Shown here: one piece after another, positions 1-44,209 of the stretch
How positions within the stretch are numbered: position 1 is the stretch's first letter
How the letters are laid out: the number at the start of each line of letters is the position of its first letter
Virus genome (UHGV): UHGV-0168748
Source of the DNA: a virus
Length of the DNA stretch: 44,209 nt
Direction: 5' to 3' (one strand)
Program-made: the position numbers and the translations under genes
Notes under the pieces: generated by a model
Told to the model about the DNA's origin: nothing
What the model saw: the letters and a program-made list of their open reading frames with translations, nothing else
Databases searched by the model: none

Positions 1-51
1 AGATCTACACTTAAGGAGTCGTCGGCAGCGTCAGATGTGTATAAGATACAG
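1..51. other. Illumina Nextera i5 adapter (flow-cell stub, 8-nt index, Tn5 mosaic end); library artefact
   Basis: Reads AGATCTACAC-TTAAGGAG-TCGTCGGCAGCGTC-AGATGTGTATAAGATACAG; inverted copy at 44161-44209 with two mismatches. Confidence 0.9.
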
Positions 52-128
52 ATATAGCTAAGATACAAGAATGGGCAGATGCGGGCTCTAAAGAAAACGT
101 AGGAACTTTCTTTAAAGATTTCGTCGAG

Positions 129-1040
129 ATGGGTAAAAACTATATCGACGGTATTAAGGAAAATGCGCTTTCTGAGATCCGCAATGGTTCGCAGTGGGTG
201 TCATGGCGTATCGACGCTAAAGACACAGTTTCTCGTTCGTTCTCCAACTCTACAAAAGAACCGGAGATTTCGGGTACTGTTAACTCTTTAACTGCGAAAG
301 CACGTTCGTTAGAAGTTAACCTTTCCGGCGGTCAAACAGGTTTCAGCGCCGTAGATGCTTTAGTTTCCGGGATTAAGTCCGCGATGCGTGGCGTTGCCGA
401 CACCTTACATTTGACAGGGATCATGTCGTTGTACAATTCTTCGGTAATTGATTTTCCAGAAGTGTGGGACAGCTCGGATGCGTCGGGAGATGACATTACG
501 TTAACGATACCTTTACGTTGTTGGTCCGGCAATGATTTGGATATCTTCCAAGATCTGCTCGTTCCTCTGTCATTCTGGATCGCTGCGGTCTGTCCGCTGG
601 CTACAGGTAAACAATCTTTTACTCACCCGTTCTATTTAGAGTGTTACTCACAAGGACGCTTTTCTTTCCGTAATGCGATGGTGACGTCGATGTCACTGCA
701 ATTCGGTGTGGGTGGTTTAGGTTGGCGGCCAGGTGATTCCGTTCCGCTGTCTTGCGACATCTCTGTTACTATTCGTGATTTGACTCGCGTTATGTACATG
801 CCCATCGTTACCGACACAGGCGTGTGGGACGATGATAACAAATTCAGTGAATTTATGGCGTGTTTAGGTGGTGCTACGTTGTACGAGCGTACTAATGGTA
901 TTGCGCGTGCCAAGATTAATGCGAGCATCTGGGCACAAAACTGGGCATCTGCGTGGTCACAGGGTAGTTTTATTAACTCGGCACTGGATGTTATCCCAGC
1001 ACGCCAGATCGCGAACATCTTCTTGCCGCAAGCACGTTAA
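129..1040 (+). CDS. hypothetical protein, possibly 5'-truncated by contig start
   Basis: 303-aa ORF; the frame stays open upstream to the adapter junction (~54) and there is no Shine-Dalgarno before ATG 129. Confidence 0.5.
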   Translation: MGKNYIDGIKENALSEIRNGSQWVSWRIDAKDTVSRSFSNSTKEPEISGTVNSLTAKARSLEVNLSGGQTGFSAVDALVSGIKSAMRGVADTLHLTGIMSLYNSSVIDFPEVWDSSDASGDDITLTIPLRCWSGNDLDIFQDLLVPLSFWIAAVCPLATGKQSFTHPFYLECYSQGRFSFRNAMVTSMSLQFGVGGLGWRPGDSVPLSCDISVTIRDLTRVMYMPIVTDTGVWDDDNKFSEFMACLGGATLYERTNGIARAKINASIWAQNWASAWSQGSFINSALDVIPARQIANIFLPQAR

Positions 1041-1056
1041 TGTTTGAGAGGAAATA

Positions 1057-1620
1057 ATGGCTAATACGCTATTAGGTAAATCAGGAAAACAACTGGTTTA
1101 TGAGTTATTAGTAAAAAAGAATCCTGGTTTGGTAGAGAAAGGTATTACAATAGATAAGTTGAATTTTGGCACACCGTCATATATTCCTGCGGTAGAAACA
1201 CCAGAAACTCAATTTACACGATTAAATACTCAACTCAGCGTCCAGGGAATTATTGAACAGAAAACGTTTGGTAAAATCGATGTTATTTATCGTCGATTGG
1301 ATCTAGAGCACCTCTTAGGTGACTTTGTAGTTTCTGTTGCGGGTGTTAATGCGGCTACGGTATCTGAGGTACTACAGCTTTTTCGCACTAAGTACAATTT
1401 GCAGATTACCGACGACGAAGTTGAGAACCCAACAGCTGCACCGGACAGCAGAGATAAAACCATCATTATCATGAATGGGAGATCTTTGGCGTGGACAGGT
1501 CAGTTGGAAGTCTACTTAACGGAGTTGCCGTCTGACGGTAAGGATATTTCGAAGTTGATTAAAGTCACCGAACTTGACGGTTTGACGTATATCTCTTCTG
1601 GGATTGTTCCAGGCGCTTAA
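1057..1620 (+). CDS. hypothetical protein
   Basis: 187-aa ORF with GAGAGGAAATA-ATG RBS, followed by terminator. Confidence 0.6.
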   Translation: MANTLLGKSGKQLVYELLVKKNPGLVEKGITIDKLNFGTPSYIPAVETPETQFTRLNTQLSVQGIIEQKTFGKIDVIYRRLDLEHLLGDFVVSVAGVNAATVSEVLQLFRTKYNLQITDDEVENPTAAPDSRDKTIIIMNGRSLAWTGQLEVYLTELPSDGKDISKLIKVTELDGLTYISSGIVPGA

Positions 1621-1646
1621 AAAAAGAAAAAAAAATAAGAAAGTTA

Positions 1647-1680
1647 ACCTACCTCCTTTCGGAGGTAGGTGCTTTTATTT
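1647..1680. terminator. bidirectional rho-independent terminator
   Basis: Stem CCTACCTCC / GGAGGTAGG with loop TTTC, A-run upstream and T-run downstream, between convergent genes. Confidence 0.7.
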
Positions 1681-2509
1681 ATTTCGCCAAGTCTGCTTCT
1701 TTTACAAAGATGCCGTCGGCGTTCAGGTAACCTTTACGGTCTTTGATTTCGTGCCACGCCAAAGAGAAGCAATGGCGAATGTCCAGTTTGTAATACAGCG
1801 CGAGACAAGCAAGGCAATACAAACCATGATCGAACAGGTTATCGTCTTTGTTAGTATTTAAGAAAGACGTGGAAAAAGATTTAGTTGCTTCCAGGTATTT
1901 TCGATGTGGGAATTTATGATCGTTTGCACAGGCTTCAACATTTGCAACATCACGAAGTTGCATAGTTAGGCCACTAGTTATAATATCGGCCGTCGTTAAG
2001 TGTTCGTCGTGGTATTCTTCACCCAGTTCCAGAATGTTCACCAGAACCACCAACGCATCACCGATACCATCCATGATCAGTTCAGGTTTGTTTTTACTGA
2101 TACCTGTTGCGATTTCACCAAACTCTTCAAAGAACTTCGTGATTTGTGTTTCCACTTTACCGTTGTCGAGGATACCACGTTCCTTAGACCAGCCTTTAAC
2201 ACGCTCTACACAGTTCTCGATAGAGTAGACCGGAACCGATACGGTGTGCATTACTGTACCGTTATATTCGGCACCTGTAAGTTTAAGCGGTGCTTCAATC
2301 GTTTCGATGTCCAGTTCCTGATTACCGGTGTGACGTTTACCTTCTACACGAATACGGTTAGTACCAGGATTTACCCCGATGGTGTAGATAGCATCAAACT
2401 GAATCGCTTTCTCGTCCATAGCGCGTAGTTGTGTGTTAACTTCTTCCAGGAAGTTACCTGGGTTAAGAACGATGTTGTAAATAGCGTTGATGTTAAAACG
2501 TTCGCCCAT
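1679..2509 (-). CDS. MazG-like nucleoside triphosphate pyrophosphohydrolase with ~135-aa N-terminal extension
   Basis: C-terminal half has MazG-type acidic motifs (FEEFGEI...DGIGDALVVLVNILELGEEYHDE, WHEIKDRKG); start moved to ATG 2509 with GGAG RBS, track ORF starts at upstream GTG. Confidence 0.5.
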   Translation of the reverse strand: MGERFNINAIYNIVLNPGNFLEEVNTQLRAMDEKAIQFDAIYTIGVNPGTNRIRVEGKRHTGNQELDIETIEAPLKLTGAEYNGTVMHTVSVPVYSIENCVERVKGWSKERGILDNGKVETQITKFFEEFGEIATGISKNKPELIMDGIGDALVVLVNILELGEEYHDEHLTTADIITSGLTMQLRDVANVEACANDHKFPHRKYLEATKSFSTSFLNTNKDDNLFDHGLYCLACLALYYKLDIRHCFSLAWHEIKDRKGYLNADGIFVKEADLAK

Positions 2510-2713
2510 TTTAAATCTCCTAACAAAAAAATAATAAAGTAAAAGGGTGCTTGCATAAGCACCCCAGGAACTGTTAAATTTTGCAAGCCCCGCCTGAGCA
2601 GTTATCGTCTTCCGTAGTTGGGTCAGCACCCTTCTCTACGGTCGCTTCCGGGTCTAAGCCAGGGATTGCAAATTCGTCAGTTTCTTTAACGGTTTCTACT
2701 TTAACTTCTTCAG

Positions 2714-2941
2714 TCATTTTTTTTTAGTTTCCAAATTTCTTACAAAGGGGTTAACAGTTTTGATTTTAAGGTTAGCGAACGGCGACAGAAGTTTCGCCAT
2801 CGGTGCTAGACCTGGCGGCGTCTCTTTATATCGTACAACGCGTACCTTCGACTTACCAGGACCCTTACGTACACGGTTGTAGCCAATAAAATATACAGTA
2901 CCTGTAAAGTATCTAAGGCTGTGAAATCGTGGTTTTTTCAT
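2714..2941 (-). CDS. small basic protein (75 aa)
   Basis: Track ORF; lysine/arginine rich; its ATG overlaps the stop of the upstream 49-aa ORF (TGATG). Confidence 0.45.
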   Translation of the reverse strand: MKKPRFHSLRYFTGTVYFIGYNRVRKGPGKSKVRVVRYKETPPGLAPMAKLLSPFANLKIKTVNPFVRNLETKKK

Positions 2942-3090
2942 CAGACATCCCCAAAAGCCAGAAAGCGTTTACGACCCTTGTGTGGTCCTTTACGCCAGCG
3001 ACTAGCGATAGTTTTACGATTTACTTTGCAACGGATTCTCTTATTCAGATTGATATACTTTATAGTAACTTTAATGACATCATTCGTCAT
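2941..3090 (-). CDS. small basic protein (49 aa), not in ORF track
   Basis: Hand-translated MTNDVIKVTIKYINLNKRIRCKVNRKTIASRWRKGPHKGRKRFLAFGDV; GAGGG RBS; shares RKGPxK motif with the next ORF. Confidence 0.4.
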   Translation of the reverse strand: MTNDVIKVTIKYINLNKRIRCKVNRKTIASRWRKGPHKGRKRFLAFGDV

Positions 3091-3111
3091 AAAGAATTCC
3101 CTCATCATTAA

Positions 3112-3558
3112 TTAACCCATTAAATGGATTACGACGTCTTTAGTTACTGAGTTTGCCAGTAAGCGAAAGAACTTCATGTAACGGAACATGCTAAAGAAAA
3201 CCCCAGCGTTGTCTACAATAACAAGGCTGTATTTTTCTTTTTCTGTACCCATTTGATAACCAATGATTTGCGTGATATTCTCTGGTAAGTCTTCGAGACC
3301 CAAACGGAATAGCACATCGTCCTCTAAGAACCCTTTTGGGTTAACGAATAATACTTTCCCTTTGTGGTTCTTAGCTAACTTGACACCGAAGTCCGTAAGC
3401 CCCGTCTGTCTACCCGTACCGTAGCGGATAGTACGAAATTCAGATAAAGCTTTAGGTCCATAACGATCGGTAAATGGATTATCTTTAGAATCCAGATCGG
3501 TTAAACCTTTTAATAATTCTTCTACTACGATGTTATAGTTAACATGAGTTTTAGACAT
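3112..3558 (-). CDS. hypothetical protein adjacent to thymidylate synthase
   Basis: 148-aa ORF immediately downstream of thyA; no motif recognised, not DHFR-like. Confidence 0.55.
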   Translation of the reverse strand: MSKTHVNYNIVVEELLKGLTDLDSKDNPFTDRYGPKALSEFRTIRYGTGRQTGLTDFGVKLAKNHKGKVLFVNPKGFLEDDVLFRLGLEDLPENITQIIGYQMGTEKEKYSLVIVDNAGVFFSMFRYMKFFRLLANSVTKDVVIHLMG

Positions 3559-3588
3559 TTTATCGTACCTTTTTAATTAGGTGGTAAT

Positions 3589-4623
3589 TTATACTGCGAC
3601 GGGGGCCGCAATATGTGGATGAGCTTGATAATCGACTAATTCGAAGTCTTCGTATTTGTATTCGAAGATAGAATCAGGTTTACGTTTGATAACCAGTTTA
3701 GGTAGCGGGTAGGGTTCGCGTGTAAGTTGAAGTTTTGCCTGCTCCAGATGGTTAGAATACAGATGAACGTCTACACCACTATAAACCAACTCGTCCGGAA
3801 CCATGTTCAGTTGTTGAGCAACGATGTGTGTTAACAACGCGTACGAAGCGACGTTAAATGGCGCGCCGAGTAGGTAATCGTTGCTCCGCATCATGTAAAA
3901 ACATGAAAGCTTACGGCGTGGAATGCCCTCACGATCTAAAGTTTCATGAAGCCGCTCTTCATCATCAATATCTTCGTGATTAATAAGCGGTGCGCTCGCA
4001 AATTTTTCCGGCTCGTTTACTTCGTACCAATCCAGTCGTTCAAGCAGTGTCATTTCTGTAGTGTAGAATTGGAAATAGTTGTGGCACGGGTTAAGTGCCA
4101 TATCGTCCAGGTCGGCTACGTTCCAGGCACTAACGATAATGCGTCGGGAGTCAGGGTCTTCACGAAGCTGTTGGATAACTTTACTGATCTGGTCATGTGC
4201 TTTTTCATAAACCAAATACGTCGTACCATCTTCCTTCATATTCCCGATATACTTGTAACCACGTTGTATTAGTTGTTGTGTACGCCCTACGTCATGGCAT
4301 TCCACAACCTTACAATCGCGCCATTCACGCCACTGTTTACCATAAACAGGTCCTAATTCCCCTTCCGCATTCGCCCACTCGTTCCAGATTCTTACTCCGT
4401 TCTCTTGCAGGTACTTCACGTTAGTGTCGCCGTTCAAGAACCACAGCAGTTCGTGGATAATACTTTTCAGGTGAACTTTTTTCGTAGTGACTAATGGGAA
4501 GCCTTCTCTCAGGTCAAAACGTAACTGACGACCAAAGACAGAAAGAGTTCCTACGCCTGTGCGGTCTTCCTTAACAACACCGTTATCCAGAATGTCTTGC
4601 ATTAACGCTAAATACTGTTTCAT
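3589..4623 (-). CDS. thyA: thymidylate synthase (ThyA family) with two insertions
   Basis: [36 protein letters not shown], catalytic [17 protein letters not shown]; C-terminal 50 aa near-identical in pattern to E. coli ThyA. Confidence 0.9.
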
Positions 4624-4931
4624 TAAATTTTGTCCTTTTCGAGTTCAATTAAAATTTCAAATAAGTCTGCGTTGGATTGCAGTACAATTTCACTGCCTTC
4701 TGCTACAACAGTAATTGACGGTTTCTTACCACGTAGCAAGAACTCCCAACGCATTGTTCTTACGTGGTTGTCAAGTAACTGTTTTAATTTGTGGTTAACT
4801 TCGACTTCCAGTTTGCCCAGTAATTGCGGTGTAATCGCTTCGCCTGAGTTTTTGTTATAAAGTGTACGCACTAAAGAACGCAAAGAATAACCAATGCACT
4901 GCGATATTGCCCAACCCGAATAGTTTTCCAT
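4623..4931 (-). CDS. hypothetical protein
   Basis: 102-aa track ORF, stop/start abutting neighbours. Confidence 0.5.
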
Positions 4932-4932
4932 G

Positions 4933-5478
4933 TTAATCCTTCAAAATGTCTTTAAGTTTTAGTTTTGTATAGAACGGAGAACTGCTGAGTTCTTCTGTCC
5001 AGCTTATACGTCCGTTCTGTAGAACCCGGTCGAAGATTAGACCATTCATCTTTACAATTCTGGCCAATTGATAAAAGAGTGTCGTGAGATGTAGTCGTCG
5101 CTCCATTTGTGCGCGAGCGGTACAACTACGTACCGCTTTGATAGCTAGTACCGCTTCTGGCATTAGCGTCACCGCGATTGTTTCAGGATGTTCGTTTTTC
5201 CATTTCTTAATGGCTAGTAGTCGATGTAATGATTTTTCAAGGGGACGTAAATCCCCGTTGTTCATCACGTAGACTAAAGCACCAATATCCCACAAGGCAA
5301 TACCTACTGCTTTAGCGACAAACAACCCGTCGTGGGTTGTTGTGGCTTCACAGACCTTACCAATACTTCCGTATACACGTGCAGTCCATGCATCTGTCTG
5401 CTCGCCAGGTTTTATATTCACGTCATCCAGAAAATGTTTAAACGCATTAACATGATCAGTTAACTGTATTTGTTTCAT
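4933..5478 (-). CDS. hypothetical protein
   Basis: 181-aa track ORF. Confidence 0.55.
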   Translation of the reverse strand: MKQIQLTDHVNAFKHFLDDVNIKPGEQTDAWTARVYGSIGKVCEATTTHDGLFVAKAVGIALWDIGALVYVMNNGDLRPLEKSLHRLLAIKKWKNEHPETIAVTLMPEAVLAIKAVRSCTARAQMERRLHLTTLFYQLARIVKMNGLIFDRVLQNGRISWTEELSSSPFYTKLKLKDILKD

Positions 5479-5492
5479 TTCCGATATCCGAT

Positions 5493-5957
5493 TTAGTCAC
5501 GAGACTTTATTTTAAGGTACGCAACCGCAGCCCCCATGATTGCAATACCGGTACCCCAACCTATCTTTTCTAATGTAGTCAAATCAGACCAATTCTTCCC
5601 TTCGTTACGTCGTTTGGCCTCTTCTGCTAGTTCTCTCCACATCGCTTCACGTTCCAGACAGCTGGGGTTTATTTCTGCCTCACATCGACGTTTTCGTTCT
5701 TCTTCCCCAACCAGTTCTTCTAAATAGAGTCTTGTTTCTTCCACAGCTTGTTCATAGACGTCTAAGCGATCGGGAAGAATTCTCCTGTGGGAGGCTTTGT
5801 TGCGAACGGAGGCAATCATGTGGAGTTTCCGTTCGTATTTTGGATCGAGAAGATGAGTTATACTTCTGGTCTTCTCATGAAGTCCACGACCAGTACCGCC
5901 GAGTTTTTCCACAAGTTCTTCTACAGAAATTGCAAGATCAAGAATATGTGTACGCAT
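5493..5957 (-). CDS. hypothetical tail-anchored membrane protein
   Basis: 154 aa; charged coiled-coil-like body and C-terminal hydrophobic helix IGWGTGIAIMGAAVAYL. Confidence 0.5.
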   Translation of the reverse strand: MRTHILDLAISVEELVEKLGGTGRGLHEKTRSITHLLDPKYERKLHMIASVRNKASHRRILPDRLDVYEQAVEETRLYLEELVGEEERKRRCEAEINPSCLEREAMWRELAEEAKRRNEGKNWSDLTTLEKIGWGTGIAIMGAAVAYLKIKSRD

Positions 5958-6016
5958 AACCGTTTCTCCGCTTAAATGTAGTTCGGGGAGACATAAGTCT
6001 ACCTCGCAATGTAAAT

Positions 6017-6385
6017 TTACCTCAGGAGCACAACTTCGCGTTGCAGCTCGTCTTGTGACGGTATGGTGTATACGCCAGACTCGGGGAATGTTAAGTCGCT
6101 TAAAGCGGTATGGAATGTTATACCGTGAACTGCTTCAATTTTCCGCACGAGGGGATACCCCGTAGTTGTAGCCCAGTCATGGTCAACGAACAGTACAGTG
6201 CCGGGTTGTCCAGACCCATCCCAGACACGTAGGTTTACAGTCTTTCCTGAGAAATTAGCAAGTTCTGTTCGTAGTCTGAGTAACACATAACGCGAGAAGG
6301 TTAGCTCAATAACACGCTGAGGTAAAATAAACTCAGGAAACTCAAAAGCAAAACCGTTTGGCGTGTTAATAAAGAAAGCTTGCAT
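6017..6385 (-). CDS. hypothetical protein
   Basis: 122-aa track ORF. Confidence 0.5.
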   Translation of the reverse strand: MQAFFINTPNGFAFEFPEFILPQRVIELTFSRYVLLRLRTELANFSGKTVNLRVWDGSGQPGTVLFVDHDWATTTGYPLVRKIEAVHGITFHTALSDLTFPESGVYTIPSQDELQREVVLLR

Positions 6386-6404
6386 CGTAATTCTCCTTTA
6401 GGGT

Positions 6405-6442
6405 AAAAAATGAAAATACCCTACTCCTAGACAGGAGTAGGG
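6405..6442 (-). terminator. rho-independent terminator
   Basis: Stem CCCTACTCC / GGAGTAGGG; on the minus strand it is followed by a U-run. Confidence 0.65.
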
Positions 6443-6448
6443 CAAGTA

Positions 6449-7108
6449 TTACATACGGGTAACAGAATCCCAGTAATCGCGAAGATATTCTTGGTCTTCA
6501 GGATCTTTTGGAGTAGCCGGAATGTGACCATCGAATTCAAAAGGAATAACTTCCAGTAGGTCTTTGATTTCGTAGCGCTCAACTTCCAGCTCAACTTTCA
6601 CCCAACCACCCACAGAAGTACCATCACGTACCTCAGTAAGTAAGCCAGTGAAATCGTCTTTGGTATCAATAACAGGATGCCCTGTTGTGAGTACAAAAAC
6701 ATCGATATCCCAATGTTTTGCACCGCGTTCAGCGAGTTCTCCGGCTTCTAAATGCACGCGCTTAACGAGATGAGCTAAATAGCCATCACGATAGAAGGTC
6801 AGTGCAGTGTTTAAACCGATGTCGGAGTTCTCTTCAATTTTAGCGTCAAGATGTTGACGTTTCAGCGTAAGTTGTGCCGTACCGTCTTCTTTGATACGAA
6901 TACGACGTCTTCCACCTTCAATAGGCATCAGAACGTCCATGAACATCTTAGCAGACTGCGCGTGCAACCAATCCCAACCTGCTTGGGTAGGTTTAACCCA
7001 GACGCAATATTCCTTTTCCACTTCGCGTTTAATGGATTCGCCTGCAACGCGAATAACCTCTTCTTCCTGCGCCTTTTCCAATTGCGCAAGGGTATCGAAT
7101 AATCCCAT
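6449..7108 (-). CDS. hypothetical protein
   Basis: 219-aa track ORF; weak, unconfirmed resemblance to a triphosphate-tunnel (CYTH-like) N-terminus. Confidence 0.5.
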   Translation of the reverse strand: MGLFDTLAQLEKAQEEEVIRVAGESIKREVEKEYCVWVKPTQAGWDWLHAQSAKMFMDVLMPIEGGRRRIRIKEDGTAQLTLKRQHLDAKIEENSDIGLNTALTFYRDGYLAHLVKRVHLEAGELAERGAKHWDIDVFVLTTGHPVIDTKDDFTGLLTEVRDGTSVGGWVKVELEVERYEIKDLLEVIPFEFDGHIPATPKDPEDQEYLRDYWDSVTRM

Positions 7109-7971
7109 TAGATTAATCCCATACTTTCACTGACGCTCGTAATGTCGAACGTCGTGTCGTTAAAGTCGATGTTTTCTACAATAGAAACCACCAGATTAGG
7201 AAGCCATTCAGAATGAGGTGGTGTAATAACCCGTCCGTTCATAACGTAATAATGCAAGAACGGTAATCCCATCGAATGGCAGTACGATAACACATTGCCT
7301 AAGCAGCTTCCGTCGAACTCTAAGAGACGGAGCTTACGCAATAGCGCGTTTTGAAATGCACCGTTTGCGTAATCGCTAAATTCACCAGGCCGGTAATCTG
7401 TACCCCCGTAAATGTTCGCTTTTAATCGACGACCAAGTTGTATACATTCCGTTCCCGTTAGAGTACGTAATAAATGAATGTCAGGAAATTCAGTTTCCAA
7501 ACGACCCAATGCTTTTATTCCGTAACCTTTGTAGAACAGATAGTCTACGATCCTTAAATAATGATAGTAGCCTTCTAACGTTAAAAACTGACCGTGAATT
7601 GTGTCGAATTTTGCACCATTAGGTTGCGCGTAGAAGTTACTGATCATTTTCCCTACGGTAGTACGGCCGTTAGAGTAAAAGTTAAGGTGGTTGATACCGT
7701 CGGTAAAAGGGAGTTTTTCGGGTAACGCACAAACGTAGCCTAAACGACGAAGGTATAGGACATAAACAAAGCGCTCGTCAGGAGTAAGCACAATGTTTGA
7801 CGCGTTAACGTATGCATTAGGGTTATTTCGGCCAGGTTGATAACCCAGCGTTAATGCCAGAGCTTGATTATCTTCGCTTTGGCTTTTGATTTTCTTAAAT
7901 ACGGAACGCAGTAATTGTGGTTCGGACATAACCGGCCTCTTAAATTGCAAAATAGTCTTCCACGATTTCAT
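7108..7971 (-). CDS. hypothetical protein
   Basis: 287-aa track ORF. Confidence 0.55.
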   Translation of the reverse strand: MKSWKTILQFKRPVMSEPQLLRSVFKKIKSQSEDNQALALTLGYQPGRNNPNAYVNASNIVLTPDERFVYVLYLRRLGYVCALPEKLPFTDGINHLNFYSNGRTTVGKMISNFYAQPNGAKFDTIHGQFLTLEGYYHYLRIVDYLFYKGYGIKALGRLETEFPDIHLLRTLTGTECIQLGRRLKANIYGGTDYRPGEFSDYANGAFQNALLRKLRLLEFDGSCLGNVLSYCHSMGLPFLHYYVMNGRVITPPHSEWLPNLVVSIVENIDFNDTTFDITSVSESMGLI

Positions 7972-9214
7972 CGGTAGACTGGTAACTTACACTGCCTGCG
8001 GCAATCACGTAATTACGTTTCTCAGTGGTCAGTAGCGCCTGAATCGCATTTACGCCTGCGTAGGTGTAAAGTTTAAGTTCAGTCATTTCTGGCGTGATGT
8101 TTTTCGCTTTATCCCACTTTGCGTCCAATCCTTTAAATAGCGCTAATAGACGCGTACCATACGTTTTGAAACTGACACCGGTTTCAACCCGAAGGTTAGC
8201 CATGAGGTTTTGGATAACGGTAGTTGCAATCTGTGCACCTTGCCCTGGCTGGAGTTTATCCAGATAATATTCCGTCGAATCCAGATTACCCGTCGCTGCT
8301 GCTTGAATCATCAGCTCGCCGTATAACACCTCTTTTGCTTGTGCGTCACTGATCGCTTGAAGCATCGGTTCGATTTTAGACGGTAAACCATAACTGTTCA
8401 GTTTGGTAGACAGACTATAAATCAACGCCGAAGAGGTGTTAATATCTAGCGCGGAGAAACTGTCACTGCCTTTAAAACTGTTAATCAGGTTATCGATGGC
8501 TAAGAAGTCATCTAGGTCTTTGTAGCTGTCAAACGTATGTTGTACGTCATCAACGATCGATGTGATCTGATAACGCATATTGTTGACTTCAGACATAAAC
8601 CCGTTGACTTCTTGACTAATTTCCGAAGGGAGCTTAGCCAACTGCCCGGCGATATTCATCGTACTTTCAAGACGCTTTTTCACCGAGTTAATGTCAGTGC
8701 CGATACCCGATAAAGCGGAGTCCGTTAACGAACGGATACTGGTCCATCCATTGCCTAACAGCTTACCCACTCCGCCCGGATTTAAATAATCCAGCGCTTT
8801 TAACCCTTCCTCATCCTTTTTCTTAAAAGGTTCAGAAACGTCACGCTTCAATGGATCTTGGGAAGGCAGTGTTTCTTTCGTGTTAGAAGCAAACCCAGGG
8901 ACTTTTTGTCCTGGAGACACGCCGGAGGCTGAACTCCCTGCGGTCTTAGTTCCACCCACACTGGCGGTATCGCTACCGCCGAAGAGATTACCGATTTTGT
9001 TGGTCAGTTCACTACCACCGCTAATCAGTTTGTTAAATGTCTCACCGGCACGATTTGACAACTGACTGACTGAATCAACGGTGTTTTTAATACCACGTTC
9101 TGCGTTCTCTACCGTTGACTGTACACGGTTTGCAGCATTCTTTGCAGTATTAACGGAATTATCAATCGCCGACTGACCTTTATTTATTTGGCTGGTTATT
9201 TGGTCGATTTTCAT
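7940..9214 (-). CDS. hypothetical protein with Ser/Thr/Asn/Gly-rich N-terminal region
   Basis: Start moved to ATG 9214 (GGAGACCAGA-ATG); low-complexity N-terminal third. Confidence 0.55.
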   Translation of the reverse strand: MKIDQITSQINKGQSAIDNSVNTAKNAANRVQSTVENAERGIKNTVDSVSQLSNRAGETFNKLISGGSELTNKIGNLFGGSDTASVGGTKTAGSSASGVSPGQKVPGFASNTKETLPSQDPLKRDVSEPFKKKDEEGLKALDYLNPGGVGKLLGNGWTSIRSLTDSALSGIGTDINSVKKRLESTMNIAGQLAKLPSEISQEVNGFMSEVNNMRYQITSIVDDVQHTFDSYKDLDDFLAIDNLINSFKGSDSFSALDINTSSALIYSLSTKLNSYGLPSKIEPMLQAISDAQAKEVLYGELMIQAAATGNLDSTEYYLDKLQPGQGAQIATTVIQNLMANLRVETGVSFKTYGTRLLALFKGLDAKWDKAKNITPEMTELKLYTYAGVNAIQALLTTEKRNYVIAAGSVSYQSTDEIVEDYFAI

Positions 9215-10022
9215 TCTGGTCTCCAATTTGGTATTCGTCAAGGTTTACCGTGACCTGAACTTCGTAGATTTTATTGTCCTTCTGACGCTTTAAGGTCAAA
9301 AGGATTTCGAAGCTACGTACGTCAATTGCCTTGAGTACCCTCATAAACCATTTCCAGGAAAACTTCTTTTTCAATCTTAGATTGTGCTGCATGTTGTGCC
9401 GCAAATCATTCCGTTTTGACGGCGTTTGTTCACAATTGACAGGATTGTTAACGAAGTTTGTGGAAAGCCGATACCACCAATCTGCATTCATTTTCATGTT
9501 TGCAAAGATGGTCCAGATTAACCGAGATAATGGGTGCTCCATCATCTTGGCAGTTTCAGCACAATTCTGGAAATAACGGTTTAGCTGCGCCGTTGCAGAT
9601 TCCTTAGGACGTTCGTCGTTGTCTTCGAACAAGTCCCGAGCGAGATCCTCACGTACACGGGTAGTAATTTCAGATACGGTTTTTGTTTTGAAGTGGCCCC
9701 GGTAAGTGGTTACACAAATCCGTAGTGTTTCTACGCCGGTAATCACCAACCCTTCTGTAAATCCTCGCCAGGTAAGATCAACAGGTAGCGCAGGAATGTT
9801 ACCTGAACTCAGCTTCGTGGAGATACGTTGAATACGATCGTCCATCGTTGCTTTTGAACGTGTTCTAAACTCTGGAGACAGAATGTGCCTGGCGACGGCG
9901 AGTTTATAATCCGAAGGTTTCCATCCGATTAACTCTTTATAATTCCAATAAAGCGTTTGAAGTGGTCCACCTGCACGTTCATCTTCGGCGTCCACAACCA
10001 CACTTACTTTCTTGTTATCCAT
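9180..10022 (-). CDS. hypothetical protein
   Basis: 280-aa track ORF; 3' end overlaps the start of the next gene. Confidence 0.5.
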   Translation of the reverse strand: MDNKKVSVVVDAEDERAGGPLQTLYWNYKELIGWKPSDYKLAVARHILSPEFRTRSKATMDDRIQRISTKLSSGNIPALPVDLTWRGFTEGLVITGVETLRICVTTYRGHFKTKTVSEITTRVREDLARDLFEDNDERPKESATAQLNRYFQNCAETAKMMEHPLSRLIWTIFANMKMNADWWYRLSTNFVNNPVNCEQTPSKRNDLRHNMQHNLRLKKKFSWKWFMRVLKAIDVRSFEILLTLKRQKDNKIYEVQVTVNLDEYQIGDQNENRPNNQPNK

Positions 10023-10055
10023 TACATCACCTTGTTACAAGGGGTTACTGGTTTA

Positions 10056-10604
10056 TTAAATAGGGCGTTCTAAAAGGTAGTGTTCGACAAGTGTTTCCAA
10101 TTCCCGGAATAAATGCGCAGATTGATTCACCAGCGCTTTGTCTTCGTCGGACTCCGGTTTAAGGAACGCCGATTCATAAGGTTGAATCAACGCTAATAGC
10201 ATACCTAACTTATAAGCGGCGACCTCAGGACTGGACGTCCCAAAATAAGTGTCTAGCCATCGGTTTTCCGCTAAGTCGTTTCGTTTATTTAATGCTTCAG
10301 GTAATGGTAGCCATTCAATTGAACTCCTGTTAATTGCACGCTGATATTCATTGATGAGAAAAGCTAAACGTTGGTAAACAATATCAATGTTATTAATGCG
10401 TAATTCGAGGAAACCACGAAGGCTGGGGCGGTAGGGCGGCTCATTTATGTTTAAAGGCAACGTAAGCAATTGTAAGCCAGTAAACACTCTGACATAAGGG
10501 TTGTGGGTGTTCTTATGGAACTCCTGCTTCAGAGACTCTCTGAGGGCTTTTAAACGGTTATTCTCTAACCGTTGTTTAAAACGAGTTATTATTCCTGTTA
10601 ACAT
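10056..10604 (-). CDS. hypothetical protein
   Basis: 182-aa track ORF with AGGAG RBS. Confidence 0.55.
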   Translation of the reverse strand: MLTGIITRFKQRLENNRLKALRESLKQEFHKNTHNPYVRVFTGLQLLTLPLNINEPPYRPSLRGFLELRINNIDIVYQRLAFLINEYQRAINRSSIEWLPLPEALNKRNDLAENRWLDTYFGTSSPEVAAYKLGMLLALIQPYESAFLKPESDEDKALVNQSAHLFRELETLVEHYLLERPI

Positions 10605-10675
10605 AATTCACTCCTAAAGAATGTCTCACGTAGATAATATCTGTCTGACTTCTTTTTGAAATTGAGGTAGTAAGA

Positions 10676-11140
10676 ATGGCTGACGAAGAAGTGAAATATC
10701 AGGCGTTCGATGGAGATGTAGACGACGAAGAATCGCTTCTCCGCCAAACGCAGCAAGCCCGTGTTCGCATTGTGAATCTTATCTTAGACGATCCGAATGC
10801 ACACAAAGACTTGAAAACGGTAGACCGATTAGGGTCTTTGCTTAACGACGTTGATAAACAAATCATTTCCAAACGTCGTGTTGCCGCCGCACAGAAAAAC
10901 AGCGAAGCTAACCAAGATTTGGCAAACGCACTTAATAGCATCCTCATGCAACGTGGCAATATCAAAATACGTCGTCACGATGAGGAAGTCGAACAAAACC
11001 AGGGGTACCAACCCCCCGTTCCTAACATTCCTAATGTTGAAGTGTCGGAAGGGGAGCTGGCTCCAGTCGGCGAACAAATTGACGTTAAGTCCATTATGAC
11101 GGCGGCGTTTGCGCGTCCTGAGCAGGGCGAGCAAGACTAA
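10676..11140 (+). CDS. hypothetical acidic protein
   Basis: 154-aa ORF with GAGGTAG RBS; divergent from 10056-10604. Confidence 0.5.
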   Translation: MADEEVKYQAFDGDVDDEESLLRQTQQARVRIVNLILDDPNAHKDLKTVDRLGSLLNDVDKQIISKRRVAAAQKNSEANQDLANALNSILMQRGNIKIRRHDEEVEQNQGYQPPVPNIPNVEVSEGELAPVGEQIDVKSIMTAAFARPEQGEQD

Positions 11141-11816
11141 ATAAAGCGGCATCTCGTGGGTCGACACCGACCCACTCTGCCATAAACCGGATATGTTCCT
11201 TAAAGGGGTTAACGCCGTCTTGTTTGATTTGTTCAACCAAATTCCCGGTCAGTTCTGGTGTAAGCATGGCTGGGTGTGTGATAGTAAAGCTCGGAATGGG
11301 CTTTTTCAAGTGTTCAGCATTAAGCTTAATCCACTCGAACCAATCGTACATTATCCAGCAATCCCATGCCAGTGACAATCTCCCTGGTGTGAGGTCTTCT
11401 AACGACCAGGACACTAGTTCGACCTGCACGTTACTGTAGTACATTCGAAACAGATTCAAAAAAGCTTGAAGTTCTTCGCCAGTTAAATCTGTATAAGGCC
11501 AGGTATTGATGGTCAGTGTGGGTTTTTCGATTGGCGAATGCATTTCGATTTCAAGCAACATACACTCGAATTCGTTTTTCATTGTCGCCAACAACTCAGT
11601 AGGTTGCGCATTGACTAACGCACGTTTATCCCGTTTTCGCCACTCCTCTTCCCACTTCTCAAACCCTAACACACCAGCCCACGCTTCTGTATAACGACGA
11701 CGATAAACATCGTAGTCTAGCAGTGCCAAGCTTTCAGGTTTAATAGCCTTTACCCAACCTAAACGCGTGTCGAATAACGTATCAATGTCGATTAAGAAAC
11801 GACGCGATAATCTCAT
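11094..11816 (-). CDS. hypothetical protein
   Basis: 240-aa track ORF; convergent 47-nt overlap with 10676-11140. Confidence 0.5.
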   Translation of the reverse strand: MRLSRRFLIDIDTLFDTRLGWVKAIKPESLALLDYDVYRRRYTEAWAGVLGFEKWEEEWRKRDKRALVNAQPTELLATMKNEFECMLLEIEMHSPIEKPTLTINTWPYTDLTGEELQAFLNLFRMYYSNVQVELVSWSLEDLTPGRLSLAWDCWIMYDWFEWIKLNAEHLKKPIPSFTITHPAMLTPELTGNLVEQIKQDGVNPFKEHIRFMAEWVGVDPRDAALFSLARPAQDAQTPPS

Positions 11817-12481
11817 GACGGATGGCCTATGTTATTTCCGATGTGCATCGCTTTTAGGTACGCTGACCAGGTGCGCGTTGCTTTAGAACTCGTTCGTTCT
11901 GCACCGGGTAAGTCAATACGCCCTTTACCGGTTTGACGTAGAGACTGATAGAAAGCGCGTTGCAGAGCTTCGTTACCACCACGTGCCCACAAGAACTCTT
12001 TCAGTGTCCAGTCGTGGCCATCGGAATACATGATATACGCTTCTGGGAAGGACACCCCTGATGCTTTAGACGGCCCGACAACCTGACCGGAGAGTTTATC
12101 ACGAACTTTGTCGTTTTTCGCCACCGCCATTTTCTTTTCTTGCATCTGTGTCTGACGACGAACAGGCAAGCGTAAGACCAGGTGGGGATAACGTGTACGA
12201 TGATAAACACCCGTTTTCGGTTCCGTTAACCACAAACGTTGTTCCAGGTTCACCCCTAAGAGTTTACACACCTCGATATTGCGCAGGTGGTCAATCTCAA
12301 CTTTACTTCCCACCGGGTTGTAAATAGGTAAACCGTTACGTAGTTGGTTAAACTGTTCGTCGGTCATTCTTGCGAAGGCTTTCTTTGCCGCCTCAGCATT
12401 AATACCCGAGGGGTCTACCAACTTTAGTATTTGTAAGGCGTAGGCTTCCGCCTTTTTACGCCGCGCTGGATCGAGTTTCAT
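11813..12481 (-). CDS. hypothetical protein
   Basis: 222-aa track ORF. Confidence 0.55.
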   Translation of the reverse strand: MKLDPARRKKAEAYALQILKLVDPSGINAEAAKKAFARMTDEQFNQLRNGLPIYNPVGSKVEIDHLRNIEVCKLLGVNLEQRLWLTEPKTGVYHRTRYPHLVLRLPVRRQTQMQEKKMAVAKNDKVRDKLSGQVVGPSKASGVSFPEAYIMYSDGHDWTLKEFLWARGGNEALQRAFYQSLRQTGKGRIDLPGAERTSSKATRTWSAYLKAMHIGNNIGHPS

Positions 12482-12755
12482 TGTCTACCGCCTTACGTAA
12501 ATTGGATAGCGTCTCTGCTTCAAGCAGGTCAATCCAGTAACTGATCGCATCTGTGTCTTCAGGGAGATCAAAAGTTACCGGTGCGTACCCGTAACGTACT
12601 AATAGGTTCGAGTAATACTCAGCGACCTTTAAACAAAAGGATTCCAGATCGGGAAACGGATGAGTGAAGGCTTCACGAAATTCGGCCGCTGTTTCTAAAC
12701 TAACACTTGCCAATCCTTCACTTAAGCGTTCCACAATCTCCGTTTGATAACGCAT
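12456..12755 (-). CDS. hypothetical protein
   Basis: 99-aa track ORF. Confidence 0.45.
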   Translation of the reverse strand: MRYQTEIVERLSEGLASVSLETAAEFREAFTHPFPDLESFCLKVAEYYSNLLVRYGYAPVTFDLPEDTDAISYWIDLLEAETLSNLRKAVDNETRSSAA

Positions 12756-12771
12756 AGCGACTCCTTAGGAC

Positions 12772-12810
12772 GGGTAGGGTAAACCCTACCCGAACCTATT
12801 TATTTCTTTT
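12772..12810 (+). terminator. hairpin with T-run in plus orientation, inside a minus-strand gene block
   Basis: GGGTAGGGT-AAA-CCCTACCC followed by a T-rich tract on the plus strand only. Confidence 0.4.
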
Positions 12811-14296
12811 TCGTCAGGAACTTCGGTTCTAGACCATCAACAGCCATACCCAGAATGGTGCGTGCGGTTAGCGTACGCTTACCACCTTTCGTTTCCTGGT
12901 CTTTAAACATCCAGTATTCTACCGTGTTGTCCAGAATTTCATTCCAGTCCCATTTCTCGTCAATCAATTTGTAAATCTCACCCATGCTGAGATGATACTT
13001 CATTTCAAGACGATGGTAGTTGTTTTGCATATACGCAATAGCCGCAGTGATTTCCAATGCACGACGTAAGCGTGGGTTATCAGAAATCATATCGCGGATT
13101 GTCGTACGTTGGAATTTCACACCAGGCAGAATGTCCAGTTCTTTGATAGAACCACCACTACCGCTTGAGGTGAAACCAAAGTCCGATTTCTTCAACGTGT
13201 CACTTAAGTAGTGCCACAAGCTCAGGTGGTATAACAGACCCATTTCCTGAGAGAAGATCATTTGGAATTTCACACCGGTGTGACCGCCCTTCGCACGATA
13301 CTGCGTAAAGGTGATAATCTTCAAGTCATTTACCGACGCGTTCATCGCTTTAGAGCGAGACGTCGGATAAAGTTCTTCGTTAACACCGGTCTGCGCGTTA
13401 TAGCTCTGGTCTTTCTTCAGTTCCCCTGATTTCGTAGCAACGATAAACGAGTTCGTTAAAAAGCTAAGCTGGCGACGAGGAATACCTGCGAATTTTAAAT
13501 CATCGTTGGCATCGTCAAGAATTTTCGCATTTGCTTTTTGTGCTTGACGTCCCCCAGCCATGGCTTTACCGGAGTCATCAGCCATCTGTGCTACGAAGCC
13601 CATATAGAACCCACCACGTGCAAACGCTGATGGCCAACGGCTCATCATGTTCGATTTTTGCAGTGCGTCGTGGGCGTTCAGGATGTTCTGATCAGAATCC
13701 CCGATATCTGTTTTTGCGTGCTTGTCTTCCAGCGAACTGGAATGCCACTCAGACAGGGAGTCGATGGAATACAACCAGGGGTCCAGGATTTCTTTTAACT
13801 TACGACGAACCGGGTCAGGGAACGGTGTTACACGAGTTTTTCCAGACATATACTGCTTGAAGCGCTTTTCGACTTCATCACGAATATAGTCACTGTAATA
13901 CTGTTCCCCAGGCATTACGTCAGAACCGACCAGGTTATAACGCCCCTCGTGAATGAGTTCCAGAACAGAGGTTCCGTCATCGATACCGTTGGCGTTCATG
14001 GCAGAGATATACCCAGTTTCTAAACGATCGAGGGCAGCAGACACTTCTGTATCGTACTTAGAACCCCACTCTGCTTTATAGCGTTGTAGGATTTGGAAAA
14101 TACAGAAATCCAACAGTGTGGATTTAAACGTGTTACCGCGACCTGCGAAACCCATGATGTGGGCAAAACCACCGTTAAGGTAGTACAAACCATCTTCACC
14201 TTTTTCGTAGTTACCTAAGGCATGATCCATGATGGTATAAACGTTAAAACGTGGACGAATTACTTCACCGATAACTTGCTTAGTTGGGCCTGCCAT
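12800..14296 (-). CDS. hypothetical large protein (498 aa)
   Basis: Track ORF; contains GFAGRGNTFKST, which resembles but does not match a Walker A P-loop. Confidence 0.6.
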   Translation of the reverse strand: MAGPTKQVIGEVIRPRFNVYTIMDHALGNYEKGEDGLYYLNGGFAHIMGFAGRGNTFKSTLLDFCIFQILQRYKAEWGSKYDTEVSAALDRLETGYISAMNANGIDDGTSVLELIHEGRYNLVGSDVMPGEQYYSDYIRDEVEKRFKQYMSGKTRVTPFPDPVRRKLKEILDPWLYSIDSLSEWHSSSLEDKHAKTDIGDSDQNILNAHDALQKSNMMSRWPSAFARGGFYMGFVAQMADDSGKAMAGGRQAQKANAKILDDANDDLKFAGIPRRQLSFLTNSFIVATKSGELKKDQSYNAQTGVNEELYPTSRSKAMNASVNDLKIITFTQYRAKGGHTGVKFQMIFSQEMGLLYHLSLWHYLSDTLKKSDFGFTSSGSGGSIKELDILPGVKFQRTTIRDMISDNPRLRRALEITAAIAYMQNNYHRLEMKYHLSMGEIYKLIDEKWDWNEILDNTVEYWMFKDQETKGGKRTLTARTILGMAVDGLEPKFLTKKK

Positions 14297-14311
14297 TTAG
14301 CGCTCCGATAA

Positions 14312-14611
14312 TTAACGATTCTTGGTCGGAAGAAGGAGACGGCGGTTGTGCCAGAATTCAAAGTAGGATTCCACCCACTCAGTAACTTCTTCCGCATTTT
14401 CAGGATAAGGGTTTTCAATCGACTCGAAACGGCGTTTATTACGCTCGTCAATTTCCAGTTCCATAACACGTTTACCGCTCGGGTACGACGTTACACTCAA
14501 GACTTTTCCAACTTGAATAGGTTTACCGTTCTGCCCTTTCTTAACAGGGGACAGATAGATTTCCGGTTCTAAACGTGGCGTGGTGTTTCGAGTCAGTAAT
14601 TTGATTTTCAT
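14312..14611 (-). CDS. hypothetical protein
   Basis: 99-aa ORF with AAGGT RBS. Confidence 0.5.
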   Translation of the reverse strand: MKIKLLTRNTTPRLEPEIYLSPVKKGQNGKPIQVGKVLSVTSYPSGKRVMELEIDERNKRRFESIENPYPENAEEVTEWVESYFEFWHNRRLLLPTKNR

Positions 14612-14709
14612 CGAGCTTTACCTTTATGGAAGAGTCTCGGTCATAAAGTTTGGGTGAACTGTAAAAAGACTTTACTATGTAACCCTGACTTATAATCCGA
14701 GGTTTTAGA

Positions 14710-15465
14710 ATGAATGTAAATCCACTTGCAGCGTTATCTAGCTTCGCCGCTAAAGCGTCTGCAATCTTACCGAAAGGGTTCAGTGGCCCTCAACAAGAGA
14801 TTGCATTAACCACTTATGACGAGATGTCGGACGTTTCCAAGTGGATGCAACAAGAAAAATTCCTACACTTTGCGGGGATGTTGGTTATCGTTCCACCAGG
14901 GTTTAATACCTACGTGATGGATCACCTGAACCGCTTAGAATCCGTATGGAGTTCACTGCAAAACATCTATACAGGTATTCTGTTACCGGTAGATAAACAA
15001 CTTTCGGCCCTTACACATGATGTGGGGGTACTGTCATTACCGATTGGTTTCCGTTACAAAAACGTTAATTTACCGCTACGTAACGTTAACCCGAAAGACC
15101 TGGTTAACTTATTAGCGAAATCGTACATTAACAACGTTATTGACCAGCGTCCGATTGAGAAGACGTACCACAGTGCAAGCGAAATTGATGTTGCGTTCAA
15201 TCGTGCCAAAGCACTGAACGTTGAGATCACAAAACGCCTACGGATGAATATCGACAAGTCAATCGAGTCCATTCGTACTACATCAGAAATTTTGTCTGAA
15301 CAAAACATCCATCCGAACGTAGCAAAAGAACTGACGATGATGTTAGATTTTGCTTCTGATTGGGTGGAACTGTTTGGTTTGTTCATGAAACAGGTTAACG
15401 AATTAATCGAATGCCTGAACGTTACTGCCGAACGCTTAAAAGCGCTTAAGGCAAACAAAAAATAA
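14710..15465 (+). CDS. hypothetical protein
   Basis: 251-aa ORF; sigma70-like TATAAT element upstream; followed by terminator. Confidence 0.55.
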   Translation: MNVNPLAALSSFAAKASAILPKGFSGPQQEIALTTYDEMSDVSKWMQQEKFLHFAGMLVIVPPGFNTYVMDHLNRLESVWSSLQNIYTGILLPVDKQLSALTHDVGVLSLPIGFRYKNVNLPLRNVNPKDLVNLLAKSYINNVIDQRPIEKTYHSASEIDVAFNRAKALNVEITKRLRMNIDKSIESIRTTSEILSEQNIHPNVAKELTMMLDFASDWVELFGLFMKQVNELIECLNVTAERLKALKANKK

Positions 15466-15516
15466 AAAAAAATAAAGCTACCCCTAGACCAGACGGTCTA
15501 GGGGTAATCTTTTTAT
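15466..15516. terminator. bidirectional rho-independent terminator
   Basis: A-run, CCCCTAGACC-AGAC-GGTCTAGGGG, T-run; between convergent genes. Confidence 0.75.
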
Positions 15517-16412
15517 TTCCCACGATAAAATCCAGAGATATAACTCGGCGCTATCCATCGCCATTCTCGCCAGCGTATTTCTGACATCTTACCACACCAC
15601 ACACGCTTCCAGTGTGCACGGCGGATGTGTGCTGCACAGTAAACCGCTAAACAAACCTCATGCCCTTCCTTGCGTTGCTGTTCTATATCTTCCCACTGCA
15701 CTGGACTTACGTCTAAAACGACCGCTTCACTACGTGGACGAATTTCGGTATCAGGAACATAACGAATTGACCTTCCACGAAATTCTTTCTTCTCACGTTC
15801 GGTTCGTTTAATTCGTGACGAAAGATAAAGTCCGATGTAAACAGCGTCCAGCAGTCGTTGACACTCCTTAACCGAAGTAAGGAACGGCTTTAGCTCGACG
15901 AAATCATCCCTACCTTTATCGATTGTGAAAATCTCGAAATCCATGTATACCGATTCTTCACGTTCTTCACACGACATAACGAAGAGAACTTCTTCACCTT
16001 CGTAAAGACGTCTTCCGATAAATAACGTGATTGAACTTTCGTCGAGGTTCACCGTAACCGAGAAAGTGAATGAAGGGATGGTTTCTATCCAGAAGTACGG
16101 GATATTCTTTAGTCTCTCGGTTTTTGCTAAGAGCGCCATCAGTTCTTCATCCGAGATGATTTCAACAGCAGCGTATTGCCATCCTAGCCCTAAAGACTGT
16201 TTAATCAATCTTGGAATTTGTTCTGTAACACCGTACTCACGGTAGGTTGGATCTTTAACCGGTATAAACGTTACGGGTATTTGACGTTTATATTCGTTAA
16301 TGAACCGTACGAAACGACACTGCTCTAACCCGTGTAACGTTTGGTGTGCTCTTTCTATTTGTTCACTCATGCGCCTTAGCGCTTTCCCATAAAGTCTACT
16401 ATTCGCTGTCAT
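15513..16412 (-). CDS. hypothetical protein
   Basis: 299-aa track ORF; Cys/His-rich C-terminal segment. Confidence 0.55.
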   Translation of the reverse strand: MTANSRLYGKALRRMSEQIERAHQTLHGLEQCRFVRFINEYKRQIPVTFIPVKDPTYREYGVTEQIPRLIKQSLGLGWQYAAVEIISDEELMALLAKTERLKNIPYFWIETIPSFTFSVTVNLDESSITLFIGRRLYEGEEVLFVMSCEEREESVYMDFEIFTIDKGRDDFVELKPFLTSVKECQRLLDAVYIGLYLSSRIKRTEREKKEFRGRSIRYVPDTEIRPRSEAVVLDVSPVQWEDIEQQRKEGHEVCLAVYCAAHIRRAHWKRVWCGKMSEIRWREWRWIAPSYISGFYRGK

Positions 16413-16449
16413 TATAATACTCCTAGAGGGCCGAAAGTAATTTCGAGAT

Positions 16450-16486
16450 ATAAAAAAGAAAAGCTACCCTAGCCGAAGCTAGGGTG
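16450..16486 (-). terminator. rho-independent terminator
   Basis: ACCCTAGC-CGAA-GCTAGGGT, U-run on minus strand. Confidence 0.65.
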
Positions 16487-16490
16487 TCTA

Positions 16491-16976
16491 TTAGTCAATT
16501 TGGACGTAATCTGGATAATTGGCTTTTAACCACTCCCACAACTGGTACGCGAGATGGTTTTGGTCGGTACTGATAATAGCCATCATCTCATGAATCGTGC
16601 TTTCATTACCCAAGATTTGGCTATAAAAGCGACGCCATTCTGGTTCGGTATACGGTATAACCGCACCAGGCATGTATCCGTTGTGCCAGTCGGTGATCAT
16701 CGAATGGAAAGCTCCAATGCGAACATCATAAAGTCTTCTACCGATACCTGTCTGGGTAATACGTCCCGGTTGGTTGAAGAAATTGTCCAGACACATCACT
16801 AAGGATACGCGATATCTGCCCGCAACAACACTCGCTACTTGCGAAGCCATCCAGATAGCATCCACAGTTTTCGGTGCCAACATGTTACGGATAGATTGTT
16901 CCGTCCGATCGCAGTGGTTTAGAAACTCGTGGATAATATCGCTATTAGAAAGATTAATGATTGCGTTTACGTTCAT
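16491..16976 (-). CDS. hypothetical protein
   Basis: 161-aa track ORF. Confidence 0.55.
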   Translation of the reverse strand: MNVNAIINLSNSDIIHEFLNHCDRTEQSIRNMLAPKTVDAIWMASQVASVVAGRYRVSLVMCLDNFFNQPGRITQTGIGRRLYDVRIGAFHSMITDWHNGYMPGAVIPYTEPEWRRFYSQILGNESTIHEMMAIISTDQNHLAYQLWEWLKANYPDYVQID

Positions 16977-16977
16977 T

Positions 16978-17502
16978 TTACTGTCCTAAAATTGGGGAGA
17001 GTCCATCTGCGGTGTTTAACAACGCTTTTGTAATTTCGTAGTTGGTCTCTTTCAGGATAGCGAGACAAACGGTGATGTAAACTTCAATTGCTAACATGAT
17101 TTCTTGTTCAGTCAGCAACGGTTCAGTACCGCCAATCCCGTAACGCTGTGCCGCGTACTCAATTTCAAGTTTCAAACGTTTCCATAATGCCTCGTCGTCA
17201 GTTAGGCGGGCACAGGCACGATCAAAACGTCTTTTATAAACGCCGATTTTGTGGTCAATTTCACGACGCAGTTGGTCAGCGGTTGCGTCACCATCAATAG
17301 TGATAGTAACATTGTCAACTAAACAGTAATGTACCGTGTGTCGTAAGTTGTGTAATGTGGCGGCAGTAACGACCTGTTCCTGATAACTGTTAAAACCGTG
17401 AGCACCACAAAGCTTACGTGCAACCGCGCTAGAGATTTTTTCCTCTAACGCTATCGGTGTAACGACGGTTGTTTTCTTACGAAGTTGGATTAAAATATCC
17501 AT
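16978..17502 (-). CDS. hypothetical protein
   Basis: 174-aa track ORF. Confidence 0.55.
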   Translation of the reverse strand: MDILIQLRKKTTVVTPIALEEKISSAVARKLCGAHGFNSYQEQVVTAATLHNLRHTVHYCLVDNVTITIDGDATADQLRREIDHKIGVYKRRFDRACARLTDDEALWKRLKLEIEYAAQRYGIGGTEPLLTEQEIMLAIEVYITVCLAILKETNYEITKALLNTADGLSPILGQ

Positions 17503-17504
17503 GA

Positions 17505-18047
17505 TTATACTCCTTTAGGTTGTTCGTATTTTGATGACAGGTAGATGAGTTCAGCACGACAAACTTTCTCAACTAACCCGAGTGTCTCGAGGAAAATATC
17601 TCGGATACGGGACATCGTTTCGTTGGTAAGAATATCACTCCAACACGTTGTGTCTATTATATCCGTTAATGAAGGTTGGCGCTGCAATATGGCGACATAC
17701 ACTTCGTCGAGCGTATCCGGGGCATTGTTCTGTAAGTAATGCGCGGCATGTAGAAAGGCTTTCTCAAGAATCAGTTGTATATCCGTATCGGGATCAGTTA
17801 CCTGGACTAAATGTGGGTGTTCCATGACCGCATGGATTTTTCGTTCCAACTGCTCAACAAGGTTGTTCACCATCGCTTCTGAATCCAGGATAGCGATTTC
17901 AGCCCCACCGTGTTCTTCAGAAATCTTATTCTCATGCACAGCAATCGCGTCGTGCAACTCAAGCGCAATTCGACTACGCATCTCACTTAACAGTTTGTTT
18001 AATTTACCCCGTGACTCGCTGAGTGAGAAATCGATAAGTATTTTCAT
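17505..18047 (-). CDS. hypothetical protein
   Basis: 180-aa track ORF. Confidence 0.55.
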   Translation of the reverse strand: MKILIDFSLSESRGKLNKLLSEMRSRIALELHDAIAVHENKISEEHGGAEIAILDSEAMVNNLVEQLERKIHAVMEHPHLVQVTDPDTDIQLILEKAFLHAAHYLQNNAPDTLDEVYVAILQRQPSLTDIIDTTCWSDILTNETMSRIRDIFLETLGLVEKVCRAELIYLSSKYEQPKGV

Positions 18048-18787
18048 TATACGTATTCCTGATAAATTGCCCGGCCCCGATCTTCTCGAATCTGGCAGTA
18101 AGTTACAACAGTACCGTTAGGGATTTGTACGCCGGTGTCTTCAAGGTAAATAACACCTGTAGCTTCGCAGAGATAAAACGACCACAATCGTGAGTCACCA
18201 AGTCGTGCATTCTCGTAGTGACTGAATGGCCAGTAACCGCAGTGAAGCTCAACATAGTCTCCCCGTTCTATCCCGTAAGCAACCATTTCTTTTTCCCATA
18301 ACTTACATTCGGCGTCGTAGGTCGAGTACCAGAATCCAACCAGGTTCTTTGTTTGTTTAACGTTGAGTAAGTCGTTATAAATCGGAGAGAGTGCTTTGTT
18401 GAAGGTTTCTAGCATCTCTGGGGAGAGTAGGTAACTCACGTAATATTCTAACCAGTGACAAATAGCTTCCCAGACGTCTTCGGAAGCGAAGTGTTCGAAC
18501 ACAGCATCATCACAATCGTAGTTATCGTAGATTGCAGAGAGGTCTACTGTAACGTCACGTAGGTCGACAGTTCGGTTAGTGTTAATGGCGTTGATAATTT
18601 CAGCGATAAACTGAGTAAAGATACTTGTGCAGGCGGATTGTGCGGTATAAAAGAACTCTCCTTGAACAGTTGACCATCTTGGGTCCTTCAAACGCTCATT
18701 GAAGTATCGCGGCCAAATTTTATAAAAGATTCCCTCGAACAACGAGGGATTGATGCGTTGTAACTGAGGGACATAAACTTTTAGCAT
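18047..18787 (-). CDS. hypothetical protein
   Basis: 246-aa track ORF. Confidence 0.55.
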   Translation of the reverse strand: MLKVYVPQLQRINPSLFEGIFYKIWPRYFNERLKDPRWSTVQGEFFYTAQSACTSIFTQFIAEIINAINTNRTVDLRDVTVDLSAIYDNYDCDDAVFEHFASEDVWEAICHWLEYYVSYLLSPEMLETFNKALSPIYNDLLNVKQTKNLVGFWYSTYDAECKLWEKEMVAYGIERGDYVELHCGYWPFSHYENARLGDSRLWSFYLCEATGVIYLEDTGVQIPNGTVVTYCQIREDRGRAIYQEYV

Positions 18788-18823
18788 TTTAATAACTCCA
18801 ATGGTGTTACACCTGGATAATAT

Positions 18824-19480
18824 CTATCTAAGAAACTTTTTAGCGAAGTCGAAATCGAGGGCATACTCCGTAACTGTTGCGTCGTACCCAGAATGAATCT
18901 GGTCGGACATTAGAAGGTATTGGTTTAGGTCAGGTGGAAGTATCCACGCATCACCTTGTTTAAATAACGAATAGCGCAAAGGGGAAGGGGTGATTTCTTC
19001 TGGCGCGGAGGTTCTTACTGCGGTCAGGTCATTTACGTTTAATGAAACCAAACGCACAGGATAATTTATCCCTATTTCCGTTAAGCACGTACGACGATCT
19101 AACCAAACGATTTCGCCGGGATAACGGTCGAGTTCCGACCACAGCTTGCAGCAAGCGGTATTAAAGTCCTTTCGTAGCTCTGGTGTTCCTTCTACATATC
19201 CGATACATTCTTCAGTAAGCGGGGCGTGGAGACGTTCAGGATTAACACTACGTATCCGTGCTACTGAGAAATAATCATCCAGTGGATCGCACCCCGCATT
19301 ACGTAAACCTATCACACCCCATAGCGCTTGTAAGGAGAAGCCTAAAGCAAGCTGCTCCAACTCTAGAGTTTCGTCGGAATAAGGGGCGCGAAAGCCCCAT
19401 TTACGATTAGCCGTTTCTAAGAAACGTTGTTGAAGGTACCGAGGGGCTTTTGTCATGACTTCGCTATAAACAACTAGCAT
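18824..19480 (-). CDS. hypothetical protein
   Basis: 218-aa track ORF. Confidence 0.55.
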   Translation of the reverse strand: MLVVYSEVMTKAPRYLQQRFLETANRKWGFRAPYSDETLELEQLALGFSLQALWGVIGLRNAGCDPLDDYFSVARIRSVNPERLHAPLTEECIGYVEGTPELRKDFNTACCKLWSELDRYPGEIVWLDRRTCLTEIGINYPVRLVSLNVNDLTAVRTSAPEEITPSPLRYSLFKQGDAWILPPDLNQYLLMSDQIHSGYDATVTEYALDFDFAKKFLR

Positions 19481-20994
19481 TCAAGCTCCTTATCTGTCAA
19501 TATTCGTTTGTTTGAATAATAACCGCACCACAATCCATGATATTTTTCCCCGATATAAACCAATGCATACTCGATATACTGACGTTCTGGACGACGGACA
19601 GCCACGTAAAAACGACCTTCGGGTTCTTTTAAGCGGTTAATTTCCGTACGTGTTGGAACATCGATACCACGAGTAAGGATGGCTTTAACCTTGTTTTTGC
19701 TTCCAGGGATATGGATAGTTACATCAAAACCTTTATCTACGTTACGATAAAAGTCTTTCTTCGGTTTACCTTTCTCATCGTAAAGCATGTCGGTAATATC
19801 GTTTAACACTACCGAGTTTTTCTGCTCCATTGCATCACGTAACCAACCTGCAAGTTCATCACGAATTGCAATGCAGCGATAAGACAATAACGCAGGACGA
19901 AGAATTCGTGTAATCGAAAGATCTTCAAACATCCACAAGTTTTTGTCTTCGCTAAAGTGCATTCTGTCGATAGGGATACCGTTACCTGCGGCTTCTGCAA
20001 ACTTCTTACGTTTTACGAATAAGTTAAAAACCACTGCGATGGGATCAAACTGACGTAAACGTGGTACACCTTCCCATGCTTTTGCAGAGTGGGTGTTTAC
20101 TAACTCGTATACGTTAGTCCACGGTTCTTTGGTAAACATCACGCAGAACTGCGCATCAGGGATGTATTTCCCGACGAAGACAATATCGTCTTTCTGTTTT
20201 GCGTGGTTCCCGCCAAACATGTAATACAGTTTCTCACCGTTTACAGTAACCGTGGGGTGTGGTTCATTTACCATCGGGTAACAAAACTTCGTGACGCAGA
20301 TTTCAGGGAATGCAGATAAATTGACGCCTTCACCAACAACTTCCGGTTGCTGATCTTCTTCAGGCATCTCGTCTTTTGACCAATACGGTGTATAGTCTAA
20401 CCCTTCGCCACGCGCAGAGATACTTGAACCTTTCCGTGCTAGTTCGTCTGCACGTTCATTTCCATAACGACCTGAGTGACCTTTAATTTTAAGGACACGG
20501 ATACCCTTCCCTTCTTTCTTTAACCGCTGTTTGACTTCCCACATCCGTTGGATTAGTTCCAAGTTCGCAATGGGTGTACCGTCTGCACGACGCCATCCTC
20601 GTGCTGCCCAACCATCAATCCAATCGTTATACGTGTTAACAACGTAAGAAGCGTCGATATAGATAACATAGTTTTTCGCAACGAAGGGCGCGTGTTCGAA
20701 AACAGTTAGAAAAGCCACGAGTTCTGCAACGTCAGAATGTGACATTTTTGGTACAGGAACAACGCCGTCAATAAACTCCACGGTTTCTGGCAAAGGAGGG
20801 AGTTTTTCATCCTTGTTTATCTGGCGGTATCCCGACGTCGTAATCCCCTCGGGAATAGAGGGATGGCGGTAAACCCGACCATCCTCAATCACTTCACGAT
20901 TAAATAAGTACCCATGAATCCCCGCTCCTGTACCGAGCGGGGAAGTCAAATGGCTACCGTCCGTGTAAATTACAGCAACATCAACATTCTTCAT
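19474..20994 (-). CDS. RNase HI-domain protein fused to ~300-aa C-terminal domain of unknown function
   Basis: N-terminal ~200 aa carry RNase H motifs IYTDGS, ELVAF, YIDASYV, LKIKGHSGRYGNERADELA; C-terminal domain unrecognised. Confidence 0.75.
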   Translation of the reverse strand: MKNVDVAVIYTDGSHLTSPLGTGAGIHGYLFNREVIEDGRVYRHPSIPEGITTSGYRQINKDEKLPPLPETVEFIDGVVPVPKMSHSDVAELVAFLTVFEHAPFVAKNYVIYIDASYVVNTYNDWIDGWAARGWRRADGTPIANLELIQRMWEVKQRLKKEGKGIRVLKIKGHSGRYGNERADELARKGSSISARGEGLDYTPYWSKDEMPEEDQQPEVVGEGVNLSAFPEICVTKFCYPMVNEPHPTVTVNGEKLYYMFGGNHAKQKDDIVFVGKYIPDAQFCVMFTKEPWTNVYELVNTHSAKAWEGVPRLRQFDPIAVVFNLFVKRKKFAEAAGNGIPIDRMHFSEDKNLWMFEDLSITRILRPALLSYRCIAIRDELAGWLRDAMEQKNSVVLNDITDMLYDEKGKPKKDFYRNVDKGFDVTIHIPGSKNKVKAILTRGIDVPTRTEINRLKEPEGRFYVAVRRPERQYIEYALVYIGEKYHGLWCGYYSNKRILTDKELEC

Positions 20995-20996
20995 TC

Positions 20997-21731
20997 TTAA
21001 TCCCTGGTTAATTGATCACGAATCTGTGGCGCAATATACTCGCCGGTTTTCAGTTCTTCGTGACAGGCTTTGGCACGTTCAAACCCGTATTCACGGGTGA
21101 CCAAAGCGAGGTGATAAATACGTGCCGTGGTGTAGGCTTCTTTTGCCGCATCCCACATAGCGTGGTGTTCAAAAGCCGGTTTACCGCGTGTCCAGTAAAC
21201 TTGCTCTACGGTTAAATCAGGCTCGAAACCAAACGCAAATGCTAAACGTTCTGCGGTACGATCGCTATCCAGTGCACTGAACTTACGGAATTTCCCTGGT
21301 GGAATATCGCATTGTGCAAACGCGTTCATGAAAATCGGCGCATCGAAATCAGGGCCGCGCATGGTAATAACAAATTCGTGTTTTGCGGTGATTTCTCCGA
21401 GCCACTTCTGCATTGCCCACAACGCATCAGGCAACGCTGTCGTCCCACCCCAGGCTTCTTCATACGCTTCACGAGACGGTGCGTATTCTGGTTCACCTTT
21501 ACCTTCCCACCATCCAACAGTTTGCGGGTCTTCGTGGAAAATTGCTTTTGCTTTAGGATCGTTAGGGTCGATACGAATATACGAGGACCCCACCATTTTC
21601 AACGTAGGGACGTCAAAAGCCACTAATCCCGCGCTTAACAAATAAGCATCAGGACGTAATGATTTGGTTTCTGCATCAGCACCAATAACCAGAGTTGGGG
21701 TATACGGCTGAACGATTTTTGGATAAGTCAT
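20997..21731 (-). CDS. DEDDh-family 3'-5' exonuclease (DnaQ-like fold)
   Basis: Exo I GADAET, Exo II DFDAPIF, Exo III HHAMWDA motifs. Confidence 0.6.
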   Translation of the reverse strand: MTYPKIVQPYTPTLVIGADAETKSLRPDAYLLSAGLVAFDVPTLKMVGSSYIRIDPNDPKAKAIFHEDPQTVGWWEGKGEPEYAPSREAYEEAWGGTTALPDALWAMQKWLGEITAKHEFVITMRGPDFDAPIFMNAFAQCDIPPGKFRKFSALDSDRTAERLAFAFGFEPDLTVEQVYWTRGKPAFEHHAMWDAAKEAYTTARIYHLALVTREYGFERAKACHEELKTGEYIAPQIRDQLTRD

Positions 21732-21769
21732 GTTAAAGTCTCCTGTCAGTATACATTAAAATAGCGGTA

Positions 21770-21816
21770 AACGTTAAAAAGAAAGACCCTCCTGTATCCC
21801 GAAGGATACAGGAGGG
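21770..21816 (-). terminator. rho-independent terminator
   Basis: CCCTCCTGTATCC-CGAA-GGATACAGGAGGG, U-run on minus strand. Confidence 0.7.
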
Positions 21817-21820
21817 AGTG

Positions 21821-22279
21821 TCAGTACAAACACGTCGTCAAGTATTGATTGTACGAATCGAGTAAGGTCTGACGGTCAGAACGGTAATTCCACAACAAAC
21901 TGTTAAGTTTTCGTGATAAGTCCCGACTAATTTCTTGCGGCGTTAAGGAACTTTCATCGAGTGATAAACGTTCAGGCACAACATGTAATTTCGGTAACTC
22001 ATAACGTTCGCAGAGTGGAGCCAACATCGGAGGGCTCCAGCCACGTTTAGCGGCTTGCTGATTTAAATTTCGTGTGTAGACATAAACGTAATAAGCATAG
22101 GTGTTGACGTCTGCAACATACTCACGCATTGCATCTTTGTCAATTTTCCAATTCACCATGATGGGTGGTGTCGGAGGAGGTTCCAATGGACGATAAGCTG
22201 CCCGTCTGACCTCTTCGCCGTAGCTATTACTCACCAAACCCATGAATACAACCATGATGAATAACAGCGTTTTCATCAA
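21821..22279 (-). CDS. secreted Pro-rich protein (signal peptide)
   Basis: N-terminal MMKTLLFIMVVFMGLVSNSYG then PLEPPPTPP; no lipobox cysteine. Confidence 0.5.
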   Translation of the reverse strand: MMKTLLFIMVVFMGLVSNSYGEEVRRAAYRPLEPPPTPPIMVNWKIDKDAMREYVADVNTYAYYVYVYTRNLNQQAAKRGWSPPMLAPLCERYELPKLHVVPERLSLDESSLTPQEISRDLSRKLNSLLWNYRSDRQTLLDSYNQYLTTCLY

Positions 22280-22783
22280 TCACTCCTTAGCAGACGTTAG
22301 CGTCTTTATAATCTCCTGTCGAAAACTGTTTGCATCTAAACTACCCACAGGTCTCGCCGATGCTTCTTTGCGTTGTTCTGGTGTTGAAGCCGGACTAACA
22401 GGAGTTTCTGGTTTTGTTGGCGTCAGATCCTTCGTCGAACCGCTCTCTTTCGATGGGTTGAACGTGCTTTCATATGGCGGTTTCTGGCCGAGACAAACGA
22501 AGAGTCTGTCGTATAACTTGCCATTATCTTCTTTCAGCTTATCACGATCTTGTTTCATCTCTTGATAAGACTGCGTCATATATGCGTCATGAGACTGCAC
22601 CGAAACGAGTGCGTGAAATTGTTGCACATACGCGTAGGAGACGAAGCCCGAATATGATAACAAGATCGTGATGATTAAAGTCATTATCTTGCTTGCTCTT
22701 GATACGTTTTCTCCTTCTCCTGGTTTAAATGCTTCCATTAACATCTGAAGGAAGAACGGAAGCACTTTAAGAAATGAACCCAT
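22280..22783 (-). CDS. membrane protein with one TM helix, periplasmic coiled coil and Pro/Ser/Thr-rich tail
   Basis: TM helix IMTLIITILLSYSGFVSYAYV followed by charged heptad-like region. Confidence 0.5.
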   Translation of the reverse strand: MGSFLKVLPFFLQMLMEAFKPGEGENVSRASKIMTLIITILLSYSGFVSYAYVQQFHALVSVQSHDAYMTQSYQEMKQDRDKLKEDNGKLYDRLFVCLGQKPPYESTFNPSKESGSTKDLTPTKPETPVSPASTPEQRKEASARPVGSLDANSFRQEIIKTLTSAKE

Positions 22784-22808
22784 TGCTCACCTCGGAGTAT
22801 TTTTAATT

Positions 22809-24182
22809 ATGTTAGACTTACAAGGTTTTATTCAGATACCGGCTCTGTTTGACAATCAGGACGGCGTCACCGCTCCGGTGGGCGAGCTGTCTGATTTGAC
22901 CCTCTCGTACGCGAAGAGTAAACAGACGTTTACTAAAGCCAACTTGCAAGTGCAATTGGTGACATTTACGTCTAAACGAGAAAAACAGACGGTTGTTGTA
23001 CCAGCCGAGTTTTCTGATCATATTCTAACCGTTTCTCAATGGATTTACCAGCAAGCGATCTTGGGGAATCTGAGAAATGACGAGCTTGAATTCCAGCGCC
23101 TGTTATTAGGCCAATTCCAATCAACCATTTCCGGTGTTCAATCTGGTGCAATGATCCAGACTAACGGAAACTGGTTCCCACGTTGGGTTAGCTGGAAGTT
23201 TGAAGCAACAGCAGAACAAGTACAAGATGCAACTGATGTAAATAACCAAATCATCGTTTGGTTCTCGGATGAAGACTTCGACCAAGACTACACAGGTTTT
23301 GAAATCGAGGTACAAATGCCGATTTCACCAATCGACACATTCTTATCGACCAAGTCCGTCGTTGAAAAGGCAATGGAAGGGTTTAACCTTACCGAACACC
23401 ATAAGAAAATCAACGAGTTAATGGCGGGTTTTCCATATACCGCCATTCAAACTAACTACTATACTTGGCACGATCAAGAAAACTACGAGTCCACGCTGGT
23501 AGTTCCAATGTCGGTTATTATCTACGGACGCGCAGGAAAAAACCCAACGAAAATAAAACAGGCATTGCGAGAACACATTCTCGCTAACTCCAGTTTTACC
23601 GTTCCGATTGGGGTAAAAGTATTTCCTGAAATTTTCACCACGACGAAATTTACAATTGTTCCTGGGTGGAAAATTCGTGGAATACCCAATGAGGAAGATG
23701 TGGCGGCACTTTATTCCCCCATCCTTCCATATGATTTCTGGGTCAAAGCCATTACACGGTTTGGGGAATGGTCAGATCAGACGGTGACAGAAAGAAATAC
23801 TAATACAATTAGTAAACCTACAACGGATGTAACCGATCTACCGACGGTTTATAAATCACTAAACTGTGTCGTCATTAGTGGTCCTGAGAATGACACGCGT
23901 AAAGCAACGTTGCATGAAACTATCCCGGATTATGCGTTAATTGCGACGACTAACCCGGATATTGCCCGTATGTCGAAAACCACGACTGAATGGTTGGCAT
24001 TATTCTTCCAAGCGTTAATTGCCGCAGAAGAGTACCATCCGTATCAGACTAGTTTGGATGTGGTAAAATTGGTCGATGAAGCTGACCCTGATAACTACTT
24101 CTGGGTGTTTGAATACGACAACGTAGAATACCGTATCCTGTCTCGGAAAGCGAAATGGTACACCGAGTTAGACGAGGAGTAA
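22809..24182 (+). CDS. hypothetical protein (457 aa)
   Basis: Track ORF with GGAG RBS; function not recognised. Confidence 0.6.
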   Translation: MLDLQGFIQIPALFDNQDGVTAPVGELSDLTLSYAKSKQTFTKANLQVQLVTFTSKREKQTVVVPAEFSDHILTVSQWIYQQAILGNLRNDELEFQRLLLGQFQSTISGVQSGAMIQTNGNWFPRWVSWKFEATAEQVQDATDVNNQIIVWFSDEDFDQDYTGFEIEVQMPISPIDTFLSTKSVVEKAMEGFNLTEHHKKINELMAGFPYTAIQTNYYTWHDQENYESTLVVPMSVIIYGRAGKNPTKIKQALREHILANSSFTVPIGVKVFPEIFTTTKFTIVPGWKIRGIPNEEDVAALYSPILPYDFWVKAITRFGEWSDQTVTERNTNTISKPTTDVTDLPTVYKSLNCVVISGPENDTRKATLHETIPDYALIATTNPDIARMSKTTTEWLALFFQALIAAEEYHPYQTSLDVVKLVDEADPDNYFWVFEYDNVEYRILSRKAKWYTELDEE

Positions 24183-24185
24183 TAA

Positions 24186-24809
24186 ATGGCCACGCGCTTA
24201 CCACTACAGGTCCCTGTTAACACTACAGGGCTTTTTAAAGTAAAGACACCTTTTACTTTATCCGAAACGGTCATTTATACAGTAGAAGCGTCACGTACCT
24301 TCCCAGATTTAGTACGTCAGAATATTGACGTTTATAACGAGTATTACCAGCCAGTCGGCCTGAGTCGTGAAGAATATTTAGCAGATGCGAATGTCAGTGC
24401 ATCCATTCTGACGTTTAAGTCTCGCGACGGACAGGTTGCGTATATACCCGACACTTACCTGGAGTCATATCCTGGTCTGTCTGGGATTACGTATCAGCGG
24501 AACGTGATGGTGATTGATCTGGCGCTTGTACCAGACTACGTGAATGTGTCGGCGATGACCAAAGACGTTTCGGATATACTTACCCACACACTGGGGATTG
24601 ATCCGAAAGTTGAGGTCACGACGCTCGAGTATGAAGGGAAAGTGACGGAAGAACAACACCTACAGATGGAAGCGGCACGAAAGAATAAAATTCGTGAATC
24701 GATTCCATTAGGTGAACAGGTGACTGCATTAACGGAAGAAAACAAAAAATTAAAAGAGTTAAACAACCAAATGTTAGAGATTCTTAAAGCTAACGGGTTA
24801 GTTAACTAA
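24186..24809 (+). CDS. hypothetical protein with C-terminal coiled coil
   Basis: 207-aa ORF 4 nt after the previous stop. Confidence 0.55.
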   Translation: MATRLPLQVPVNTTGLFKVKTPFTLSETVIYTVEASRTFPDLVRQNIDVYNEYYQPVGLSREEYLADANVSASILTFKSRDGQVAYIPDTYLESYPGLSGITYQRNVMVIDLALVPDYVNVSAMTKDVSDILTHTLGIDPKVEVTTLEYEGKVTEEQHLQMEAARKNKIRESIPLGEQVTALTEENKKLKELNNQMLEILKANGLVN

Positions 24810-24856
24810 AAAAAGAATTACCCTACTCCCGAAGGAGTAGGGTAACTTTTATTTTG
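24806..24856. terminator. bidirectional rho-independent terminator
   Basis: A-run, TACCCTACTCC-CGAA-GGAGTAGGGTA, T-run; between convergent genes. Confidence 0.75.
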
Positions 24857-25784
24857 CTTTTTGACCTAGCGCTTTAAGAACCAGTTCGCGGATATATTTC
24901 TGCGTACGTTTCTTCGGCGGTAGAGCCATAAGGGTGTCGGCGATTTCTTGACCACCTATAACTTTACTGATAAGTTGTTGAACCTGGAAGAGTTCAGCTT
25001 CTTCATCACTGATTTCATTAGACTGGTCTTTCTGGCACAGGGCTTCTACCAGGTCTGCGACAGATATTTCTTTCTCGTCACCAGGGAAATCCAGGTTAAG
25101 AGATTCGAAGATGTCACGTTTAACAAACACGGATTTTAGATCGTCGTAGTCTTCACAAACCGCAACTTCTGCACCAGGTACCGGTTCTTCTTCGTCATGA
25201 TCGTCATTCTTCGCGGCGCGGTAATCTACCTCTATTGGGTGGAACGTTACATCAGCTTTACTCAGGATATAACTTACATGTGCCCAACTGCTCAGAATGA
25301 AATAGACCACGCTTCCACTTAATCCGATATTGCCCTGACGAAGGTCAAGAGCAATTTCTTGGCGGCGAGAAATCTGCCCTAAGTCAAAGAACGACTCGTC
25401 GCGAGCCGCAACAACCTCGTACTGATTCACGCCTTGTTCTACCACAACGAACCAGTTACCGTGCTTCGCAGGAAACGGATTGAGCATGAAGGACGGTTCA
25501 TTTCCCGAGACGGGATTAATAGCAATAGAGGAATGACGCATCCCCATAGAGAAGTTGAATGTATAGCCCTCTTGAACTGCGACGGCGTCGCTAATTGGAA
25601 GAATTTTGGTGGCACGATCAATATGGAAAACCGTCTCCTGTGTAATCGAAGACGGGTTGTTACCCAGGAGATGGCCACGCAGGAAGTCAGCAGTTTCACC
25701 TATGCAGGATTGCAGCATATGTCCATTATAGTGACGACGCAGAGTGTTAGCCAGTTCGTAGATTACTTCAGATGGAAAAGTCAT
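24849..25784 (-). CDS. hypothetical protein
   Basis: 311-aa track ORF. Confidence 0.55.
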   Translation of the reverse strand: MTFPSEVIYELANTLRRHYNGHMLQSCIGETADFLRGHLLGNNPSSITQETVFHIDRATKILPISDAVAVQEGYTFNFSMGMRHSSIAINPVSGNEPSFMLNPFPAKHGNWFVVVEQGVNQYEVVAARDESFFDLGQISRRQEIALDLRQGNIGLSGSVVYFILSSWAHVSYILSKADVTFHPIEVDYRAAKNDDHDEEEPVPGAEVAVCEDYDDLKSVFVKRDIFESLNLDFPGDEKEISVADLVEALCQKDQSNEISDEEAELFQVQQLISKVIGGQEIADTLMALPPKKRTQKYIRELVLKALGQKAK

Positions 25785-25837
25785 TTTAATAGTCCTCTTT
25801 TAGGTTTATTCAAATCAACTAAGGGTTCTGTAAAAAG

Positions 25838-26317
25838 TTAAAATAGTGGCAGATTACGCCATTGTCCTATTGAATAGAAAGCTTTTGGGTGTTTACGGAT
25901 ATACTCTTTTGCTTCTTCCGGCAACCATCGATCGCCTGCACGTTTCTGTTGCGCAACAATAACCGCCAGTAACAAATACGGATTCTTCGAACCGGGGAAT
26001 TTCGCATTAGTTTCTAACGCAATATCTAACATCGACTCCCAGCCCAGGCTTTTATGCTGCGCTGGTAAGCGATCTTCAATGTACATTAACCAGTTCATGA
26101 TTTCTTTAGGTTTATACGGGCACGTATAATTCGCCCAACTAATCATGAAGAACTTAATAATCTTTGCGATAACCCATACAGGGATTGCTACGAATAAACA
26201 GAATATAGTTAACTGCGAAGCAGGCGCATTAACGAAAGTAACCGCCGCAAGAATCATAAACAACTCAAGTACCACAAACCAAAAACGTGTTGGATAACGC
26301 CAAATAAATTTTATCAT
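25838..26317 (-). CDS. hypothetical membrane protein (two TM helices)
   Basis: Two hydrophobic segments in N-terminal half; 159 aa. Confidence 0.5.
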   Translation of the reverse strand: MIKFIWRYPTRFWFVVLELFMILAAVTFVNAPASQLTIFCLFVAIPVWVIAKIIKFFMISWANYTCPYKPKEIMNWLMYIEDRLPAQHKSLGWESMLDIALETNAKFPGSKNPYLLLAVIVAQQKRAGDRWLPEEAKEYIRKHPKAFYSIGQWRNLPLF

Positions 26318-26335
26318 GCTTTTGCTCCTTTAGGA

Positions 26336-26375
26336 AATGAAAATAAAAGTACCCCTACTCCGTTAAGAGTAGGGG
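26336..26375 (-). terminator. rho-independent terminator
   Basis: CCCCTACTC-CGTTAA-GAGTAGGGG, U-run on minus strand. Confidence 0.65.
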
Positions 26376-26381
26376 TAGGGA

Positions 26382-26891
26382 TTAGAAGAACGGTTGGTTT
26401 GGAATAACCGCGTATTCCAGAATGAACATGTGTTCAGGGGCGTCAGTTTTACGCCAGACTTTGTGTGTTGCTACGAGTTTTTCCAGAATCGTTAAGAAGC
26501 TACGTTGGCAGTAGGTGTTTTCGCCAAGTAACAGATTCTGAAGTTCTACAGTAGCATCCATATACGCTTGCTTAAAGACCAACCCACGGTTATACTGACC
26601 CGTATAGTTCCAGAGCAACACTTTACCTTCTTCGGTTTCTTTTACCGTTGGCCGTAGACCACAAATCCAGAGCAGTGCTAAGTTTACGTTCCAATCAAAC
26701 TCTTGCTCATTCTCGGGATCATCGCCGAAGGCAGTAGGCAAAGCATCGTAAAATTCGTGCTTCTCAGCGAAATCTTCATCCGATTTAATCTCGTCTTCGA
26801 TACTGCTTCGGACGATAGCGTAAACGTCTTTCGCGGTTAGTTGTGCGGCTTTTGTAATGCCTTTATACCAATCGGTTACAACGATGCTCAA
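26382..26891 (-). CDS. hypothetical protein
   Basis: 169-aa track ORF. Confidence 0.55.
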   Translation of the reverse strand: MSIVVTDWYKGITKAAQLTAKDVYAIVRSSIEDEIKSDEDFAEKHEFYDALPTAFGDDPENEQEFDWNVNLALLWICGLRPTVKETEEGKVLLWNYTGQYNRGLVFKQAYMDATVELQNLLLGENTYCQRSFLTILEKLVATHKVWRKTDAPEHMFILEYAVIPNQPFF

Positions 26892-27613
26892 AGGGCAACT
26901 CCTCTATTGATTGGAAAACTCGTGTTTATCGTATCCCAAATTCTACTGACTTCCGCCAATTGAATCTGACGTGGTGACTTCTTCGCAAACGCAAGCTGAC
27001 GTGGAGCCGAGCCCACAGCAGCAGGTACATCGATTTTCGCACTGTAAAATGCTGCGTCTTTCATAAACCCTGCCATTTCTCGTTGTGCTGCTCGAGATTT
27101 GCTTTTGATTCGTGCGTGTGCACCACTTTCACCCCAGTGGTAAGCTAACGCAACTTCAGCCATGGTGGGCTTGCGTTTGAGTCGTTTAGTTAACCCCTTT
27201 TCAAGATGCTTAATATACGCGGCAGCCAGCAAAACAGCATTACGCGGATTGTACAAATCGGCGTTCTGACTAAGACCTAATTCTTTTCCGTAAAGCTTTA
27301 GCAAATTACGTTTGGTACTCGGAACCATCTGTACCAGGCTGTGTGCTCTTGAGCTTTTATTGTAAGCTTTAGGATCAAAACGCGATTCACGGTAAATCAG
27401 CGTAACCATCAATTTAGGATCAACGCCTTGCTTTCGGGAGATTTCCACAATTAAAGGACTGACCTTTTCGAATCGATGTTGGATTTGTGCAAACTCACGA
27501 TGATGCTTAGATTGTGGCGTTGACGTTGACGCCTGTGCGTTAAACGCGAAAAGTGTTACCAGTAAAAGAAAGAAGATACGAAACATTTTGCTTCTCCAGT
27601 TGGATTTATACAT
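26888..27613 (-). CDS. lytic transglycosylase (SLT domain) with signal peptide
   Basis: Signal-like MFRIFFLLLVTLFAFNAQA; SLT motifs YRESRFDP, SLVQMVP, AAAYI. Confidence 0.6.
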   Translation of the reverse strand: MYKSNWRSKMFRIFFLLLVTLFAFNAQASTSTPQSKHHREFAQIQHRFEKVSPLIVEISRKQGVDPKLMVTLIYRESRFDPKAYNKSSRAHSLVQMVPSTKRNLLKLYGKELGLSQNADLYNPRNAVLLAAAYIKHLEKGLTKRLKRKPTMAEVALAYHWGESGAHARIKSKSRAAQREMAGFMKDAAFYSAKIDVPAAVGSAPRQLAFAKKSPRQIQLAEVSRIWDTINTSFPINRGVAL

Positions 27614-27686
27614 TTCCGTATTCCGTAAGACGAAATGACGGCGCGGACAGCTAATACTCCTTTGTTGTGTGCCCTAATGATAATAT

Positions 27687-28184
27687 CTATTTAAAAGAGT
27701 TTGGAATTAAAGACCGAGCTTCTTGGTACAATGCATCGGGTAGATATAACGTGTGATGTTGTCTCCTTGTTTCAAGTTTGTCGTAAAGCCACAAAAAGAT
27801 TTCTTGTCTTTCCCAAGGACGTAACCAACCATTGGCCATTCCCAGTGGAGGGATAGCAACAGAGGTGTCCAGGTTTTCAACACAATCTGCTAATGCGGTA
27901 ATACCCGCAGTAACATAAGAAACTTGGGACTTTAGACGCCAGTGTGTTTTTGTGGGGAGCAGGATACACTTTTCGTCAGGATAAACGTAGACATTTCCAA
28001 TCCTGATTTCGTTTTCGCGACAACGTTTACGATAATCCTGATAAAGCGTAGGGTAGCGTTCTCGACAGGCTAAAGCAATACCGCGACCCATTGCGCCCAC
28101 GCAGTTAATGGTAACGACCTTATAAGCTTCAGGTGCATTAAAAAGGTCGCCGCCGATCTCAGATTCTTTACGTATCGTTAGCAT
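27687..28184 (-). CDS. TARG1/DarG-like macrodomain protein (predicted ADP-ribose hydrolase)
   Basis: GDLF...NCVGAMGRGIALACRERYP and AIPPLGMANGWL match the TARG1-type GDLF / MGxGIA / IGCGL pattern. Confidence 0.55.
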   Translation of the reverse strand: MLTIRKESEIGGDLFNAPEAYKVVTINCVGAMGRGIALACRERYPTLYQDYRKRCRENEIRIGNVYVYPDEKCILLPTKTHWRLKSQVSYVTAGITALADCVENLDTSVAIPPLGMANGWLRPWERQEIFLWLYDKLETRRQHHTLYLPDALYQEARSLIPNSFK

Positions 28185-28271
28185 AACGATTCACTCGAAG
28201 TTGATGGACGGTGTTAAAACGTGTACCACCGATCGACAACTCAACGAGTATGGCGATATATGTTTTACCCA

Positions 28272-28640
28272 TCATTGATTTTTCTTAATCCACTGTTTGA
28301 CTGCCGTTTCTAAACCTTCGTGCTGTAGACCCAGGCGTTGCATAGCCAACGCTAAGTTGAGTGTATGAACAACCTGTTCACGGAACTGATGATCGTTCAT
28401 GCGGTCCCAGACTTTCTCTACAGCAATATTGTGCTTCCAAAGCAGATAAGCTTCACGACATGATGCACGACGAACTAAGCTGGGTTTAACAAAAGGTAGT
28501 TCGATTTCAGGTAAGTAGCCCAACATCTTAACTAAACGTGTGACTTGTGTGTTACCAAAATCGCCGCATTGATAACAAATTTGTAGAATGTCAAACTCAT
28601 CCAGTGGTAGACCGTAAACTGACGGATTCTCTGTGAACAT
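28272..28640 (-). CDS. hypothetical protein
   Basis: 122-aa track ORF; overlaps the end of 28597-28842 in another frame. Confidence 0.45.
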   Translation of the reverse strand: MFTENPSVYGLPLDEFDILQICYQCGDFGNTQVTRLVKMLGYLPEIELPFVKPSLVRRASCREAYLLWKHNIAVEKVWDRMNDHQFREQVVHTLNLALAMQRLGLQHEGLETAVKQWIKKNQ

Positions 28641-28842
28641 TCATATTCTCCTCAGGCTCGAAATGTGTTTCGGGTGGCAACGTTCCTAAAGCCCCTTGGA
28701 TAGAAGCTGTCAGTGAAGGTTTACCAAAACAAACCTTACCGATTGTTCCTACGTTGGGATGTTGTAAGAACGCTTTGGCGCGTTCGTATTCTTTCCAACA
28801 AATACTCGTATCCAAACCACCCACTCCGTACGATTTTAACAT
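28597..28842 (-). CDS. hypothetical protein, possibly N-terminal part of a split gene
   Basis: 81-aa track ORF overlapping the start of 28272-28640 by 44 nt. Confidence 0.35.
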   Translation of the reverse strand: MLKSYGVGGLDTSICWKEYERAKAFLQHPNVGTIGKVCFGKPSLTASIQGALGTLPPETHFEPEENMNVHRESVSLRSTTG

Positions 28843-28908
28843 AAATAGCTCTCCTGACGTAAATTTCTCACACTCATAGTGAGGAACGCCAAGAGAGCTT
28901 TTATTATT

Positions 28909-29352
28909 TTAGAATGATTTGCTAAAATCGACCCACTCACGATCGCGTGAGTAAACCGCTTGATAACCGCGTCGGATGAAATATTCTTTTGCTTCTTTGC
29001 ACTTCGCATACATGCCAACAACGATCTCGCTGAAAGCTTCATCGGCTGCGATTGCTTTAAAAATCTCTTTCATTACGCCACGCTGTCGATAATCCGGCAA
29101 CACATACAGTGAACGTATCTTGAGGGAACCATTACGATTCCGGTAACTGCAATAACCTACTGCCACACCGTCCAGATACACCAGAACTACGCAGTTACCC
29201 TCGATCAGCTGCCGTGCATTTAACTTCGGCACGGCCATTTTGATTTTTAGTAACGTAGCTTGGTGGTCTAAGTAACGGTAGTGTAATTTAAGTAAGTCAC
29301 TTGCTTGTTGCTCACCGACTTTAGAGGATGCGTTCAATAAATAAATTTCCAT
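28909..29352 (-). CDS. GNAT-family N-acetyltransferase
   Basis: GNAT motif A-like YVLPDYRQRGVMKEIFKA; start moved to ATG 29352 with AAGG RBS. Confidence 0.5.
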   Translation of the reverse strand: MEIYLLNASSKVGEQQASDLLKLHYRYLDHQATLLKIKMAVPKLNARQLIEGNCVVLVYLDGVAVGYCSYRNRNGSLKIRSLYVLPDYRQRGVMKEIFKAIAADEAFSEIVVGMYAKCKEAKEYFIRRGYQAVYSRDREWVDFSKSF

Positions 29353-29385
29353 TTGCAAACCTTAGAGACGCAAAAAAGTAAAAAG

Positions 29386-29514
29386 TTAAAACCAACGCGC
29401 AATGACGAATGCTGCGGCGGCTAATATGGCGGCGGTAATTAGCATCCCGCCCCATGTAAGCTCCGCATCGTATAATGCAGAGATCGCCGCATTCGTAGTA
29501 TTTATCGAGGTCAT
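29386..29514 (-). CDS. small membrane peptide (42 aa), not in ORF track
   Basis: Hand-translated MTSINTTNAAISALYDAELTWGGMLITAAILAAAAFVIARWF; AGGAACAG RBS. Confidence 0.4.
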   Translation of the reverse strand: MTSINTTNAAISALYDAELTWGGMLITAAILAAAAFVIARWF

Positions 29515-29561
29515 CTTTTCTGTTCCTGTTAGTACCCTCCTTACAGAGGGTACGTTCTGGA

Positions 29562-29672
29562 TTATTTGAATGTCGAACCTTCGAACGCCCAGCCGTGTCG
29601 TTTAATTAACCAGTTTAAACCTTTACCGATCAACCACAACGCACCTAGCGTTAGCAGAACCCCTTCAATCAT
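29562..29672 (-). CDS. small membrane peptide (36 aa), not in ORF track
   Basis: Hand-translated MIEGVLLTLGALWLIGKGLNWLIKRHGWAFEGSTFK; strong AGGAGAGGG RBS. Confidence 0.45.
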   Translation of the reverse strand: MIEGVLLTLGALWLIGKGLNWLIKRHGWAFEGSTFK

Positions 29673-29683
29673 AATTCCCTCTC

Positions 29684-29869
29684 CTAATTCCGCCACTCGC
29701 ATTCGCGTTGACGCCAAATCGAACCCCAGAATAGTTTAATCGAATACGATGAAACTACCCATAAAATCATTACCACGCAAAACATGACGTAAAGTATTGC
29801 CAAAATGACCATAAAGCCAAATCCCGCCGCGCTCATCGAACGACGGAACCAATCAGTTTGCATAAACAA
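29684..29869 (-). CDS. small membrane protein (61 aa)
   Basis: Track ORF with hydrophobic core FGFMVILAILYVMFCVVMILWVV; GAGGGAG upstream. Confidence 0.4.
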   Translation of the reverse strand: MFMQTDWFRRSMSAAGFGFMVILAILYVMFCVVMILWVVSSYSIKLFWGSIWRQRECEWRN

Positions 29870-32357
29870 TTTTTACTCCCTCGTTATACACCGCAGGTAA
29901 TGTCACCCCTTCCGGTTCAATGACACAGTACGATGCTTCGTTAAGTTTAGAATGGACTTCAGCTTCGTGGGAGACCACCAGTAACTGCGAGAACTCCCCT
30001 GAGTTTGCTAACGTTTTAATAAAACCAACCAGGTTATTACGGTGTTCTTCGTCCATACCCTCTGAGGGTTCATCCAATAGCAAAGGAAACTGATGTAATT
30101 TCAACGCTTTATACGCAGTCAGTCTGAACATCAGATTGAATATAGCACGTTGTGCCTTAGACCCTTTACGCACATCAGGAACGGGTTCAGGATGTGTTTT
30201 TAGTTGGACAGGAAAAGTATAATCCAAATCACCGTCGGTGAGATCACAAGGCATAACTCGCATGGGGTACGTCCAGACTTGTTCGATATAGCGCGTCATT
30301 AACTCTGTGATTCTGACGATAGCATTGTAAAAATACTTTCTGAGTACACCTTTTTCTGGCGAGAACGCCTGAATCATCAATTTGTTATTAAACTGCTGGG
30401 CTTGTAAATCCGCAAGTTCGCGTTCCAACGTATTGAGCTGATTCAGTTCACTTTCCATTTGACGATAACGCTCACGTGCTGTCGTAAACGCATCCAGTTT
30501 CCCTTCTCGTGCCCGTAAGAGTTCTTCGACAACTGTGTTTGTCAAAGTAACCTTAACGTCATTCTCTAACCGTTCGAATAACGCGCTAAAATCGTCTATA
30601 GCACGTTTAACGCTCTCTAGATAGGTAAGTGTCGTATTAGCTAACTCGTGCTCTCTACGACGCACTGAGAGCGTTTCTGTGGCTTTACCTAAACGCGATT
30701 GTTGGAAAGCAATTTTCTGTTGTAAAGCACCATCGACGTTACCCACAGCAGCTACCGCATCTTGCCATTCTTTTTCTGCCTTCACTAACCGTTGACGGGT
30801 TTCATGATATTCAATAGCAGAATACAGCTCACTGTCAAAAGCCGCGCAGAGACTTCCGAACTGTTCGCGTGATTCTGTAAAGACATTACGTTCTTGTAGA
30901 CACTTAAAGAACATGCTTAAAACCGGGTCCTTTGAGTACGTCAACACGATTTCACGAACCTGACGCATATACGTTACATCAGATTCCAGTTCGACACGAT
31001 CGCGTAATATACTGTCTAACTGTGTTTGAAGCTCCGTACGTTGTTGCTGTTGGCCTCTAATCGAGGTTTCAAGTTCAGACAAAGAACGCGTAACCCCAGG
31101 TCGAAATTTAAACCGACATTGCGGGCAATCTACTTCTGCTGTTTCCAGATAGTGATTTCGTTCGTGGTTCAAGTTTTGTAAAACATTCTCTACGCGCTGG
31201 AGTCTATCTCGCAATCCTGCGGTCTTCTGATCCATCACCAGTAGACGTTCTTCCAAAACGTTGAGCTTTTCGGTTGAATGAATGGCGTCCAGTGTTGTTC
31301 CCAGTCGTTGGCCCCAAACGCGTGCATCGGTTGCAGCACGTAGCTGGTCTAAATTCGCACTCTCACTAAACAGTCCAGGAAAGAGATGCTCGGTGTCCCA
31401 TTTGGTAAGCACTTCACGTAAACGTGCGAGAGTGTTCTTGAGACCCTCGTGATTGCGCATCAGGTAATCCTGTCGCGTTGACTCGTCCATCAATAACGAC
31501 AGATCTTTATTCAACATTGATACTTCCGTTTCTGCTGAAACGACAGCTTCGCGTGCTGTGGCTTCATTGTGTCGTGCGTTCAGTATCTGTTCGTCGGTAG
31601 GCAAACCACCACGATGTTGTAATATTGCGTCGATAGTTGGACCTAAGCCGTTTAATAACGCCTGGATTGATTCGATAGTAACGCCACGATTTAAACCCGG
31701 TAGCTGTTCGATTTGTCGGTTCAGTTCGCGTAAATCCGATTCCAAGCCTTTTAATCTTACCGCTAACTGTTGACGTTCTTCTTCATTTTCAATAACACGT
31801 GTTCGTAACTCTGCGATCTTACGACTGGTAATTTCAATGCCACCGTTTAAGACGGTGAGGTTTTTCCGCAATCTCTGATAGAACCCTAGCGCGTAAGTAA
31901 GGTCAGAGGTACTTAAACGGTAAAACCATTTACGACGTAATTCCGTTCCCGCGTCCGTTAACAACACCTCACCGTTTAACAATTCTTTAATTTCTTTCGT
32001 AATACCAGTGATTTCTTCAACGCGTGAATTGTAAACCTTTGCGTTACCTTGCTCGACAATCTTCGTTCCCGTAGTGAGATTCTCAATATCGCAAACCAAC
32101 GAGTTGCCTTTACGGGCAACTTTGAAACGGTAACGTTGATCGCCGACTAAACAATAATTCGTGTAAGAACCCCCATCCCTGAATTCTGTTTTAGCCGGAG
32201 CTAAGGGCAAAAATACGGACAGTAAACTGGTCTTCCCACAACCGTTCCCACCCAGGATAATCGTTGTCGGTGACTGGATAGTGAAATCGAACGTTTCAAT
32301 TTCGTGCAATCCCATCCCCGTAAAACCTTTGAGTACAATACGTTCAACTTTTAGCAT
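29853..32357 (-). CDS. Rad50/SbcC-like SMC-family ATPase with CxxC zinc hook
   Basis: Walker A GGNGCGKTSLL, long coiled coil with central CPQC, Walker B LLLDEPSEGMD, H-loop VVSHE; start moved to ATG 32357 with GGAGGTG RBS. Confidence 0.7.
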   Translation of the reverse strand: MLKVERIVLKGFTGMGLHEIETFDFTIQSPTTIILGGNGCGKTSLLSVFLPLAPAKTEFRDGGSYTNYCLVGDQRYRFKVARKGNSLVCDIENLTTGTKIVEQGNAKVYNSRVEEITGITKEIKELLNGEVLLTDAGTELRRKWFYRLSTSDLTYALGFYQRLRKNLTVLNGGIEITSRKIAELRTRVIENEEERQQLAVRLKGLESDLRELNRQIEQLPGLNRGVTIESIQALLNGLGPTIDAILQHRGGLPTDEQILNARHNEATAREAVVSAETEVSMLNKDLSLLMDESTRQDYLMRNHEGLKNTLARLREVLTKWDTEHLFPGLFSESANLDQLRAATDARVWGQRLGTTLDAIHSTEKLNVLEERLLVMDQKTAGLRDRLQRVENVLQNLNHERNHYLETAEVDCPQCRFKFRPGVTRSLSELETSIRGQQQQRTELQTQLDSILRDRVELESDVTYMRQVREIVLTYSKDPVLSMFFKCLQERNVFTESREQFGSLCAAFDSELYSAIEYHETRQRLVKAEKEWQDAVAAVGNVDGALQQKIAFQQSRLGKATETLSVRRREHELANTTLTYLESVKRAIDDFSALFERLENDVKVTLTNTVVEELLRAREGKLDAFTTARERYRQMESELNQLNTLERELADLQAQQFNNKLMIQAFSPEKGVLRKYFYNAIVRITELMTRYIEQVWTYPMRVMPCDLTDGDLDYTFPVQLKTHPEPVPDVRKGSKAQRAIFNLMFRLTAYKALKLHQFPLLLDEPSEGMDEEHRNNLVGFIKTLANSGEFSQLLVVSHEAEVHSKLNEASYCVIEPEGVTLPAVYNEGVKIVYAN

Positions 32358-32388
32358 ACCCACCTCCATAATCACGGAGTGTGGTGTA

Positions 32389-32435
32389 AAAAGAAAAAAA
32401 AATAAAAACGAATGGGAGAACCCGAAGGTTCTCCC
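32389..32435 (-). terminator. rho-independent terminator
   Basis: GGGAGAACC-CGAA-GGTTCTCCC followed on minus strand by a long U-run. Confidence 0.75.
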
Positions 32436-32440
32436 AAGTG

Positions 32441-33049
32441 TTATTTGGTATACGGTTGATATCCCATTGAAATCCAGTCATCAATGTTCTTTGAGTTTTC
32501 TACCCAAACCCGACCTGCTTCAGAAGCCATCATCTCCATTGTTAGTGTGCAAATCAGATTGGTTACTGCCGCACATTTCCCTGGCGTTACGCCATCCAGA
32601 TAAACCGGATAGAGATACGGGGATTTAATGCTTTGGTACGGATAAGAATAATGGCTACCGACCATCCAACCTTCTTCTACCGGACACAAGTTAAAGGTAC
32701 GGGTTTCAGGAACTTCGCCTTCAGAGATCCAGTTAACAACGTCTGCTTTAATACGACCGTTGTCCACGTAATAGAACACAACACGTTGCGGAATACTGAC
32801 AGTACCCGCTGGGTCGAGAGCTTCCATTGCTTTGAACGGCGTTGTCAGTAAAGTCGTACTGTTCTCGAGCGCGTAAACCAGTTTGTCATACGCCACCGGT
32901 GTTTTACGCTTAAAGTATTCCCGTAAACGCGGGTAAGCTAAGAACCCTTCAACTTCTTCTTCCATCAGATCGATGAATAACGGGGTGTGTGGATGCTGCT
33001 CTGCGTTCAACATGGCTTCAAGAAAACGAACTAGTGTGATTTCGTTCAT
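32441..33049 (-). CDS. hypothetical protein
   Basis: 202-aa track ORF; no metallophosphatase motifs, so not an Mre11/SbcD partner. Confidence 0.55.
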   Translation of the reverse strand: MNEITLVRFLEAMLNAEQHPHTPLFIDLMEEEVEGFLAYPRLREYFKRKTPVAYDKLVYALENSTTLLTTPFKAMEALDPAGTVSIPQRVVFYYVDNGRIKADVVNWISEGEVPETRTFNLCPVEEGWMVGSHYSYPYQSIKSPYLYPVYLDGVTPGKCAAVTNLICTLTMEMMASEAGRVWVENSKNIDDWISMGYQPYTK

Positions 33050-33061
33050 CTGGCATTTCCT

Positions 33062-33097
33062 TTTAAATCAAAAAAGAAACCCCGAACGTGGTCGGGG
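33062..33097 (-). terminator. rho-independent terminator
   Basis: CCCCGA-ACGTGG-TCGGGG, U-run on minus strand. Confidence 0.6.
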
Positions 33098-33106
33098 CCG
33101 GGCTAA

Positions 33107-33583
33107 TTAGAGCCCTAAGTGCGTGAGTGATAAAATAGGCTGGGATTCACCTTTAATCGTTGCGTAGGAGCGGTACATTTCCGCGTTACTTGAAAAGACT
33201 TCGTTAGCAACGATACATTCACCCGTCTCTAAAGAAAGGAGATAAATGTAGTCGCTCCATACACTTTGTACCAATACCCATTCGAGTGCAGTATCGCTTT
33301 CTCGCGTTGTCCGTAAGTAATGGAAATAAGGACGAATTGCGTCAACGGCTGCATTAAATCGGCGGTGATAAATTCGGGTTAAATCGAACGTCCAAATTGT
33401 TTCCAGGTCGACAGGATGTAATGTACGTACTGTGTCGATGATTGTTGACTGGTCGCCTATACGAGCAGCTTCTGCAATACGTAATAGTTTCCAAGCCACT
33501 GTCAGGTTGTGGCGAATCTGTTCAGGTTTGGCGGACAGGTCATGATGAAATTGTGCTGCTTGGTAGACGTTAGACAGTTGCAT
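33107..33583 (-). CDS. hypothetical protein
   Basis: 158-aa track ORF. Confidence 0.55.
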   Translation of the reverse strand: MQLSNVYQAAQFHHDLSAKPEQIRHNLTVAWKLLRIAEAARIGDQSTIIDTVRTLHPVDLETIWTFDLTRIYHRRFNAAVDAIRPYFHYLRTTRESDTALEWVLVQSVWSDYIYLLSLETGECIVANEVFSSNAEMYRSYATIKGESQPILSLTHLGL

Positions 33584-33660
33584 GATAATTCTCCTTTAGG
33601 TATAACAAGTCGTAAAAAGGACCCCGGACGAATCGGAACGTACCGGGGCCAAGACTACAC

Positions 33661-34050
33661 TCAGTAATCTAATTCGATAGCGCCTGCCATCTCACCGCGT
33701 TCTTCGATAACGATTAAGTAACGGTCGCGAGATTTGCTTTTAGCAAGCGATAAGACAACAGTAGGGTCGCACGTTTTCGTAGTGATAGGAAGAACCTCTT
33801 TTGCGACAGAATCAAGTAGGAAATAGTAACCGGCTGGGCACATCGCGCCCCCGTCGGCTTTCACCAGAATGTAGCGCCCATCTGCGCCGACTTCTTGACA
33901 GGTTGTTTCTCCATTCTCACAGACTTCAAAACTGGGTGGATTGTACTGATAATCGTCGTTGTTGTTTGCTGTCAGCAGTAAATCGTTAACCTGGGTAGAA
34001 GCAGTTACGCTCAGAGAGAAGAAGAATGCTAAAGCGCAAATGAAACGCAT
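33661..34050 (-). CDS. small secreted protein (signal peptide)
   Basis: MRFICALAFFFSLSVTAST; several cysteines in mature part. Confidence 0.55.
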   Translation of the reverse strand: MRFICALAFFFSLSVTASTQVNDLLLTANNNDDYQYNPPSFEVCENGETTCQEVGADGRYILVKADGGAMCPAGYYFLLDSVAKEVLPITTKTCDPTVVLSLAKSKSRDRYLIVIEERGEMAGAIELDY

Positions 34051-34060
34051 GAGTTACTCC

Positions 34061-34471
34061 TTAAATTTTAAGTTTATCCATAGCCACAACGATAGATTTT
34101 TCAGAGGTGTCTAATATCCCTACCCACGGCACACCATCTACGACTTGGAAGAACGGTTTGTTATTTCCAGAGCACAGACGCTTGTCGTTGTATTCGAGAC
34201 GTTGGGCTTTCCACGTTTCGAGGTTAAGTACCGACATAGGGCTGTCGTAGCACCAGGCACCGCCTTGCTCAACAACGAATACGTATCTGTTACCTTTGTA
34301 TTTAAACAGATTCTTCGTCTGGCAGTACAAACCATCGATTTCTGTACAGTAGAAATCATCGGTACTGTTGACGTATTTGATACCATCCGGTAATTTTATT
34401 GTTTTTGCTGTCACGTTAGCAGTGAAGAGAACAGCGATCGCAACGAGAAGCGTGTTGATGATATTTTTCAT
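34061..34471 (-). CDS. small secreted protein (signal peptide)
   Basis: MKNIINTLLVAIAVLFTANVTA. Confidence 0.55.
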   Translation of the reverse strand: MKNIINTLLVAIAVLFTANVTAKTIKLPDGIKYVNSTDDFYCTEIDGLYCQTKNLFKYKGNRYVFVVEQGGAWCYDSPMSVLNLETWKAQRLEYNDKRLCSGNNKPFFQVVDGVPWVGILDTSEKSIVVAMDKLKI

Positions 34472-34482
34472 GATAAACGTCC

Positions 34483-34968
34483 TTAGTATTTAGATTGTTC
34501 CGCGTATTTCTTAACCAGATAAGCGAATTCAGCAACACCGATATCACCGAACCAAATCAGGTAACCGGGGTCGATGTTGTAGTAATAACCGACGAGTTCG
34601 TTGGTTTGTGGGTTGTATAACGTTACGATATATTCCCAGCCACAAGCGTTAGCTTTACAGCCACCACTTTCAATCCAGATTTTGTTATTAATGTTTACCG
34701 GGTACATCGCACCGCCGGGGCCATCCATGTAACCTTTAGCACCGAACATACCATTCAATCCTACCGGGTCCAGTGTTTTATCAACAACCGCTTTAAATGA
34801 CTTATCGGTATCGTACACGTCGTTGATGTTTGGACACGCGTTAGGTTGTCCGTCCCATGCGTTGGTGTCGCATGTAAGCGCATCTTTCACTGATGCTGCA
34901 TCAACAGTTGGTGTAACACCGATAAACATGAAAGCCAGAAAGAACATCAGTGTGTGTAAACGTTTCAT
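34483..34968 (-). CDS. small secreted protein, possibly Ivy-like
   Basis: Signal peptide MKRLHTLMFFLAFMFIGVTPTVDA; GGCKANACGW loop resembles the CKPHDCG loop of Ivy lysozyme inhibitors. Confidence 0.5.
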   Translation of the reverse strand: MKRLHTLMFFLAFMFIGVTPTVDAASVKDALTCDTNAWDGQPNACPNINDVYDTDKSFKAVVDKTLDPVGLNGMFGAKGYMDGPGGAMYPVNINNKIWIESGGCKANACGWEYIVTLYNPQTNELVGYYYNIDPGYLIWFGDIGVAEFAYLVKKYAEQSKY

Positions 34969-34986
34969 CGTAACTACTCCTTTAGA

Positions 34987-35382
34987 TTATTCAGCAGGGC
35001 GATTTAAAGTAACACGACCGATTAATTCGGCATTATGAAAGAAATCTACAGCGGTATAATTACCAACTGATAACGGGTGAATACTAACCGACATGACTTT
35101 TGGTTGTTCGCAAGCAATATCAGTTAGACGTTGATAGACACGTGCGCCGTTATCGGCAATGATTAGTCCGGTGCATGTACTGTCACGCATCAGGCGGTAC
35201 ACCTCTAGTTTACCGAAGCTCCGCATTAGTGTTGGTGTTTCATCAGGATTAATAATTGGGGAATCTGGTGCTGGGTCGTAGTAGCGGATATCCGATTCAC
35301 CGAAAGCGTACGTACCGGTAATACCGATAGCGCAGAAAATAATGATAGTATAAAGTATAGTTTTAATATTCATTTCACGCAC
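34987..35382 (-). CDS. small secreted protein (signal peptide)
   Basis: MNIKTILYTIIIFCAIGITGTYA. Confidence 0.5.
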   Translation of the reverse strand: MREMNIKTILYTIIIFCAIGITGTYAFGESDIRYYDPAPDSPIINPDETPTLMRSFGKLEVYRLMRDSTCTGLIIADNGARVYQRLTDIACEQPKVMSVSIHPLSVGNYTAVDFFHNAELIGRVTLNRPAE

Positions 35383-35433
35383 TCCTTAAATAGAACGGGG
35401 ACCACGAAGTCCCCCCCCCTTTTTTTCCTGTAA

Positions 35434-35904
35434 TTATTGTTCGTATTCGGTGTTCCAGCAAGATTCGAGGAAGTTACCGTCCATCACTTTCTTAACGTTT
35501 TTGGCTGATGGGTTAAAGGTAGCAACCTTTTTCTGGTCGAGGTATAAGTCAAACTCAGTTGCTGTAGAGATTGCTTTTACAAAACTAACCCAAGTATTGT
35601 CGGTATTACGTGTGCCGTCAGGAACTACACCCCAGAACTCTTCACCATCGATAACGAAACTAATGTCGTTATCTTCCGAGTTGGCCACCACATTACCATC
35701 TTTAGAGATAAAGATCTTGTGTGGTAAAATGTTGTTTTCATCTGGATTACCGGTACAGCTAATGGTAATACCCCATCCACCGTTATCGATACCATACTCG
35801 GTTTCACCCATTGCAAAGCCACTACCCCACATGTTCGGAATGGCCTGTGCAGCAGTGGCGCTTACAGTTAAAACGATAGCTAAGAAGATGTTAGACAGTT
35901 TCAT
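35434..35904 (-). CDS. small secreted protein, paralogue of 35942-36397
   Basis: Signal peptide; conserved blocks TISCTGN, SFVIDGEEF, TWVSFVKAI shared with the neighbour. Confidence 0.55.
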   Translation of the reverse strand: MKLSNIFLAIVLTVSATAAQAIPNMWGSGFAMGETEYGIDNGGWGITISCTGNPDENNILPHKIFISKDGNVVANSEDNDISFVIDGEEFWGVVPDGTRNTDNTWVSFVKAISTATEFDLYLDQKKVATFNPSAKNVKKVMDGNFLESCWNTEYEQ

Positions 35905-35941
35905 GGTTATATTCCTTTTAGTTTAAAAATTAAGTTATTTA

Positions 35942-36397
35942 TCAAGGACGGCTATGTCCACAGTTCTTAAAGAAAGTTTCGGGCAGACGCTCACCATCTA
36001 CAATAAAGTTAGCGGCTTCGTTACCGTTGATAGCCACACCGAAGCTTTTTGCATTAGCGATAGCATTAGCGAAGGCAACCCAAGCTTTTTCTGCTTTGTC
36101 GCTGCCGTCAATAGTGGGAATGATATAGTTTTTGCCGTTTACGACAATACTCATTTCGTTGTCTTCGGCATTAGTTGAACCGACCGGTTCACCGTAATAC
36201 CAAACCATGCGACCGTAAAACTTACGATTAGCCGTTGCGGTATCGCAGTTGATAGACAAGCTGTTCCCATTTTCGTCTTCGATTTCGTAAACAGCATTTC
36301 CCGGACTTTGAAGTCCTTCCCAGCTTCCGATTGCGGCGTAAGCGTTATTGAGACCGAAAGTTAAAAGGGTTACTAAGAATGCGATAAAAGTTTTCAT
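35942..36397 (-). CDS. small secreted protein, paralogue of 35434-35904
   Basis: Signal peptide; conserved blocks SINCDTA, SIVVNGKNY, AWVAFANAI. Confidence 0.55.
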   Translation of the reverse strand: MKTFIAFLVTLLTFGLNNAYAAIGSWEGLQSPGNAVYEIEDENGNSLSINCDTATANRKFYGRMVWYYGEPVGSTNAEDNEMSIVVNGKNYIIPTIDGSDKAEKAWVAFANAIANAKSFGVAINGNEAANFIVDGERLPETFFKNCGHSRP

Positions 36398-36446
36398 TGA
36401 AATACTCCTTAAAGGTTAACAGGTTAAAAGAGTTAATCGTAACTCT

Positions 36447-36470
36447 CACCTAAGTAATATATATCTGAAA
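36447..36470. promoter_or_regulatory. conserved 24-bp intergenic element, copy 1
   Basis: CACCTAAGTAATATATATCTGAAA; 23/24 identical to 40771-40794; flanked by hairpin AGAGTTA-ATCG-TAACTCT. Confidence 0.45.
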
Positions 36471-36489
36471 TTATTTCTAATCGTACTGA

Positions 36490-36520
36490 ACAAAAAAGAA
36501 AGTGGGAGCAATGCTCCCAC
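36490..36520 (-). terminator. rho-independent terminator
   Basis: GTGGGAG-CAATG-CTCCCAC, U-run on minus strand. Confidence 0.6.
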
Positions 36521-36525
36521 TGCGT

Positions 36526-37107
36526 TCAAACATCGAACCGATACAAACGAGAACCTACCAGAAACTCGGTGTTCAGTTCTATCCACTCGAGTAAGTCTCC
36601 GAGCGGTAAACGCTTCGGGTTTTCTAACTCGATAGTGGCAACTGGATAGGAGTTAACCAATTCCGTAATGGACTCGATACCCTCCTGCGTTCCGTCGTCG
36701 TCTAACGTAATACTGAAGGGCATATCCGTACGTTCAGCACTCGGATTATACAGGTTGATTTTACTGGCTTGTACAAACGCCGAGTAGTCGTCCCGAATGA
36801 TCCTTACGTCAGGCAGTAACGATACCCACAAAAGTCCACCCGCTGGTGCTTTACGTCGTGCGTATTGCACAAACGGCGATGCAGGAATCTTATCCATAGC
36901 GCAGCAGATACAACGTAGCGTAGGGCCACGAGGATCGGTGTGTTCTACAGCAAAGATACCTATCGGGTCCAGACTACTTTTCTGTTTTACCAGAAAGGCC
37001 AGTACCGTGTCCGCCTTTTCGGGTAAGGAAAGCTCAATTCCTTCTAGCTCCCCATTGACGAGGTTTTCCAACCATACGTCTTTTCGCATTTCTATTAATC
37101 GGTACAC
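36526..37107 (-). CDS. hypothetical protein
   Basis: 193-aa track ORF. Confidence 0.55.
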   Translation of the reverse strand: MYRLIEMRKDVWLENLVNGELEGIELSLPEKADTVLAFLVKQKSSLDPIGIFAVEHTDPRGPTLRCICCAMDKIPASPFVQYARRKAPAGGLLWVSLLPDVRIIRDDYSAFVQASKINLYNPSAERTDMPFSITLDDDGTQEGIESITELVNSYPVATIELENPKRLPLGDLLEWIELNTEFLVGSRLYRFDV

Positions 37108-37119
37108 GGTACCACCTCA

Positions 37120-37893
37120 CTATTGATTAAGTTTTACATCTGCAATAAACAGCAACTGTTTACCATGTTGCTGCACTTCTTTCCAACCTAGCTTCATAGC
37201 AGCGTCAACAACATCTATCATGCTGTAACGAGAGATCAACGAGGCTGATTTTGTTCCTGACATTAAGTAGAGCGGCTCATTAGGGCAACGGTCACGGGCG
37301 TCAGGGAGTTCTTGAATGATTGATGATCCTTCAGGTACGTTAACAACACTAATCACGGTAAATGGCCTTTTGTGCGTTAGATAAATACGAAAACCGACAT
37401 GTTTAGACTCATGAAAGATTTTCTTCACGACCGCGTCTTTTAATGTCGTCTGAACTTCGACCCCAGGCAATATCATGGATTTACGGGAAACGAAACAACG
37501 ACTATTTTCGACTGTGGAGAAATAATTACGTATCGGTAAGCTGTTATTGTTATCGCGCAGTCTTTTGCTTAAGAGATCATAATCCATCTCTTTAACTTCT
37601 TCTAACCACAGATGTGCACGTTCAACGTAATACAGGCCAACCGTGTGGTAACTTAATACTTTGCCTGTACTTAGTTGCCAGAGCTTAACGCTGAGTGAGT
37701 CGGGTTTATATCGGCGATATTCCCCACGGGTATGATTGACACGTTGGTAAAGACCTACGTCTTCTGTTGGTGCGGATTCGACGGACCGCAATTGGAGTGT
37801 TCGATTATATTTATCGTCCAGCAACAACGAGGCCAGCGAGCCATTAATCACGTAGTGTTCTGATTCAAAAAGTGCATCTAAATGGATTTTCAT
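37120..37893 (-). CDS. member A of paralogous family with conserved C-terminal tail
   Basis: Ends ...AAMKLGWKEVQQHGKQLLFIADVKLNQ; start moved to ATG 37893 with AAGGA RBS. Confidence 0.55.
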   Translation of the reverse strand: MKIHLDALFESEHYVINGSLASLLLDDKYNRTLQLRSVESAPTEDVGLYQRVNHTRGEYRRYKPDSLSVKLWQLSTGKVLSYHTVGLYYVERAHLWLEEVKEMDYDLLSKRLRDNNNSLPIRNYFSTVENSRCFVSRKSMILPGVEVQTTLKDAVVKKIFHESKHVGFRIYLTHKRPFTVISVVNVPEGSSIIQELPDARDRCPNEPLYLMSGTKSASLISRYSMIDVVDAAMKLGWKEVQQHGKQLLFIADVKLNQ

Positions 37894-37960
37894 TTCTATT
37901 TCCTTCTTAACAAAAGCCGCGACTAAAGCGCGGCAGTTAGAGAAAGTGTATTTTCGTTTA

Positions 37961-39088
37961 TTAAAGGTCAGCAACAAACAACAGCTGACTGCCGTACGAT
38001 TCGACAGATTTCCAACCGTAATCTTTACCGATCGTCGTTAAATGACCGGTATTTAACTTTTTGTCAATCGACCGCAATTGCATCATTAGCGTATTGGATT
38101 CTGCCGCATCAAGTAACAACGCAGGTTCTTTTTCAGTGCGATCATCCGCTTTCGGGAAGAAACTGTAATATTGACTTTTGGGTAGATCGATTGACAACGT
38201 ATAATTTTTCTTTGTAAGGAATAACGCCATCCCTTCGAAATTGCAATCGAAACGATATTCCCAACCCGCTTCTGCTAAAACGTCTTTTAGCATTTCCATG
38301 ACTTTAAGCTGGTTAACGCTAGGCAGTCGGTAAATTGCAAGACCACTTGGGAAAATGCGTATACCGTCGACGACACTATCGGTGGTTTCGTCAATAAGTT
38401 CAGGATAGCGTTGTGAGAAAATGTGATCGCTCTTGCTTTTCTCTTCGACGTCACGAATGAATTGTGCTAATTCTTCTTTCAATGTACTTGTCATTTCTTT
38501 CTCCACTACTTTACGTTCAATACACACTGCGTAATACATTACGTCGTTAAATTCGGTTACGAGCCTTAGTCCTGTGTCGATGAACTCGTACGGAAACCCA
38601 CCGTTAGGGGTGCGGCGTGTAGGTACGTTTTGGGATATTTCTTGAATTACGTGAATCTTCTCAATTTCAAATCCACAGAGTTCTTCCAGAAAAGTCATAT
38701 CCTGCTGGTCGAGTAATTTCACACCCTCGTAAGGCAGCCGCCTGATTTTATACTCCAGTAATGAGAATTTCTCCGATGGGTAAACACGATACATTAAACG
38801 TTGATTTGATTTTAACTCACGGACGTAAAGTTTGTCGTAGGGTAACGACTCATTTGCGTATAGAGTGAATTGAAAATCCTCAATGCGTTCGTCGAAAACA
38901 CAAATATCCACGGGTGCACAGATTGGTTCTGGCAAAGCGTTAACGGTGCAACCAAAAACGCGCCCGAACAAATCATTTTGCGTAGCACACGGGATATTGA
39001 GTAGTATTTTCGGTACACCTTTCTTGTAATCTTCGAAAAGTAATTCAAGATAGAGTCTATGCGACGGTGAGTTATTGTAGATATGCAT
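37961..39088 (-). CDS. member B of paralogous family with conserved C-terminal tail
   Basis: Ends ...TIGKDYGWKSVESYGSQLLFVADL. Confidence 0.6.
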   Translation of the reverse strand: MHIYNNSPSHRLYLELLFEDYKKGVPKILLNIPCATQNDLFGRVFGCTVNALPEPICAPVDICVFDERIEDFQFTLYANESLPYDKLYVRELKSNQRLMYRVYPSEKFSLLEYKIRRLPYEGVKLLDQQDMTFLEELCGFEIEKIHVIQEISQNVPTRRTPNGGFPYEFIDTGLRLVTEFNDVMYYAVCIERKVVEKEMTSTLKEELAQFIRDVEEKSKSDHIFSQRYPELIDETTDSVVDGIRIFPSGLAIYRLPSVNQLKVMEMLKDVLAEAGWEYRFDCNFEGMALFLTKKNYTLSIDLPKSQYYSFFPKADDRTEKEPALLLDAAESNTLMMQLRSIDKKLNTGHLTTIGKDYGWKSVESYGSQLLFVADL

Positions 39089-39099
39089 GATATCATCCC

Positions 39100-39654
39100 T
39101 TAAACATTATAAGCTAAGAACAACAATTGTTTACCTACTTTACGCACGGTATACCAGCCATGCGCTTTAGCGACAGCGATGAGGGTTTCCCAGTCGTCAG
39201 CATTACAATGTTCTTTCCGAAGTTGTTCAAACAACGCTTCAGCTTCGTCTTGATTTAACAGCTTACCCGGATTGTCTGGCGTGCAATCAGTAGGGCTTGG
39301 AAAGAAGCTATACAGACGCGCTAAGAGAAAATCAACCGAATACTTAACACCTTCCTTATAAACCAACACAGATGTTTTCCCTTCGTGGAAGAAACTGCCT
39401 GTTTTCCAAGCGGTATCTCCCAGTAAGCTTCGAAGGTAAGACGTAAACCCACTTCTGAAAGAGATATCCGTGTTACGTGGAATTCTGCGGAACATCGGTG
39501 TTTCTCCCACCGCTTGTACGGTTACACCCACTACCATCACGTCCGGTGAGATAATGGTATTAGTCAGTACGGTATAAGGACAAGTAAAGTAGTGTTCACC
39601 AACACCCTTTTCAAGAGATTGAACGATTTCATTTTTCAATTTAGCGTGATACAT
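39100..39654 (-). CDS. member C of paralogous family with conserved C-terminal tail
   Basis: Ends ...AVAKAHGWYTVRKVGKQLLFLAYNV. Confidence 0.6.
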   Translation of the reverse strand: MYHAKLKNEIVQSLEKGVGEHYFTCPYTVLTNTIISPDVMVVGVTVQAVGETPMFRRIPRNTDISFRSGFTSYLRSLLGDTAWKTGSFFHEGKTSVLVYKEGVKYSVDFLLARLYSFFPSPTDCTPDNPGKLLNQDEAEALFEQLRKEHCNADDWETLIAVAKAHGWYTVRKVGKQLLFLAYNV

Positions 39655-39681
39655 GATTATTCTCCTTTTCGGTTTTTTTAC

Positions 39682-40434
39682 TTACGCGTGTTTTAACAAT
39701 AACAAGCGGTTATTGGTAATTTCAGCAGCGCCCCAGCCTCTAACAGTAGCGATGCTAAGTATATCGACTTCATCACGGTATTTCAACATCGGATCGTTGG
39801 GATTGATTTCGATCACGTGAGTATTTCTGGAAATCGTTTCTACTTCTGGGATTTCTTTTACTATATCCGAAGCAATTAACTCAAGAACGTACAGCTCCTC
39901 GAAGCATTTAAAGTAGATATGGACGCCGTATAACTTATCGTTATCGTCCCTTAACGGGTAGAGATTAAAACCAGGACCCAGTAACGTTAGTTCCGCATTG
40001 TAAGGTACTTCAAATTCACGATGAATTAATGCAATTCCGTGGCGGAATAAAGGGAAGTGGGCAAATACAGACATTAATGCCCACTGTTCTGTTATAATGG
40101 TCGGGTCATGGCTAAGCGGTCCAATGTTAGCCAGATTTTCGATAGCGTAGCGTACTGAATTAAAATCGCTTTCGGTAATGATACTGTAAATAAGCATCAC
40201 ACCAGTTTCGCTGTTAAGAATACTGAATACGCTATTAGCATAAGCGGTAATCCGATATTTATCCTCTGGTTCGTCAGTAGGAACGTTTTCAGGCTTAACC
40301 GTTTTGATTTCGACTAATTTAGCAGGGTATTTTGAACCTACTAAATCTTCAACGATAGGAGAGGCGATCTCTAAATAGGTCTTAGCAAAGAGTTCATCTA
40401 AGTATTGGTTAACAAAAACTTCTGCTGTCAGCAT
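39682..40434 (-). CDS. member D of paralogous family with conserved C-terminal tail
   Basis: Ends ...IATVRGWGAAEITNNRLLLLKHA. Confidence 0.55.
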   Translation of the reverse strand: MLTAEVFVNQYLDELFAKTYLEIASPIVEDLVGSKYPAKLVEIKTVKPENVPTDEPEDKYRITAYANSVFSILNSETGVMLIYSIITESDFNSVRYAIENLANIGPLSHDPTIITEQWALMSVFAHFPLFRHGIALIHREFEVPYNAELTLLGPGFNLYPLRDDNDKLYGVHIYFKCFEELYVLELIASDIVKEIPEVETISRNTHVIEINPNDPMLKYRDEVDILSIATVRGWGAAEITNNRLLLLKHA

Positions 40435-40493
40435 GGATTATTCTCCTAAAAAGGAATAAGGAAGTCACTACGTTCCTCTGGGAAGAGTATGTC

Positions 40494-40555
40494 GGTATAC
40501 TACGTATACCTCCGCTATTTATATCCGTATACATAATGCCCCCTACCCCCTACCG
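40494..40555. promoter_or_regulatory. cluster of GTATAC half-sites and CCCCCTAC direct repeat
   Basis: GGTATAC-TAC-GTATACC, CCGTATAC and CCCCCTACCCCCTACC within a 385-bp intergenic region. Confidence 0.35.
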
Positions 40556-40610
40556 GTATCCCGAGTAGCAGAATAAAGGGACAATCTGTAAATTTTAAGT
40601 AATACTATGA

Positions 40611-40688
40611 TTACCGAGGAATAGCTGGGTTGTAGCGTTTGAACTGTTCGATGACTTCGTCCAATCCGCCTTTCTTCTCAGTAGACAT
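40611..40688 (-). CDS. possible 25-aa small ORF, not in ORF track
   Basis: Hand-translated MSTEKKGGLDEVIEQFKRYNPAIPR with AGGAAACAGACC RBS. Confidence 0.25.
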   Translation of the reverse strand: MSTEKKGGLDEVIEQFKRYNPAIPR

Positions 40689-40770
40689 TGGTCTGTTTCC
40701 TAATAACGTGGTAACTCCGTTTCGAAAGAAACGTGTCCGTAGGGACTGAACTCGCACTTCAGTCCCTATT

Positions 40771-40794
40771 CACCTAAGTAAAATATATCTGAAA
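40771..40794. promoter_or_regulatory. conserved 24-bp intergenic element, copy 2
   Basis: CACCTAAGTAAAATATATCTGAAA; adjacent perfect 10-bp hairpin AGGGACTGAA-CTCGCAC-TTCAGTCCCT. Confidence 0.45.
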
Positions 40795-40820
40795 CCAATT
40801 CCGATCTAAGGAACGTCCCG

Positions 40821-41786
40821 ATGGAGAAATCCAGTGTTGATTTTTTCTCAATTGGTATCGTCGCGGAAGACAAACCCCGTGGTACAGATCGGGTAAAAGT
40901 GATACCAATTGAAACCAACTTTGCTAACCCTACTGTGGTGCAATCTGTTTCTTCAGCAACTGAAAAGACGCATGAAACGTCTGGTGCAACAGATAACCTA
41001 ACCATTAAGACGGGTAACACGATAACAGCAAAGTGGTGGAAGTTTAACTCCAACCGAATTAATTCCCCTGACGTTAAACGAGAAGACTACGTTATCTTGT
41101 TACGTTTGGGGAAAACCGATATTTATTTTTGGATTGATTTGAATTTCGCTAACGTTAAGCGATTAGAAGATGCGGTTTATGCGTGGTCGGCTGACCCCGA
41201 AAACCAAATGGCGGATGACCTGTCCAATGCGTATGTGTTGAATGTCTCGACGATTGACAAACATATCACGCTAAGAACATGTATGGTGAATGGCGAGAAA
41301 GCGGCGTGGTTATTCCAGTTTGACAACGCAAACGGATCGTGGCAATGCGTTGACCATAAAGGGAACAAGTATTACATTAACTCGGTCGAAGATGATCTCG
41401 GGTTTGAGAATGCGATGCTATCAAAAGTGAACATCAACAAAGAAGATGCGTTCATTTATTCAAAGCGTTCTATTAACCTGGAAACAAAAACGATTAATGA
41501 GAAATGCGAAGTTCGCAATACAGAAGCATCGAAATCCGTTACCTTTAAAACACAAACCTGGTTAACGGAAGCGGGGAGTTCGACCACCTTTAAAACGCCG
41601 AACTTTAAACAAGAAGGGAATGAAGCACAATTCACCGGTAATCTTGAAGTGGCTAAAAACTTCAAGTACGGCGGTACTGGGGAAGGTGTGGGTATCTTTA
41701 CGGTTAAAGATGCGGTTATTGCGGGCATTACTTTCAGCGTACACATCCACGACGGTGTACACGGTCCTACTTCGGGTCCACGGTAA
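40821..41786 (+). CDS. hypothetical protein with His-rich C-terminal tip
   Basis: 321 aa; ends FSVHIHDGVHGPTSGPR; tail fibre or spike tip is speculation. Confidence 0.55.
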   Translation: MEKSSVDFFSIGIVAEDKPRGTDRVKVIPIETNFANPTVVQSVSSATEKTHETSGATDNLTIKTGNTITAKWWKFNSNRINSPDVKREDYVILLRLGKTDIYFWIDLNFANVKRLEDAVYAWSADPENQMADDLSNAYVLNVSTIDKHITLRTCMVNGEKAAWLFQFDNANGSWQCVDHKGNKYYINSVEDDLGFENAMLSKVNINKEDAFIYSKRSINLETKTINEKCEVRNTEASKSVTFKTQTWLTEAGSSTTFKTPNFKQEGNEAQFTGNLEVAKNFKYGGTGEGVGIFTVKDAVIAGITFSVHIHDGVHGPTSGPR

Positions 41787-41904
41787 TTCCCCTTTTTCTT
41801 ACGTTGCGTTTATATATTGTGACCTGACGTTGGTAAGCTTCTTATCAACACTTTTCTTAAACCCATCGTTTAGTTAAGCAGGCCACTTCTTTTCGCGCAC
41901 TCTT

Positions 41905-41938
41905 CTCCTCCCTTCGGGGAGGAGTTATCTTATGCTTT
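41905..41938 (+). terminator. rho-independent terminator
   Basis: CTCCTCCC-TTCG-GGGAGGAG followed by T-rich tract. Confidence 0.55.
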
Positions 41939-41995
41939 GGTTGTAACACACTACGGTCTTAGACCCGTATTCCTTTTCTGAAATGGAGAGCTGTT

Positions 41996-42205
41996 ATGTC
42001 TATTAAAGAGTTCTCTTCTGCTGAGCATATCCCAGAAGAGTTTAAGAAAATTGGTAACGTTAGTGCCTTTGGTGATACCGTTGACCACGTAACCGGTAAA
42101 CTGGCTGCTGAAGCCGAGAAAATCGGTGGTGACGCATTTAAAGTTATCGGTATCTCTGGTAACAACAAACTGCACGGCAACGCGATCGTCTACAAAAAAG
42201 ACTAA
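41996..42205 (+). CDS. DUF1471 (YhcN/BhsA/McbA-like) domain protein lacking signal peptide
   Basis: GDAFKVIGISGNNKLHGNAIVYKK matches the DUF1471 core; GGAGAG RBS; starts MSIKEF with no hydrophobic leader. Confidence 0.6.
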   Translation: MSIKEFSSAEHIPEEFKKIGNVSAFGDTVDHVTGKLAAEAEKIGGDAFKVIGISGNNKLHGNAIVYKKD

Positions 42206-42206
42206 G

Positions 42207-42267
42207 CGAAAAAAAAAACGTGCTACTCCTACCCTCTAAGAGGGTAGGAGGTTACTTTATTTTTTTC
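42207..42267. terminator. bidirectional rho-independent terminator
   Basis: A10, CTCCTACCCT-CTAAG-AGGGTAGGAG, T-run; between convergent genes. Confidence 0.75.
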
Positions 42268-43519
42268 GTGCACGAAAACGATGCATTTCTAAATACACTT
42301 TTTCCCAGGGGCCGAAGGGCCCGACTATCGCTTGCGCATCGTTAATCTTCTTCTGGTTATACCAGCGAGCTTCACGAAATACGTAGTTTTGACTGTCGAA
42401 CTCGGTGGTGTTAAATACCCACTCACCTTCTTCCCACGTAGGCCAATAACCTACCGTCTTTCCGAATCGGTTATTTAAATAGCCTAACGGTTTTTCAGAA
42501 TCAGGATCGTTAGGGTCTTTGAGATAACAACGTCCCCAAATCGCGTTATGCGATACGCCCACAATCTCTTCTTCTAAATACGGATTATCCACCGTAAAAA
42601 TAAACGAAGATTCGTGAAGTAAGAGCGCTTTTAATGTTTCTGGGTTGCGAATTCGTTGAACGTTAGCAGGTGAAGATAAATCCCCTACACCGATAGCATC
42701 CCAATCGTAGTAACGCCGTGTTTCTAACACCGTGCGCGCAAGATCGAAATTCGGTAAAGAAATCATAATCGCACGATCGGAGAAATAACCGTTCGCAGGC
42801 AGCCAACGTAACATCCCACCAATAACGAACCCTACGGTTTTACCGGTTATGGATTCGGGCAACGAAATCATTAACGTTGAATAGTAATCGCGCGTGGTGT
42901 CGAGTTTGTTTAAGGTAAGATTAGCAATCGGGTATGTTTTCACCGCACCGAGCGCATCAAAAACCATGCAACCGATATCTGGTGTACCTGCACGTCTAAC
43001 GATATTCCCAGCACCAGGTAATCGTACACCAACAGAATCAGATTGATGCGGCACCCATTGCCCGTTGATGTTGTATAGCACCCCGTTACGGTATTTGTCT
43101 TTCCATTTGTCTTCACAGACTATCACCACATCTGTCGCATCATCCAGACTGAAATCCTGACTGTAATGATAACCCGCAGGGCACAGGTAAGACTCAACGG
43201 GTACGTCTGCGTTAATCGATTGGTAATGCGCCCAGCTGAATTCCAGTTTCGGTAATCCTGCTTTTAAGGTAGGAATAACCACACCGGCTTTTTCATTCAA
43301 CCAGTCTTGTAAAGTATCGGTTCGGTTTTGTAATTCAGCAAGGTGATACTGGCTGACTAACGTATAGTCTTTACCAAGCGCACTCAGGCCGACCTCAAAG
43401 GTGTGGTAATCCGAACACAGTGTAGCTAAAGGTTGCGTGACATCGATGGCTCCCCAGGTACGGGACTCTCGAGAGAAGCCAAAAGCGCTGTCGGGCCGCA
43501 CTTGATAAGCAGTAGTCAC
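42257..43519 (-). CDS. hypothetical protein (420 aa)
   Basis: Track ORF; function not recognised. Confidence 0.6.
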   Translation of the reverse strand: MTTAYQVRPDSAFGFSRESRTWGAIDVTQPLATLCSDYHTFEVGLSALGKDYTLVSQYHLAELQNRTDTLQDWLNEKAGVVIPTLKAGLPKLEFSWAHYQSINADVPVESYLCPAGYHYSQDFSLDDATDVVIVCEDKWKDKYRNGVLYNINGQWVPHQSDSVGVRLPGAGNIVRRAGTPDIGCMVFDALGAVKTYPIANLTLNKLDTTRDYYSTLMISLPESITGKTVGFVIGGMLRWLPANGYFSDRAIMISLPNFDLARTVLETRRYYDWDAIGVGDLSSPANVQRIRNPETLKALLLHESSFIFTVDNPYLEEEIVGVSHNAIWGRCYLKDPNDPDSEKPLGYLNNRFGKTVGYWPTWEEGEWVFNTTEFDSQNYVFREARWYNQKKINDAQAIVGPFGPWEKVYLEMHRFRARKK

Positions 43520-43586
43520 AGCTCTTTTCCTCTATAGATTCAAGTCATAGTATGAACTCGACGCCCACGGATTATAGGAGTAGATA

Positions 43587-44160
43587 ATGGCTGTCGTCCT
43601 AGACCCACACTTCAAAGAACCGGGGAATAAAATAACCGGTGAAGCGGTCGCCGTCATTGGTACGAAGTACCGAATGTTGGTACCTGCCCACGCCCCTTTT
43701 TTCACCACGTCCCTGGTGGTCAAGAGCGGCGGCAAAACACTGACCTTAGGCGACGATTACGTAATTACACACCCGTACGAGACAGGTATGTTGCGCACAG
43801 CCTATCTCATTCACGGGATGATTTGGATTGTTAACGACAAATACAAGTCGAATTTTACTGTGGATTATCATGCCGTTGGTTGTGGTGAAGCCACACAGCA
43901 GCAGATTAGCGCAGAGCGTGAGTTAAATAAAGATAAATACCCGTCTACGTGTCAATGGGACACCGTTATCGGGGACGTTTACTTTCCACCCGTTGACATT
44001 CAGTTCGATTGGGAAAACTGGAAAGGTGAACTGGAGTTAATGCAAGCCATCGCAGGCTTAGGCGACTCCTTAGGTAACGTTGTAAATCGGTTAGACCCGA
44101 TTGCACGTAACACGTTAGATATTGAGCATCGTGCTAACGGCACGGTTATCACGTCAGAAC
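43587..44160 (+). CDS. hypothetical protein, 3'-truncated by contig end
   Basis: ORF runs into the adapter without a stop; GGAGTAGATA-ATG RBS; the last residues of the track translation (VSYTHL...) are adapter-encoded. Confidence 0.55.
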
Positions 44161-44209
44161 CTGTCTCTTATACACATCTGACGCTGCCGACGACTCCTTA
44201 CGTGTAGAT
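44161..44209. other. Illumina Nextera i5 adapter, reverse complement; library artefact
   Basis: CTGTCTCTTATACACATCT-GACGCTGCCGACGA-CTCCTTAC-GTGTAGAT. Confidence 0.95.

Follow-up and report, generated by a model that had tools for sequence, protein, structure and literature searches.

Untrimmed Nextera i5 adapter, not a biological terminal repeat, at both ends of a 44-kb jumbo-phage contig

INTRODUCTION

The oligonucleotides used for Tn5-based library preparation are documented base by base. Tn5ME-A is given as TCGTCGGCAGCGTCAGATGTGTATAAGAGACAG and Tn5MErev as CTGTCTCTTATACACATCT by Picelli et al. 2014 (PMC4248319), where the 19-bp mosaic end is described as an engineered in vitro replacement for the wild-type outside and inside ends of IS50. 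According to a protocol paper (PMC12067302), the i5 PCR primer consists of AATGATACGGCGACCACCGAGATCTACAC, the i5 index and TCGTCGGCAGCGTC, and the index list of the same paper has GTAAGGAG as i5 index 505.

Here we describe a stretch of viral DNA of 44,209 nucleotides (UHGV virus genome UHGV-0168748; hereafter the window), which is identical to ENA ERZ1026973 contig NODE_75_length_44209_cov_5.416180, a name that records a k-mer coverage of ∼5.4. Its two extremities are built from the oligonucleotides listed above, and a preliminary description, made from the sequence alone, had taken them for Nextera adapter rather than for a biological terminal repeat. With inserts of less than read length, read 2 continues into CTGTCTCTTATACACATCT, then into GACGCTGCCGACGA, the reverse complement of the index and GTGTAGATCT... 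Our search of the literature for adapter contamination in assemblies and for false inverted terminal repeats (ITRs) made by adapters returned nothing clearly on point, and a search for the accessions of the window returned no mention of them.

RESULTS

Both ends of the window match the Nextera i5 adapter

Read directly, bases 1–51 consist of AGATCTACAC, TTAAGGAG, TCGTCGGCAGCGTC and AGATGTGTATAAGATACAG, in this order, and the reverse complement of bases 44161–44209 consists of ATCTACAC, GTAAGGAG, TCGTCGGCAGCGTC and AGATGTGTATAAGAGACAG. Module by module, both arms are the i5 construct: the 3′ end of P5, index 505, the overhang and the mosaic end (Table 1). In a scripted comparison of both arms with the canonical string, ...GAGATCTACAC followed by GTAAGGAG and TCGTCGGCAGCGTCAGATGTGTATAAGAGACAG, the right arm agreed at 49 of 49 positions and the left arm at 49 of 51, the two exceptions being G to T differences at window positions 11 (the first base of the index) and 47 (base 15 of the mosaic end). 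The identification of the arms as Nextera i5 adapter with a Tn5 mosaic end is thus confirmed against the published oligonucleotides (PMC4248319, PMC12067302). The right boundary between adapter and insert lies exactly between 44160 and 44161, as comparison with a second assembly shows (see below), while the left one lies either between 50 and 51 or between 51 and 52, since base 51 (G) is the last base of the adapter and also matches the genome in the second assembly. At both contig ends the adapter is that of the i5 side, with no i7 side at either, which may be due to chance or one-sided trimming.

Table 1. Adapter modules, insert and interrupted genes along the 44,209-nt window
Feature	Position	Strand	Agreement or basis
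P5 flow-cell sequence, 3′ part (AGATCTACAC)	1–10	+	10 nt; primer layout PMC12067302
i5 index TTAAGGAG, i.e. index 505 (GTAAGGAG) with G to T at 11	11–18	+	7/8; PMC12067302
Tn5ME-A overhang / read-1 primer site (TCGTCGGCAGCGTC)	19–32	+	14/14; PMC4248319
Tn5 mosaic end, 19 nt	33–51	+	18/19, G to T at 47; base 51 also fits genome
Genuine DNA, judged to be an internal fragment of a Seoulvirus-like (SPN3US-like) jumbo-phage genome	52–44160		SPFM17 mapping and second-assembly identity
Virion structural protein gene, 3′ part, 328 codons	54–1040	+	78% identity to SPFM17_00233 residues 414–740
Large gene, 5′ part, 191 codons	43587–44160	+	SPFM17 homologue and second assembly
Adapter-coded extension of the last ORF, residues 192–206 (PVSYTHLTLPTTPYV) and stop	44161–44207	+	direct reading
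Tn5 mosaic end, 19 nt (CTGTCTCTTATACACATCT on the + strand)	44161–44179	-	19/19; PMC4248319
Tn5ME-A overhang	44180–44193	-	14/14
i5 index 505 (GTAAGGAG)	44194–44201	-	exact; PMC12067302
P5, 3′ part (ATCTACAC)	44202–44209	-	8 nt; primer layout PMC12067302

An inverted-repeat search of the window pairs 3–51 with 44161–44209 over 49 nt at 96% complementarity (two mismatches). This pair is the longest inverted repeat of the window, the runner-up being 30 nt long and 73% complementary. The claim that the two extremities are reverse-complement copies differing at two bases therefore stands, with the pairing beginning precisely at base 3: bases 1–2 (AG) are two additional adapter bases unpaired on the right, and a test for an ITR at the exact termini returns a complementary length of 1 from base 1. 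Because of this 2-nt offset a strict end-to-end ITR test would miss the arms, while a general repeat search reports them. With up to three mismatches allowed, neither the Tn5ME-A 33-mer nor the 19-mer mosaic end has a third site in the window, and neither gave a match in 100 dinucleotide-preserving shuffles. A check of the window for internal adapter or chimera junctions found no further mosaic end, no i7-side overhang and no TruSeq stem.

A terminal inverted repeat of 49 nt whose inner 19 nt are the recognition sequence of Tn5 transposase (PMC4248319) might be expected at the true termini of a transposon of the Tn5/IS50 type or of a different mobile element with such repeats. The 19-mer, however, is the engineered hyperactive mosaic end and neither the natural outside end (OE) nor the inside end (IE), and the outer 30–32 nt are synthetic: Tn5ME-A overhang, kit index and P5 flow-cell sequence. 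We take the mosaic end to differ from the natural Tn5 OE at three positions and from the IE at four.

The adapter recurs at the tips of unrelated viral contigs

An exact-match scan of IMG/VR found the 33-mer in at least 120 unrelated viral contigs. Among the matches listed, 119 of 121 are no more than 53 nt away from a contig end and have the mosaic end pointing inward, and the full 8-mers ahead of the 33-mer take 16 different values, including 501–508 of the printed i5 list; at least 13 contigs among these matches carry the index of the window itself, GTAAGGAG. The i7-side oligonucleotide Tn5ME-B shows the same end pattern in at least 120 further IMG/VR contigs, and the end combinations among the matches listed are i5 on both ends, i7 on both ends or one of each. 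A 42-mer from the left end of the window has no exact match in IMG/VR. When a string caps hundreds of unrelated contigs and its barcode varies among them, it is a reagent of library preparation rather than a repeat of biological origin. The same recurrence, with the index varying, speaks against taking the arms for the ITRs of a complete linear phage genome, a reading to which a length of 44 kb, typical of a tailed phage, and two mutually inverted ends would otherwise lend themselves.

Most of the adapter-capped contigs among the matches listed come, in both scans, from a single IMG/VR data set, 3300045988. One of its members, L017 (IMGVR_UViG_3300045988_179125, 14,934 nt), shows at least 120 nt of exact inverted repetition at its termini, starting in the i5 adapter and extending into the insert; this looks like a fold-back assembly artefact, and an ITR-based completeness test would pass this contig as complete. 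Two other IMG/VR contigs, L131 and L188, are capped on either side by the i7-side Nextera adapter. In L131 the stretches of insert that adjoin the adapters share a direct-repeat overlap, as a small circular genome would produce.

The DNA between the arms derives from the interior of a jumbo-phage genome

Nucleotide and translated searches of a phage collection point to the SPN3US-like jumbo phages (genus Seoulvirus), whose genomes are 233–249 kb long and whose matching members infect Salmonella, Escherichia, Erwinia and Proteus. In Salmonella phage SPFM17 (239,842 nt) the ORF at the left end of the window maps to 202337–203317 and that at the right end to 157975–158547, on the same strand and 45.3 kb apart, compared with 44.1 kb in the window, and the sequence between them follows, in collinear order, 45 kb of structural and replication genes of jumbo phages. 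Since both ends fall inside relatives of ∼240 kb, the window represents an internal fragment of about one fifth (roughly 18%) of a genome. The two end proteins are 71–78% identical to the closest records of the phage collection, in which none accounts for 80% of the DNA used as query. The window is part of an undescribed jumbo phage that is SPN3US-like and related to Seoulvirus.

This position bears on both biological readings of the arms. A complete 44-kb phage would not be expected to reproduce only an internal 45-kb block of relatives that measure 233–249 kb, nor to have two incomplete terminal genes. In the case of a transposon the interior is likewise at odds with the proposal, being a collinear block of phage genes of which two are cut in the middle. 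A transposon would also be expected to carry a transposase gene and to be flanked by a 9-bp target duplication; the annotated relatives of the block show no transposase, and the window itself has no sequence outside the arms.

We also considered a circular or permuted genome, as joining the trimmed ends keeps one frame open. This was rejected: used as a query, the joined sequence has its halves at two distinct loci of every relative, ∼45 kb from each other in SPFM17, so the in-frame junction is a coincidence. The ends share no 9-nt overlap and hence do not come from a single Tn5 event.

A second assembly reads past the right junction

Exact protein matching identified the ENA record of the window and also led to a second assembly, ERZ28629076. 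Its scaffold_282 (17,315 nt) is 100% identical to window positions 39410–44160 over 4,751 nt, with no mismatches and no gaps. The alignment ends exactly at 44160, where the scaffold goes on with AGTATGCAACG... and the window with CTGTCTCTTAT..., and from there the scaffold runs through ∼12.5 kb of further phage sequence, including the rest of a 1,440-aa gene. Genuine flanking genome therefore exists at the right end, and the adapter is no part of it, so that the refutation check set by the preliminary description comes out in its favour.

The absence of the right arm from scaffold_282 refutes the transposon reading for that arm and, together with the synthetic composition of both arms and the phage block between them, makes such an element extremely unlikely. 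The extra ∼12.5 kb beyond the supposed terminus is equally incompatible with a finished linear genome, a reading whose probability we consider close to nil. The arms do not form a biological terminal repeat, in agreement with the preliminary description.

At the left end, the window from base 51 on and scaffold_105 (39,379 nt) agree with 100% identity over the 2,670 nt compared; the scaffold extends just 6 nt beyond the junction, with GTGCCC in place of the adapter of the window. The direct evidence for read-through at this end is thin, and the case here rests mostly on the adapter match and on the alignment of the homologue. The near coincidence of the two assembly ends here, within 6 nt, could mean that, although the caps are artefactual, the left break marks a real discontinuity of the DNA, such as a packaging end or terminus, a nick or a modified stretch giving poor sequence. 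Perfect identity over the 7.4 kb compared suggests, however, that both assemblies were made from the same reads, in which case a shared gap at ∼5-fold coverage is expected by chance; besides, the break sits midway in a conserved structural gene, and the assemblies break at different places at the right end and at 39410–39423. We regard such a real discontinuity as highly improbable, and the simplest reading of the shared stop is a real coverage gap in a thin common data set.

It should be noted that ERZ28629076 is interrupted where the window is not. By coordinate arithmetic scaffold_105 ends at about 39423, scaffold_282 starts at 39410, and the two overlap by 14 nt; the window is contiguous across 39410–39423, so that the two assemblies complement each other.

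Both terminal genes are cut and the last one is completed by adapter

The preliminary description had proposed that the first and last ORFs are truncated and that the final residues of the last one are encoded by adapter, and comparison with homologues and direct reading of the adapter bear out both points. Alignment with SPFM17_00233 (740 residues) leaves the left ORF without about 413 N-terminal codons, whereas the public gene call here is a 303-aa product starting at an internal ATG at 129 (129–1040). A contig with the missing codons would be expected to end in, or to overlap, ...GTGCCCGATATAGC.

At the right end, residues 1–191 of the ORF align to residues 1–191 of SPFM17_00169 (annotated with 3,714 nt, or 1,237 aa) and are the first 191 residues of the 1,440-aa gene in scaffold_282. 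The alignment with the homologue ends exactly at the adapter junction, as does the one on the left. Codon 192, CCT at 44160–44162, spans the junction, and translation then continues in adapter to a TAG stop at 44205–44207. The public gene call (43587–44207) is accordingly a chimeric product of 206 aa whose last 15 residues and stop codon are adapter. Protein collections derived from these calls probably contain both this product and the 303-aa one.

Other elements in the window

Apart from the arms, the - strand contains two copies of a 25-nt motif, TTTCAGATATATNTTACTTAGGTGA, at 36446–36470 and 40770–40794, against none expected. Both copies are intergenic, each with a - strand gene downstream of it. 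The first one (region 36394–36521) comes after a terminator hairpin at 36501–36521 and belongs to a stretch of 75–107 nt that is ∼88% identical to Salmonella jumbo phages, where it is unannotated, while the flanking genes are only about 70–77% identical. Searches of this conserved intergenic stretch for tRNA and Rfam families gave no match. The early-promoter core of phiKZ, which we take to be TATATTAC, was tried for it and dropped, with two copies against 1.6 expected and hence no enrichment. The 25-nt motif is a candidate phage-specific promoter.

Two near-perfect hairpins with arms of 22–24 nt and a loop of 4 nt are found at 15467–15518 and 24808–24855, with runs of A on one side and runs of T on the other. 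Lying between convergent genes, they look like ordinary bidirectional terminators.

DISCUSSION

We consider it practically certain that the arms of the window are untrimmed Nextera adapter, left there by assembly and without biological meaning. The order of modules on the + strand at the right end (insert, CTGTCTCTTATACACATCT, GACGCTGCCGACGA, the reverse complement of the index, GTGTAGAT) fits read-2 read-through of short inserts, which is the most likely source of the adapter. The library would have come from Tn5 tagmentation, with i5 index 505 introduced during amplification, and its reads would have been left without adapter trimming. At a k-mer coverage of ∼5x the growing contig may have met the end of the reads, or a competing path, at two places, and the assembler would have extended each of these dead ends with a read-through read, thereby placing the same inward-pointing adapter at both ends. 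Such an arrangement, with inward adapter at either extremity, mimics a terminal inverted repeat of 49 nt. The pair of G to T differences in the left arm corresponds to C to A on the read strand, and base-calling errors in the thinly covered tail of a read, with one or a few reads behind it, are probably the simplest way to account for it.

The importance of these observations is practical only. Caps left in place can be misread as the ends of a transposon or of a complete linear phage genome, and in the present case they have already put two wrong proteins, of 206 and 303 aa, into the public gene-call set. We recommend that bases 52–44160 be kept, base 51 being ambiguous, and that both terminal genes be marked as partial. 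Adapter contamination is common in public viral contig sets, where it can create false terminal repeats as well as false protein termini.

Compared with known systems, the arms share with the natural ends of Tn5/IS50 a 19-nt transposase recognition sequence present in inverted orientation at both ends, but here it is the synthetic mosaic end, with primer, index and flow-cell sequence on its outer side. They resemble the ITRs of linear phage and other viral genomes in being short inverted copies of each other at the two ends of a linear sequence, although the window is a fragment of a genome of ∼240 kb and the repeat is not specific to its phage lineage. The likeness to Nextera i5 read-through in other contigs, in contrast, extends to the sequence and order of all four modules, to the position at the extremity, to the inward orientation and to recurrence; nothing substantial sets the window apart from it, except that its left copy has two G to T changes and that the i5 side is found at both ends.

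Follow-up and report, generated by a model that had tools for sequence, protein, structure and literature searches.

A lineage-specific family of small basic RKGP proteins in a jumbo phage, encoded beside an acidic ORF resembling the C-terminal tail of NrdA

In large lytic phages, small accessory genes are found in hyperplastic regions, such as those between the essential genes of T4. At homopolymeric A tracts, −1 ribosomal frameshifting is known from dnaX and insertion sequence (IS) elements, where it takes place at A_AAA_AAG, and transcriptional slippage occurs on runs of at least nine A, an A9 run being long enough in E. coli. Among short basic motifs, the AT-hook consensus consists of an R-G-R-P core with basic flanks, and the C-terminal peptide of CleD folds around a c-di-GMP dimer. 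The motif of CleD is DRR-x11-[RK]RxxD, in which R169 is essential (PMC7382256). At the C terminus of NrdA, cysteines C754 and C759 serve as shuttle residues: they return the active site to its reduced state, and thioredoxin in turn reduces them (10.1101/2021.07.31.454598).

The window analyzed here is a stretch of 44,209 nucleotides of the virus genome UHGV-0168748. All long ORFs around positions 2714-3090 lie on the minus strand (Table 1). An earlier note on this DNA had described a 49-aa and a 75-aa ORF, here called ORF-A and ORF-B, as joined by a TGATG stop/start overlap, and both the sequence and the ORF list bear this out: the plus strand reads catca at positions 2939-2943, and the A of the ORF-A TGA doubles as the A of the ORF-B ATG. 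The overlap is thus real, but the description of two coupled ORFs was incomplete, since a third ORF of 47 aa (2717..2574) is chained to the pair in the same way, its start overlapping the ORF-B stop as ATGA, so that there are three. We refer to this 47-aa acidic ORF as the tail ORF.

Table 1. Features of the RKGP locus and its surroundings, listed from thyA to the MazG-like gene.
Feature	Coordinates	Strand	Evidence
Thymidylate synthase, thyA	4623..3589	−	phrog_160
148-aa gene, phrog_2586, function unknown; optional in relatives	3112..3558	−	PHROG match
Shine-Dalgarno GAGGG of ORF-A, 8 nt 5' of ATG 3090	3099..3103	−	read from sequence
ORF-A, 49 aa, RKGP family, truncated 'window-type' A	2941..3090	−	sequence and ORF list
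ORF-A motif RWRKGPHK	2977..3000	−	
Shine-Dalgarno GGGGA of ORF-B, 6 nt 5' of its ATG	2952..2948	−	sequence
TGATG stop/start overlap of ORF-A and ORF-B	2939..2943	−	sequence
ORF-B, 75 aa, RKGP family; conserved core ~residues 1-40	2714..2941	−	ORF list, pN/pS
ORF-B motif RVRKGPGK; predicted strand 2-strand 3 loop	2852..2875	−	low-confidence model
A9 homopolymer at the junction of ORF-B and the tail ORF	2717..2725	−	sequence
47-aa acidic tail ORF, pI 4.05, ending DDNCSGGACKI-stop	2574..2717	−	phrog_14561, E 1.6e-15
Hairpin with T-run, intrinsic-terminator-like, closing the cassette	2544..2565	−	
MazG-like pyrophosphatase, ATG 2512, 277 aa	start 2512	−	relatives and PHROG alignment

The minus-strand ORF of ORF-A extends over 2941..3108 and encodes either 55 aa or, when started at ATG 3090, 49 aa. 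The correct start is ATG 3090 and not the ATG at 3108, because the former is preceded by a Shine-Dalgarno sequence and equivalent Met starts are found in the homologues of relatives. The exact 49-aa protein is present on 347 contigs. As the earlier note stated, both proteins are very basic (pI 11.66 for ORF-A and 11.20 for ORF-B, with net charges of +13 and +17, respectively), and the two shared peptides that it quoted, RWRKGPHKGRKRF and RVRKGPGKSKVR, are both present. R-x-R-K-G-P-x-K lies ~25-35 residues from the N-terminus in each. In a six-frame translation of the 44-kb window, the pattern [RK].[RK]KGP.K has two matches, namely those of ORF-A and ORF-B, against a chance rate of 0.007 matches per window in a first-order Markov simulation of the window. 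The sequences show no sign of a homing-endonuclease remnant, a transmembrane segment or a signal peptide.

Aligned directly with BLASTP, ORF-A and ORF-B give no alignment, and their paralogy is visible only through intermediates and profiles. With hhalign, 28 columns of the A and B profiles fall in register (P = 0.0013). The alignment reveals a family plan in which the initial Met is followed by a hydrophobic strand that closes with Y-[FI] and, beyond a short loop, by a second strand; R-x-[RK]-K-G-P-x-K-x-[RK] comes next, ahead of a third strand, to which full-length members add an LLxxNPF-like segment; the likeness between the two reaches LLEANPFE in A and LLSPFAN in B. In the ORF-A of the window, the C-terminal LLEANPFE segment is missing and seven residues are inserted. 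A third paralogue (...SRIKKGPRKHRTKKVF...) occurs at three related loci (L001, L013 and L014). The paralogy that had been suggested on inspection is therefore upheld by the profile alignment, the common architecture and the third copy.

Searches of Pfam-A, PHROGs v4, NCBIfam and PADLOC returned no family match for ORF-A or ORF-B, the only listed matches lying far under threshold (DUF3195_C, E 0.3; Cas10_Id, E 0.022, 11 bits). Likewise, tblastn with both proteins against 50,697 phage records produced chance matches only (E ≥ 2); those to the N-terminus of an 'HNH endonuclease' and to portal proteins were rejected on this ground. A profile search of all 1.84 billion (1.84e9) protein cluster representatives retrieved five real clusters, all belonging to this locus, while a repeat protein (P0017) was discarded as spurious. 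A homology search with both peptides, as proposed in the earlier note, thus found no homologue outside the locus in Pfam, PHROG, NCBIfam or the 50,697 phage records. Moreover, the motif is absent from the complete genome of Cronobacter phage CR5 (224 kb), the nearest isolate, from 50 kb of syntenic sequence of Erwinia phage Caitlin and from the SPN3US locus, so that CR5, SPN3US and Caitlin count as having no copy, against 1 to 3 copies in close relatives. Because no family models match, only five clusters exist and three outgroups lack the motif, the RKGP family is new to the databases, clade-restricted and lineage-specific. Identity with an AT-hook was considered and rejected: in the motif, R/K comes before an invariant K-G-P, after which stand a variable residue and K, no aligned member contains G-R-P, and the Pfam search gave no AT-hook match.

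When the window was compared with the 50,697 phage records, megablast gave no match and blastn a single one, covering 93 bp of the tail ORF in Erwinia phage Caitlin. The gene content is syntenic with the 150-200 kb region of Caitlin (SbcC/SMC, endolysin, RNase H, UvsX, thyA, pyrophosphatase); for this reason we identify the phage as an undeposited SPN3US/CR5-like enterobacterial jumbo phage (~225 kb) occurring in Salmonella and Shigella assemblies. Metagenome and isolate-assembly contigs from Salmonella and Shigella samples (221-228 kb) contain the locus as well, and the relatives compared below are 16 related loci.

Gene order at these loci is given here from thyA to mazG, B::tail denoting an in-frame fusion of ORF-B with the 47-aa ORF. 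The window and L003 share the order 148-A-B-47aa. L004 has 148-A-B::tail, L002 has 148-A-truncated B-47aa, and L001 has 148-third paralogue-A-B-47aa. The order is 148aa-B::tail in L007-L011, 148-129aa-A-B::tail in L012 and L018, third paralogue-129aa-A-B-47aa in L013 and L014, and A-B::tail, with the 148-aa gene missing, in L015-L017. In Caitlin, CR5 and SPN3US, a small tail ORF is present and the RKGP gene is absent. ORF-B is found in every relative, always immediately upstream of the 47-aa ORF; ORF-A is absent from many of them. Relatives retain either the stop/start overlap or a close abutment, in forms that vary (1, 4, 23 or 29 nt). The A gene of L013 is a recombinant, the 5' 70 nt being of the L012/L001 type and the 3' 60 nt identical to the window type. 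The crossover falls on the RKGP codons, and RKGP variants recombine through the RKGP-coding stretch.

The interval between thyA and mazG varies in other respects as well. Optional genes of 98, 105/106, 129 and 148 aa are found there in L007-L018, which are close relatives with flanks ~95% identical, and the 148-aa gene of phrog_2586 is missing from L013-L017. In L011 (1-1005), a gene for a 269-aa GIY-YIG/NUMOD3 (I-TevI-like) endonuclease lies beside a 95-aa C-terminal fragment of thyA, which is thus split, and in L008 (857-2170) thyA is called as pieces of 254 and 99 aa; this split thyA resembles the intron/homing-endonuclease arrangement of T4 td. In CR5 (L020 2584-3069, CR5_114), the tail-like ORF overlaps a downstream gene annotated as similar to Arn.3 and does not have mazG directly after it, so the genes around the tail ORF differ between genera. 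On the mazG side of the window, the 316-aa GTG ORF called by the program (1679-2629, minus strand) overextends the MazG-like gene, so that it takes in the terminator hairpin and the last part of the 47-aa ORF. Further on, positions 1647-1670 (both strands) form a palindromic hairpin that is GC-rich, has 10 perfectly paired bp and is flanked by T-runs; located between the convergent MazG-like gene and a 187-aa virion-protein gene, it is likely a bidirectional terminator.

The junction of ORF-B and the tail ORF is variable in a distinct manner. When ORF-B proteins are clustered at 90% identity, eight of the 12 clusters are in-frame fusions of 120-121 aa with the 47-aa ORF. In the window, the A9 run supplies the three Lys codons that end ORF-B and closes on the A with which the next ATG begins. 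The run yields the heptamer A_AAA_AAA (2725..2719) immediately 5' of the ORF-B TGA, with the ATG of the tail ORF in the −1 frame. Across the relatives, run lengths of A4 to A9 determine whether the two ORFs are fused: A4 or A7 gives the B::tail fusion; A6 or A9, the latter being the state of the window, gives a TGA that overlaps the ATG, leaving the ORFs unfused; and A5 or A8 places the stop two codons further on, again unfused. There were 31 contigs with the 74-aa form (P0052), eight with the 76-aa form (P0054) and three with the window's 75-aa form. Because each allele occurs on several independent contigs, the differences in run length are not read errors. By contig count, fused alleles are no more common than split ones. 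Since unfused alleles are common, and since ORF-B is truncated 5' of the junction in L002 and P0016, a covalent link between ORF-B and the tail is dispensable. The adjacency of the two could merely reflect the site of gene insertion.

The configuration looked for in programmed −1 frameshifting, a slippery heptamer followed by an ORF in the −1 frame, is present in the window (A_AAA_AAA). Folding of positions 2620-2745 detected no stimulatory RNA structure 3' of the A9 run (z = −0.15 relative to shuffles), and no strong Shine-Dalgarno-like element was seen upstream of the heptamer. Possibly, slippage of the ribosome into the −1 frame on A_AAA_AAA, or one A added by RNA polymerase on the A9 run, would recreate the fusion at some level. 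The variation of the run looks more like that of a mutational hotspot than like a programmed event. The run resembles a contingency-type hotspot in a lytic phage, and its alleles cover all three reading-frame outcomes.

The tail ORF, which falls in PHROGs of unknown function and is preceded by a weak Shine-Dalgarno sequence only, is strongly constrained (pN/pS 0.08). Its conservation extends over 63 phage records from Enterobacterales jumbo phages, and it is a stand-alone gene of 47-78 aa in phages of the SPN3US, CR5, Machina and Caitlin types; the conserved module is IPGLDPxxGVEGGxDPxKEDDNC[TS]GGACKI followed by the stop, with variable N-terminal extensions. Its end matches that of E. coli NrdA (DDGCESGACKI) at nine of 11 positions in the same C-terminal register, a likeness that spans ~11-15 residues only. 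By our estimate, the chance of such a match is ~1e-4 when corrected for the comparison of 60 ORFs with 4,300 host proteins. With full-length NrdA as tblastn query, the best match is that of the last 15 residues to the tail ORF (E 0.79 in CR5 and 0.19 in the window), which alone is not significant; the rest of NrdA has no other tblastn match in the window or CR5. No NrdA or NrdB homologues were found in CR5. As the DNA differs from nrdA at synonymous sites, the tail is not a recent capture from NrdA. A word-indexed search with the 47-aa ORF recovered near-identical sequences only. In a phmmer search against the PDB, NrdA was not recovered, and an ankyrin match was set aside as compositional. 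Literature searches for a description of the tail ORF, for the peptide strings or for phage mimics of the ribonucleotide reductase (RNR) tail turned up nothing relevant.

Structure prediction gave limited confidence. The AF2 model of ORF-B, built with a shallow family alignment, reached a pLDDT of 50, which is poor, and places low-confidence strands at residues 6-12, 17-25 and 32-40; RKGPGK forms the loop that connects the second strand to the third. For the B::tail fusion, pLDDT was 44 and the tail was disordered. Tentatively, the RKGP core (~40-45 cationic residues) may be modeled as a three-stranded beta-meander bearing the motif in the strand 2-3 loop. Foldseek of the ORF-B model against the PDB found nothing below E = 2.8, the non-significant matches being mostly OB, PC4 or ribosomal proteins. 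A match to eS8 in profile searches of PDB sequences was rejected (E 1.7).

ORF-A and ORF-B are in our judgment highly likely to be real paralogous coding genes. The earlier note had raised the questions whether these frames are conserved in related phages and whether the plus-strand ORFs 2921-3115 and 2929-3111 might be the conserved ones instead. At each of the 16 related loci both sense frames are intact, whereas the plus-strand ORFs carry 1 to 3 stops each in several relatives, both being broken in L012 and L015-L017. In ORF-B, the variable sites are distributed over codon positions 1/2/3 as 18/15/37, and change is mostly synonymous (pN/pS 0.21 for codons 1-40 and 0.44 for codons 41-72, the C-terminal 35 residues being less constrained than the core); the other frames over ORF-B give 0.78 to 1.6, the wobble-aligned antisense frame excepted. 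For ORF-A, pN/pS is 0.55 at saturating divergence and 0.50 in the wobble-aligned antisense frame, from which this ratio cannot tell the sense frame; as the ORF-A types are too diverged for a clean estimate, we relied on ORF integrity in the relatives. That the plus-strand ORFs are the true genes, with the minus-strand frames as their shadows, has in view of these stops next to no chance. Both ORFs are open in the window, and the similar antisense ratio is what is expected of that frame, but the flanking genes and the terminator are all on the minus strand, and no antisense ORF spans paralogue B in any relative examined. It is also quite improbable that ORF-A and ORF-B are functionless, newborn or decaying filler ORFs of a hyperplastic region; that their openness is due to chance, or to constraints on the DNA such as the ribosome-binding sites of neighbors, is equally so. 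Such readings would accommodate the polymorphism in presence and copy number, the frameshifted or truncated variants (P0011, P0012, P0014, P0016 and P0033), the weak constraint on ORF-A and the C-terminal part of ORF-B, the restriction of the family to a single clade and the situation in L002, in which the B frame is lost, yet the DNA immediately 5' of the tail ORF is conserved. They fit poorly with the ratio of 0.21 in the ORF-B core, with the retention of start codons, Shine-Dalgarno sequences and stop/start overlaps, with the occurrence of ORF-B in every relative examined, and with an RKGP motif that is invariant across paralogues only 20-30% identical while its codons differ synonymously. 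Among the A variants, too, the aligned motif codons vary mainly synonymously (CGT/CGG, GGA/GGG/GGT, CCA/CCG, AAG/AAA, CGC/CGT, TTT/TTC). Given its ratio and its absence from many relatives, ORF-A may be nearly neutral.

What the proteins do is less clear-cut. The earlier note had proposed nucleic-acid-binding or virion internal proteins, which would be free-standing and coat or condense DNA or RNA by virtue of their charge, the downstream ORF being irrelevant. Extreme basicity (pI 11.2 to 11.7), the low-confidence small beta fold, of a kind common in nucleic-acid binders, the nature of the insignificant fold matches and the frequency of unfused alleles all agree with this proposal, which we nevertheless consider unlikely. 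It rests on charge alone; sequence and fold searches gave no significant match to a nucleic-acid-binding or virion protein; and the genomic context is a nucleotide-metabolism cassette with thymidylate synthase and MazG, not structural modules. Furthermore, ORF-A is dispensable, and fusion to the acidic tail, seen in most B clusters, brings the net charge to +6 in the P0005 fusion, against +17 for ORF-B of the window. Nucleic-acid binding is still a live alternative, and a virion role appears without support. A further reading likens the RKGP segment to CleD: it would be a ligand trap, rich in arginine, by which the phage proteins sequester a cyclic (di)nucleotide signal. The best PDB match of the A-family profile is indeed the 36-aa CleD peptide 6sft (AVAYVGPDRRRFNSADYKGPRK), which has Y..P...R...KGPRK in common with the profile, and both are short basic segments in which Tyr/Phe and Pro occur along with a K-G-P-R-K turn. 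At E = 1.2, which is chance level, this likeness lacks significance, and the defining residues are absent: KKF stands at the position of DRR, Gly/Ser at R169 and Arg/Val at D172. Identity as a c-di-GMP-binding peptide was rejected on the motif and this E value, and a ligand trap of any such kind is very improbable.

The overall best explanation, on which we stand evenly divided, is that the RKGP proteins are paralogues of which ORF-B is tied to the NrdA-tail-like peptide in a docking role. Its component parts differ in strength. A functional link between ORF-B and the tail ORF is moderately probable: recurrent fusion and fission, together with strict adjacency, suggest that ORF-B is probably tied to the peptide. 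The mechanism itself, by docking or a redox relay, is doubtful. The genes thyA-148aa-A-B-47aa form a single minus-strand gene run closed by the terminator, in which ORF-B is the fixed member and, in many lineages, the N-terminal domain of a 120-aa fusion. ORF-B and the tail peptide are presumed to work together, as a single polypeptide in the A4 and A7 alleles and, in the A5, A6, A8 and A9 alleles, as two products that translational coupling would keep in step. The likeliest job of the RKGP core would be electrostatic docking on a polyanionic partner, candidates being nucleic acid, the acidic tail or the protein targets of the tail. Docking would thereby place or regulate a free copy of the thioredoxin/glutaredoxin-reactive tail of the host reductase, in a group of phages that seemingly lacks an RNR of its own (absence established for CR5 alone, with 44 kb of the present phage covered). 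ORF-A would be an optional, faster-evolving paralogue without the tail cargo. Extended to SPN3US-, CR5- and Machina-like jumbo phages of Enterobacterales generally, the idea would be that a free copy of the NrdA tail serves to tap or rewire the relay from thioredoxin/glutaredoxin to RNR, with the newborn RKGP domain captured, in the present clade, as its carrier or docking module and the hypermutable poly(A) run switching between the fused and split states; we regard this extension as decidedly unlikely.

Taken alone, RKGP is one more family in the large pool of uncharacterized small phage proteins. Its locus provides a well-populated natural series, individual exact alleles recurring on tens to hundreds of contigs, in which a tiny gene family can be followed through duplication, recombination, loss and, by a change in homopolymer length, incorporation as a domain into its conserved neighbor. 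In addition, the tail ORF looks like a mimic of the redox tail of the host RNR, present in at least 63 phage records. If the link between ORF-B, the tail and RNR were functional, it would provide a testable mechanism for deoxynucleotide supply in jumbo phages without RNR; if the extended idea were true, it would represent a new kind of takeover of host dNTP supply together with domain birth, duplication and fusion caught in the act. The RKGP genes are genuine lineage-specific small accessory genes of phages, a modest finding that is raised by the RNR-tail mimic and the poly(A) toggle.

Compared with the known systems, the likeness to NrdA concerns the fusion partner of ORF-B and not ORF-A or ORF-B. 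The α subunit of class Ia RNR (E. coli NrdA) ends in ...QDDGCESGACKI and the 47-aa ORF in ...EDDNCSGGACKI, each followed by the stop. Like NrdA, the 47-aa module has the C-terminal Cys-x4-Cys pair, as Cys-x4-Cys-Lys-Ile-stop at the extreme C terminus, preceded by an acidic and probably disordered stretch. Unlike NrdA, it is a free-standing protein of 47-78 aa or an RKGP fusion; the reductase body is absent, there being no ten-stranded catalytic barrel with active-site cysteines in a protein of 47 to 120 aa. The junction resembles the frameshift sites of dnaX and IS elements in that A_AAA_AAA in the ORF-B frame stands immediately 5' of the stop, the following ORF being read in the −1 frame, and it resembles slippage sites in the A9 run of the window, the A4 and A7 relatives encoding the fusion directly. 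It departs from the dnaX and IS sites in that a downstream stimulatory structure was not found and in that the variation is genomic, between alleles. Finally, as in the hyperplastic regions of T4, the RKGP ORFs are tiny, overlapping, lineage-specific and variable in presence, and they lie beside nucleotide-metabolism genes and mobile endonucleases (GIY-YIG in L011). Unlike the genes of those regions, they constitute a paralogous family with an invariant motif, one member of which is now a domain of a conserved neighbor.

Follow-up and report, generated by a model that had tools for sequence, protein, structure and literature searches.

The gene at positions 3,589 to 4,623 of the window (the whole stretch of 44,209 nucleotides that was analyzed) almost certainly encodes, as judged from its sequence, an active ThyA-type thymidylate synthase with a conventional catalytic core. 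The reading that we favor, at slightly better than even confidence, is that the product is the conventional ThyA of a jumbo phage of about 222 kb related to Seoul, Goslar, and Erskine, that its two inserts are lineage-typical surface modules on an unchanged core, and that the second of them, insert B, serves as a protein contact. Few enzymes are as conserved or as well studied as thymidylate synthase, a classic drug target, and the β-hairpin at its dimer interface is regarded as belonging to the immutable core of the enzyme. It is the turn of this hairpin that insert B interrupts, between the strand of Cys180 and the strand of Arg246 (C146 and R166 in E. coli ThyA).

The gene lies on the minus strand and is a complete open reading frame (ORF) that runs uninterrupted from ATG to TAA, with 344 codons before the stop in the ORF list. 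Its ATG overlaps the stop codon of the upstream ORF at 4,623 to 4,931 (TAATG), and other ORFs of the window encode phage structural proteins and proteins of DNA metabolism. The first-pass annotation had reported a thymidylate synthase with two large insertions at this location. The ORF and the inserts were confirmed, but on the minus strand; the plus-strand translation of positions 3,589 to 4,623 contains many stops.

Group I introns classically reside in phage thymidylate synthase genes, and a wrongly called frame, an intron left unspliced, or an intein could in principle account for the extra length. In addition, some metagenomic relatives carry inserts of 180 to 280 amino acids at the first insertion site, with weak homing-endonuclease (NUMOD-like) signals. 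However, the gene is a single unbroken ORF, and the same architecture is found in many phage genera and in 120 natural variants of 94 to 100% identity, all of which have exactly 344 columns and no indels. An Rfam scan of positions 3,000 to 5,200 at an E value of ≤0.1 returned no family, the sole match being a chance snoRNA outside the gene. Both inserts were modeled by AlphaFold2 at high confidence, and at 40 and 47 amino acids they are far smaller than inteins and have no Cys/Ser...His-Asn junctions. The single ORF, the Rfam result, the 120 identical architectures, and the confident fold ruled out mistranslation, an intron, and an intein for practical purposes, in line with the initial view that the inserts are in frame and are not introns, and we regard an artifact of any such kind as extremely improbable.

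The assignment as ThyA draws on family models, alignments, and structure. Pfam PF00303 spans residues 2 to 344 (E value, 1.1e-109; 366 bits against a threshold of 24.3). The NCBIfam equivalog NF002499, which has a cutoff of 405 bits, was passed at 407.8 bits despite the inserts, and the scores for NF002497 (397.6 against 327) and TIGR03284 (341.5 against 108) were both above the curated cutoffs. The core is about 64% identical to E. coli ThyA over 257 aligned residues, and Foldseek gave a TM score of 0.97 over the E. coli chain for the AlphaFold2 model. Compared with E. coli ThyA (PDB 2TSC and 1TYS; NF002499/NF002497), the phage protein has the same catalytic and substrate-binding residues and the same C-terminal lid. 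The catalytic N-P-C180-H181 is aligned to A-P-C146-H147 of E. coli and is invariant in alignment A1, which sets this protein beside nine phage enzymes and E. coli ThyA. Alignments with E. coli ThyA place the codon of the catalytic Cys180 in the PCH motif at 4,084 to 4,086 on the minus strand. The dUMP-phosphate arginines R21, R160, R161, and R246 (R21, R126, R127, and R166 in E. coli) are all kept; none of them varies in A1, and they are fully or almost fully conserved in alignment A2, which comprises the query and the 149 best-scoring 50%-identity cluster representatives (150 sequences). E58, W80, W83, Y94, S247, D249, N257, H287, and Y289 are also kept. In thymidylate synthases, the C-terminal segment with its free carboxylate closes the folate site, and the phage protein ends in ...AAPVAV directly before the stop codon (...APVAI in E. 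coli). Such an enzyme would convert dUMP and methylene-tetrahydrofolate to dTMP and, as is the rule for ThyA, would act as an obligate homodimer.

Phage hydroxymethylases share the thymidylate synthase fold, which houses them in several phages, and cellular thymidylate synthases bind their own mRNA. A hydroxymethylase acting on dUMP or dCMP, or inserts that bind nucleic acid for translational autoregulation, could thus be envisaged, although we consider either very improbable. The dCMP hydroxymethylases, such as T4 gp42, have Asp at the position of E. coli N177 and have lost the C-terminal lid of thymidylate synthase. In the phage protein, the corresponding residue N257 is Asn, which at this position sets specificity for dUMP rather than dCMP, and the PVAV lid, W80, Y94, H287, and Y289 are all kept. 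The ThyA equivalog cutoff was exceeded, and a gp42-type dCMP hydroxymethylase model appeared far down among the structural matches (TMq, 0.53). As for autoregulation, the charge of the two inserts ranges from neutral to strongly acidic, which speaks against binding to RNA or DNA.

To place the inserts, the protein was aligned by phmmer with E. coli ThyA structures, giving three blocks in which residues 1 to 102 match E. coli residues 1 to 102, residues 143 to 189 match 109 to 155, and residues 237 to 344 match 157 to 264. Because these blocks leave two segments unaligned, insert A is defined as residues 103 to 142 and insert B as residues 190 to 236. Insert A (positions 4,198 to 4,317, minus strand) puts 40 amino acids in place of the 6 residues 103 to 108 of E. 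coli ThyA, a net gain of 34, and insert B (positions 3,916 to 4,056, minus strand) puts 47 amino acids at the hairpin turn in place of the single D156, a net gain of 46. E. coli ThyA is without both. The first-pass annotation had set 344 residues against about 264 for E. coli ThyA, with about 35 extra residues at the first site and about 50 at the second; these figures held well, since 264 plus 34 plus 46 is 344. It had also described the flanking motifs accurately and had called the catalytic motifs beside the inserts intact, and indeed every checked residue was kept relative to E. coli ThyA. The GC3 of both inserts was 0.35 to 0.36, lower than the 0.49 found for comparison.

An AlphaFold2 monomer model was built from the 150-sequence alignment. 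The model had a mean pLDDT of 96.9 and a pTM of 0.94, with a lowest 10-residue block of 76, and both inserts were folded with high confidence. Insert A was modeled as a strand, a helix, and a β-hairpin (strand 101 to 108, helix 112 to 120, and strands 124 to 131 and 134 to 143) with a pLDDT of about 98. Insert B was modeled as a helical hairpin of four short helices (193 to 203, 205 to 210, 216 to 220, and 222 to 231). Its pLDDT was 95 to 98 in context, the sole dip (76) falling in its variable middle, and 87.7 when it was folded alone; in the models, insert B folds autonomously. The first strand of the interrupted hairpin starts at the catalytic Cys and the second ends at Arg246, which puts the open end of the hairpin at the active site and insert B at the distal end. 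It is acidic, with a net charge of -10 here and of -7.8 per 100 amino acids in the family, compared with -1.6 for the core.

Insert A has a clear precedent. The region of residues 89 to 168, which includes insert A, aligns without gaps to residues 105 to 184 of chain A of 3V8H, the ThyA of Burkholderia thailandensis (NF010393/PRK13821), with an E value of 2e-12, and insert A has the same length in both proteins. NCBIfam NF010393 likewise aligns continuously through insert A (stretch 1 to 189). Among solved thymidylate synthases, 3V8H gave the best coverage of the model, with a TMq of 0.79 compared with 0.74 for E. coli. In 44 relatives, insert A has the consensus QWRxWeDTRIV..GY..G..v.R.IDQI. 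Taken together, the alignments identify insert A as a known α/β extension of about 40 amino acids, on the side of the small domain, homologous to that of the Burkholderia-type ThyA, so that it is already represented by a crystal structure. Site A is the position of the second insert of eukaryotic thymidylate synthases, which is consistent with the E. coli and 3V8H alignments. It varies from 5 to 282 residues in length across the 150 aligned sequences, and in A1 the enzymes with an enlarged site A are those of this phage, SPN3US, Goslar, Asesino, Phobos, a phiKZ-like phage, and the Rak2-like phage G17.

The phage enzyme nevertheless differs from the Burkholderia enzyme. 3V8H is without insert B, and the core identity is lower (31% by Foldseek). 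The phage protein scores 230.4 bits against the NF010393 cutoff of 576, and its core is E. coli-like; it therefore shares insert A without being a member of that family. The Burkholderia enzyme has another residue in place of the active-site Trp83 (PMC3561365), whereas the phage protein has kept this Trp. The paper on 3V8H refers to "large subdomain differences" and gives no detail (Baugh et al. 2013, PMC3561365).

Within its lineage, the gene is nothing unusual. When deposited phages were searched by tblastn, full-length matches of the same length with 58 to 64% identity were found in the SPN3US-like Salmonella phages, in Goslar, and in Erwinia phages such as Asesino, phiEaH2, and Phobos. In the protein alignment, the two-insert architecture is shared by SPN3US, Goslar, Asesino, and Phobos, which are 59 to 63% identical, and the BFVD model of the 201phi2-1 thymidylate synthase matched with a TMq of 0.92 that includes both inserts. 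Nucleotide similarity to the SPN3US, Goslar, and Erwinia phages was confined to a UvsX-like region. Isolate assemblies of Salmonella, E. coli, and Shigella contain contigs of about 222 kb that encode more than 120 protein variants with 94 to 100% identity, and two finished 222-kb "plasmids" (of Enterobacter ludwigii and of E. coli 98232) had 83 to 89% DNA identity. These isolate-assembly variants and 222-kb "plasmids" fit the "persistent" Seoul-like jumbo phages that have been described in bacterial isolate assemblies (bioRxiv 10.1101/2024.12.31.630880). Because both inserts are common to its relatives, the gene is no oddity but a normal representative of what Seoul-, Goslar-, and phiKZ-type jumbo phages carry. 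The first-pass annotation had named insertions common to a known ThyA subfamily as evidence against its reading, and this is largely what was found, with insert A in 3V8H and NF010393 and insert B in 241 phage records and 110 of the 150 sequences of A2.

The 241 records were those deposited phage records in which tblastn with the B region and short flanks gave a coverage of at least 80%. They include phiKZ, 201phi2-1, SPN3US, Goslar, OBP, Psa21, and Xanthomonas phage Xoo-sp14; jumbo phages of Aeromonas, Klebsiella, and Edwardsiella; the Prevotella Lak megaphages and an uncultured phage of 735 kb; and Flavobacterium, Chryseobacterium, and Pseudomonas phages of 100 to 160 kb. Insert B is thus retained in phages of Proteobacteria and of Bacteroidota. 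In the same type of search, T4-like and Bacillus phages matched the flanks of insert B only. When 1.84 billion cluster representatives were searched exhaustively with HMMER, 15,695 thymidylate synthases were recovered, and in A2 the 110 sequences counted above have at least 30 residues at site B. On two metagenomic contigs, each about 80 kb long, B-bearing enzymes were encoded in an unmistakably phage gene context, and insert B was seen here in phage contexts only. When the B region was used as the query, all PDB thymidylate synthases aligned to the two flanks only, with insert B absent, and none of the NCBIfam ThyA models aligned across site B. The hairpin insert B was not described in the literature searched, and it seems to be undescribed there. 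We refer informally to enzymes with a helical module of 38 to 95 amino acids between FQFY and LSC as "hairpin-insert" thymidylate synthases.

Jumbo-phage thymidylate synthases have three insertion sites in A1, namely, a small-domain site, site A, and site B. The small-domain site, which ranges from 4 to 210 residues in A2, is expanded in A1 in ChrisDB, MadMel, and a phiKZ-like phage, and site B is expanded in all of the A1 phages with an expanded site A or small-domain site except G17. In the phiKZ-like, ChrisDB, and MadMel enzymes, which are 372 to 488 amino acids long, the small-domain site holds a third insert that the phage protein studied here does not have. Lactobacillus casei ThyA has a 50-residue insert in the small domain and human thymidylate synthase has two eukaryotic inserts, which are precedents for lineage-specific surface insertion into an enzyme that is invariant elsewhere; however, these inserts belong to the small domain, close to the folate site, and none of them breaks the dimer-interface β-hairpin as insert B does.

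Since insert B was present in all nucleus-forming phages that were sampled, the inserts might serve as a localization device of chimalliviruses, for example, by excluding thymidylate synthase from the phage nucleus or tethering it there. In PhiPA3, thymidylate synthase fused to GFP is excluded from the phage nucleus; however, GFP alone is excluded too. Insert B is also found beyond the phiKZ/Seoul/Goslar-type jumbo phages, namely, in Prevotella Lak megaphages, in Flavobacterium and Chryseobacterium phages of 100 to 160 kb, and on contigs of about 80 kb, where the lack of a nucleus is deduced from taxonomy and genome size, and Burkholderia chromosomes encode insert A, as does the Rak2-like phage G17. 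A nucleus-specific role was rejected on the distribution of insert B, and localization by the inserts in general seems to us highly doubtful. By analogy with PhiPA3, we infer that the thymidylate synthase would act in the cytoplasm, outside the phage nucleus, so that dTMP would be made in the cytoplasm of the infected cell.

To further examine insert B, we counted its conserved columns. Among the 110 B-bearing sequences, the residue corresponding to R196 was conserved in 100 and that corresponding to P235 in 107, followed by E195 (81), D230 (75), and R237 (67). The codon of Arg196 lies at 4,036 to 4,038 and that of Pro235 at 3,919 to 3,921, both on the minus strand; the two residues are near-invariant in the A2 column counts and invariant in alignments A4 and A5, and Pro235 marks the re-entry of insert B to the interface strand (G-[VI]-P-x-R-x-LSC). 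The phage protein scored 37.4 bits with an HMM of the B module and carries E195, R196, L229, D230, G233, P235, and R237, thus matching the module motif E-R ... L-D-x-x-G-[VI]-P-x-R as well as the longer form found in the SPN3US, Goslar, and phiKZ group, T-R-E-L-[ST]-x-x-E-R ... L-D-x-x-G-[VI]-P-x-R. The middle of insert B, 25 to 35 residues between the two main helices, is free to vary.

This mixture of fixed and variable positions bears on whether insert B has a function at all. The inserts could be near-neutral loop expansions that were fixed by drift in large-genome phages, with only a few anchors under constraint to keep the fold undisturbed. Insert A and the central part of insert B differ widely in length and sequence. 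Among the 120 close variants, 45 to 50% of the columns were variable in the inserts compared with 26% in the core, about a twofold difference, and GC3 is lower in the inserts, as given above. The conserved Arg and Pro of insert B are compatible with purely structural anchors, and the knock-down of the phiKZ thymidylate synthase has weak effects (PMC12571901). On the other hand, insert B is kept across phages of two bacterial phyla, its Arg and Pro are about as conserved as the catalytic residues, it folds alone in AlphaFold2, some lineages have a duplicate of it in a second loop, and the 120 close variants are without indels. We therefore view near-neutral expansion as a possibility to be taken seriously, yet an unlikely one. 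The favored reading, a function for insert B, draws on its retention across very different phages, its near-invariant anchor residues, and its re-use at a second loop, and the autonomous folding, the conservation, and the duplication of the module all argue for a real role. The first-pass annotation had proposed that the inserts could be regulatory or interaction modules, and its interpretation as a whole is partly supported.

The re-use at a second loop was seen with an HMM built from insert B only. At the small-domain site of ChrisDB and MadMel, the third insert proved to be another B module (16.5 bits in ChrisDB and 17.5 bits in MadMel), whereas the maximum score among 1,000 shuffled proteins was 6.7 bits. 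In addition, 8 of 51 other small-domain (site 0) inserts and one site-A insert scored above every shuffle. Insert B may thus be a portable, acidic, self-folding helical-hairpin module that large phages have grafted onto thymidylate synthase, sometimes twice, as a dedicated docking element. We hold this stronger version to be rather unlikely. If it is correct, the candidate roles would include recruitment to a dNTP-synthesis assembly, shielding from a host factor, and clamping of the dimer together with modulation of the partner site. When the HMMs of insert A and insert B were run against the 456 stop-to-stop pieces of the window, each matched in the thymidylate synthase only; since no other ORF of the window carries either module, there was no sign of a docking motif shared with neighboring enzymes.

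The position of insert B also raises the question of the partner subunit. As in other thymidylate synthases of known architecture, the strand beside the interrupted hairpin would donate Arg160 and Arg161 (R126 and R127 in E. coli) to the active site of the partner. Insert B could then aid catalysis in, or regulation of, that site, with R196 acting as an extra ligand or lid that reaches the dUMP phosphate or the folate-polyglutamate entrance. R196 is near-invariant, and the strand after insert B, KLSCFYMMR, is equivalent to LSCQLYQR of the human and E. coli enzymes, which has the same sequence as a peptide designed against the monomer-monomer interface of human thymidylate synthase (PMC8041318). 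However, the module is acidic, which would be unfavorable beside a phosphate or polyglutamate; enzymes without insert B are fully active; and the B module is also found at a quite different loop. Covariation, too, favors docking within the monomer. Core residues 270 to 275, equivalent to Q190 to E195 of E. coli at the C-terminal end of helix J and in the next loop, co-vary most strongly with the presence of insert B, which suggests that insert B probably docks at the C-terminal end of this long central helix. A direct part in the partner's active site therefore appears distinctly unlikely.

Our preferred reading of insert B as a protein-protein contact element could take two forms. Insert B may buttress or extend the homodimer, near the strand that lends Arg160 and Arg161 to the partner. 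Alternatively, another phage protein of nucleotide metabolism may dock on its acidic surface, as was proposed for the inserts of T4. Finer-Moore and colleagues reportedly suggested in 1994 that the surface inserts of T4 thymidylate synthase mediate contacts within a complex that synthesizes dNTPs. The T4 td enzyme is a phage enzyme about 36% identical to the one studied here, and it matches only the flanks of insert B; T4-like td genes often carry a group I intron instead.

In the literature searched, there was no biochemical or structural characterization of the thymidylate synthases of the SPN3US, Goslar, and phiKZ type. The enzyme studied here thus belongs to a thymidylate synthase lineage of phages that is widespread and annotated but uncharacterized. 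Within the structural picture of the thymidylate synthase family, the B module marks a small but real gap. If it does prove to be a dedicated docking element, the portable B module would be a previously unrecognized accessory domain of a highly conserved enzyme, and insert B may hint at protein contacts that are peculiar to the nucleotide metabolism of phages.

The helical module that forms insert B of the window's thymidylate synthase (aa 190-236; window 3916-4056, minus strand) occurs twice in the thymidylate synthases of Erwinia phages ChrisDB and MadMel. In these proteins, one copy lies at the hairpin site, in the turn of the dimer-interface beta-hairpin, and the other at the classical small-domain site of jumbo-phage thymidylate synthases (aa 95-145 in ChrisDB; aa 89-134 in MadMel). 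The second copies scored 16.5 to 17.5 bits, versus no more than 6.7 bits in 1000 shuffles. The presence of two modules in a single protein implies that a coding module was duplicated or transposed within the gene.

The third-position GC content of the window's two insert segments, insert B and insert A (aa 103-142; window 4198-4317, minus strand), was 0.35 to 0.36, versus 0.49 elsewhere in the gene. The lower value might stem from relaxed codon constraint or a separate ancestry, but both segments are too short to make this firm.

Other thymidylate synthases were also enlarged. Very large in-frame inserts of 180 to 282 aa were found at the insert A position in some related metagenomic proteins, including P0130, P0149, P0153-P0155, P0157, P0173, and P0233. 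Two proteins with large inserts at this site, P0154 and P0132, gave weak matches to I-HmuI NUMOD-like sequences, and the large inserts could represent homing endonucleases inserted in frame, or else open reading frames of introns which gene callers read through. The metagenomic proteins P0125, P0156, P0165, P0204, and P0235 each carry about 140 additional residues at the N-terminus. A Pfam scan of this extension in P0125 and P0156 returned no matches; the extension could represent a fused domain not yet characterised. The phiKZ-type thymidylate synthase of Pseudomonas phage LC (488 aa; 1001-2467 of its locus) is enlarged at all three insertion sites and is annotated in its record only as "hypothetical protein."

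About 1 kb downstream of the window's thymidylate synthase gene (3589-4623), and likewise on the minus strand, lies a 316-aa open reading frame (1679-2629). Its match to MazG nucleotide pyrophosphohydrolase (19.9 bits) was below the cutoff of 22, and the sequence suggests that it may encode a further nucleotide-pool enzyme within the gene cluster.

At the window end, nucleotides 1-57 matched unrelated phage and plasmid records at 88 to 96%. These matches are spurious because positions 1-52 (approximately; AGATCTACAC-TTAAGGAG-TCGTCGGCAGCGTCAGATGTGTATAAGATACAG) resemble, with one mismatch, an Illumina Nextera P5/i5 adapter with the transposase read-1 sequence. Window 1-52 looks like adapter contamination at a contig end without biological meaning.

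The window is part of a jumbo phage of about 222 kb related to Seoul, Goslar, and Erskine. No close genome was found among deposited phages, the top thymidylate synthase identity being 64%. Many isolate assemblies of Salmonella, E. coli, Shigella, and Enterobacter contain the phage as contigs or circular "plasmids" of about 222 kb (related records include NZ_CP173450.1 and NZ_CP134650.1). The phage fits the "persistent virulent jumbo phages" described previously (bioRxiv 10.1101/2024.12.31.630880; PMC12768965).

Follow-up and report, generated by a model that had tools for sequence, protein, structure and literature searches.

The DNA analysed here, the 44,209 nt of UHGV virus genome UHGV-0168748 (referred to as the window), carries a nuclease gene directly before the gene for an RNase H fusion protein, which raises the question what such an exonuclease does for the phage and whether the two enzymes act together. 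An earlier note on this DNA had assigned the 244-residue product to the DEDDh 3′-5′ exonucleases, had linked it with the RNase H fusion in a two-enzyme module, and had suggested that it serves replication or degrades host signalling nucleotides. The fold, family membership, intactness of the active site, gene order and phylogenetic distribution are established here; substrate, compartment and biological role we infer. The reading we prefer, at a probability of roughly 0.45, is that of an accessory exonuclease of the DexA/Rv2179c family with a "finishing" function at 3′ ends, which would not be the replicative proofreader and would not be required as a subunit by the RNase H-like protein.

The locus and its transcription unit

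The reading frame is preceded by a ribosome-binding site (Table 1), its product has a nearest homologue of 90% identity (E 1e-152), and an identical protein is indexed in 33 blocks of a public assembly collection (24 contigs read); together with the Pfam and phrog matches given below this speaks against a chance open reading frame, and the 244-residue gene of the earlier note stands, with an ATG start. Its placement needed correction. Both genes lie on the minus strand with the exonuclease on the 5′ side, where transcription reaches it before the RNase H fusion; it is "downstream" in plus-strand coordinates only, and the gap between the stop codon of the one and the start of the other is not 3 but 2 nt (GA, 20996-20995).

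Table 1. Features of the exonuclease locus, in coordinates of the window
Feature	Position	Strand	Basis
CDS, DexA/Rv2179c-family DEDDh 3′-5′ exonuclease, 244 aa	20997..21731 (stop codon included)	minus	ORF list, ATG start
Exo I, residues 17-23 (GADAETK), catalytic D19 and E21	21663..21683	minus	alignments
Family signature T71-x3-W75 (TVGWW)	21507..21521	minus	alignments
Exo II, residues 125-136 (RGPDFDAPIFMN), catalytic D130	21324..21359	minus	alignments
Exo III, residues 189-198 (HHAMWDAAKE), H189 and D194, His-type H-x4-D	21138..21167	minus	alignments
AGGAG ribosome-binding site, 8 nt 5′ of the exonuclease ATG	21740..21744	minus	read from sequence
AATGTATACT, promoter-like motif common to relatives (putative function)	21748..21757	minus	aligned upstream regions
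Intrinsic-terminator-like hairpin (13-bp stem, TTCG loop, T run)	21777..21816	minus	terminator scan
506-aa RNase H fusion, next gene in the unit	19474..20994	minus	starts 2 nt past the exonuclease stop codon

The terminator-like hairpin, which has a counterpart at the same site in phage SPN3US and in the related locus L020, closes the upstream genes, so that the exonuclease gene would open a new unit. Between hairpin and start codon, alignment shows the window, SPN3US and L020 to have the motif (A/G)AT(G/A)TATA(A/C/T)T in common, at equal distance from the exonuclease ATG; in the window, the TATACT hexamer of a sigma-70-like match (9/12) overlaps with it. The terminator, the conserved promoter-like motif and the 2-nt gap point to co-expression with the RNase H fusion, and a common transcript with coupled translation is probable for the two genes. 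An Rfam search of the window found nothing. Genes for MazG and thymidylate synthase (ThyA) are present in the same window.

Family membership, active site and predicted fold

In the profile search that the earlier note had proposed as a check, the protein exceeded the gathering score of Pfam PF16473 (Rv2179c-like 3′-5′ exoribonuclease; 43.8 bits, E 2.9e-11, cut-off 27), with residues 19-203 aligned to positions 6-174 of the 177 in the model. T4 DexA and the orthologues from SPN3US and pVa-21 pass the same model. The window protein also matches phrog_255 with E 6e-45. NCBIfam gave no match and Pfam RNase_T (PF00929) was not reported for the exonuclease. Among PDB sequences the sole phmmer match was IspE, which was rejected as spurious, and the PDB profile search yielded only a weak match to RNase T (E 0.099) in which Exo II and Exo III are aligned. 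With the 3.3-kb region as query, megablast found no match in the phage collection; relatives were found by protein-level searches only. These include SPN3US gp206 (68% identity) and orthologues from Erwinia, Cronobacter, Proteus and Vibrio jumbo phages, which at 33–68% identity are of equal length and occupy the same place before the RNase H fusion; the source of the window is an SPN3US-like nucleus-forming jumbo phage. For SPN3US gp206 the literature search yielded nothing of relevance. Existing annotations of the orthologues read "exonuclease", "3'-5' exoribonuclease" or "putative endodeoxyribonuclease"; the last label, which is widespread, is not supported by the family assignment, by which "DexA/Rv2179c-family 3'-5' exonuclease" appears to be the appropriate name.

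Conservation was judged in an alignment of 24 close homologues (A1), in another of 12 diverse family members including T4 DexA (A2), and in a larger set of 173 family sequences; the three Exo motifs hold in A1, in A2 and in 164 of the 173. The Exo I residues D19 and E21 are invariant in A2 and kept in 170 and 169 of the 173 sequences, respectively. Exo II has its core F129-D130 within RGPDFD, with G126, P127 and F129 invariant in A1 and D130 invariant in A2 (kept in 170/173), while H189 and D194 of Exo III, which is of the His and not of the Tyr type, are invariant in both alignments. A further signature, T-x3-W together with R-T before Exo III, was derived in this analysis and not taken from Pfam: T71 and W75 do not vary in either alignment and are present in 171 and 172 of the 173 sequences, respectively, R158 and T159 are invariant in A2, and the four residues are retained in 159–172 of the larger set. 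The pentad D19/E21/D130/H189/D194 aligns with D7/E9/D119/H186/D191 of DexA, which have been equated with D12/E14/D103/H162/D167 of the E. coli epsilon subunit (PMC12153337). The earlier note had let its assignment depend on conservation of the catalytic residues upon alignment, and all five are conserved.

The AlphaFold2 (AF2) model of the protein, a confident one (pLDDT 91.4), has the RNase H-like α/β fold, with 133 PDB matches at E≤0.001 in Foldseek, headed by DexA, RNase T, Exo I, the exonuclease domain of DinG and Orn. Membership in the DEDDh 3′-5′ exonuclease superfamily is thus borne out by the motifs, the Pfam match, the predicted fold and the correspondence of the five catalytic residues to those of T4 DexA and E. 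coli epsilon, and the gene product is apparently an ordinary exonuclease of the DexA/Rv2179c family, predicted to be active. By analogy to DexA, whose dimer has been described (PMC12153337), and to RNase T, it is probably a homodimer.

T4 DexA (PDB 8KEL/8KEN), likewise phage-encoded, of about 230 residues and non-essential in T4, is the best solved match (E 7.5e-8, TM 0.61/0.67); besides PF16473 and the identical catalytic pentad, the two proteins have the signatures T-x3-WW and RG-x-FD-x-PI in common. The identity is, however, only about 19%, the profile–profile match is limited to the N-terminal half, and the window protein possesses an extra C-terminal helical region (residues 217-243 in the AF2 model). 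Opposite DexA W152 and D169, residues for activity on the 5hmC DNA of T4, it has S152 and G168, although the alignment is approximate there. In a neighbour-joining tree a 54-member jumbo-phage clade excludes DexA, whose nearest neighbours are generic family members of about 190 residues; judged by identity and tree, the window protein would therefore belong to another subfamily and is not close to DexA. The settings differ as well: the DexA gene is not located beside an RNase H gene, and the window phage is nucleus-forming, its relative Asesino leaving the host DNA intact (PMC11724907).

Rv2179c of Mycobacterium tuberculosis, which gives PF16473 its name, is also of the DEDDh type, and its domain model is matched above the gathering score; it is a bacterial protein, shorter than the phage protein, and its named activity is on RNA. 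A solved Rv2179c chain was not retrieved in the sequence or profile searches of the PDB. E. coli RNase T (the second-best structural match of the window protein), oligoribonuclease and Pol III epsilon are alike in fold and in the H-x4-D form of Exo III, but their sequence similarity is marginal.

Two further relatives are known from nucleus-forming phages, in which they are likewise accessory. Erwinia phage RAY gp064 matches the HMM built from the 173 family sequences with E 1.5e-23 and is thus a distant member; a 409-residue Goslar protein with a long N-terminal extension joins the family by its BFVD fold match. Their subfamily differs from that of the window protein; neither BLASTP nor phmmer gave a pairwise match, and neither of the two is encoded beside an RNase H gene. 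RAY gp064 was localised as a "putative exonuclease" by Prichard et al. and is cytoplasmic (PMC10299810); of this pair it is the only one with known localisation.

Distribution and the RNase H neighbour

The RNase H fusion consists of an RNase HI domain (about residues 1-200; Pfam RNase_H E 8e-21, phrog_3265 E 1e-169) and an uncharacterised C-terminal region of 300 residues; in the PDB fold search its AF2 model gave only RNase HI matches, which cover the N-terminal third, so that the C-terminal domain is unassigned. It is a homologue of phiKZ gp155/Nlp2, tblastn reaching the phiKZ-like phages, and as such a core gene of nucleus-forming phages (cg47, phiKZ gp155). The phiKZ protein is imported into the phage nucleus (bioRxiv 10.1101/2024.03.27.586873).

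The window and each of the 11 related loci that were examined (SPN3US, pVa-21, L010, L012, L014, L019, L020, L021-L023 and L024) have the exonuclease gene first and the RNase H fusion second, down to about 32% identity, and every examined copy of the exonuclease subfamily precedes a homologue of the RNase H fusion. In 10 of the 11 loci the two genes are closely spaced, with anything between an 11-nt overlap and a 14-nt gap; in pVa-21 the gap is 166 nt. The reverse does not hold: four other chimallivirus lineages, represented by PCH45, the phiKZ-like PA_ZH1, Ea35-70 and Proteus phage 10, possess the RNase H fusion and lack the exonuclease at the syntenic site. A tblastn search at E≤10 had no phiKZ-like phage among the matches listed, and the core-gene table of the published core-genome paper, searched as text in the supplementary files, contains no exonuclease. 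The gene is a clade-specific accessory of one chimallivirus branch, that of SPN3US, Asesino, CR5, pVa-21 and their relatives. Since four lineages have the RNase H fusion without it, the exonuclease is an accessory gene and not an obligate partner; and as synteny extends over the whole block, the adjacency of the two genes says little for a functional partnership. Of the "two-enzyme module" there remains the probable co-transcription and coupling, in an order kept in the window and 11 loci; a necessary pairing does not, given the four lineages and a block that is syntenic anyway.

At the same locus, full-length variants without the Exo I or Exo III residues occur in at least two lineages, and an A-for-E substitution is common to three mutually divergent clusters (27–46% identity). 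That catalytically dead variants are kept suggests selection for something beyond catalysis.

Possible roles of the exonuclease

In the preferred reading, that of an accessory finishing exonuclease, the gene would be an insertion at the head of the transcription unit, immediately followed by the core RNase H-like gene. Its product would be a metal-dependent enzyme which, judging from its family, takes nucleotides singly off 3′ ends that are free, whether in single-stranded DNA, single-stranded RNA or short oligonucleotides; it may thereby trim 3′ tails and convert the leftovers of endonucleolytic enzymes, such as the RNase H-like protein and SbcCD, to mononucleotides. Such finishing might take place during phage replication, recombination and transcription, as would be expected from co-expression with the RNase H-like protein, given the nuclear import of the phiKZ orthologue. 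Any role in replication has to be a dispensable one because most chimalliviruses are without the gene. Points that count against the reading are that the adjacency of the two genes may be mere inherited synteny and, for a nuclear site of action, that the distant member RAY gp064 is cytoplasmic (PMC10299810). A purely enzymatic finisher also does not account for the full-length dead copies.

Two closer forms of association with the RNase H-like protein have been considered. The exonuclease may be a dedicated partner of this Nlp2 homologue, co-imported with it, clearing oligonucleotides and 3′ tails from the nucleus, with a contact important enough for dead copies to be maintained; this is rather improbable. 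Host Orn, RNase T and Exo I are presumably excluded from the phage nucleus, and if the proposal were true the exonuclease would be the nuclear substitute for one or other of them. An obligate complex, in which the exonuclease binds the fusion so that RNA–DNA hybrids nicked by the RNase H are degraded by the exonuclease from the 3′ ends thus created, is improbable. It would make structural subunits of the dead variants, whose persistence in at least two lineages it accommodates, and it draws on translational coupling and on an order conserved over deep divergence (to about 32% identity). However, in most chimalliviruses the RNase H fusion works without the exonuclease, neither homologue search found a fused exonuclease–RNase H protein (a "Rosetta stone"), 166 nt separate the two genes in pVa-21, and in an entirely syntenic block adjacency is little informative.

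Doubtful, but the most serious competitor to the finishing exonuclease, is an enzyme outside the phage nucleus which, like T4 DexA, would turn host DNA and RNA fragments into mononucleotides for phage DNA synthesis, alongside MazG and ThyA, both encoded within the window. Proteins that are not specifically recognised for import are generally kept out of the phage nucleus by default, which favours this site of action. DexA, the closest solved structure and a member of the same Pfam family, has host-DNA scavenging as one documented role (PMC12153337), and RAY gp064 is diffusely cytoplasmic in infection (PMC10299810); RAY gp064 is, however, of the other subfamily and gives no direct phmmer match to the window protein, so that its localisation is weak evidence. 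Scavenging was downgraded because Asesino, whose orthologue is 63% identical, shows no noticeable degradation of host DNA; Vibrio phage Ariel does degrade it (PMC11724907). The DexA residues for 5hmC DNA are not conserved in the window protein either. The phiKZ-like phages, which do degrade host DNA, are without the gene at the syntenic site, and none of them is among the tblastn matches listed (E≤10).

A nuclease that destroys immune nucleic-acid signals or effectors of the host (linearised cyclic oligonucleotides, retron msDNA, guide RNAs) would fit an accessory, lineage-specific gene, as counter-defence genes often are, and nucleus-forming phages do face RNA-targeting and signalling defences (PMC11724907), although this is a general consideration only. 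Yet the exonuclease has no match in PADLOC or NCBIfam, and its gene is stably placed inside a core replication and structural block rather than in a variable region. The members of the family characterised so far are known to act on 3′ ends of linear molecules, and DEDDh enzymes, needing a free 3′ end, cannot open cyclic oligonucleotides. Counter-defence is accordingly very unlikely, and the degradation of host signalling nucleotides envisaged by the earlier note was not borne out.

Service in replication, the other role named there, is unlikely in the sense of proofreading. Group-1 jumbo-phage DNA polymerases are without a fused 3′-5′ exonuclease, which is encoded elsewhere (Iyer et al. 2021; PMC7824862), and the catalytic pentad is the same as in E. 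coli epsilon; a stand-alone, epsilon-like proofreading subunit of such a divergent family B polymerase might thus be imagined. Against it stands SPN3US gp222, the product of a second "DNA polymerase" gene, which matches the N-terminal, exonuclease part of the PolB profile (phrog_262 positions 91-369) and whose DxE, WN..FD and Yx3D (DEDDy) motifs are invariant in SPN3US, pVa-21, Bosolaphorus, AgentSmith and RSF1. Proteins of the gp222 type occur in 310 jumbo-phage records, the phiKZ-like phages included, whereas the DexA-like gene is restricted to one clade and missing at the syntenic site in the four other lineages. As gp222 and its universal homologues carry the PolB exonuclease motifs, the proofreader role was rejected for the DexA-like protein, for which it is scarcely credible; the gp222-type PolB fragment appears to be the obvious proofreader, and a phage with a PolB-type DEDDy proofreader of its own has no need of an epsilon-like one.

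The proofreader that the split jumbo-phage DNA polymerase seemed to lack is not the DexA-like gene; the universal PolB fragment fits that role. The practical value of the assignment lies mostly in the annotation of the orthologues. On present evidence the gene encodes a dispensable, clade-specific accessory nuclease; should it prove to act together with the RNase H-like protein in the phage nucleus, it would fill in one part of how nucleic acids are kept in order in this compartment, a process still poorly understood.

Family, active site and fold

The 244-residue protein, assigned to the DEDDh exonucleases in the earlier note, belongs there by its motifs, its profile match and its fold, and the assignment can be narrowed to the DexA/Rv2179c family. 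The profile search proposed at the time and an alignment of the catalytic residues bear this out: Pfam PF16473 ("Rv2179c-like 3'-5' exoribonuclease domain") matches residues 19-203 (E 2.9e-11) at 43.8 bits (cut-off 27 bits), and the full D-E-D-H-D pentad is kept in 164 of 173 family sequences. Among 24 close homologues D19, E21, D130, H189 and D194 vary hardly or not at all; together with T71, W75, R158 and T159 they are invariant in an alignment with distant members and T4 DexA. PHROGs returns phrog_255 "exonuclease" (E 6e-45). AlphaFold gives a confident model (pLDDT 91.4, pTM 0.88), whose best match among solved folds is T4 DexA (8KEL; E 7.5e-8, TM 0.61/0.67), followed by RNase T, exonuclease I, the DinG exonuclease domain and oligoribonuclease. 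By every testable criterion the protein is a member of the DEDDh superfamily and of PF16473; it is a known kind of protein, whose orthologues in public records are already labelled exonuclease or exoribonuclease.

The pentad aligns with D7/E9/D119/H186/D191 of T4 DexA, equated in the DexA structure paper with D12/E14/D103/H162/D167 of E. coli epsilon (PMC12153337), and DexA likewise falls into PF16473 (E 2.4e-22). However, an orthologue of DexA it is not: identity is about 19%, the jumbo-phage proteins form a 54-member clade of their own, and W152 and D169 of DexA, which are tied to the handling of 5hmC-DNA, align with S152 and G168.

Gene arrangement and source phage

The open reading frame of the earlier note was found as described, on the minus strand. 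The gene for the RNase H fusion shares this strand, which puts the exonuclease gene 5' of it and first in transcription; "downstream" holds only in plus-strand coordinates, and the reported 3-nt gap is 2 nt (GA), between the TAA stop and the ATG of the fusion. The ribosome-binding site is AGGAG, 8 nt 5' of the start codon. Further upstream, a terminator-like hairpin closes two small genes; it is also present before the orthologous gene in SPN3US and in the metagenomic relative L020, where the AATGTATACT motif recurs at equal distance from the start. Hairpin and motif could be a terminator and a phage promoter element, so that the exonuclease appears, from these recurring signals, to head a transcription unit running into the RNase H fusion. 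The two abutting small genes, likewise conserved in SPN3US, may encode a membrane or envelope-acting pair.

Features in the window and at related loci
Feature	Sequence	Coordinates	Strand	Remarks
Exonuclease	window	20997-21731	-	244 aa, ATG start, from ORF list
RNase H fusion	window	19474-20994	-	506 aa
Terminator-like hairpin	window	21816-21787	-	terminator scan: strong, GC-rich, 13-bp stem, TTCG loop, T run
AATGTATACT motif	window	within 21748-21816	-	between hairpin and ribosome-binding site, ~20 nt 5' of start codon
Small gene	window	21821-22279	-	membrane-spanning segment, coiled coil, weak DivIC match; phrog_8719 (function unknown)
Small gene	window	22280-22783	-	N-terminal signal-like hydrophobic segment; phrog_8165 (function unknown)
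MazG-like pyrophosphatase	window	1679-2629		316 aa
Thymidylate synthase	window	3589-4623		344 aa
UvsX-like recombinase	window	12800-14296		498 aa
SbcC-like protein	window	29853-32375		840 aa
RNase H fusion homologue	L010	5822-7561		579 aa
Degenerate cluster P0011	L020	5001-5705		V-K-H-H-D
Degenerate cluster P0032	L019	79-768		R-A-D-H-E
Degenerate cluster P0034	L024	5001-5726		D-A-D-H-E
Degenerate cluster P0035				R-A-D-H-E
RAY gp064	L003	13675-14427		labelled "putative exodeoxyribonuclease VIII"
SPN3US gp222	L009	41224-43008		N-terminal region, invariant DEDDy exonuclease motifs, motif-A-like D..YPS
SPN3US gp248	L009	11544-13823		PF20286 "divergent PolB"; PF20287 SH3 protein gene before it

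Megablast against deposited phages gave no close DNA relative of the region. By tblastn, exonuclease homologues occur in 66 records, essentially all of jumbo phages of about 220-250 kb: identity is 68% to SPN3US-like Salmonella, Proteus and Escherichia phages, 46-63% to Erwinia phages (e.g. Asesino, phiEaH2, Kwan), 45% to Cronobacter phage CR5 and about 35% to Vibrio phage pVa-21. The identical protein is found in 33 blocks of a public assembly collection (24 contigs read). Gene order around the exonuclease agrees with SPN3US, and the remaining genes, encoding a UvsX-like recombinase, an SbcC-like protein, MazG, thymidylate synthase, virion proteins and a transglycosylase, fit a nucleus-forming jumbo phage (Chimalliviridae).

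Relation to the RNase H fusion

Of the fusion's RNase HI catalytic residues, E91, D114, H173 and D183 are invariant on alignment and D12 nearly so. The C-terminal ~300 residues (about 220-506) fold confidently in the model (pLDDT mostly 85-95), and in chimalliviruses this domain is a conserved part of a nuclear core protein; a full-length PDB fold search matched solved structures only to the RNase HI part, the N-terminal third. In a homologue on a metagenomic jumbo-phage contig (L010) no Pfam RNase_H domain is detected and the C-terminal region is retained (BLASTP E 2e-12); the exonuclease encoded upstream has the full pentad.

The earlier note had suggested a two-enzyme module; the order of the two genes is constant, and strict co-occurrence fails. 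The exonuclease precedes the RNase H fusion at 11 of 11 related loci examined, with overlaps of 1 nt (SPN3US, L020), 4 nt (L012) and 11 nt (L014) or gaps of 1 nt (L019), 2 nt (L024, and L021-L023 with the identical exonuclease), 14 nt (L010) and 166 nt (pVa-21). The fusion corresponds to phiKZ gp155, listed as cg47 in the published core genome of chimalliviruses (PMC10299810). By tblastn it is far wider spread, reaching phiKZ-like phages, PCH45, Ea35-70 (RAY-like) and Proteus phage 10. There the block runs from an opposite-strand virion protein through one or two small genes to the fusion, with no gene of about 240 aa before it; in a text search of that paper's supplementary files the word "exonuclease" turned up only with RAY gp064 and nowhere in the core-gene table (PMC10299810). 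Judged by this distribution the exonuclease is a clade-specific accessory gene inserted into a conserved block, and since the whole block is syntenic, adjacency is weak evidence of functional partnership.

That the module idea keeps some probability is mainly due to persistent degenerate copies. Four clusters (clustering at 50% identity) of the jumbo-phage clade lack catalytic residues; at the three loci examined (P0011, P0032, P0034) the proteins are full-length and precede the RNase H fusion at the equivalent place. Mutual identity of only 27-46% among the three A-for-E clusters (P0032, P0034, P0035) indicates that the degenerate state has persisted, so the copies seem to be maintained rather than recently decayed, which hints at a non-catalytic role, e.g. 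partner binding.

Substrate and site of action

An epsilon-like proofreading role was considered and failed. Iyer et al. (PMC7824862) noted that in these phages the divergent family B polymerase has no fused 3'-5' exonuclease, one being encoded elsewhere. In SPN3US the polymerase is split over two distant genes, the PF20286 polymerase gp248 and a second "DNA polymerase", gp222. The latter has no Pfam match whatsoever; it matches the N-terminal/exonuclease part of the PolB profile phrog_262 (positions 91-369) and carries the motifs YDVET, WNHQFD and YNMMD, with D152, E154, W261, N262, D266, Y395 and D399 invariant in SPN3US, pVa-21, Bosolaphorus, AgentSmith and RSF1. Homologues occur in 310 jumbo-phage records, phiKZ-like phages included. 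A gp222-type DEDDy protein, seen in relatives since the 44-kb window does not reach the polymerase genes, would be the natural proofreader, beside which a DexA-like enzyme is not needed.

DEDDh enzymes require a free 3' end. Nothing supports the cyclic-nucleotide role implied by the suggested breakdown of host signalling nucleotides, and PADLOC gave no match for the exonuclease. The protein would act as a finishing 3'-end exonuclease on single-stranded tails and oligonucleotides from phage nucleic-acid transactions; the biochemical part of this model is well supported, at a probability of roughly 0.9. Evidence on where it would act points both ways, a nuclear, RNase H-linked setting being only slightly favoured over cytoplasmic salvage. 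Speaking for the former, gp155/Nlp2 of phiKZ, orthologous to the co-transcribed RNase H-like protein, is imported into the phage nucleus (bioRxiv 10.1101/2024.03.27.586873), and the fusion in the window has conserved RNase HI catalytic residues. Salvage in the cytoplasm draws on the documented host-DNA scavenging of T4 DexA (PMC12153337) and on the diffusely cytoplasmic RAY gp064 (PMC10299810), yet in Asesino, which has a 63%-identical orthologue, host DNA stays visibly intact (PMC11724907), which argues against scavenging. RAY gp064 joins the exonuclease family by family HMM (E 1.5e-23), with no direct similarity to the exonuclease by BLASTP or phmmer; it is of the same PF16473-type family, of another subfamily and at another locus, as is the Goslar protein A0A482GDY9 grouped with it. 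DexA-like exonucleases thus seem to have entered nucleus-forming phages on two or more occasions. For the exonuclease itself, the outcome is a corrected annotation, with the proofreading and signalling-nucleotide ideas excluded.

Follow-up and report, generated by a model that had tools for sequence, protein, structure and literature searches.

A stand-alone DarG-type macrodomain in an uncultured jumbo phage related to Asesino: a probable AdfM-family antitoxin against DarTG2

INTRODUCTION

An uncultured phage, placed by its protein relationships beside Seoulvirus (SPN3US) and Erskinevirus (Asesino) in the Chimalliviridae, encodes a stand-alone DarG2-type macrodomain that is orthologous to Asesino gp217 and is probably an AdfM-family protein, an "orphan antitoxin" acting against DarTG2 (we put the probability at about 0.8). 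The complete coding sequence lies at 27687–28184 on the minus strand of the 44,209-nucleotide stretch of viral DNA analysed here (the window), and was characterized through an open reading frame (ORF) list with translation, profile matches, an AF2 structural model, and identities to known proteins.

Morgan et al. (Cell Rep 2026, PMC13309987) named AdfM (anti-DarT factor macro) in chimalliviruses, where it comprises PhiKZ gp104, PhiPA3 gp108, Goslar gp83, and Asesino gp217. PhiKZ gp104 strips DarT2-made ADP-ribose from DNA, rescues DarT2 toxicity, and is required on DarTG2 hosts. The anti-DarT function has been demonstrated experimentally for the PhiKZ and PhiPA3 proteins; for Asesino gp217, localization to the phage nucleus is what was shown (PMC13309987). 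The proposal, made earlier from sequence alone, that the present gene encodes a stand-alone phage anti-DarT factor is supported by these precedents and by the orthology documented below. As such, the idea was right but already published, and the gene is a correct call as opposed to a new discovery.

Phages have arrived at other answers to DarT. AdfN (T4 gp30.3; Johannesman et al., Nat Commun 2025, PMC11825919) counters DarTG1 as an orphan NADAR antitoxin and offers a functional parallel, a phage enzymatic antitoxin domain without a toxin that erases host DarT DNA ADP-ribosylation, as the present macrodomain is predicted to do. It differs in having a NADAR and not a macro fold, in acting on guanosine-linked ADP-ribose (DarT1) versus thymidine-linked ADP-ribose (DarT2), and in belonging to the Tevenvirinae. 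AdfA (RB69/T4) and AdfB (ICP1) are likewise phage anti-DarT factors, but these are small nonenzymatic proteins believed to block DarT by binding it, and they have no macrodomain homology.

THE GENE AND ITS CONSERVATION

The ORF spans exactly 27687–28184, with an ATG start and 165 codons followed by a stop codon (27687–27689), while the plus-strand frame of the same interval is full of stops. Translation returns the three motifs that the sequence-only reading had quoted for a 165-aa ORF: GDLF at residues 12–15, NCVGAMGRGIALA at residues 27–39, and LGMANGWL at residues 114–121. That reading gave no strand; the translation gives minus. Its neighbours are a gene for an SLT transglycosylase and hypothetical ORFs of small size. 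Scanning for sigma-70 promoters and terminators near the gene gave none on the coding strand, and overall no more than shuffled sequences give.

The ORF is not a chance one, because it matches the Macro, DarG, and PHROG 335 profiles, has many relatives, and is under strong purifying selection. Among 1.8 billion representatives there are 5205 relatives at E ≤ 1e-3, and 22 metagenome contigs carry a gene for the identical 165-aa protein. Relative to the copy in a Salmonella assembly there are 24 synonymous and 5 nonsynonymous differences (dN/dS about 0.05), and relative to two metagenome copies there are 8 synonymous and 0 nonsynonymous differences.

FOLD AND SUBCLASS

The macrodomain fold and the DarG/TARG1 subclass, which had been left to a profile search, are recovered by Pfam, NCBIfam, PADLOC, PDB, and Foldseek alike. 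The protein scores 26.7 bits with Pfam Macro (PF01661; gathering threshold 22) and matches PHROG 335 at E 1e-33. Its match to NCBIfam antitoxin_DarG (NF048014; E 7e-36) covers only model positions 5–155 of 338 and, at 124.2 bits, falls below the curated cut-off of 250 bits; the PADLOC DarG match (E 9e-37) similarly covers only positions 6–151 of 329. Searched singly against PDB sequences, the protein finds the DarG macrodomains of M. tuberculosis (Mtb; 5e-25) and T. aquaticus (Taq; 2e-21), and a profile of its family extends these matches to E 1e-45 and 5e-43, respectively, with TARG1 at 2e-7 and alphavirus nsP3 at 1e-5.

The AF2 model is a single domain of high confidence (pLDDT 94.3, pTM 0.90). 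Foldseek against PDB returns 186 matches at E ≤ 1e-3, of which the top-ranked are macrodomains or macrodomain-based designs. Entries 5m3e, 5m31, 5m3i, and 7omu rank first, followed by SCO6735 and TARG1; the best match is 5m3e, the TaqDarG–ADP-ribose complex, and the first-ranked matches have TM 0.79/0.85 and rmsd 1.8 Å over 157 columns. A fold search of BFVD yields generic viral macrodomains only.

The earlier assignment to a joint "TARG1/DarG subclass" thus stands in part. By its sequence relationships the phage protein is DarG-type and not TARG1-type, because at the position of TARG1 Asp125 it carries Gly, as genuine DarG does; the DarG-specific Asn is also kept. Human TARG1/OARD1 (4j5r/4j5s) shares the macrodomain subclass (Foldseek E 3e-7, TM 0.69/0.80), the GDLF motif, and a catalytic lysine, K84, that aligns with Lys79 of the phage protein, and it can also strip DNA of thymidine-linked ADP-ribose (PMC8501950). 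It differs in overall sequence (about 20% identity), in the Asp125-to-Gly exchange, in a profile match 38 orders of magnitude weaker than that of DarG, and in having Ser where DarG and AdfM have a functionally important Asn. The bacterial DarG proteins of T. aquaticus and M. tuberculosis (5m31/5m3e/5m3i) share the macrodomain fold at 33–34% identity, but are about 340–360 aa long and possess the C-terminal DarT-binding domain that the 165-aa phage protein lacks.

Several relatives carry the annotations "putative Appr-1-p processing protein" or "phosphatase," and a preference of many phage Macro domains for soluble ADP-ribose derivatives was put forward by Iyer et al. The product could accordingly be a housekeeping hydrolase of such compounds (ADP-ribose-1''-phosphate, O-acetyl-ADP-ribose, or signals of the cyclic-ADPR type), and PDB searches do give weak matches to Poa1p-like ADP-ribose-1''-phosphatases (E 0.02–0.06). 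However, these matches span only residues 12–59 or 22–78 and lie more than 20 orders of magnitude below DarG, and the database labels are generic transfers, not tests. Furthermore, the Lys/Asn pair described below is the signature of the DarG DNA glycohydrolase (PMC5179494), and the family prototype acts on ADP-ribosylated DNA with a DarTG2-specific phenotype (PMC13309987). We consider a soluble substrate very improbable.

Two labels were set aside for this protein. "DarG" was rejected for want of the C-terminal domain and a DarT partner and for a score below the NCBIfam cut-off, and "TARG1-like" was rejected for the absent Asp and the much weaker profile match.

ACTIVE-SITE RESIDUES AND LOOPS

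Translation and the family alignment place the GDLF motif (28140–28151, minus strand) in the N-terminal strand and loop lining the ADP-ribose pocket. Its Phe15 is nearly invariant in the family, and the counterparts of the motif in alignment are GDLL/GNLL in Mtb/Taq DarG and GDLF in TARG1. Substrate-binding loop 1, NCVGAMGRGIALA (28068–28106, minus strand), includes Asn27 (codon 28104–28106), the equivalent of TaqDarG N22 and PhiKZ AdfM N23, and contains Arg34 at the position of Taq K29. N27, V29, G30, A31, M32, G33, G35, and A37 are invariant across 33 family members, and the Asn27 column reads N in 203 of 204 DarG-type sequences.

The catalytic lysine, Lys79 (codon 27948–27950, minus strand), lies within PTKTHW, was identified by alignment and family invariance, and corresponds to TaqDarG K80, TARG1 K84, and PhiKZ AdfM K78, and its counterparts in alignment are the leading K of PTKKHW (5m31/5m3i) and TARG1 LITKK. 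It is invariant across the same 33 members, and its column holds K in 202 of the 204 DarG-type sequences. The equivalents of Taq H82/W83 are also shared with bacterial DarG, Trp82 being that of Taq W83, which has been proposed to stack on thymine (PMC5179494). The weight of these positions is known from mutagenesis: TaqDarG K80A is inactive and its rescue is abolished, N22A and K29E impair the enzyme, and N22 and K80 are the two most important residues (PMC5179494); in PhiKZ AdfM, N23A lowers activity (PMC13309987).

Substrate-binding loop 2, PPLGMANGWL (residues 112–121; 27822–27851, minus strand), aligns with the TaqDarG 117–122 loop, which closes over ADP-ribose and whose movement is needed (PMC5179494). 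In the 33-member alignment G115 and G119 are invariant, and N118 and W120 are nearly invariant in the clade. The sequence-only reading had asked after a catalytic Lys and a catalytic Asp; the former is present and invariant, whereas the latter is absent, since the invariant Gly119 sits at the TARG1 Asp125 position, exactly as in Taq and Mtb DarG. Judged against these homologues, the missing Asp is the normal DarG state and not a refutation of the macrodomain reading, because Taq and Mtb DarG also have Gly there and the DarG-specific Asn is kept as Asn27.

Two further positions in loop 2 merit scrutiny. Ala117 stands at the position of Taq G119, as it does in PhiKZ AdfM, and Trp120 stands at the position of Taq G122, which is Gly in the assayed enzymes, namely, PhiKZ AdfM, Taq DarG, and Mtb DarG. 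Trp occupies this column in 62 of the 204 DarG-type sequences, 59 of them in the stand-alone clade described below, to which the substitution is essentially restricted. Given that the Taq loop has to move and that TaqDarG G119E reduces activity (PMC5179494), these two residues could have left a catalytically impaired ADP-ribose binder, serving as a reader or decoy; Asesino gp217 departs further, with His at the N118 position. Such an outcome seems highly doubtful to us, as strict conservation of K79 and N27 in the clade would be unexpected for a nonenzyme, the Ala is shared with the active PhiKZ AdfM, purifying selection is strong, and confidence in the model stays high along the loop (pLDDT 91 for residues 111–120). 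An intact ADP-ribosyl-glycohydrolase is the reading that we retain.

KINSHIP WITH ADFM

By BLASTP, the phage protein is 61% identical to Asesino gp217 (YP_009290835.1) over 164 aa (E 2e-73), and a tblastn match falls exactly on YP_009290835.1. The surrounding genes follow suit: of 17 ORFs in the neighbourhood, 16 keep the Asesino order at 30–82% identity, which makes gp217 a syntenic orthologue. PhiKZ gp104 is more distant, at 38% identity over 125 aa (E 2e-28), and with about 91 bits is no closer to the phage protein than bacterial DarG macrodomains are (91.5 bits).

In a BLOSUM62 neighbor-joining tree of 204 DarG-type macrodomains, PhiKZ gp104 branches basally in a stand-alone clade of 60 members that includes the phage protein. 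Bootstrapping of a reduced set, with Kimura distances that gave NaNs for very divergent pairs, recovered this clade in 0 of 60 replicates with PhiKZ and in 9 of 60 without it. Monophyly with PhiKZ AdfM to the exclusion of bacterial DarG is not claimed on such values. Because of the equal bit scores and this bootstrap result, the basis for extending the PhiKZ function to the phage protein is a common subclass, not close orthology.

The likeness to characterized AdfM is nonetheless extensive, encompassing a stand-alone DarG2-like macrodomain of about 160–166 aa, a jumbo phage of the nucleus-forming kind, no adjacent DarT, and the catalytic Asn/Lys pair (N27/K79 in the phage protein, N23/K78 in PhiKZ). 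The differences are a 12-residue insertion before loop 2 in PhiKZ gp104 and the loop itself, which reads GCANGG in the characterized PhiKZ protein versus GMANGW in the Trp120 sub-clade to which the phage protein belongs. This sub-clade, of about 59 stand-alone proteins from SPN3US-, Asesino-, and Derbicus-like enterobacterial jumbo phages, may differ functionally from PhiKZ AdfM. Trp120 and Ala117 could retune specificity toward another base-linked ADP-ribose lesion, or toward other enterobacterial DNA or RNA ADP-ribosyltransferase toxins, and the clade's macrodomain may also have been acquired from bacterial DarG separately from that of the PhiKZ lineage. We regard this divergence as unlikely, and offer it as a tentative suggestion.

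ORPHAN STATUS AND SUBSTRATE

The earlier remark that no DarT lies nearby holds for the 44-kb window, where the 55 ORFs of 100 aa or longer yield no Pfam or PADLOC match to a DarT or ADP-ribosyltransferase (ART) family; the genome is roughly 230–240 kb. Nor does the protein itself retain the means to hold a toxin, ending at residue 165 with DarG models matched over their macro half only, so that the C-terminal DarT-binding domain is absent. In these respects, and in lying outside a bacterial toxin–antitoxin locus, the gene departs from bacterial darG. The architecture is compatible with function, as the macrodomain alone suffices as antitoxin for TaqDarT (PMC5179494).

Orphan status also invites the question of the substrate. 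The macrodomain superfamily acts on many ADP-ribose conjugates, the specificity of viral macrodomains is hard to read from sequence (PMC9503650), and TARG1, a structural relative, acts on both protein-Glu and DNA-thymidine ADP-ribose (PMC8501950). The product might therefore reverse protein or RNA ADP-ribosylation, arising from a different host ADP-ribosyltransferase defence or, in self-regulation, from a phage ART encoded beyond the window, in place of DarT2-modified DNA; the clade-specific Trp120 and Ala117, both in the loop that closes over the substrate, and the 44-kb reach of the ART search are in keeping with this. Against it stand the far nearer family profile match to DarG than to TARG1 or nsP3, the loss of TARG1 Asp125 together with the presence of the DarG-specific Asn, the retention of Trp82 as the proposed thymine-stacking residue, the lack of an ART among the 55 ORFs, and the finding that, among the strains tested, only the two carrying DarTG2 revealed a phenotype when PhiKZ had lost AdfM (PMC13309987). 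A protein or RNA target is, in our estimation, improbable, and DarT2-modified DNA remains the preferred substrate.

PHAGE AND HOST

A megablast search of 50,697 phage records with 4 kb of sequence surrounding the gene gave no match, and because no close sequenced relative emerged in this way, protein-level searches were needed; at that level, the phage is about 60% identical to any sequenced phage. The genera closest to it, namely, Seoulvirus, Erskinevirus, Machinavirus, Wellingtonvirus, and Derbicusvirus, all belong to Chimalliviridae. The chimallivirus backbone is further seen in the window's 457-aa virion protein, which is matched at a coverage of at least 80% in 289 phage records, every match listed being a phiKZ-like jumbo phage. 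The host is probably Salmonella: a 98%-identical copy of the gene, with the same neighbours, resides on the 226-kb contig AAWEAX010000007.1 of a Salmonella enterica assembly (GCA_014613015.1).

Prichard et al. (2025, as cited in PMC13309987) reported that Asesino forms a nucleus. For the present phage, both the nucleus and import into it are inferred from its relatives, because chimallin and PicA are absent from the 44-kb window. The window shows no avoidance of TNTC, the DarT2 target, with 853 and 734 occurrences on the two strands and observed/expected ratios of 1.00 and 1.07 relative to dinucleotide shuffles, under which control motifs scatter between 0.90 and 1.18. It also holds no tRNA genes or Rfam families.

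PROPOSED MECHANISM

The product would constitute the ADP-ribosyl-glycohydrolase macrodomain of DarG2, divested of both the DarT-binding domain and the toxin and housed in a nucleus-forming jumbo phage. In a host whose DarTG2 system has been triggered, DarT2 would draw on NAD+ and ADP-ribosylate the thymidines of TNTC-type motifs in single-stranded phage DNA, and these lesions would block replication and packaging. The two Gly-rich loops of the phage macrodomain would then hold the ADP-ribose while Lys79, positioned with Asn27, cuts the thymidine–ribose bond and restores unmodified DNA. By analogy with the AdfM proteins of PhiKZ, PhiPA3, and Asesino, the macrodomain is probably imported into the phage nucleus, the site of the replicating genome. 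Import of AdfM is described as PicA-dependent, with no signal defined in the sequence.

IMPLICATIONS

No new question is opened by this gene, since the orphan macrodomain antitoxin and its association with the phage nucleus were published in 2026 (PMC13309987). It does sharpen one point, namely, whether the Trp120-type loop of the enterobacterial clade alters activity or specificity. The assignment is also of use in annotation, as relatives still go by "phosphatase," "Appr-1-p processing protein," or "hypothetical" in databases, and may be useful in predicting which therapeutic jumbo phages resist DarTG2-carrying hosts. For the chimalliviruses themselves, AdfM counter-defence would extend, with its catalytic residues intact, to an uncultured and apparently widespread lineage of Salmonella-associated jumbo phages.

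A DarG-type macrodomain encoded on the minus strand

The open reading frame at 27687-28184 on the minus strand is a real gene: it comprises an ATG start, 165 codons and a stop (ORF list and translation), while the plus-strand frame of the same interval is full of stops. Its 165-aa product contains all three motifs quoted in the sequence-only reading, namely, GDLF (residues 12-15), NCVGAMGRGIALA (residues 27-39), and LGMANGWL (residues 114-121). An identical nr entry is named 'MAG TPA: hypothetical protein [Bacteriophage sp.]', and 22 assembled contigs encode an identical protein. Set against a diverged copy, the gene shows 24 synonymous and 5 non-synonymous differences (dN/dS ~0.05), and against two other copies 8 synonymous and 0 non-synonymous; it is under purifying selection.

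The macrodomain fold and the TARG1/DarG subclass proposed from the motifs are borne out by profile and structure searches alike. The protein passes Pfam Macro (26.7 bits, threshold 22) and matches the NCBIfam DarG equivalog model at E 7e-36, the match being limited to positions 5-155 of 338 and its 124 bits falling below the 250-bit cut-off; the PADLOC DarG model gives the same half-model pattern (E 9e-37, positions 6-151 of 329). Among solved structures, the best sequence matches are the DarG macrodomains of Mycobacterium tuberculosis (Mtb; 5m3i, E 5e-25) and Thermus aquaticus (Taq; 5m31/5m3e, E 2e-21), and with a 33-member family profile these rise to 9e-46 and 5e-43, respectively, with TARG1 at just 2e-7. 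An AlphaFold2 model built on the 33-member alignment (pLDDT 94.3, pTM 0.90) forms one domain without a disordered tail. Foldseek against the PDB ranks ADP-ribose-bound TaqDarG first (E 8e-14, TM 0.79/0.85, rmsd 1.8 A over 157 columns), followed by MtbDarG, a T. africanus DarT-DarG fusion, SCO6735, and TARG1. The fold is thus of the DarG type. Database labels imply instead an 'Appr-1-p phosphatase', but these are generic annotation, and matches to Poa1p-like enzymes are weak and partial.

Catalytic residues follow DarG, not TARG1

Mutational work on TaqDarG provides the frame for reading the active site: K80A inactivates the enzyme, N22A is next in severity, K29E and G119E impair it, and H82A and W83A have little effect (Jankevicius et al., 2016; PMC5179494). 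In HMMER alignments, these residues correspond to K79 (K80), N27 (N22), R34 (K29), A117 (G119), H81 (H82), and W82 (W83) of the window protein. N27 and K79 do not vary across the family alignment, and in a wider set of 204 DarG-type sequences their columns hold Asn in 203 and Lys in 202. A non-catalytic reader of ADP-ribose is disfavoured by this strict conservation.

The Lys/Asp pair expected of TARG1 is only half present. The Lys is there, but TARG1 Asp125 (GCGLDRL) aligns with the invariant G119 (GMANGWL), a column that is also Gly in Taq (GAGNGGL) and Mtb DarG (GVGNGGL); TARG1, in turn, has Ser where DarG and the window protein carry the important Asn. Gly at the Asp125 column together with the retained Asn marks the protein as DarG-type, and since DarG itself has Gly there, the absent Asp is the expected state and no defect. 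The label 'TARG1' was accordingly rejected for want of the Asp, and 'DarG antitoxin' because the protein has neither the C-terminal domain nor a DarT partner.

Orthology with the anti-DarT factor AdfM

AdfM (anti-DarT factor macro; PhiKZ gp104) is a DarG2-like macrodomain that roughly half of chimalliviruses carry (Morgan et al., Cell Reports 2026; PMC13309987). The PhiKZ protein strips DarT2-made ADP-ribose from a TNTC oligonucleotide, less actively as N23A, and rescues DarT2 toxicity in E. coli; AdfM deletion costs PhiKZ and PhiPA3 3-6 logs of plating on P. aeruginosa expressing DarTG2, DNA from infected cells is less ADP-ribosylated when AdfM is present, and GFP fusions of AdfM from PhiKZ, PhiPA3, and Asesino (gp217, YP_009290835.1) are all nuclear (PMC13309987). 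The orphan NADAR antitoxin AdfN counters DarTG1 (PMC11825919). AdfA and AdfB are anti-DarTG factors that bind DarT, and resistance to DarTG also arises through DNA-polymerase escape mutations.

The window protein shares 61% identity with Asesino gp217 (164 residues, E 2e-73), and the two genes occupy orthologous positions; it is thus an ortholog of a nucleus-localised AdfM. Identity to PhiKZ gp104 is 38% (E 2e-28), and at ~91 bits each, neither gp104 nor bacterial DarG macrodomains are closer to it. A neighbour-joining tree places gp104 basal to a 60-member clade made up solely of stand-alone proteins of 151-177 aa; with nil bootstrap support and imperfect distance correction, the tree is compatible with either single or multiple capture from bacteria.

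A chimallivirus backbone and a probable Salmonella host

Megablast against 50,697 phage records returned zero matches. By tblastn, the protein has ~62% identity to counterparts in SPN3US-like jumbo phages (Seoulvirus) of Salmonella, Escherichia, and Proteus and 58-61% in the Erwinia jumbo phages Asesino, Stratton, phiEaH2, and Machina, with remoter matches in phiKZ-like Pseudomonas phages. Locally, an SbcC/SMC-like ATPase, a GNAT acetyltransferase, and small ORFs precede the macrodomain, and an SLT transglycosylase, a DUF7194 protein and a virion protein, an Rv2179c-like exonuclease, and an RNase H-like protein follow it, an order common to Salmonella phage SPLA3 and Erwinia phage Asesino. Of the 17 ORFs lying between 19.4 and 33.6 kb, 16 have a collinear Asesino homologue (30-82% identity). 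NCBI taxonomy lists Seoulvirus, Erskinevirus, Machinavirus, Wellingtonvirus, and Derbicusvirus as Chimalliviridae genera, and the 457-aa virion protein matches 289 phage records at >=80% coverage, all those listed being phiKZ-like jumbo phages of 210-320 kb. The window therefore carries a chimallivirus backbone, chimallin and PicA lying outside it.

Pfam and PADLOC searches with the window's 55 ORFs of 100 aa or longer gave no match to DarT or to an ADP-ribosyltransferase family, so the earlier remark that no DarT lies nearby holds within the window, where the architecture is that of an orphan.

A 226,167-bp contig (AAWEAX010000007.1) of a Salmonella enterica isolate assembly (GCA_014613015.1) encodes a 98%-identical protein flanked by the same genes, which makes Salmonella the probable host. 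A jumbo-phage-sized contig in such an isolate points to a carrier state, pseudolysogeny, or contamination of the culture by phage; it also offers a way to the complete genome and host.

Neighbouring genes

Between the ATPase and the macrodomain gene, a minus-strand block (28272-29358) holds the GNAT acetyltransferase (28909-29358) together with two or three short ORFs for hypothetical proteins, including those of 81 aa (28597-28842) and 122 aa (28272-28640). It is kept in Asesino (gp212-214) and SPLA3 at merely 39-45% identity and looks like a variable accessory block beside a proven counter-defence gene family; its members may be anti-defence candidates. The 840-aa ATPase (29853-32375, minus) matches PADLOC LmuB of Lamassu (E 2e-19), probably through generic SMC/Rad50 similarity rather than as a defence gene; an SbcD-like nuclease partner was not noticed beside it.

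Elsewhere on the minus strand, a 344-aa thymidylate synthase (3589-4623; Pfam E 1e-109) exceeds by ~70 residues the stretch of the PHROG 160 profile that it covers and so may contain an internal insertion. Residues 10-468 of a 498-aa UvsX-like recombinase (12800-14296) cover just positions 43-351 of PHROG 97, implying putative sizeable insertions relative to typical UvsX. Tandem paralogues at 35434-35904 and 35942-36397 carry the YfjT family domain PF27224 (precomputed annotation of identical genes on sister contigs), the second copy being disrupted or replaced in one metagenome variant. The 44-kb window contains no tRNA genes and no Rfam families at gathering threshold.

Proposed role and the Trp120 loop

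A DarG macrodomain on its own suffices as an antitoxin (PMC5179494), and AdfM de-ADP-ribosylates DNA and overcomes DarTG2 (PMC13309987). On infection of a DarTG2 host, DarT2 would modify thymidines of exposed single-stranded phage DNA; the window protein, probably concentrated in the phage nucleus, would bind the ADP-ribose through loops 27-39 and 112-121, and Lys79 would cut the bond between base and ribose so that replication and packaging can go on. The DarT2 target TNTC is not avoided in the window (853 and 734 sites on the two strands, observed/expected 1.00 and 1.07), a plenty weakly compatible with reliance on repair over target depletion. The protein might instead act on other conjugates, such as ADP-ribosylated protein or RNA or whatever a phage ADP-ribosyltransferase encoded outside the window produces, but this is disfavoured by the DarG-specific residue pattern, the family profile's huge preference for DarG over other macrodomains, the absence of such a transferase from the window, and the DarTG2-specific phenotype of PhiKZ mutants (PMC13309987). 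DarG-type fold, catalytic Asn and Lys, orphan architecture, and AdfM orthology together support the original proposal of a stand-alone anti-DarT factor, and the protein is best classified as an orphan DarG2-type macrodomain of the AdfM family.

As a 2026 paper already described the family, its activity, and its biological role, and one of the founding members is 61% identical, the window protein adds a member to a known family. What remains novel lies in loop 2 (residues 112-121; 27822-27851), where Trp120 (codon 27825-27827, minus strand) replaces the Gly of TaqDarG (G122), MtbDarG, and PhiKZ AdfM. Active PhiKZ AdfM has Ala at the Taq G119 position, like Ala117 here, and Asesino gp217 additionally has His in place of N118. 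Of 204 sequences, 62 have Trp at the Trp120 column, and 59 of these 62 belong to the stand-alone clade of enterobacterial jumbo phages, in which this Trp is nearly invariant and to which it is almost confined. Enzymatic assays on AdfM have so far used proteins outside this clade (PMC13309987), and the remaining novelty is its Trp120-type loop.

Follow-up and report, generated by a model that had tools for sequence, protein, structure and literature searches.

The stretch of viral DNA analysed here (the window, 44,209 nucleotides of UHGV virus genome UHGV-0168748) carries three very short minus-strand open reading frames of 61, 36 and 42 amino acids in the interval between an SbcC-like and a GNAT gene (29386-29869). 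These frames, called A, B and C below in 5' to 3' order, raise the question of whether they are genes at all and, if so, how they are expressed and what their products would do for the phage. A sequence-only reading had placed them at coordinates that proved correct and had taken them for genuine small hydrophobic peptide genes, which conservation, purifying selection and ribosome-binding sites now bear out. The features of the region are collected in Table 1.

Table 1. Features of the SbcC-GNAT region and of the lysin gene (window positions).
Feature	Position	Strand	Remarks
Intrinsic-terminator-like hairpin, UUCG loop and T-run	32413-32436	minus	Ends the preceding gene; upstream boundary of the SbcC unit
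CTTTTTAC element, putative promoter/transcription start	32386-32393	minus	Between terminator and SbcC
SbcC/Rad50-like SMC ATPase gene, SPN3US gp186 homologue	29853-32357	minus	Pfam SMC_N; first gene of the unit
Peptide A	29684-29869	minus	61 aa from TTG 29869, or 59 aa from ATG 29863
Peptide B	29562-29672	minus	36 aa from ATG
B-C stem-loop, GUACCCUCU-GUAA-GGAGGGUAC	29532-29553	minus	8-nt exact arms 29532-29539/29546-29553
Peptide C	29386-29514	minus	42 aa
AACTTTTTAC element, putative start of the next unit	29378-29387	minus	Follows the C stop immediately; 26 nt to the GNAT ATG 29352
GNAT acetyltransferase gene	28909-29352	minus	Pfam Acetyltransf_1/7/10, phrog_3810; outside the peptide module
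SLT-domain lysin gene	26888-27613	minus	Only lysin-like gene; five genes (1.8 kb) downstream of the peptides

Source of the window and related phages

The SbcC-like protein was 71% identical in amino acid sequence to gp207 of the Erwinia phage Asesino, 70% to its counterpart in phiEaH2 and 58% to gp186 of Salmonella phage SPN3US. On these protein identities the window is assigned to an undescribed jumbo phage of the SPN3US/phiEaH2 group, kin to Asesino. The placement came from protein-level and 'distant' searches only, and no near-identical match to the region was found by megablast in GenBank phages or PLSDB plasmids. Closer relatives were uncultivated contigs of about 220-228 kb and one circular E. 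coli replicon. In the IMG/VR loci L018 and L021 the SbcC protein was 96% identical to that of the window, in L019 and L020 it was 87% identical, and further relatives were present in many Logan, ENA and NCBI assemblies. The circular replicon, NZ_CP173450.1 (L022), has 221,873 bp; it comes from strain 98232, a urinary E. coli isolate, was entered as a 'plasmid' and carries this phage type.

Conservation of the three reading frames

The sequence-only reading had made its case depend on conservation of the reading frames in related genomes. Across 30 related loci, which represent 28 distinct sequences, all three frames remained open, and the sole change in the length of B among the 28 was an in-frame deletion of 24 nt. 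Between the three lineages, nucleotide differences were in excess at third codon positions, and the pooled pN/pS was 0.16-0.38 in the named frames as against 0.9-2.0 in the two shifted frames (0.17-0.43 for A, 0.14-0.44 for B and 0.15-0.29 for C, each in its named frame). The earlier statement that each frame has a Shine-Dalgarno sequence was sound for A (GAGGGAG, -8.0 kcal/mol, 5 nt before the TTG) and for B (AGGAGAGGG, -7.7 kcal/mol, which includes the stop codon of A), whereas C has only AGGAA in the window, a weak site of -4.3 kcal/mol, and AGGAG or GAGGGA in relatives; at random positions the median was -2.1 and the 10th percentile -5.0 kcal/mol.

That the interval is a non-coding spacer holding chance frames could be argued from the shortness of all three and from the skipping of A and/or B by several annotation pipelines. 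PGAP, for example, called C but neither A nor B in NZ_CP173450.1. Against it stand the open frames, the Shine-Dalgarno sites, profile matches with E = 1e-13 to 1e-22 (see below) and purifying selection confined to the named frames. The open frames and the frame-specific selection effectively refute this explanation, and A, B and C are conserved genes for what are predicted to be very small membrane proteins. Small membrane proteins are routinely missed in annotation, and gene callers skip the TTG-start A.

The start of A was considered separately. Its TTG, at -16 relative to the SbcC stop, was present in 28 of 28 distinct relatives. In the lineage of L019 the downstream ATG is replaced by ACG, and therefore TTG is the likely start there; in other genera ATG or TTG occupies the same -16 position. 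Because of these three observations the 61-aa version of A is a reasonable choice, with the reservation that the invariance of the TTG is partly imposed by the overlapping SbcC codons. A dual start of the lambda S type (TTG..ATG) was also considered for A and rejected, as the second start is absent from the L019 lineage and adds no charge.

A single transmembrane (TM) helix had been proposed for each peptide. By the maximum of the Kyte-Doolittle score over 19 residues (KD19), this is well founded for A (3.09, strong) and C (2.12, strong), while B is borderline (1.61). A has one long TM helix and a basic, cysteine-containing C-terminus (..RQRECEWRN), and AlphaFold2, with the homologue alignment as input, modelled it as one continuous helix over residues 2-58 (mean pLDDT 82.6). 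B, for which the mechanical ORF begins at an upstream TTG and has 51 aa, consists of a 15-residue hydrophobic N-terminus and a strongly amphipathic basic segment at residues 14-25 (..KGLNWLIKRHGWAF..); because of its borderline hydrophobicity it may be a peripheral amphipathic peptide and not a true transmembrane protein. C begins with about 20 polar, acidic residues, with M1, T2, N5, N8, Y15 and W21 invariant, and its C-terminal alanine-rich TM helix ends in RWF. This layout of polar N-terminus, one TM helix and short aromatic/basic C-terminus is shared with the major coat protein of Pf3, a 44-aa protein inserted by YidC in an N-out/C-in orientation. The likeness is one of topology only, as C gave no alignment with the Pf3 coat sequence.

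The peptide genes as the probable tail of the SbcC unit

The SbcC gene probably starts at the ATG of MLKVERI at 32357, which is preceded by GGAGGTG; the mechanical ORF begins at GTG 32375. Upstream of it, a UUCG-loop terminator hairpin with a T-run was found in all genera compared, and a TTTTTAC or TTTATTTAC motif was found in 11 of the 11 loci with a located SbcC start. In the window, all five minus-strand occurrences of CTTTTTAC are intergenic and lie just upstream of genes. At the other end of the interval, the sequence between C and the GNAT gene, TTTTACTTTTTTGCGTCTCTAAGG, is conserved in relatives with small changes. Because a terminator and the TTTTTAC motif lie upstream of SbcC and the AACTTTTTAC element follows the stop codon of C, we infer that SbcC, A, B, the hairpin and C form one transcription unit. 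The promoter assignment within it is putative only, because CTTTTTAC was not significantly enriched in the window (6 found and 3.2 expected) and is partly confounded with the T-runs of terminators.

The strongest contextual fact, missed in the sequence-only reading, is the 17-nt overlap between A and the SbcC stop codon, together with the position of the peptide genes at the tail of the SbcC unit in every related genus. B begins 11 nt after A in the window, and ATGA-type overlaps of A and B occur in several relatives. Since the overlap with SbcC and the short gap between A and B leave no space for a promoter of their own, the peptides must come from the SbcC mRNA, and the ribosomes that translate A have probably just finished SbcC. 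The outcome is mainly a correction of annotation and the delimitation of an operon, and a three-gene module attached to the essential SbcC gene is a defined target for knock-down and expression work.

A hairpin among the three frames had likewise been pointed out, and it does exist, in the B-C spacer only. The stem has 9 bp counting one G-U pair, with a folding z-score of -2.4 and no T-run after it in the window, where it is unique (0 expected by chance). A stable hairpin was found at the same place in all three lineages with differing sequences. Among the changes is the exchange of a G-C for an A-U pair, for which L038 shows a G-U intermediate, and in the L019 lineage a differently built 9-bp stem again carries a GUAA loop. 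This comparison was made from folds of the individual sequences; MAFFT set the three versions out of register and RNAalifold was uninformative. Because the hairpin is kept across three lineages with different sequences, selection for structure is suggested, for example in protection of the mRNA 3' end or in partial termination.

Farther upstream on the same strand, two genes before SbcC, there is an array of six consecutive genes (33661-36397; 129, 136, 161, 131, 156 and 151 aa) with signal-peptide-like hydrophobic N-termini, probably encoding secreted proteins.

Homologues of the peptides and content of the module

Profile searches of 5.8 billion proteins, in which the B profile was led by a 46-aa homologue, returned 32 clusters for A, 17 for B and 12 for C. 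All came from jumbo-phage-sized contigs or from SPN3US-, Erskinevirus- or Machinavirus-type phages, and all were named 'hypothetical'. With the A profile, HMMER run exhaustively over 1.84 billion representative proteins gave only 8, all in-family. By tblastn, B was matched in 36 phage records, A in 3 only and C in none, probably due to low-complexity filtering, and profile searches were needed. Among the PHROGs, B matched phrog_13448 (E = 1.5e-13), A matched phrog_16515 marginally (E = 0.003) and the match of C to phrog_29196 was not significant (E = 0.2); all three groups are listed as 'unknown function'. Purpose-built profiles linked A and C to SPN3US-type homologues with E = 1e-17 to 1e-22. 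The homologues of A include SPN3US gp187 and Asesino gp208, those of C include the SPN3US-type gp189, and that of B is unannotated in SPN3US (L002 5198-5302) and in Asesino. Sequence searches of Pfam, NCBIfam, PADLOC and the PDB with the peptides gave no informative match: in Pfam B and C had none and A had only sub-threshold matches to unrelated families, and the PADLOC anti-phage defence and toxin profiles gave no match at E <= 1. The families of A, B and C are thus already in the databases as hypothetical proteins of related phages, and within the databases searched they are restricted to one clade of enterobacterial jumbo phages.

In Seoulvirus, Erskinevirus, Machinavirus and Wellingtonvirus the place between SbcC and GNAT is taken by a string of overlapping small genes in the order A, B, a 70-75-aa protein with two TM helices, C, D and E, where C occurs in Seoulvirus-like phages only, D has 35 aa and ends in ..ALTQGWF, and E is arginine-rich with 76-122 aa. 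Counting the lineage of the window, A and B are found in five lineages. In each of these genera the start of the A homologue falls between -16 and +5 nt of the SbcC stop, and in Derbicusvirus small TM frames that are not homologous to A start at the same spot (-7 to +10 nt). No such frames follow SbcC in Vibrio phage pVp-JHP1101 and phiKZ. The direct homologues of the peptides in SPN3US and Asesino occupy the same place behind SbcC, and the overlaps are the same, but the module of the window is reduced, without the two-TM protein, D and E, and has a hairpin where relatives have overlapping genes. Its SbcC-GNAT gap of 495 nt contains only A, B and C, as against 915-1099 nt, where measured, in relatives with extra small genes. 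The content of the module is variable, with the two-TM protein, C, D and E coming and going. C and D, both ending in W(L)F, were considered as paralogues; this was rejected by hhalign.

In SPN3US, an arginine-rich ORF (...EDWRGNQKRHERMWRRK...RRFQRRC; L002 5721-5999) is unannotated and overlaps the annotated gp190 (5948-6070) in a different frame. It is conserved across Seoulvirus, Erskinevirus and Machinavirus and absent from the lineage of the window, and the gp190 annotation is probably a mis-call.

Relation of the peptides to lysis

For the function of the peptides, the sequence-only reading had offered holin or antiholin, depolarising toxin and modulator of host membrane complexes. This is a generic list among which sequence alone does not decide; it can be narrowed in so far as a classical holin role for A, B and C is disfavoured, since five genes lie between them and the secreted SLT lysin, whose gene has a conserved promoter-like element of its own. 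The evidence on the lysin itself is as follows. Its signal peptide is typical and cleavable, with the cut between MYKSNWRSKMFRIFFLLLVTLFAFNAQA and Ser, and the homologues in Huxley and in Vibrio phage pVp-JHP1101 are alike in this. Because of this signal peptide the lysin would be exported, not released by a holin, unlike gp144 of phiKZ. The idea that a secreted endolysin goes together with the presence of the peptides was dropped, as the SLT protein of the Vibrio relative also has a signal peptide. The block upstream of the SLT gene, TTAAATAGATATTATC..GGGCAC..AAGGAGT..GCTGTCCGC, is conserved in L018-L021 and in Machinavirus phages and contains the AT-rich AGATATTATC, of which the window has three exact copies (27679-27688, 18816-18825 and 10633-10642, minus strand), each just upstream of a minus-strand gene. 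With at most one mismatch there were 7 matches as against 2.7 expected, a number reached by 0 of 100 shuffles. The block is likely a promoter or 5'-UTR element of a distinct class.

Control of lysis by at least one peptide, as a small holin, a pinholin or an antiholin-like protein that depolarises the inner membrane and so activates the secreted SLT transglycosylase, or sets the timing of this event, was judged unlikely. A does resemble small holins and pinholins in its small size, its one strong TM helix and its charged C-terminal tail, the small-xxx-small pattern in the alanine-rich helix of C could allow oligomerisation, and the peptide and SLT genes share a strand and lie within 2.3 kb. 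An SLT protein with a cleavable-looking signal peptide would, besides, need a membrane-energy trigger and not a large hole. However, no match to a holin, spanin or antiholin family was found in Pfam, PHROGs or NCBIfam, and the peptides are tied to SbcC, by its function no late gene. The interval between C and the SLT gene is filled by the GNAT gene, an 81-aa gene, a 122-aa gene, a 35-aa ORF and a macro-domain gene, and the Vibrio relative keeps the order SbcC...macro...secreted SLT without the peptides. The peptide genes are not in a lysis cassette and have no adjacent spanin pair; spanins themselves are an ill fit, since A, B and C, with 36-61 aa, have no room for a periplasmic domain and contain no lipobox. 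In phiKZ, the one chimallivirus with tested lysis genes, the holin, its regulator, the spanins and the endolysin are contiguous, and triggering of the holin gp142 by dinitrophenol was tested under inducible expression (PMC12894885). The class III holin gp142 differs from A in its large cytoplasmic domain and in its place inside that cassette.

Other genes of the window deserve mention in this connection. Two genes after the SLT gene, just after a terminator, a 159-aa protein (25838-26317, minus) has two strong N-terminal TM helices, a cytoplasmic-looking tail and a match to phrog_20030 (unknown function); by position it is a better holin candidate than A, B or C. At 21821-22783 (minus), a 167-aa protein with an N-terminal TM helix and a coiled-coil-like stretch is followed by a 152-aa signal-peptide protein, a pair that is loosely spanin-like, its second gene being without a lipobox cysteine. 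The 35-aa ORF (28168-28275, minus; MMGKTYIAILVELSIGGTRFNTVHQLRVNRYANDT) is a fourth small frame, which overlaps its neighbours on both sides, the 122-aa gene at the stop and the macro-domain gene at the start, and is conserved and called in close relatives.

Possible functions of the SbcC-linked peptides

Of the functions weighed, the one we rank first, though we hold it only tentatively, is that A, B and C are accessory inner-membrane micro-proteins which are expressed with SbcC and alter host membrane complexes or block superinfection. It is favoured because the content of the module is variable and lineage-specific, because the peptides are co-expressed with SbcC and not with the lysin, and because there is a precedent in imm and sp of T4. 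In the T4 genome imm adjoins gene 43 and sp is near genes 41 and 61 in the replication region. Imm and Sp, too, are small proteins of the membrane or periplasm, and their genes lie among those for replication and recombination, outside the lysis cassette, but the two proteins have no homology to the peptides by Pfam, and Imm has two TM helices. On this model, the promoter-distal tail of the SbcC unit would encode single-pass proteins that insert in the inner membrane during SbcC expression and before the late lysis functions, a timing read from co-transcription only. By charge distribution B and C would be oriented N-out/C-in, and A would form one long helix. The peptides would then bind or perturb host membrane complexes or the state of the membrane, as in superinfection exclusion or conditioning of the envelope, and would not be the holin of the phage.

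The conserved coupling to SbcC might itself be functional and not mere compaction of the genome. Ranked third, after lysis control, and in our view improbable, is a role in which A, perhaps together with B, would hold the phage SbcC/SbcD nuclease at the membrane or regulate it there. A membrane association of T4 gp46/47, perhaps via the 46-aa gp47.1, was noted by Thomas et al., as was the position of SPN3US gp187 directly behind SbcC (PMC5105663). gp47.1 is a predicted membrane protein translationally coupled to gene 47 (SbcD), the stop codon of 47.1 overlapping the start of gene 47, and A, as a small hydrophobic frame, is coupled to its SbcC gene by an overlap in a like manner. In addition, all related genera sampled have a small TM frame whose start falls between -16 and +10 nt of the SbcC stop, even Derbicusvirus, where this frame is not homologous to A. 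But A and gp47.1 show no similarity (hhalign probability 0.35%), and gp47.1 is encoded upstream of SbcD, not downstream of SbcC. The SbcC genes of phiKZ and the Vibrio relative have no adjacent TM frame, so SbcC does not generally need such a partner, and the SPN3US gene for SbcD (gp27) lies elsewhere in that genome. In related phages DNA is replicated within a protein shell at a distance from the membrane, an awkward setting for a tethered nuclease. The stronger version, by analogy with T4 47.1-47-46, in which A, in every case translated from the end of the SbcC message, would act as a functional nuclease partner that recruits or gates SbcC/SbcD at the inner membrane, is very doubtful; if true, it would mean membrane-linked processing of DNA ends outside the phage nucleus, for example of host DNA or of incoming superinfecting DNA.

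Ranked last, and improbable, is a role as host-killing toxins of the type I kind, in which depolarisation of the membrane or a block to cell division by the peptides would contribute to host shut-off. Their size and hydrophobicity resemble those of small depolarising peptides, and they are probably expressed before the late stage, with SbcC. Profile searches, however, gave no homology to toxin families, early depolarisation would harm the energy-hungry infection of a jumbo phage, and invariant soluble residues, such as those in the N-terminus of C, suggest binding of a specific partner and not general damage to the membrane. Should the peptides control superinfection, membrane energetics or SbcCD, a membrane component would be added to the biology of nucleus-forming phages.

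Occurrence of the lineage in public data

In public data from enterobacteria and the gut, the phage lineage turns up very commonly (L022, L024-L047). The C protein of the L019 lineage was indexed in 912 blocks, and there are many contigs of 220-228 kb, which include isolate assemblies labelled E. coli, Shigella and Salmonella. This abundance, together with the deposit of a circular 'plasmid', suggests maintenance in a carrier state or by pseudolysogeny.

Follow-up and report, generated by a model that had tools for sequence, protein, structure and literature searches.

Practically all jumbo phages encode SbcC and SbcD (PMC7824862). In SPN3US, phiKZ and their relatives, the genes of the two subunits are 'drastically separated'; the SbcD of SPN3US is gp27, and its SbcC subunit, gp186, is essential (PMC5105663). 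The two genes are likewise split in pSal-SNUABM-04, as ORF34 and ORF189 (PMC7823757). In phiKZ, orf165 and orf065 belong to the core genes, and their knock-down produces phenotypes (PMC12571901); orf165 tolerates no transposon insertions (bioRxiv 10.1101/2025.11.23.690004).

The DNA analyzed here, referred to as the window, is a stretch of 44,209 nucleotides from the virus genome UHGV-0168748. It belongs to a jumbo phage related to phiKZ, within the SPN3US/Asesino group, and its gene order is collinear with that of Asesino. The host is probably Salmonella or another enterobacterium. The product of the gene at 29853-32357 is very probably the SbcC/Rad50 subunit in a phage-encoded SbcCD complex of the Mre11-Rad50 type, which would process DNA ends and whose SbcD would be encoded far away. 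The following genes are considered:

29853..32357, minus strand: SbcC/Rad50-like ABC ATPase gene (open reading frame, 834 aa from the ATG)
29684..29863, minus strand: gene of a small single-pass membrane protein of 59-61 aa (open reading frame), positional orthologue of SPN3US gp187
32441..33049, minus strand: gene of a 202-aa protein upstream of the SbcC-like gene, matching phrog_9964 (E = 6.5e-49)
12800-14296: UvsX-like recombinase

A GGAGG Shine-Dalgarno sequence lies 5-6 nt upstream of the ATG of the SbcC-like gene, and the resulting N-terminus, MLKVERI, is found in all orthologues of the protein. This start is therefore favored over the alternative in-frame GTG at 32375. A megablast search of positions 29000-34000 against GenBank phages returned no DNA match, and the gene was thus identified via protein searches. 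Among the named phage proteins of GenBank, none exceeds 71% identity to this protein, and an identical protein is on record in the NCBI assembly GCA_020703495.1 and in several metagenome/read-archive assemblies.

Comparison with the described proteins identifies SPN3US gp186, phiKZ gp165 (ORF165) and Asesino gp207 as orthologues of the SbcC-like protein. The orthology is full-length (~834-837 aa), and the motifs, including a CPxC hook, are shared. Amino acid identity amounts to 70.9% with Asesino gp207 and 58-60% with the SPN3US group (58-71% over the SPN3US/Asesino group), and to 21-25% with phiKZ-type phages. The locus also resembles the SPN3US gp186 group in its flanking genes, including the small downstream membrane-protein gene, and in the separation of SbcD in relatives. 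There is no difference of substance from these three proteins, of which it represents a sequence variant.

Predicted fold and ATPase head of the SbcC-like protein

The 834-aa protein matches phrog_77, 'SbcC-like subunit of palindrome specific endonuclease', over residues 1-833 (E = 1.7e-90, 306 bits). Its best NCBIfam match is Rad50, at 42.9 bits and below the cutoff of 847, and Pfam SMC_N reaches 34.6 bits, below the cutoff of 40; these cutoffs are tuned to cellular proteins, whereas phrog_77 is a viral family model. Similarity below the cutoffs of curated models distinguishes the protein from its T4 and E. coli counterparts. Precomputed PF02463 matches exist for most of its homologues.

The AlphaFold2 model (mean pLDDT of 83) displays a bipartite head, the halves of which are separated by two long helical arms, residues 154-405 and 426-664, that form an antiparallel coiled coil with pLDDT values mostly between 70 and 90. 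The CPQC motif is located in a short beta-hairpin that connects helices 365-405 and 426-474, and no SMC hinge domain occupies that place. A Foldseek search of the PDB revealed Rad50 of C. thermophilum in the MRN complex as the best match (E = 3.3e-19), with E. coli SbcC among the matches; the alignments to Rad50/SMC chains are full-length, with 8-15% identity to the Rad50 and SbcC chains. When the family profile was compared with PDB sequences, P. furiosus Rad50 came out on top (E = 4.9e-10). The best structural and sequence matches in the PDB are thus the Rad50 proteins of C. thermophilum (7zr1/5da9) and P. furiosus (3qkt). The phrog_77 match and the Rad50 fold bear out the identity as a Rad50/SbcC-like zinc-hook ATPase that the preliminary description had proposed, and its reading of an 834-aa frame with Walker A, coiled coil, CPQC, Walker B and H-loop agrees with the translation and the model.

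The motifs were read from the translation, all on the minus strand:

aa 36-43, nt 32229-32252: Walker A/P-loop GGNGCGKT, with G36, N38, G39, G41 and K42 invariant in the family
aa 411-414, nt 31116-31127: CPQC zinc-hook motif at the apex of the coiled coil
aa 732-737, nt 30147-30164: divergent ABC signature GSKAQR, with S733 and Q736 invariant
aa 758-763, nt 30069-30086: Walker B PLLLDE, with P758, L759, L761, D762 and E763 invariant
nt 30048-30068: D-loop PSEGMDE, just after Walker B
aa 796-797, nt 29967-29972: Ser-His of the H-loop, with S796 and H797 invariant

In an alignment of six distant family members, C411, P412 and C414 are invariant. Walker A, these three hook residues, S733/Q736, D762/E763 and S796/H797 are kept in members that share only 21-22% identity overall; given this invariance, the motif set is no chance pattern. 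In the AlphaFold2 model, S733 caps helix 734-751, as expected of a signature serine, strand 759-762 lies in Walker B, and strand 792-795 is followed by the Ser-His of the H-loop.

The signature was described at the outset as GSKAQR rather than LSGG, which is correct, and as degenerate, which is not supported. Variants in the jumbo-phage SbcC family (GSKAQ, GSSSQ, CSDGQ and GSDSQ) share the pattern S-x-x-Q, a family trait, and HMMER pairs GSKAQR with CSAGQK of C. thermophilum Rad50, that is, with the CSAGQ signature of eukaryotic Rad50. In two family alignments, the N-terminal lobe shows no family-invariant glutamine suited to a Q-loop, and the alignment of the N-lobe profile to Rad50 in the PDB extends only to about residue 122, short of the Q-loop region. 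A register set by hand, LNGE against RQGQ of P. furiosus Rad50, scored z ~0 against shuffles and was dropped.

The bipartite ABC head, the antiparallel coiled coil and the CxxC hook are shared with T4 gp46/gp47 and E. coli SbcC/SbcD. As in T4, the phage family possesses a five-motif Mre11-type partner, and SbcC is essential in the phage. [quoted passage not shown] With respect to eukaryotic and archaeal Rad50, the protein differs by its low identity and by having no identifiable conserved Q-loop glutamine.

Location of the SbcD gene

The absence of a phosphoesterase beside the SbcC-like gene, noted in the preliminary description, is borne out and extends throughout the 44-kb window by tblastn, phmmer, HMM and regular-expression searches. 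With SPN3US SbcD (gp27) as the query, the best values in the window were E = 6.5 (tblastn) and E = 0.8 (phmmer), and an HMM of jumbo-phage SbcDs reached E = 4.4 at best over all six frames. A control HMM built from distant phiKZ-type SbcDs only, which recovers the SbcDs of the SPN3US group at ~1e-55, gave a best score of 0.98 in the window, and regular expressions for Mre11 motifs I-III found none there. The Pfam Metallophos model was rejected as a detector because it is insensitive, matching one of four bona fide jumbo-phage SbcDs (E = 0.003) and missing the other three, and the family HMM with its positive control was used instead. Metallophos barely detects these proteins, and finding them requires profiles specific to the family, such as PHROG 100.

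In relatives, SbcD is found far from SbcC, at a distance of 87-148 kb in Asesino, SPN3US, Noxifer and the two closest IMG/VR genomes. The SbcD of Asesino (gp44) lies at 21.7-22.9 kb and its SbcC (gp207) at 170.9-173.4 kb; the corresponding positions are 21.0-22.2 kb (gp27) and ~168.9-171.4 kb in SPN3US, and 46.9-48.1 kb and 153.7-156.2 kb in Noxifer. In the two IMG/VR genomes, UViG_3300045988_113438 and UViG_3300029126_000001, the SbcC is 96% identical to that of the window at the amino acid level, and SbcD is located on the same contig, 131 kb and 87 kb away, respectively. The SbcD of these two relatives matches phrog_100 (E = 1.6e-60), and all five Mre11 motifs are present in the SbcDs of all five genomes. 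Every complete relative examined, including both 96%-identical ones, carries SbcD on the contig of its SbcC.

These data agree with the earlier suggestion that the partner is encoded elsewhere, as seen on the contigs of relatives. The comparison with T4 and T5 had made the missing neighbor appear anomalous, which was not borne out: a separation of ~90-150 kb in relatives departs from the operon of E. coli and the near-adjacency in T4 (PMC5105663), and is a published trait of the family (PMC5105663, PMC7823757).

Neighboring genes and alternative readings

The small membrane-protein gene starts, with its ATG, before the SbcC-like gene ends, so that the two share 11 nt (overlap ATGCAAACTGA), and translational coupling of the two genes is therefore likely. 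The maximum Kyte-Doolittle value of the small protein over 19 residues is 3.09. A gene occupies the matching position in Asesino (gp208), SPN3US (L018) and loci L009, L013 and L015, and the one in SPN3US has been noted (PMC5105663). The small protein may be functionally linked to SbcC.

The 202-aa neighbor, raised in the preliminary description as a possible divergent phosphoesterase, has no Pfam, NCBIfam or PADLOC match. A word-indexed search yielded only three close homologues, and the structure predicted from a 4-sequence alignment has a mean pLDDT of 43.7, too low for use. Its hhalign probability against the SbcD profile is 0.15%. No Asp, His or Asn is invariant among six orthologues, which leaves it without a conserved metal ligand, and the motifs D-x-H, G-D, G-N-H-D/E, H and G-H are not conserved. 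The protein is neither a phosphoesterase nor a family-wide neighbor of SbcC.

The preliminary description also offered a divergent SMC-like protein with other partners. In this form, an ATPase uncoupled from SbcD that works with, for example, the 202-aa protein or the small membrane protein, we consider the reading very unlikely. It would account for the lack of a nuclease adjoining the gene, for the 11-nt overlap at the SbcC stop codon, for the divergent signature without a visible conserved Q-loop glutamine, and for the position that the 202-aa and membrane-protein genes hold on either side of SbcC throughout the SPN3US/Asesino subgroup. However, the 202-aa gene is confined to that subgroup; in Noxifer, PhiEaH1 and Pseudomonas phage D6, the gene directly upstream of SbcC is instead a divergently transcribed one, annotated as baseplate assembly protein. 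The initiator Met is the sole invariant residue among orthologues of the small protein, and the SbcC-like protein keeps the residues that characterize the hook and the catalytic sites of Rad50. The SbcC-like protein matches 289 phage records and SbcD 290, with a nearly identical genus breakdown, and this approximately one-to-one co-occurrence in ~290 phage genomes speaks against other partners replacing SbcD, which is itself compatible with any accessory partner of SbcC. A loss of SbcD in this phage, leaving SbcC an orphan, is highly improbable. SbcD is indeed absent from the 44-kb window and was seen on the genomes of relatives, but the genome is roughly 223 kb long, of which the window covers about a fifth only, and synteny with Asesino places SbcD far outside it. 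The closest complete relatives (96% amino acid identity) carry SbcD, and many contigs of 220-228 kb in Salmonella, E. coli and Shigella assemblies harbor members of an SbcD cluster with 93% identity to the SbcDs of these relatives. Such assemblies are the type of source of ABDPLV010000003.1 (223,321 bp), a 99.5%-identical contig encoding an SbcC protein that matches the window's exactly.

LmuB itself is a relative of Rad50, and a cross-match of the SbcC-like protein to the LmuB model is thus expected. Such matches were obtained with the PADLOC LmuB model (E = 2e-19, residues 2-803) and with Lamassu LmuACB chains in Foldseek (E ~3e-12), and would be in line with a Lamassu LmuB-like or other defense/counter-defense SMC protein rather than a repair/recombination SbcC. 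We give this reading next to no probability and rejected the LmuB identity: the LmuB match scores 68 bits against 306 bits for the PHROG SbcC-like family, the Foldseek match to Rad50 is stronger than that to Lamassu, and general Pfam/PHROG scans revealed no LmuA/LmuC-like genes among the neighbors. Moreover, the gene is core and essential in lytic jumbo phages (PMC5105663, PMC12571901, bioRxiv 10.1101/2025.11.23.690004).

Proposed mechanism and significance

In the SbcCD mechanism that we propose, a Zn2+ ion coordinated by the CPQC hooks would join two SbcC protomers at their apices, and the ABC heads would engage around ATP by means of Walker A and B, the S-x-x-Q signature and the H-loop. The nuclease, SbcD/Mre11, would be bound by the heads as a dimer; it is the presumed orthologue of SPN3US gp27/phiKZ gp65, and its gene would lie ~90-150 kb from that of SbcC, within a conserved block of its own. 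The complex may then resect or open DNA ends for recombination-dependent replication, working together with the UvsX-like recombinase of 12800-14296. We infer zinc binding and ATPase activity for SbcC, and nuclease activity, a physical complex and a role in recombination/replication for SbcCD; a literature search found no biochemical evidence for an SbcC-SbcD complex in phiKZ-like/nucleus-forming phages.

A more speculative proposal, to which we assign a low probability, is that phiKZ/SPN3US-type SbcC has an unorthodox ATPase site, its signature being pared down to S-x-x-Q and a conserved Q-loop glutamine being absent, and that it is made along with the translationally coupled membrane micro-protein (29684-29863). 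If true, SbcC could undergo a modified ATP cycle and be anchored to a membrane or the phage-nucleus boundary instead of acting as part of a free canonical SbcCD, and the distance between the two genes would reflect a separate regulation or localization of the subunits.

The SbcC-like gene, its essentiality and the separation of SbcD have been known for SPN3US/phiKZ since 2016 (PMC5105663), and later functional-genomics screens agree. The gene is thus of little weight as a discovery, and its value lies in annotation. phiKZ-like jumbo phages routinely scatter functionally linked genes, and a gene without an adjacent partner is therefore no evidence that the partner is missing.

Architecture and fold of the SbcC-like protein

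The ORF and its motifs are listed below (minus strand; motifs from the translation of the ORF).

29853-32357, minus strand, SbcC-like ORF, 834 aa
aa 36-43, Walker A, GGNGCGKT
aa 411-414, hook CPQC, at the nearly exact middle of the 834-aa protein
aa 732-737, signature, GSKAQR
aa 758-763, Walker B, PLLLDE
D-loop, PSEGMDE
aa 796-797, H-loop, SH

The start was placed at the ATG at 32357 and not at the in-frame GTG at 32375, because the former is preceded by a GGAGG Shine-Dalgarno sequence and yields the N-terminus MLKVERI found in all orthologues compared. The Walker A, CPQC, GSKAQR, Walker B and H-loop motifs of the preliminary description were all recovered where it had placed them. An alignment of the window protein with members that share just 21-22% identity with it (those of Noxifer, PhiEaH1 and Pseudomonas phage D6) revealed invariant columns in Walker A (G36, N38, G39, G41, K42), the hook (C411, P412, C414), the signature (S733, Q736), Walker B (P758, L759, L761, D762, E763) and the H-loop (S796, H797).

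The proposed Rad50/SbcC-type identity is confirmed by profile searches and by the predicted fold. The match to PHROG 77 ('SbcC-like subunit of palindrome specific endonuclease') spans residues 1-833 (E = 1.7e-90), the best solved relative found with a profile of six family members is P. furiosus Rad50 (E = 4.9e-10), and Rad50 is the top NCBIfam match. The protein is strongly diverged with respect to cellular Rad50/SbcC members: it stays under the Pfam SMC_N cutoff and falls far short of the NCBIfam equivalog cutoffs. An AlphaFold2 model computed from 24 homologues (mean pLDDT 83, with no residues below 50) displays a beta-rich N-lobe, two helical arms (154-405 and 426-664) and a C-lobe, with CPQC on a short hairpin at the apex between the arms. 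S733 caps a helix in the C-lobe, where Walker B forms a strand and the SH of the H-loop comes directly after a strand. In a Foldseek search of the PDB, the top match was C. thermophilum Rad50 of the MRN complex (E = 3.3e-19), followed by Smc5/6, condensin, MukB, Lamassu and Wadjet SMC proteins; matches also included human Rad50 and E. coli SbcC.

The signature had been regarded as degenerate, a view that the family does not bear out. The motif varies among members (GSKAQ, GSSSQ, CSDGQ, GSDSQ), and in the HMMER alignment the window GSKAQR falls on CSAGQK, the signature of C. thermophilum Rad50. Because its Ser and Gln are invariant and it aligns with the Rad50 motif, GSKAQR represents a family-wide S-x-x-Q variant and not a decayed site. 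Family alignments contain no invariant N-lobe Gln as a Q-loop candidate; within aa 100-160 (window about 31878-32057, minus strand) only G129, R141 and D152 are invariant, and neither profile search nor pairwise alignment (z about 0) fixed the Q-loop register relative to Rad50.

Neighbouring genes and the location of SbcD

Two ORFs flank the SbcC-like gene.

32441-33049, minus strand, upstream neighbour, 202 aa, PHROG 9964, function unassigned
29684-29863, minus strand, small downstream ORF, 59 aa (61 aa from an upstream TTG)

The 202-aa gene adjoins SbcC in the SPN3US/Asesino subgroup only; its place upstream of SbcC is taken in Noxifer, PhiEaH1 and Pseudomonas phage D6 by a gene that is transcribed divergently and annotated as a baseplate assembly protein. 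The structure model of the 202-aa protein was unusable (pLDDT 43.7). The downstream ORF, which from its ATG on overlaps the end of the SbcC-like gene by 11 nt (ATGCAAACTGA), encodes one very hydrophobic helix and has no PHROG match. It keeps its place in the SPN3US/Asesino subgroup with a barely conserved sequence, and its counterpart, SPN3US gp187, was already mentioned by Thomas et al. (PMC5105663). One unlikely reading is that the S-x-x-Q signature, an N-lobe with no invariant Q-loop Gln and a coupled membrane micro-protein are marks of an SbcCD whose mechanism is modified in these phages.

A divergent phosphoesterase adjacent to SbcC was considered and rejected. Among six orthologues of the 202-aa neighbour, not one Asp, His or Asn is invariant, and the protein thus lacks a binuclear metallophosphoesterase site; its comparison with the SbcD profile by hhalign gave a probability of 0.15%. 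The preliminary description was also correct that no phosphoesterase adjoins SbcC, and the rest of the window contains none either. SPN3US SbcD (gp27) found no match in it (best E = 6.5 by tblastn and 0.8 by phmmer), and an HMM of 11 jumbo-phage SbcDs run against six reading frames gave a best E of 4.4. A control HMM built solely from the distant SbcDs of phiKZ, Noxifer, RAY and FLC4-3B detected those of the SPN3US group at about 1e-55, but its best value in the window was 0.98.

Two explanations had been offered for the solitary gene: a partner encoded elsewhere, or a divergent SMC-like protein working with other partners. The genomes of relatives, including two whose SbcC is 96% identical, support the former.

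Positions of SbcD and SbcC in related genomes
Asesino: SbcD gp44, 21,690-22,910; SbcC gp207, 170,896-173,406
SPN3US: SbcD gp27, 21,020-22,168; SbcC, about 168.9-171.4 kb
Noxifer: SbcD, 46.9-48.1 kb; SbcC, 153.7-156.2 kb
phiKZ: SbcD gp65, 55.1-56.2 kb
UViG_3300045988_113438 (SbcC 96% identical): SbcD, about 19.1-20.3 kb; SbcC, about 150.9-153.4 kb
UViG_3300029126_000001 (SbcC 96% identical): SbcD, about 143.1-144.2 kb; SbcC, about 53.7-56.2 kb

The SbcDs of relatives match PHROG 100 (E = 1.6e-60) and retain all five Mre11 motifs in invariant form (D34/H36, G69/D70, G109-T-P-x-H113-D114, H192/G193 and H224/H226). The reading with other partners is unsupported, as the two proteins co-occur in the phage database (289 records for the SbcC-like protein, 290 for SbcD) with a nearly equal genus breakdown.

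In the genomes examined, SbcD resides in a conserved three-gene block (phiKZ gp64-65-66, SPN3US gp26-27-28, Noxifer 57-58-59, RAY 237-238-239), with gp64 and gp66 as its upstream and downstream flanks in phiKZ. The flanking proteins shared by SPN3US, Noxifer, phiKZ, RAY and FLC4-3B (about 182-224 aa upstream, about 266-278 aa downstream) have no assigned function. They are more plausible candidates for conserved nuclease accessory factors than the SbcC neighbours. Pfam Metallophos (PF00149) matched one of four SbcD loci (L024, L021, L006, L007), namely Asesino gp44 (E = 0.003); since it misses SbcDs with five intact Mre11 motifs, Pfam-based annotation under-calls SbcD in these phages. GenBank OQ383623 names the SbcC gene 'nuclease SbcCD subunit D'.

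Phage lineage and accompanying genes

Megablast found no GenBank phage closely similar to the locus at the DNA level. The SbcC-like protein shares 70.9% identity with gp207 of Erwinia phage Asesino, 58-60% with its counterparts in SPN3US-like Salmonella phages and, over its full length, 20-25% with 'SbcC' of phiKZ-type phages (Pseudomonas, Erwinia, Ralstonia, Vibrio, Aeromonas and others); all listed genomes among its 289 matching phage records are jumbo phages of 210-322 kb. Because of these similarities and a gene order collinear with Asesino, the window is assigned by sequence to a phiKZ-related jumbo phage of the SPN3US/Asesino group.

Contig ABDPLV010000003.1 (GCA_020703495.1, 223,321 bp), whose DNA is 99.5% identical to the window over 6.5 kb, carries a gene for exactly this protein, as does a metagenome scaffold 100% identical over the same 6.5 kb. 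The places listed for four SbcD variants do not include this contig. One SbcD variant by itself is recorded on 69 contigs. Homologues of genes near the SbcC-like gene in Salmonella, E. coli and Shigella isolate assemblies suggest an enterobacterial host. Many isolate assemblies of Salmonella enterica, E. coli and Shigella, as well as metagenome and read-archive assemblies, contain near-identical copies of this jumbo phage as contigs of about 220-228 kb, a distribution suggestive of a widespread enterobacterial jumbo phage travelling with isolates, as a carrier state or contamination.

Two further gene groups lie on the minus strand.

33661-34050, 34061-34471, 34483-34968, 34987-35382, 35434-35904, 35942-36397, minus strand, six consecutive small ORFs (129-161 aa)
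37120-37977, 37961-39088, 39100-39654, minus strand, three adjacent ORFs with weak mutual similarity (blastp E = 7e-9 and 1e-12)

All six small ORFs begin with a signal-peptide-like hydrophobic stretch, and several contain Cys; all-against-all blastp found no mutual similarity among five of them (35434-35904 aside). The group resembles a cassette for secreted or periplasmic proteins, function unassigned. The trio, whose 375-aa member has no PHROG match at E <= 1e-5, looks like a small tandem paralogue family. Further identifiable genes, listed with 3589-4623, 12800-14296, 19474-20994 and 26888-29358 (minus strand), include a thymidylate synthase (phrog_160), an RNase H-domain protein (Pfam, 8e-21) and a UvsX-like recombinase (phrog_97, E = 9e-56); an SLT transglycosylase/endolysin, a macro-domain protein and a GNAT acetyltransferase are also present.

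Published knowledge and proposed role

The separation of the SbcC and SbcD genes is already known, and for SPN3US, phiKZ and relatives it has been described as drastic (PMC5105663). SPN3US gp186 was termed the SbcC subunit (homologue of phiKZ ORF165) and gp27 SbcD (PMC5105663), and pSal-SNUABM-04 has the same split (PMC7823757). The solitary SbcC of the window, correctly observed, is thus a published family trait. According to Iyer et al. (2021), SbcC and SbcD are practically universal in jumbo phages (PMC7824862). Essentiality is taken from the literature: Thomas et al. (2016) obtained an amber mutant of SPN3US gene 186 and demonstrated that this gene is essential (PMC5105663), a phiKZ antisense screen places orf165 ('SbcC-like') and orf065 ('Nuclease') among core genes with knock-down phenotypes (PMC12571901), and a transposon screen recovered no orf165 insertions (bioRxiv 10.1101/2025.11.23.690004).

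By analogy with Mre11-Rad50/SbcCD, SbcC protomers would dimerise via the Zn-hook, ATP would drive engagement of their heads, and the protein would bind an SbcD dimer. Such a complex may act with the UvsX-like recombinase (12800-14296) and process DNA ends for use in recombination-dependent replication.
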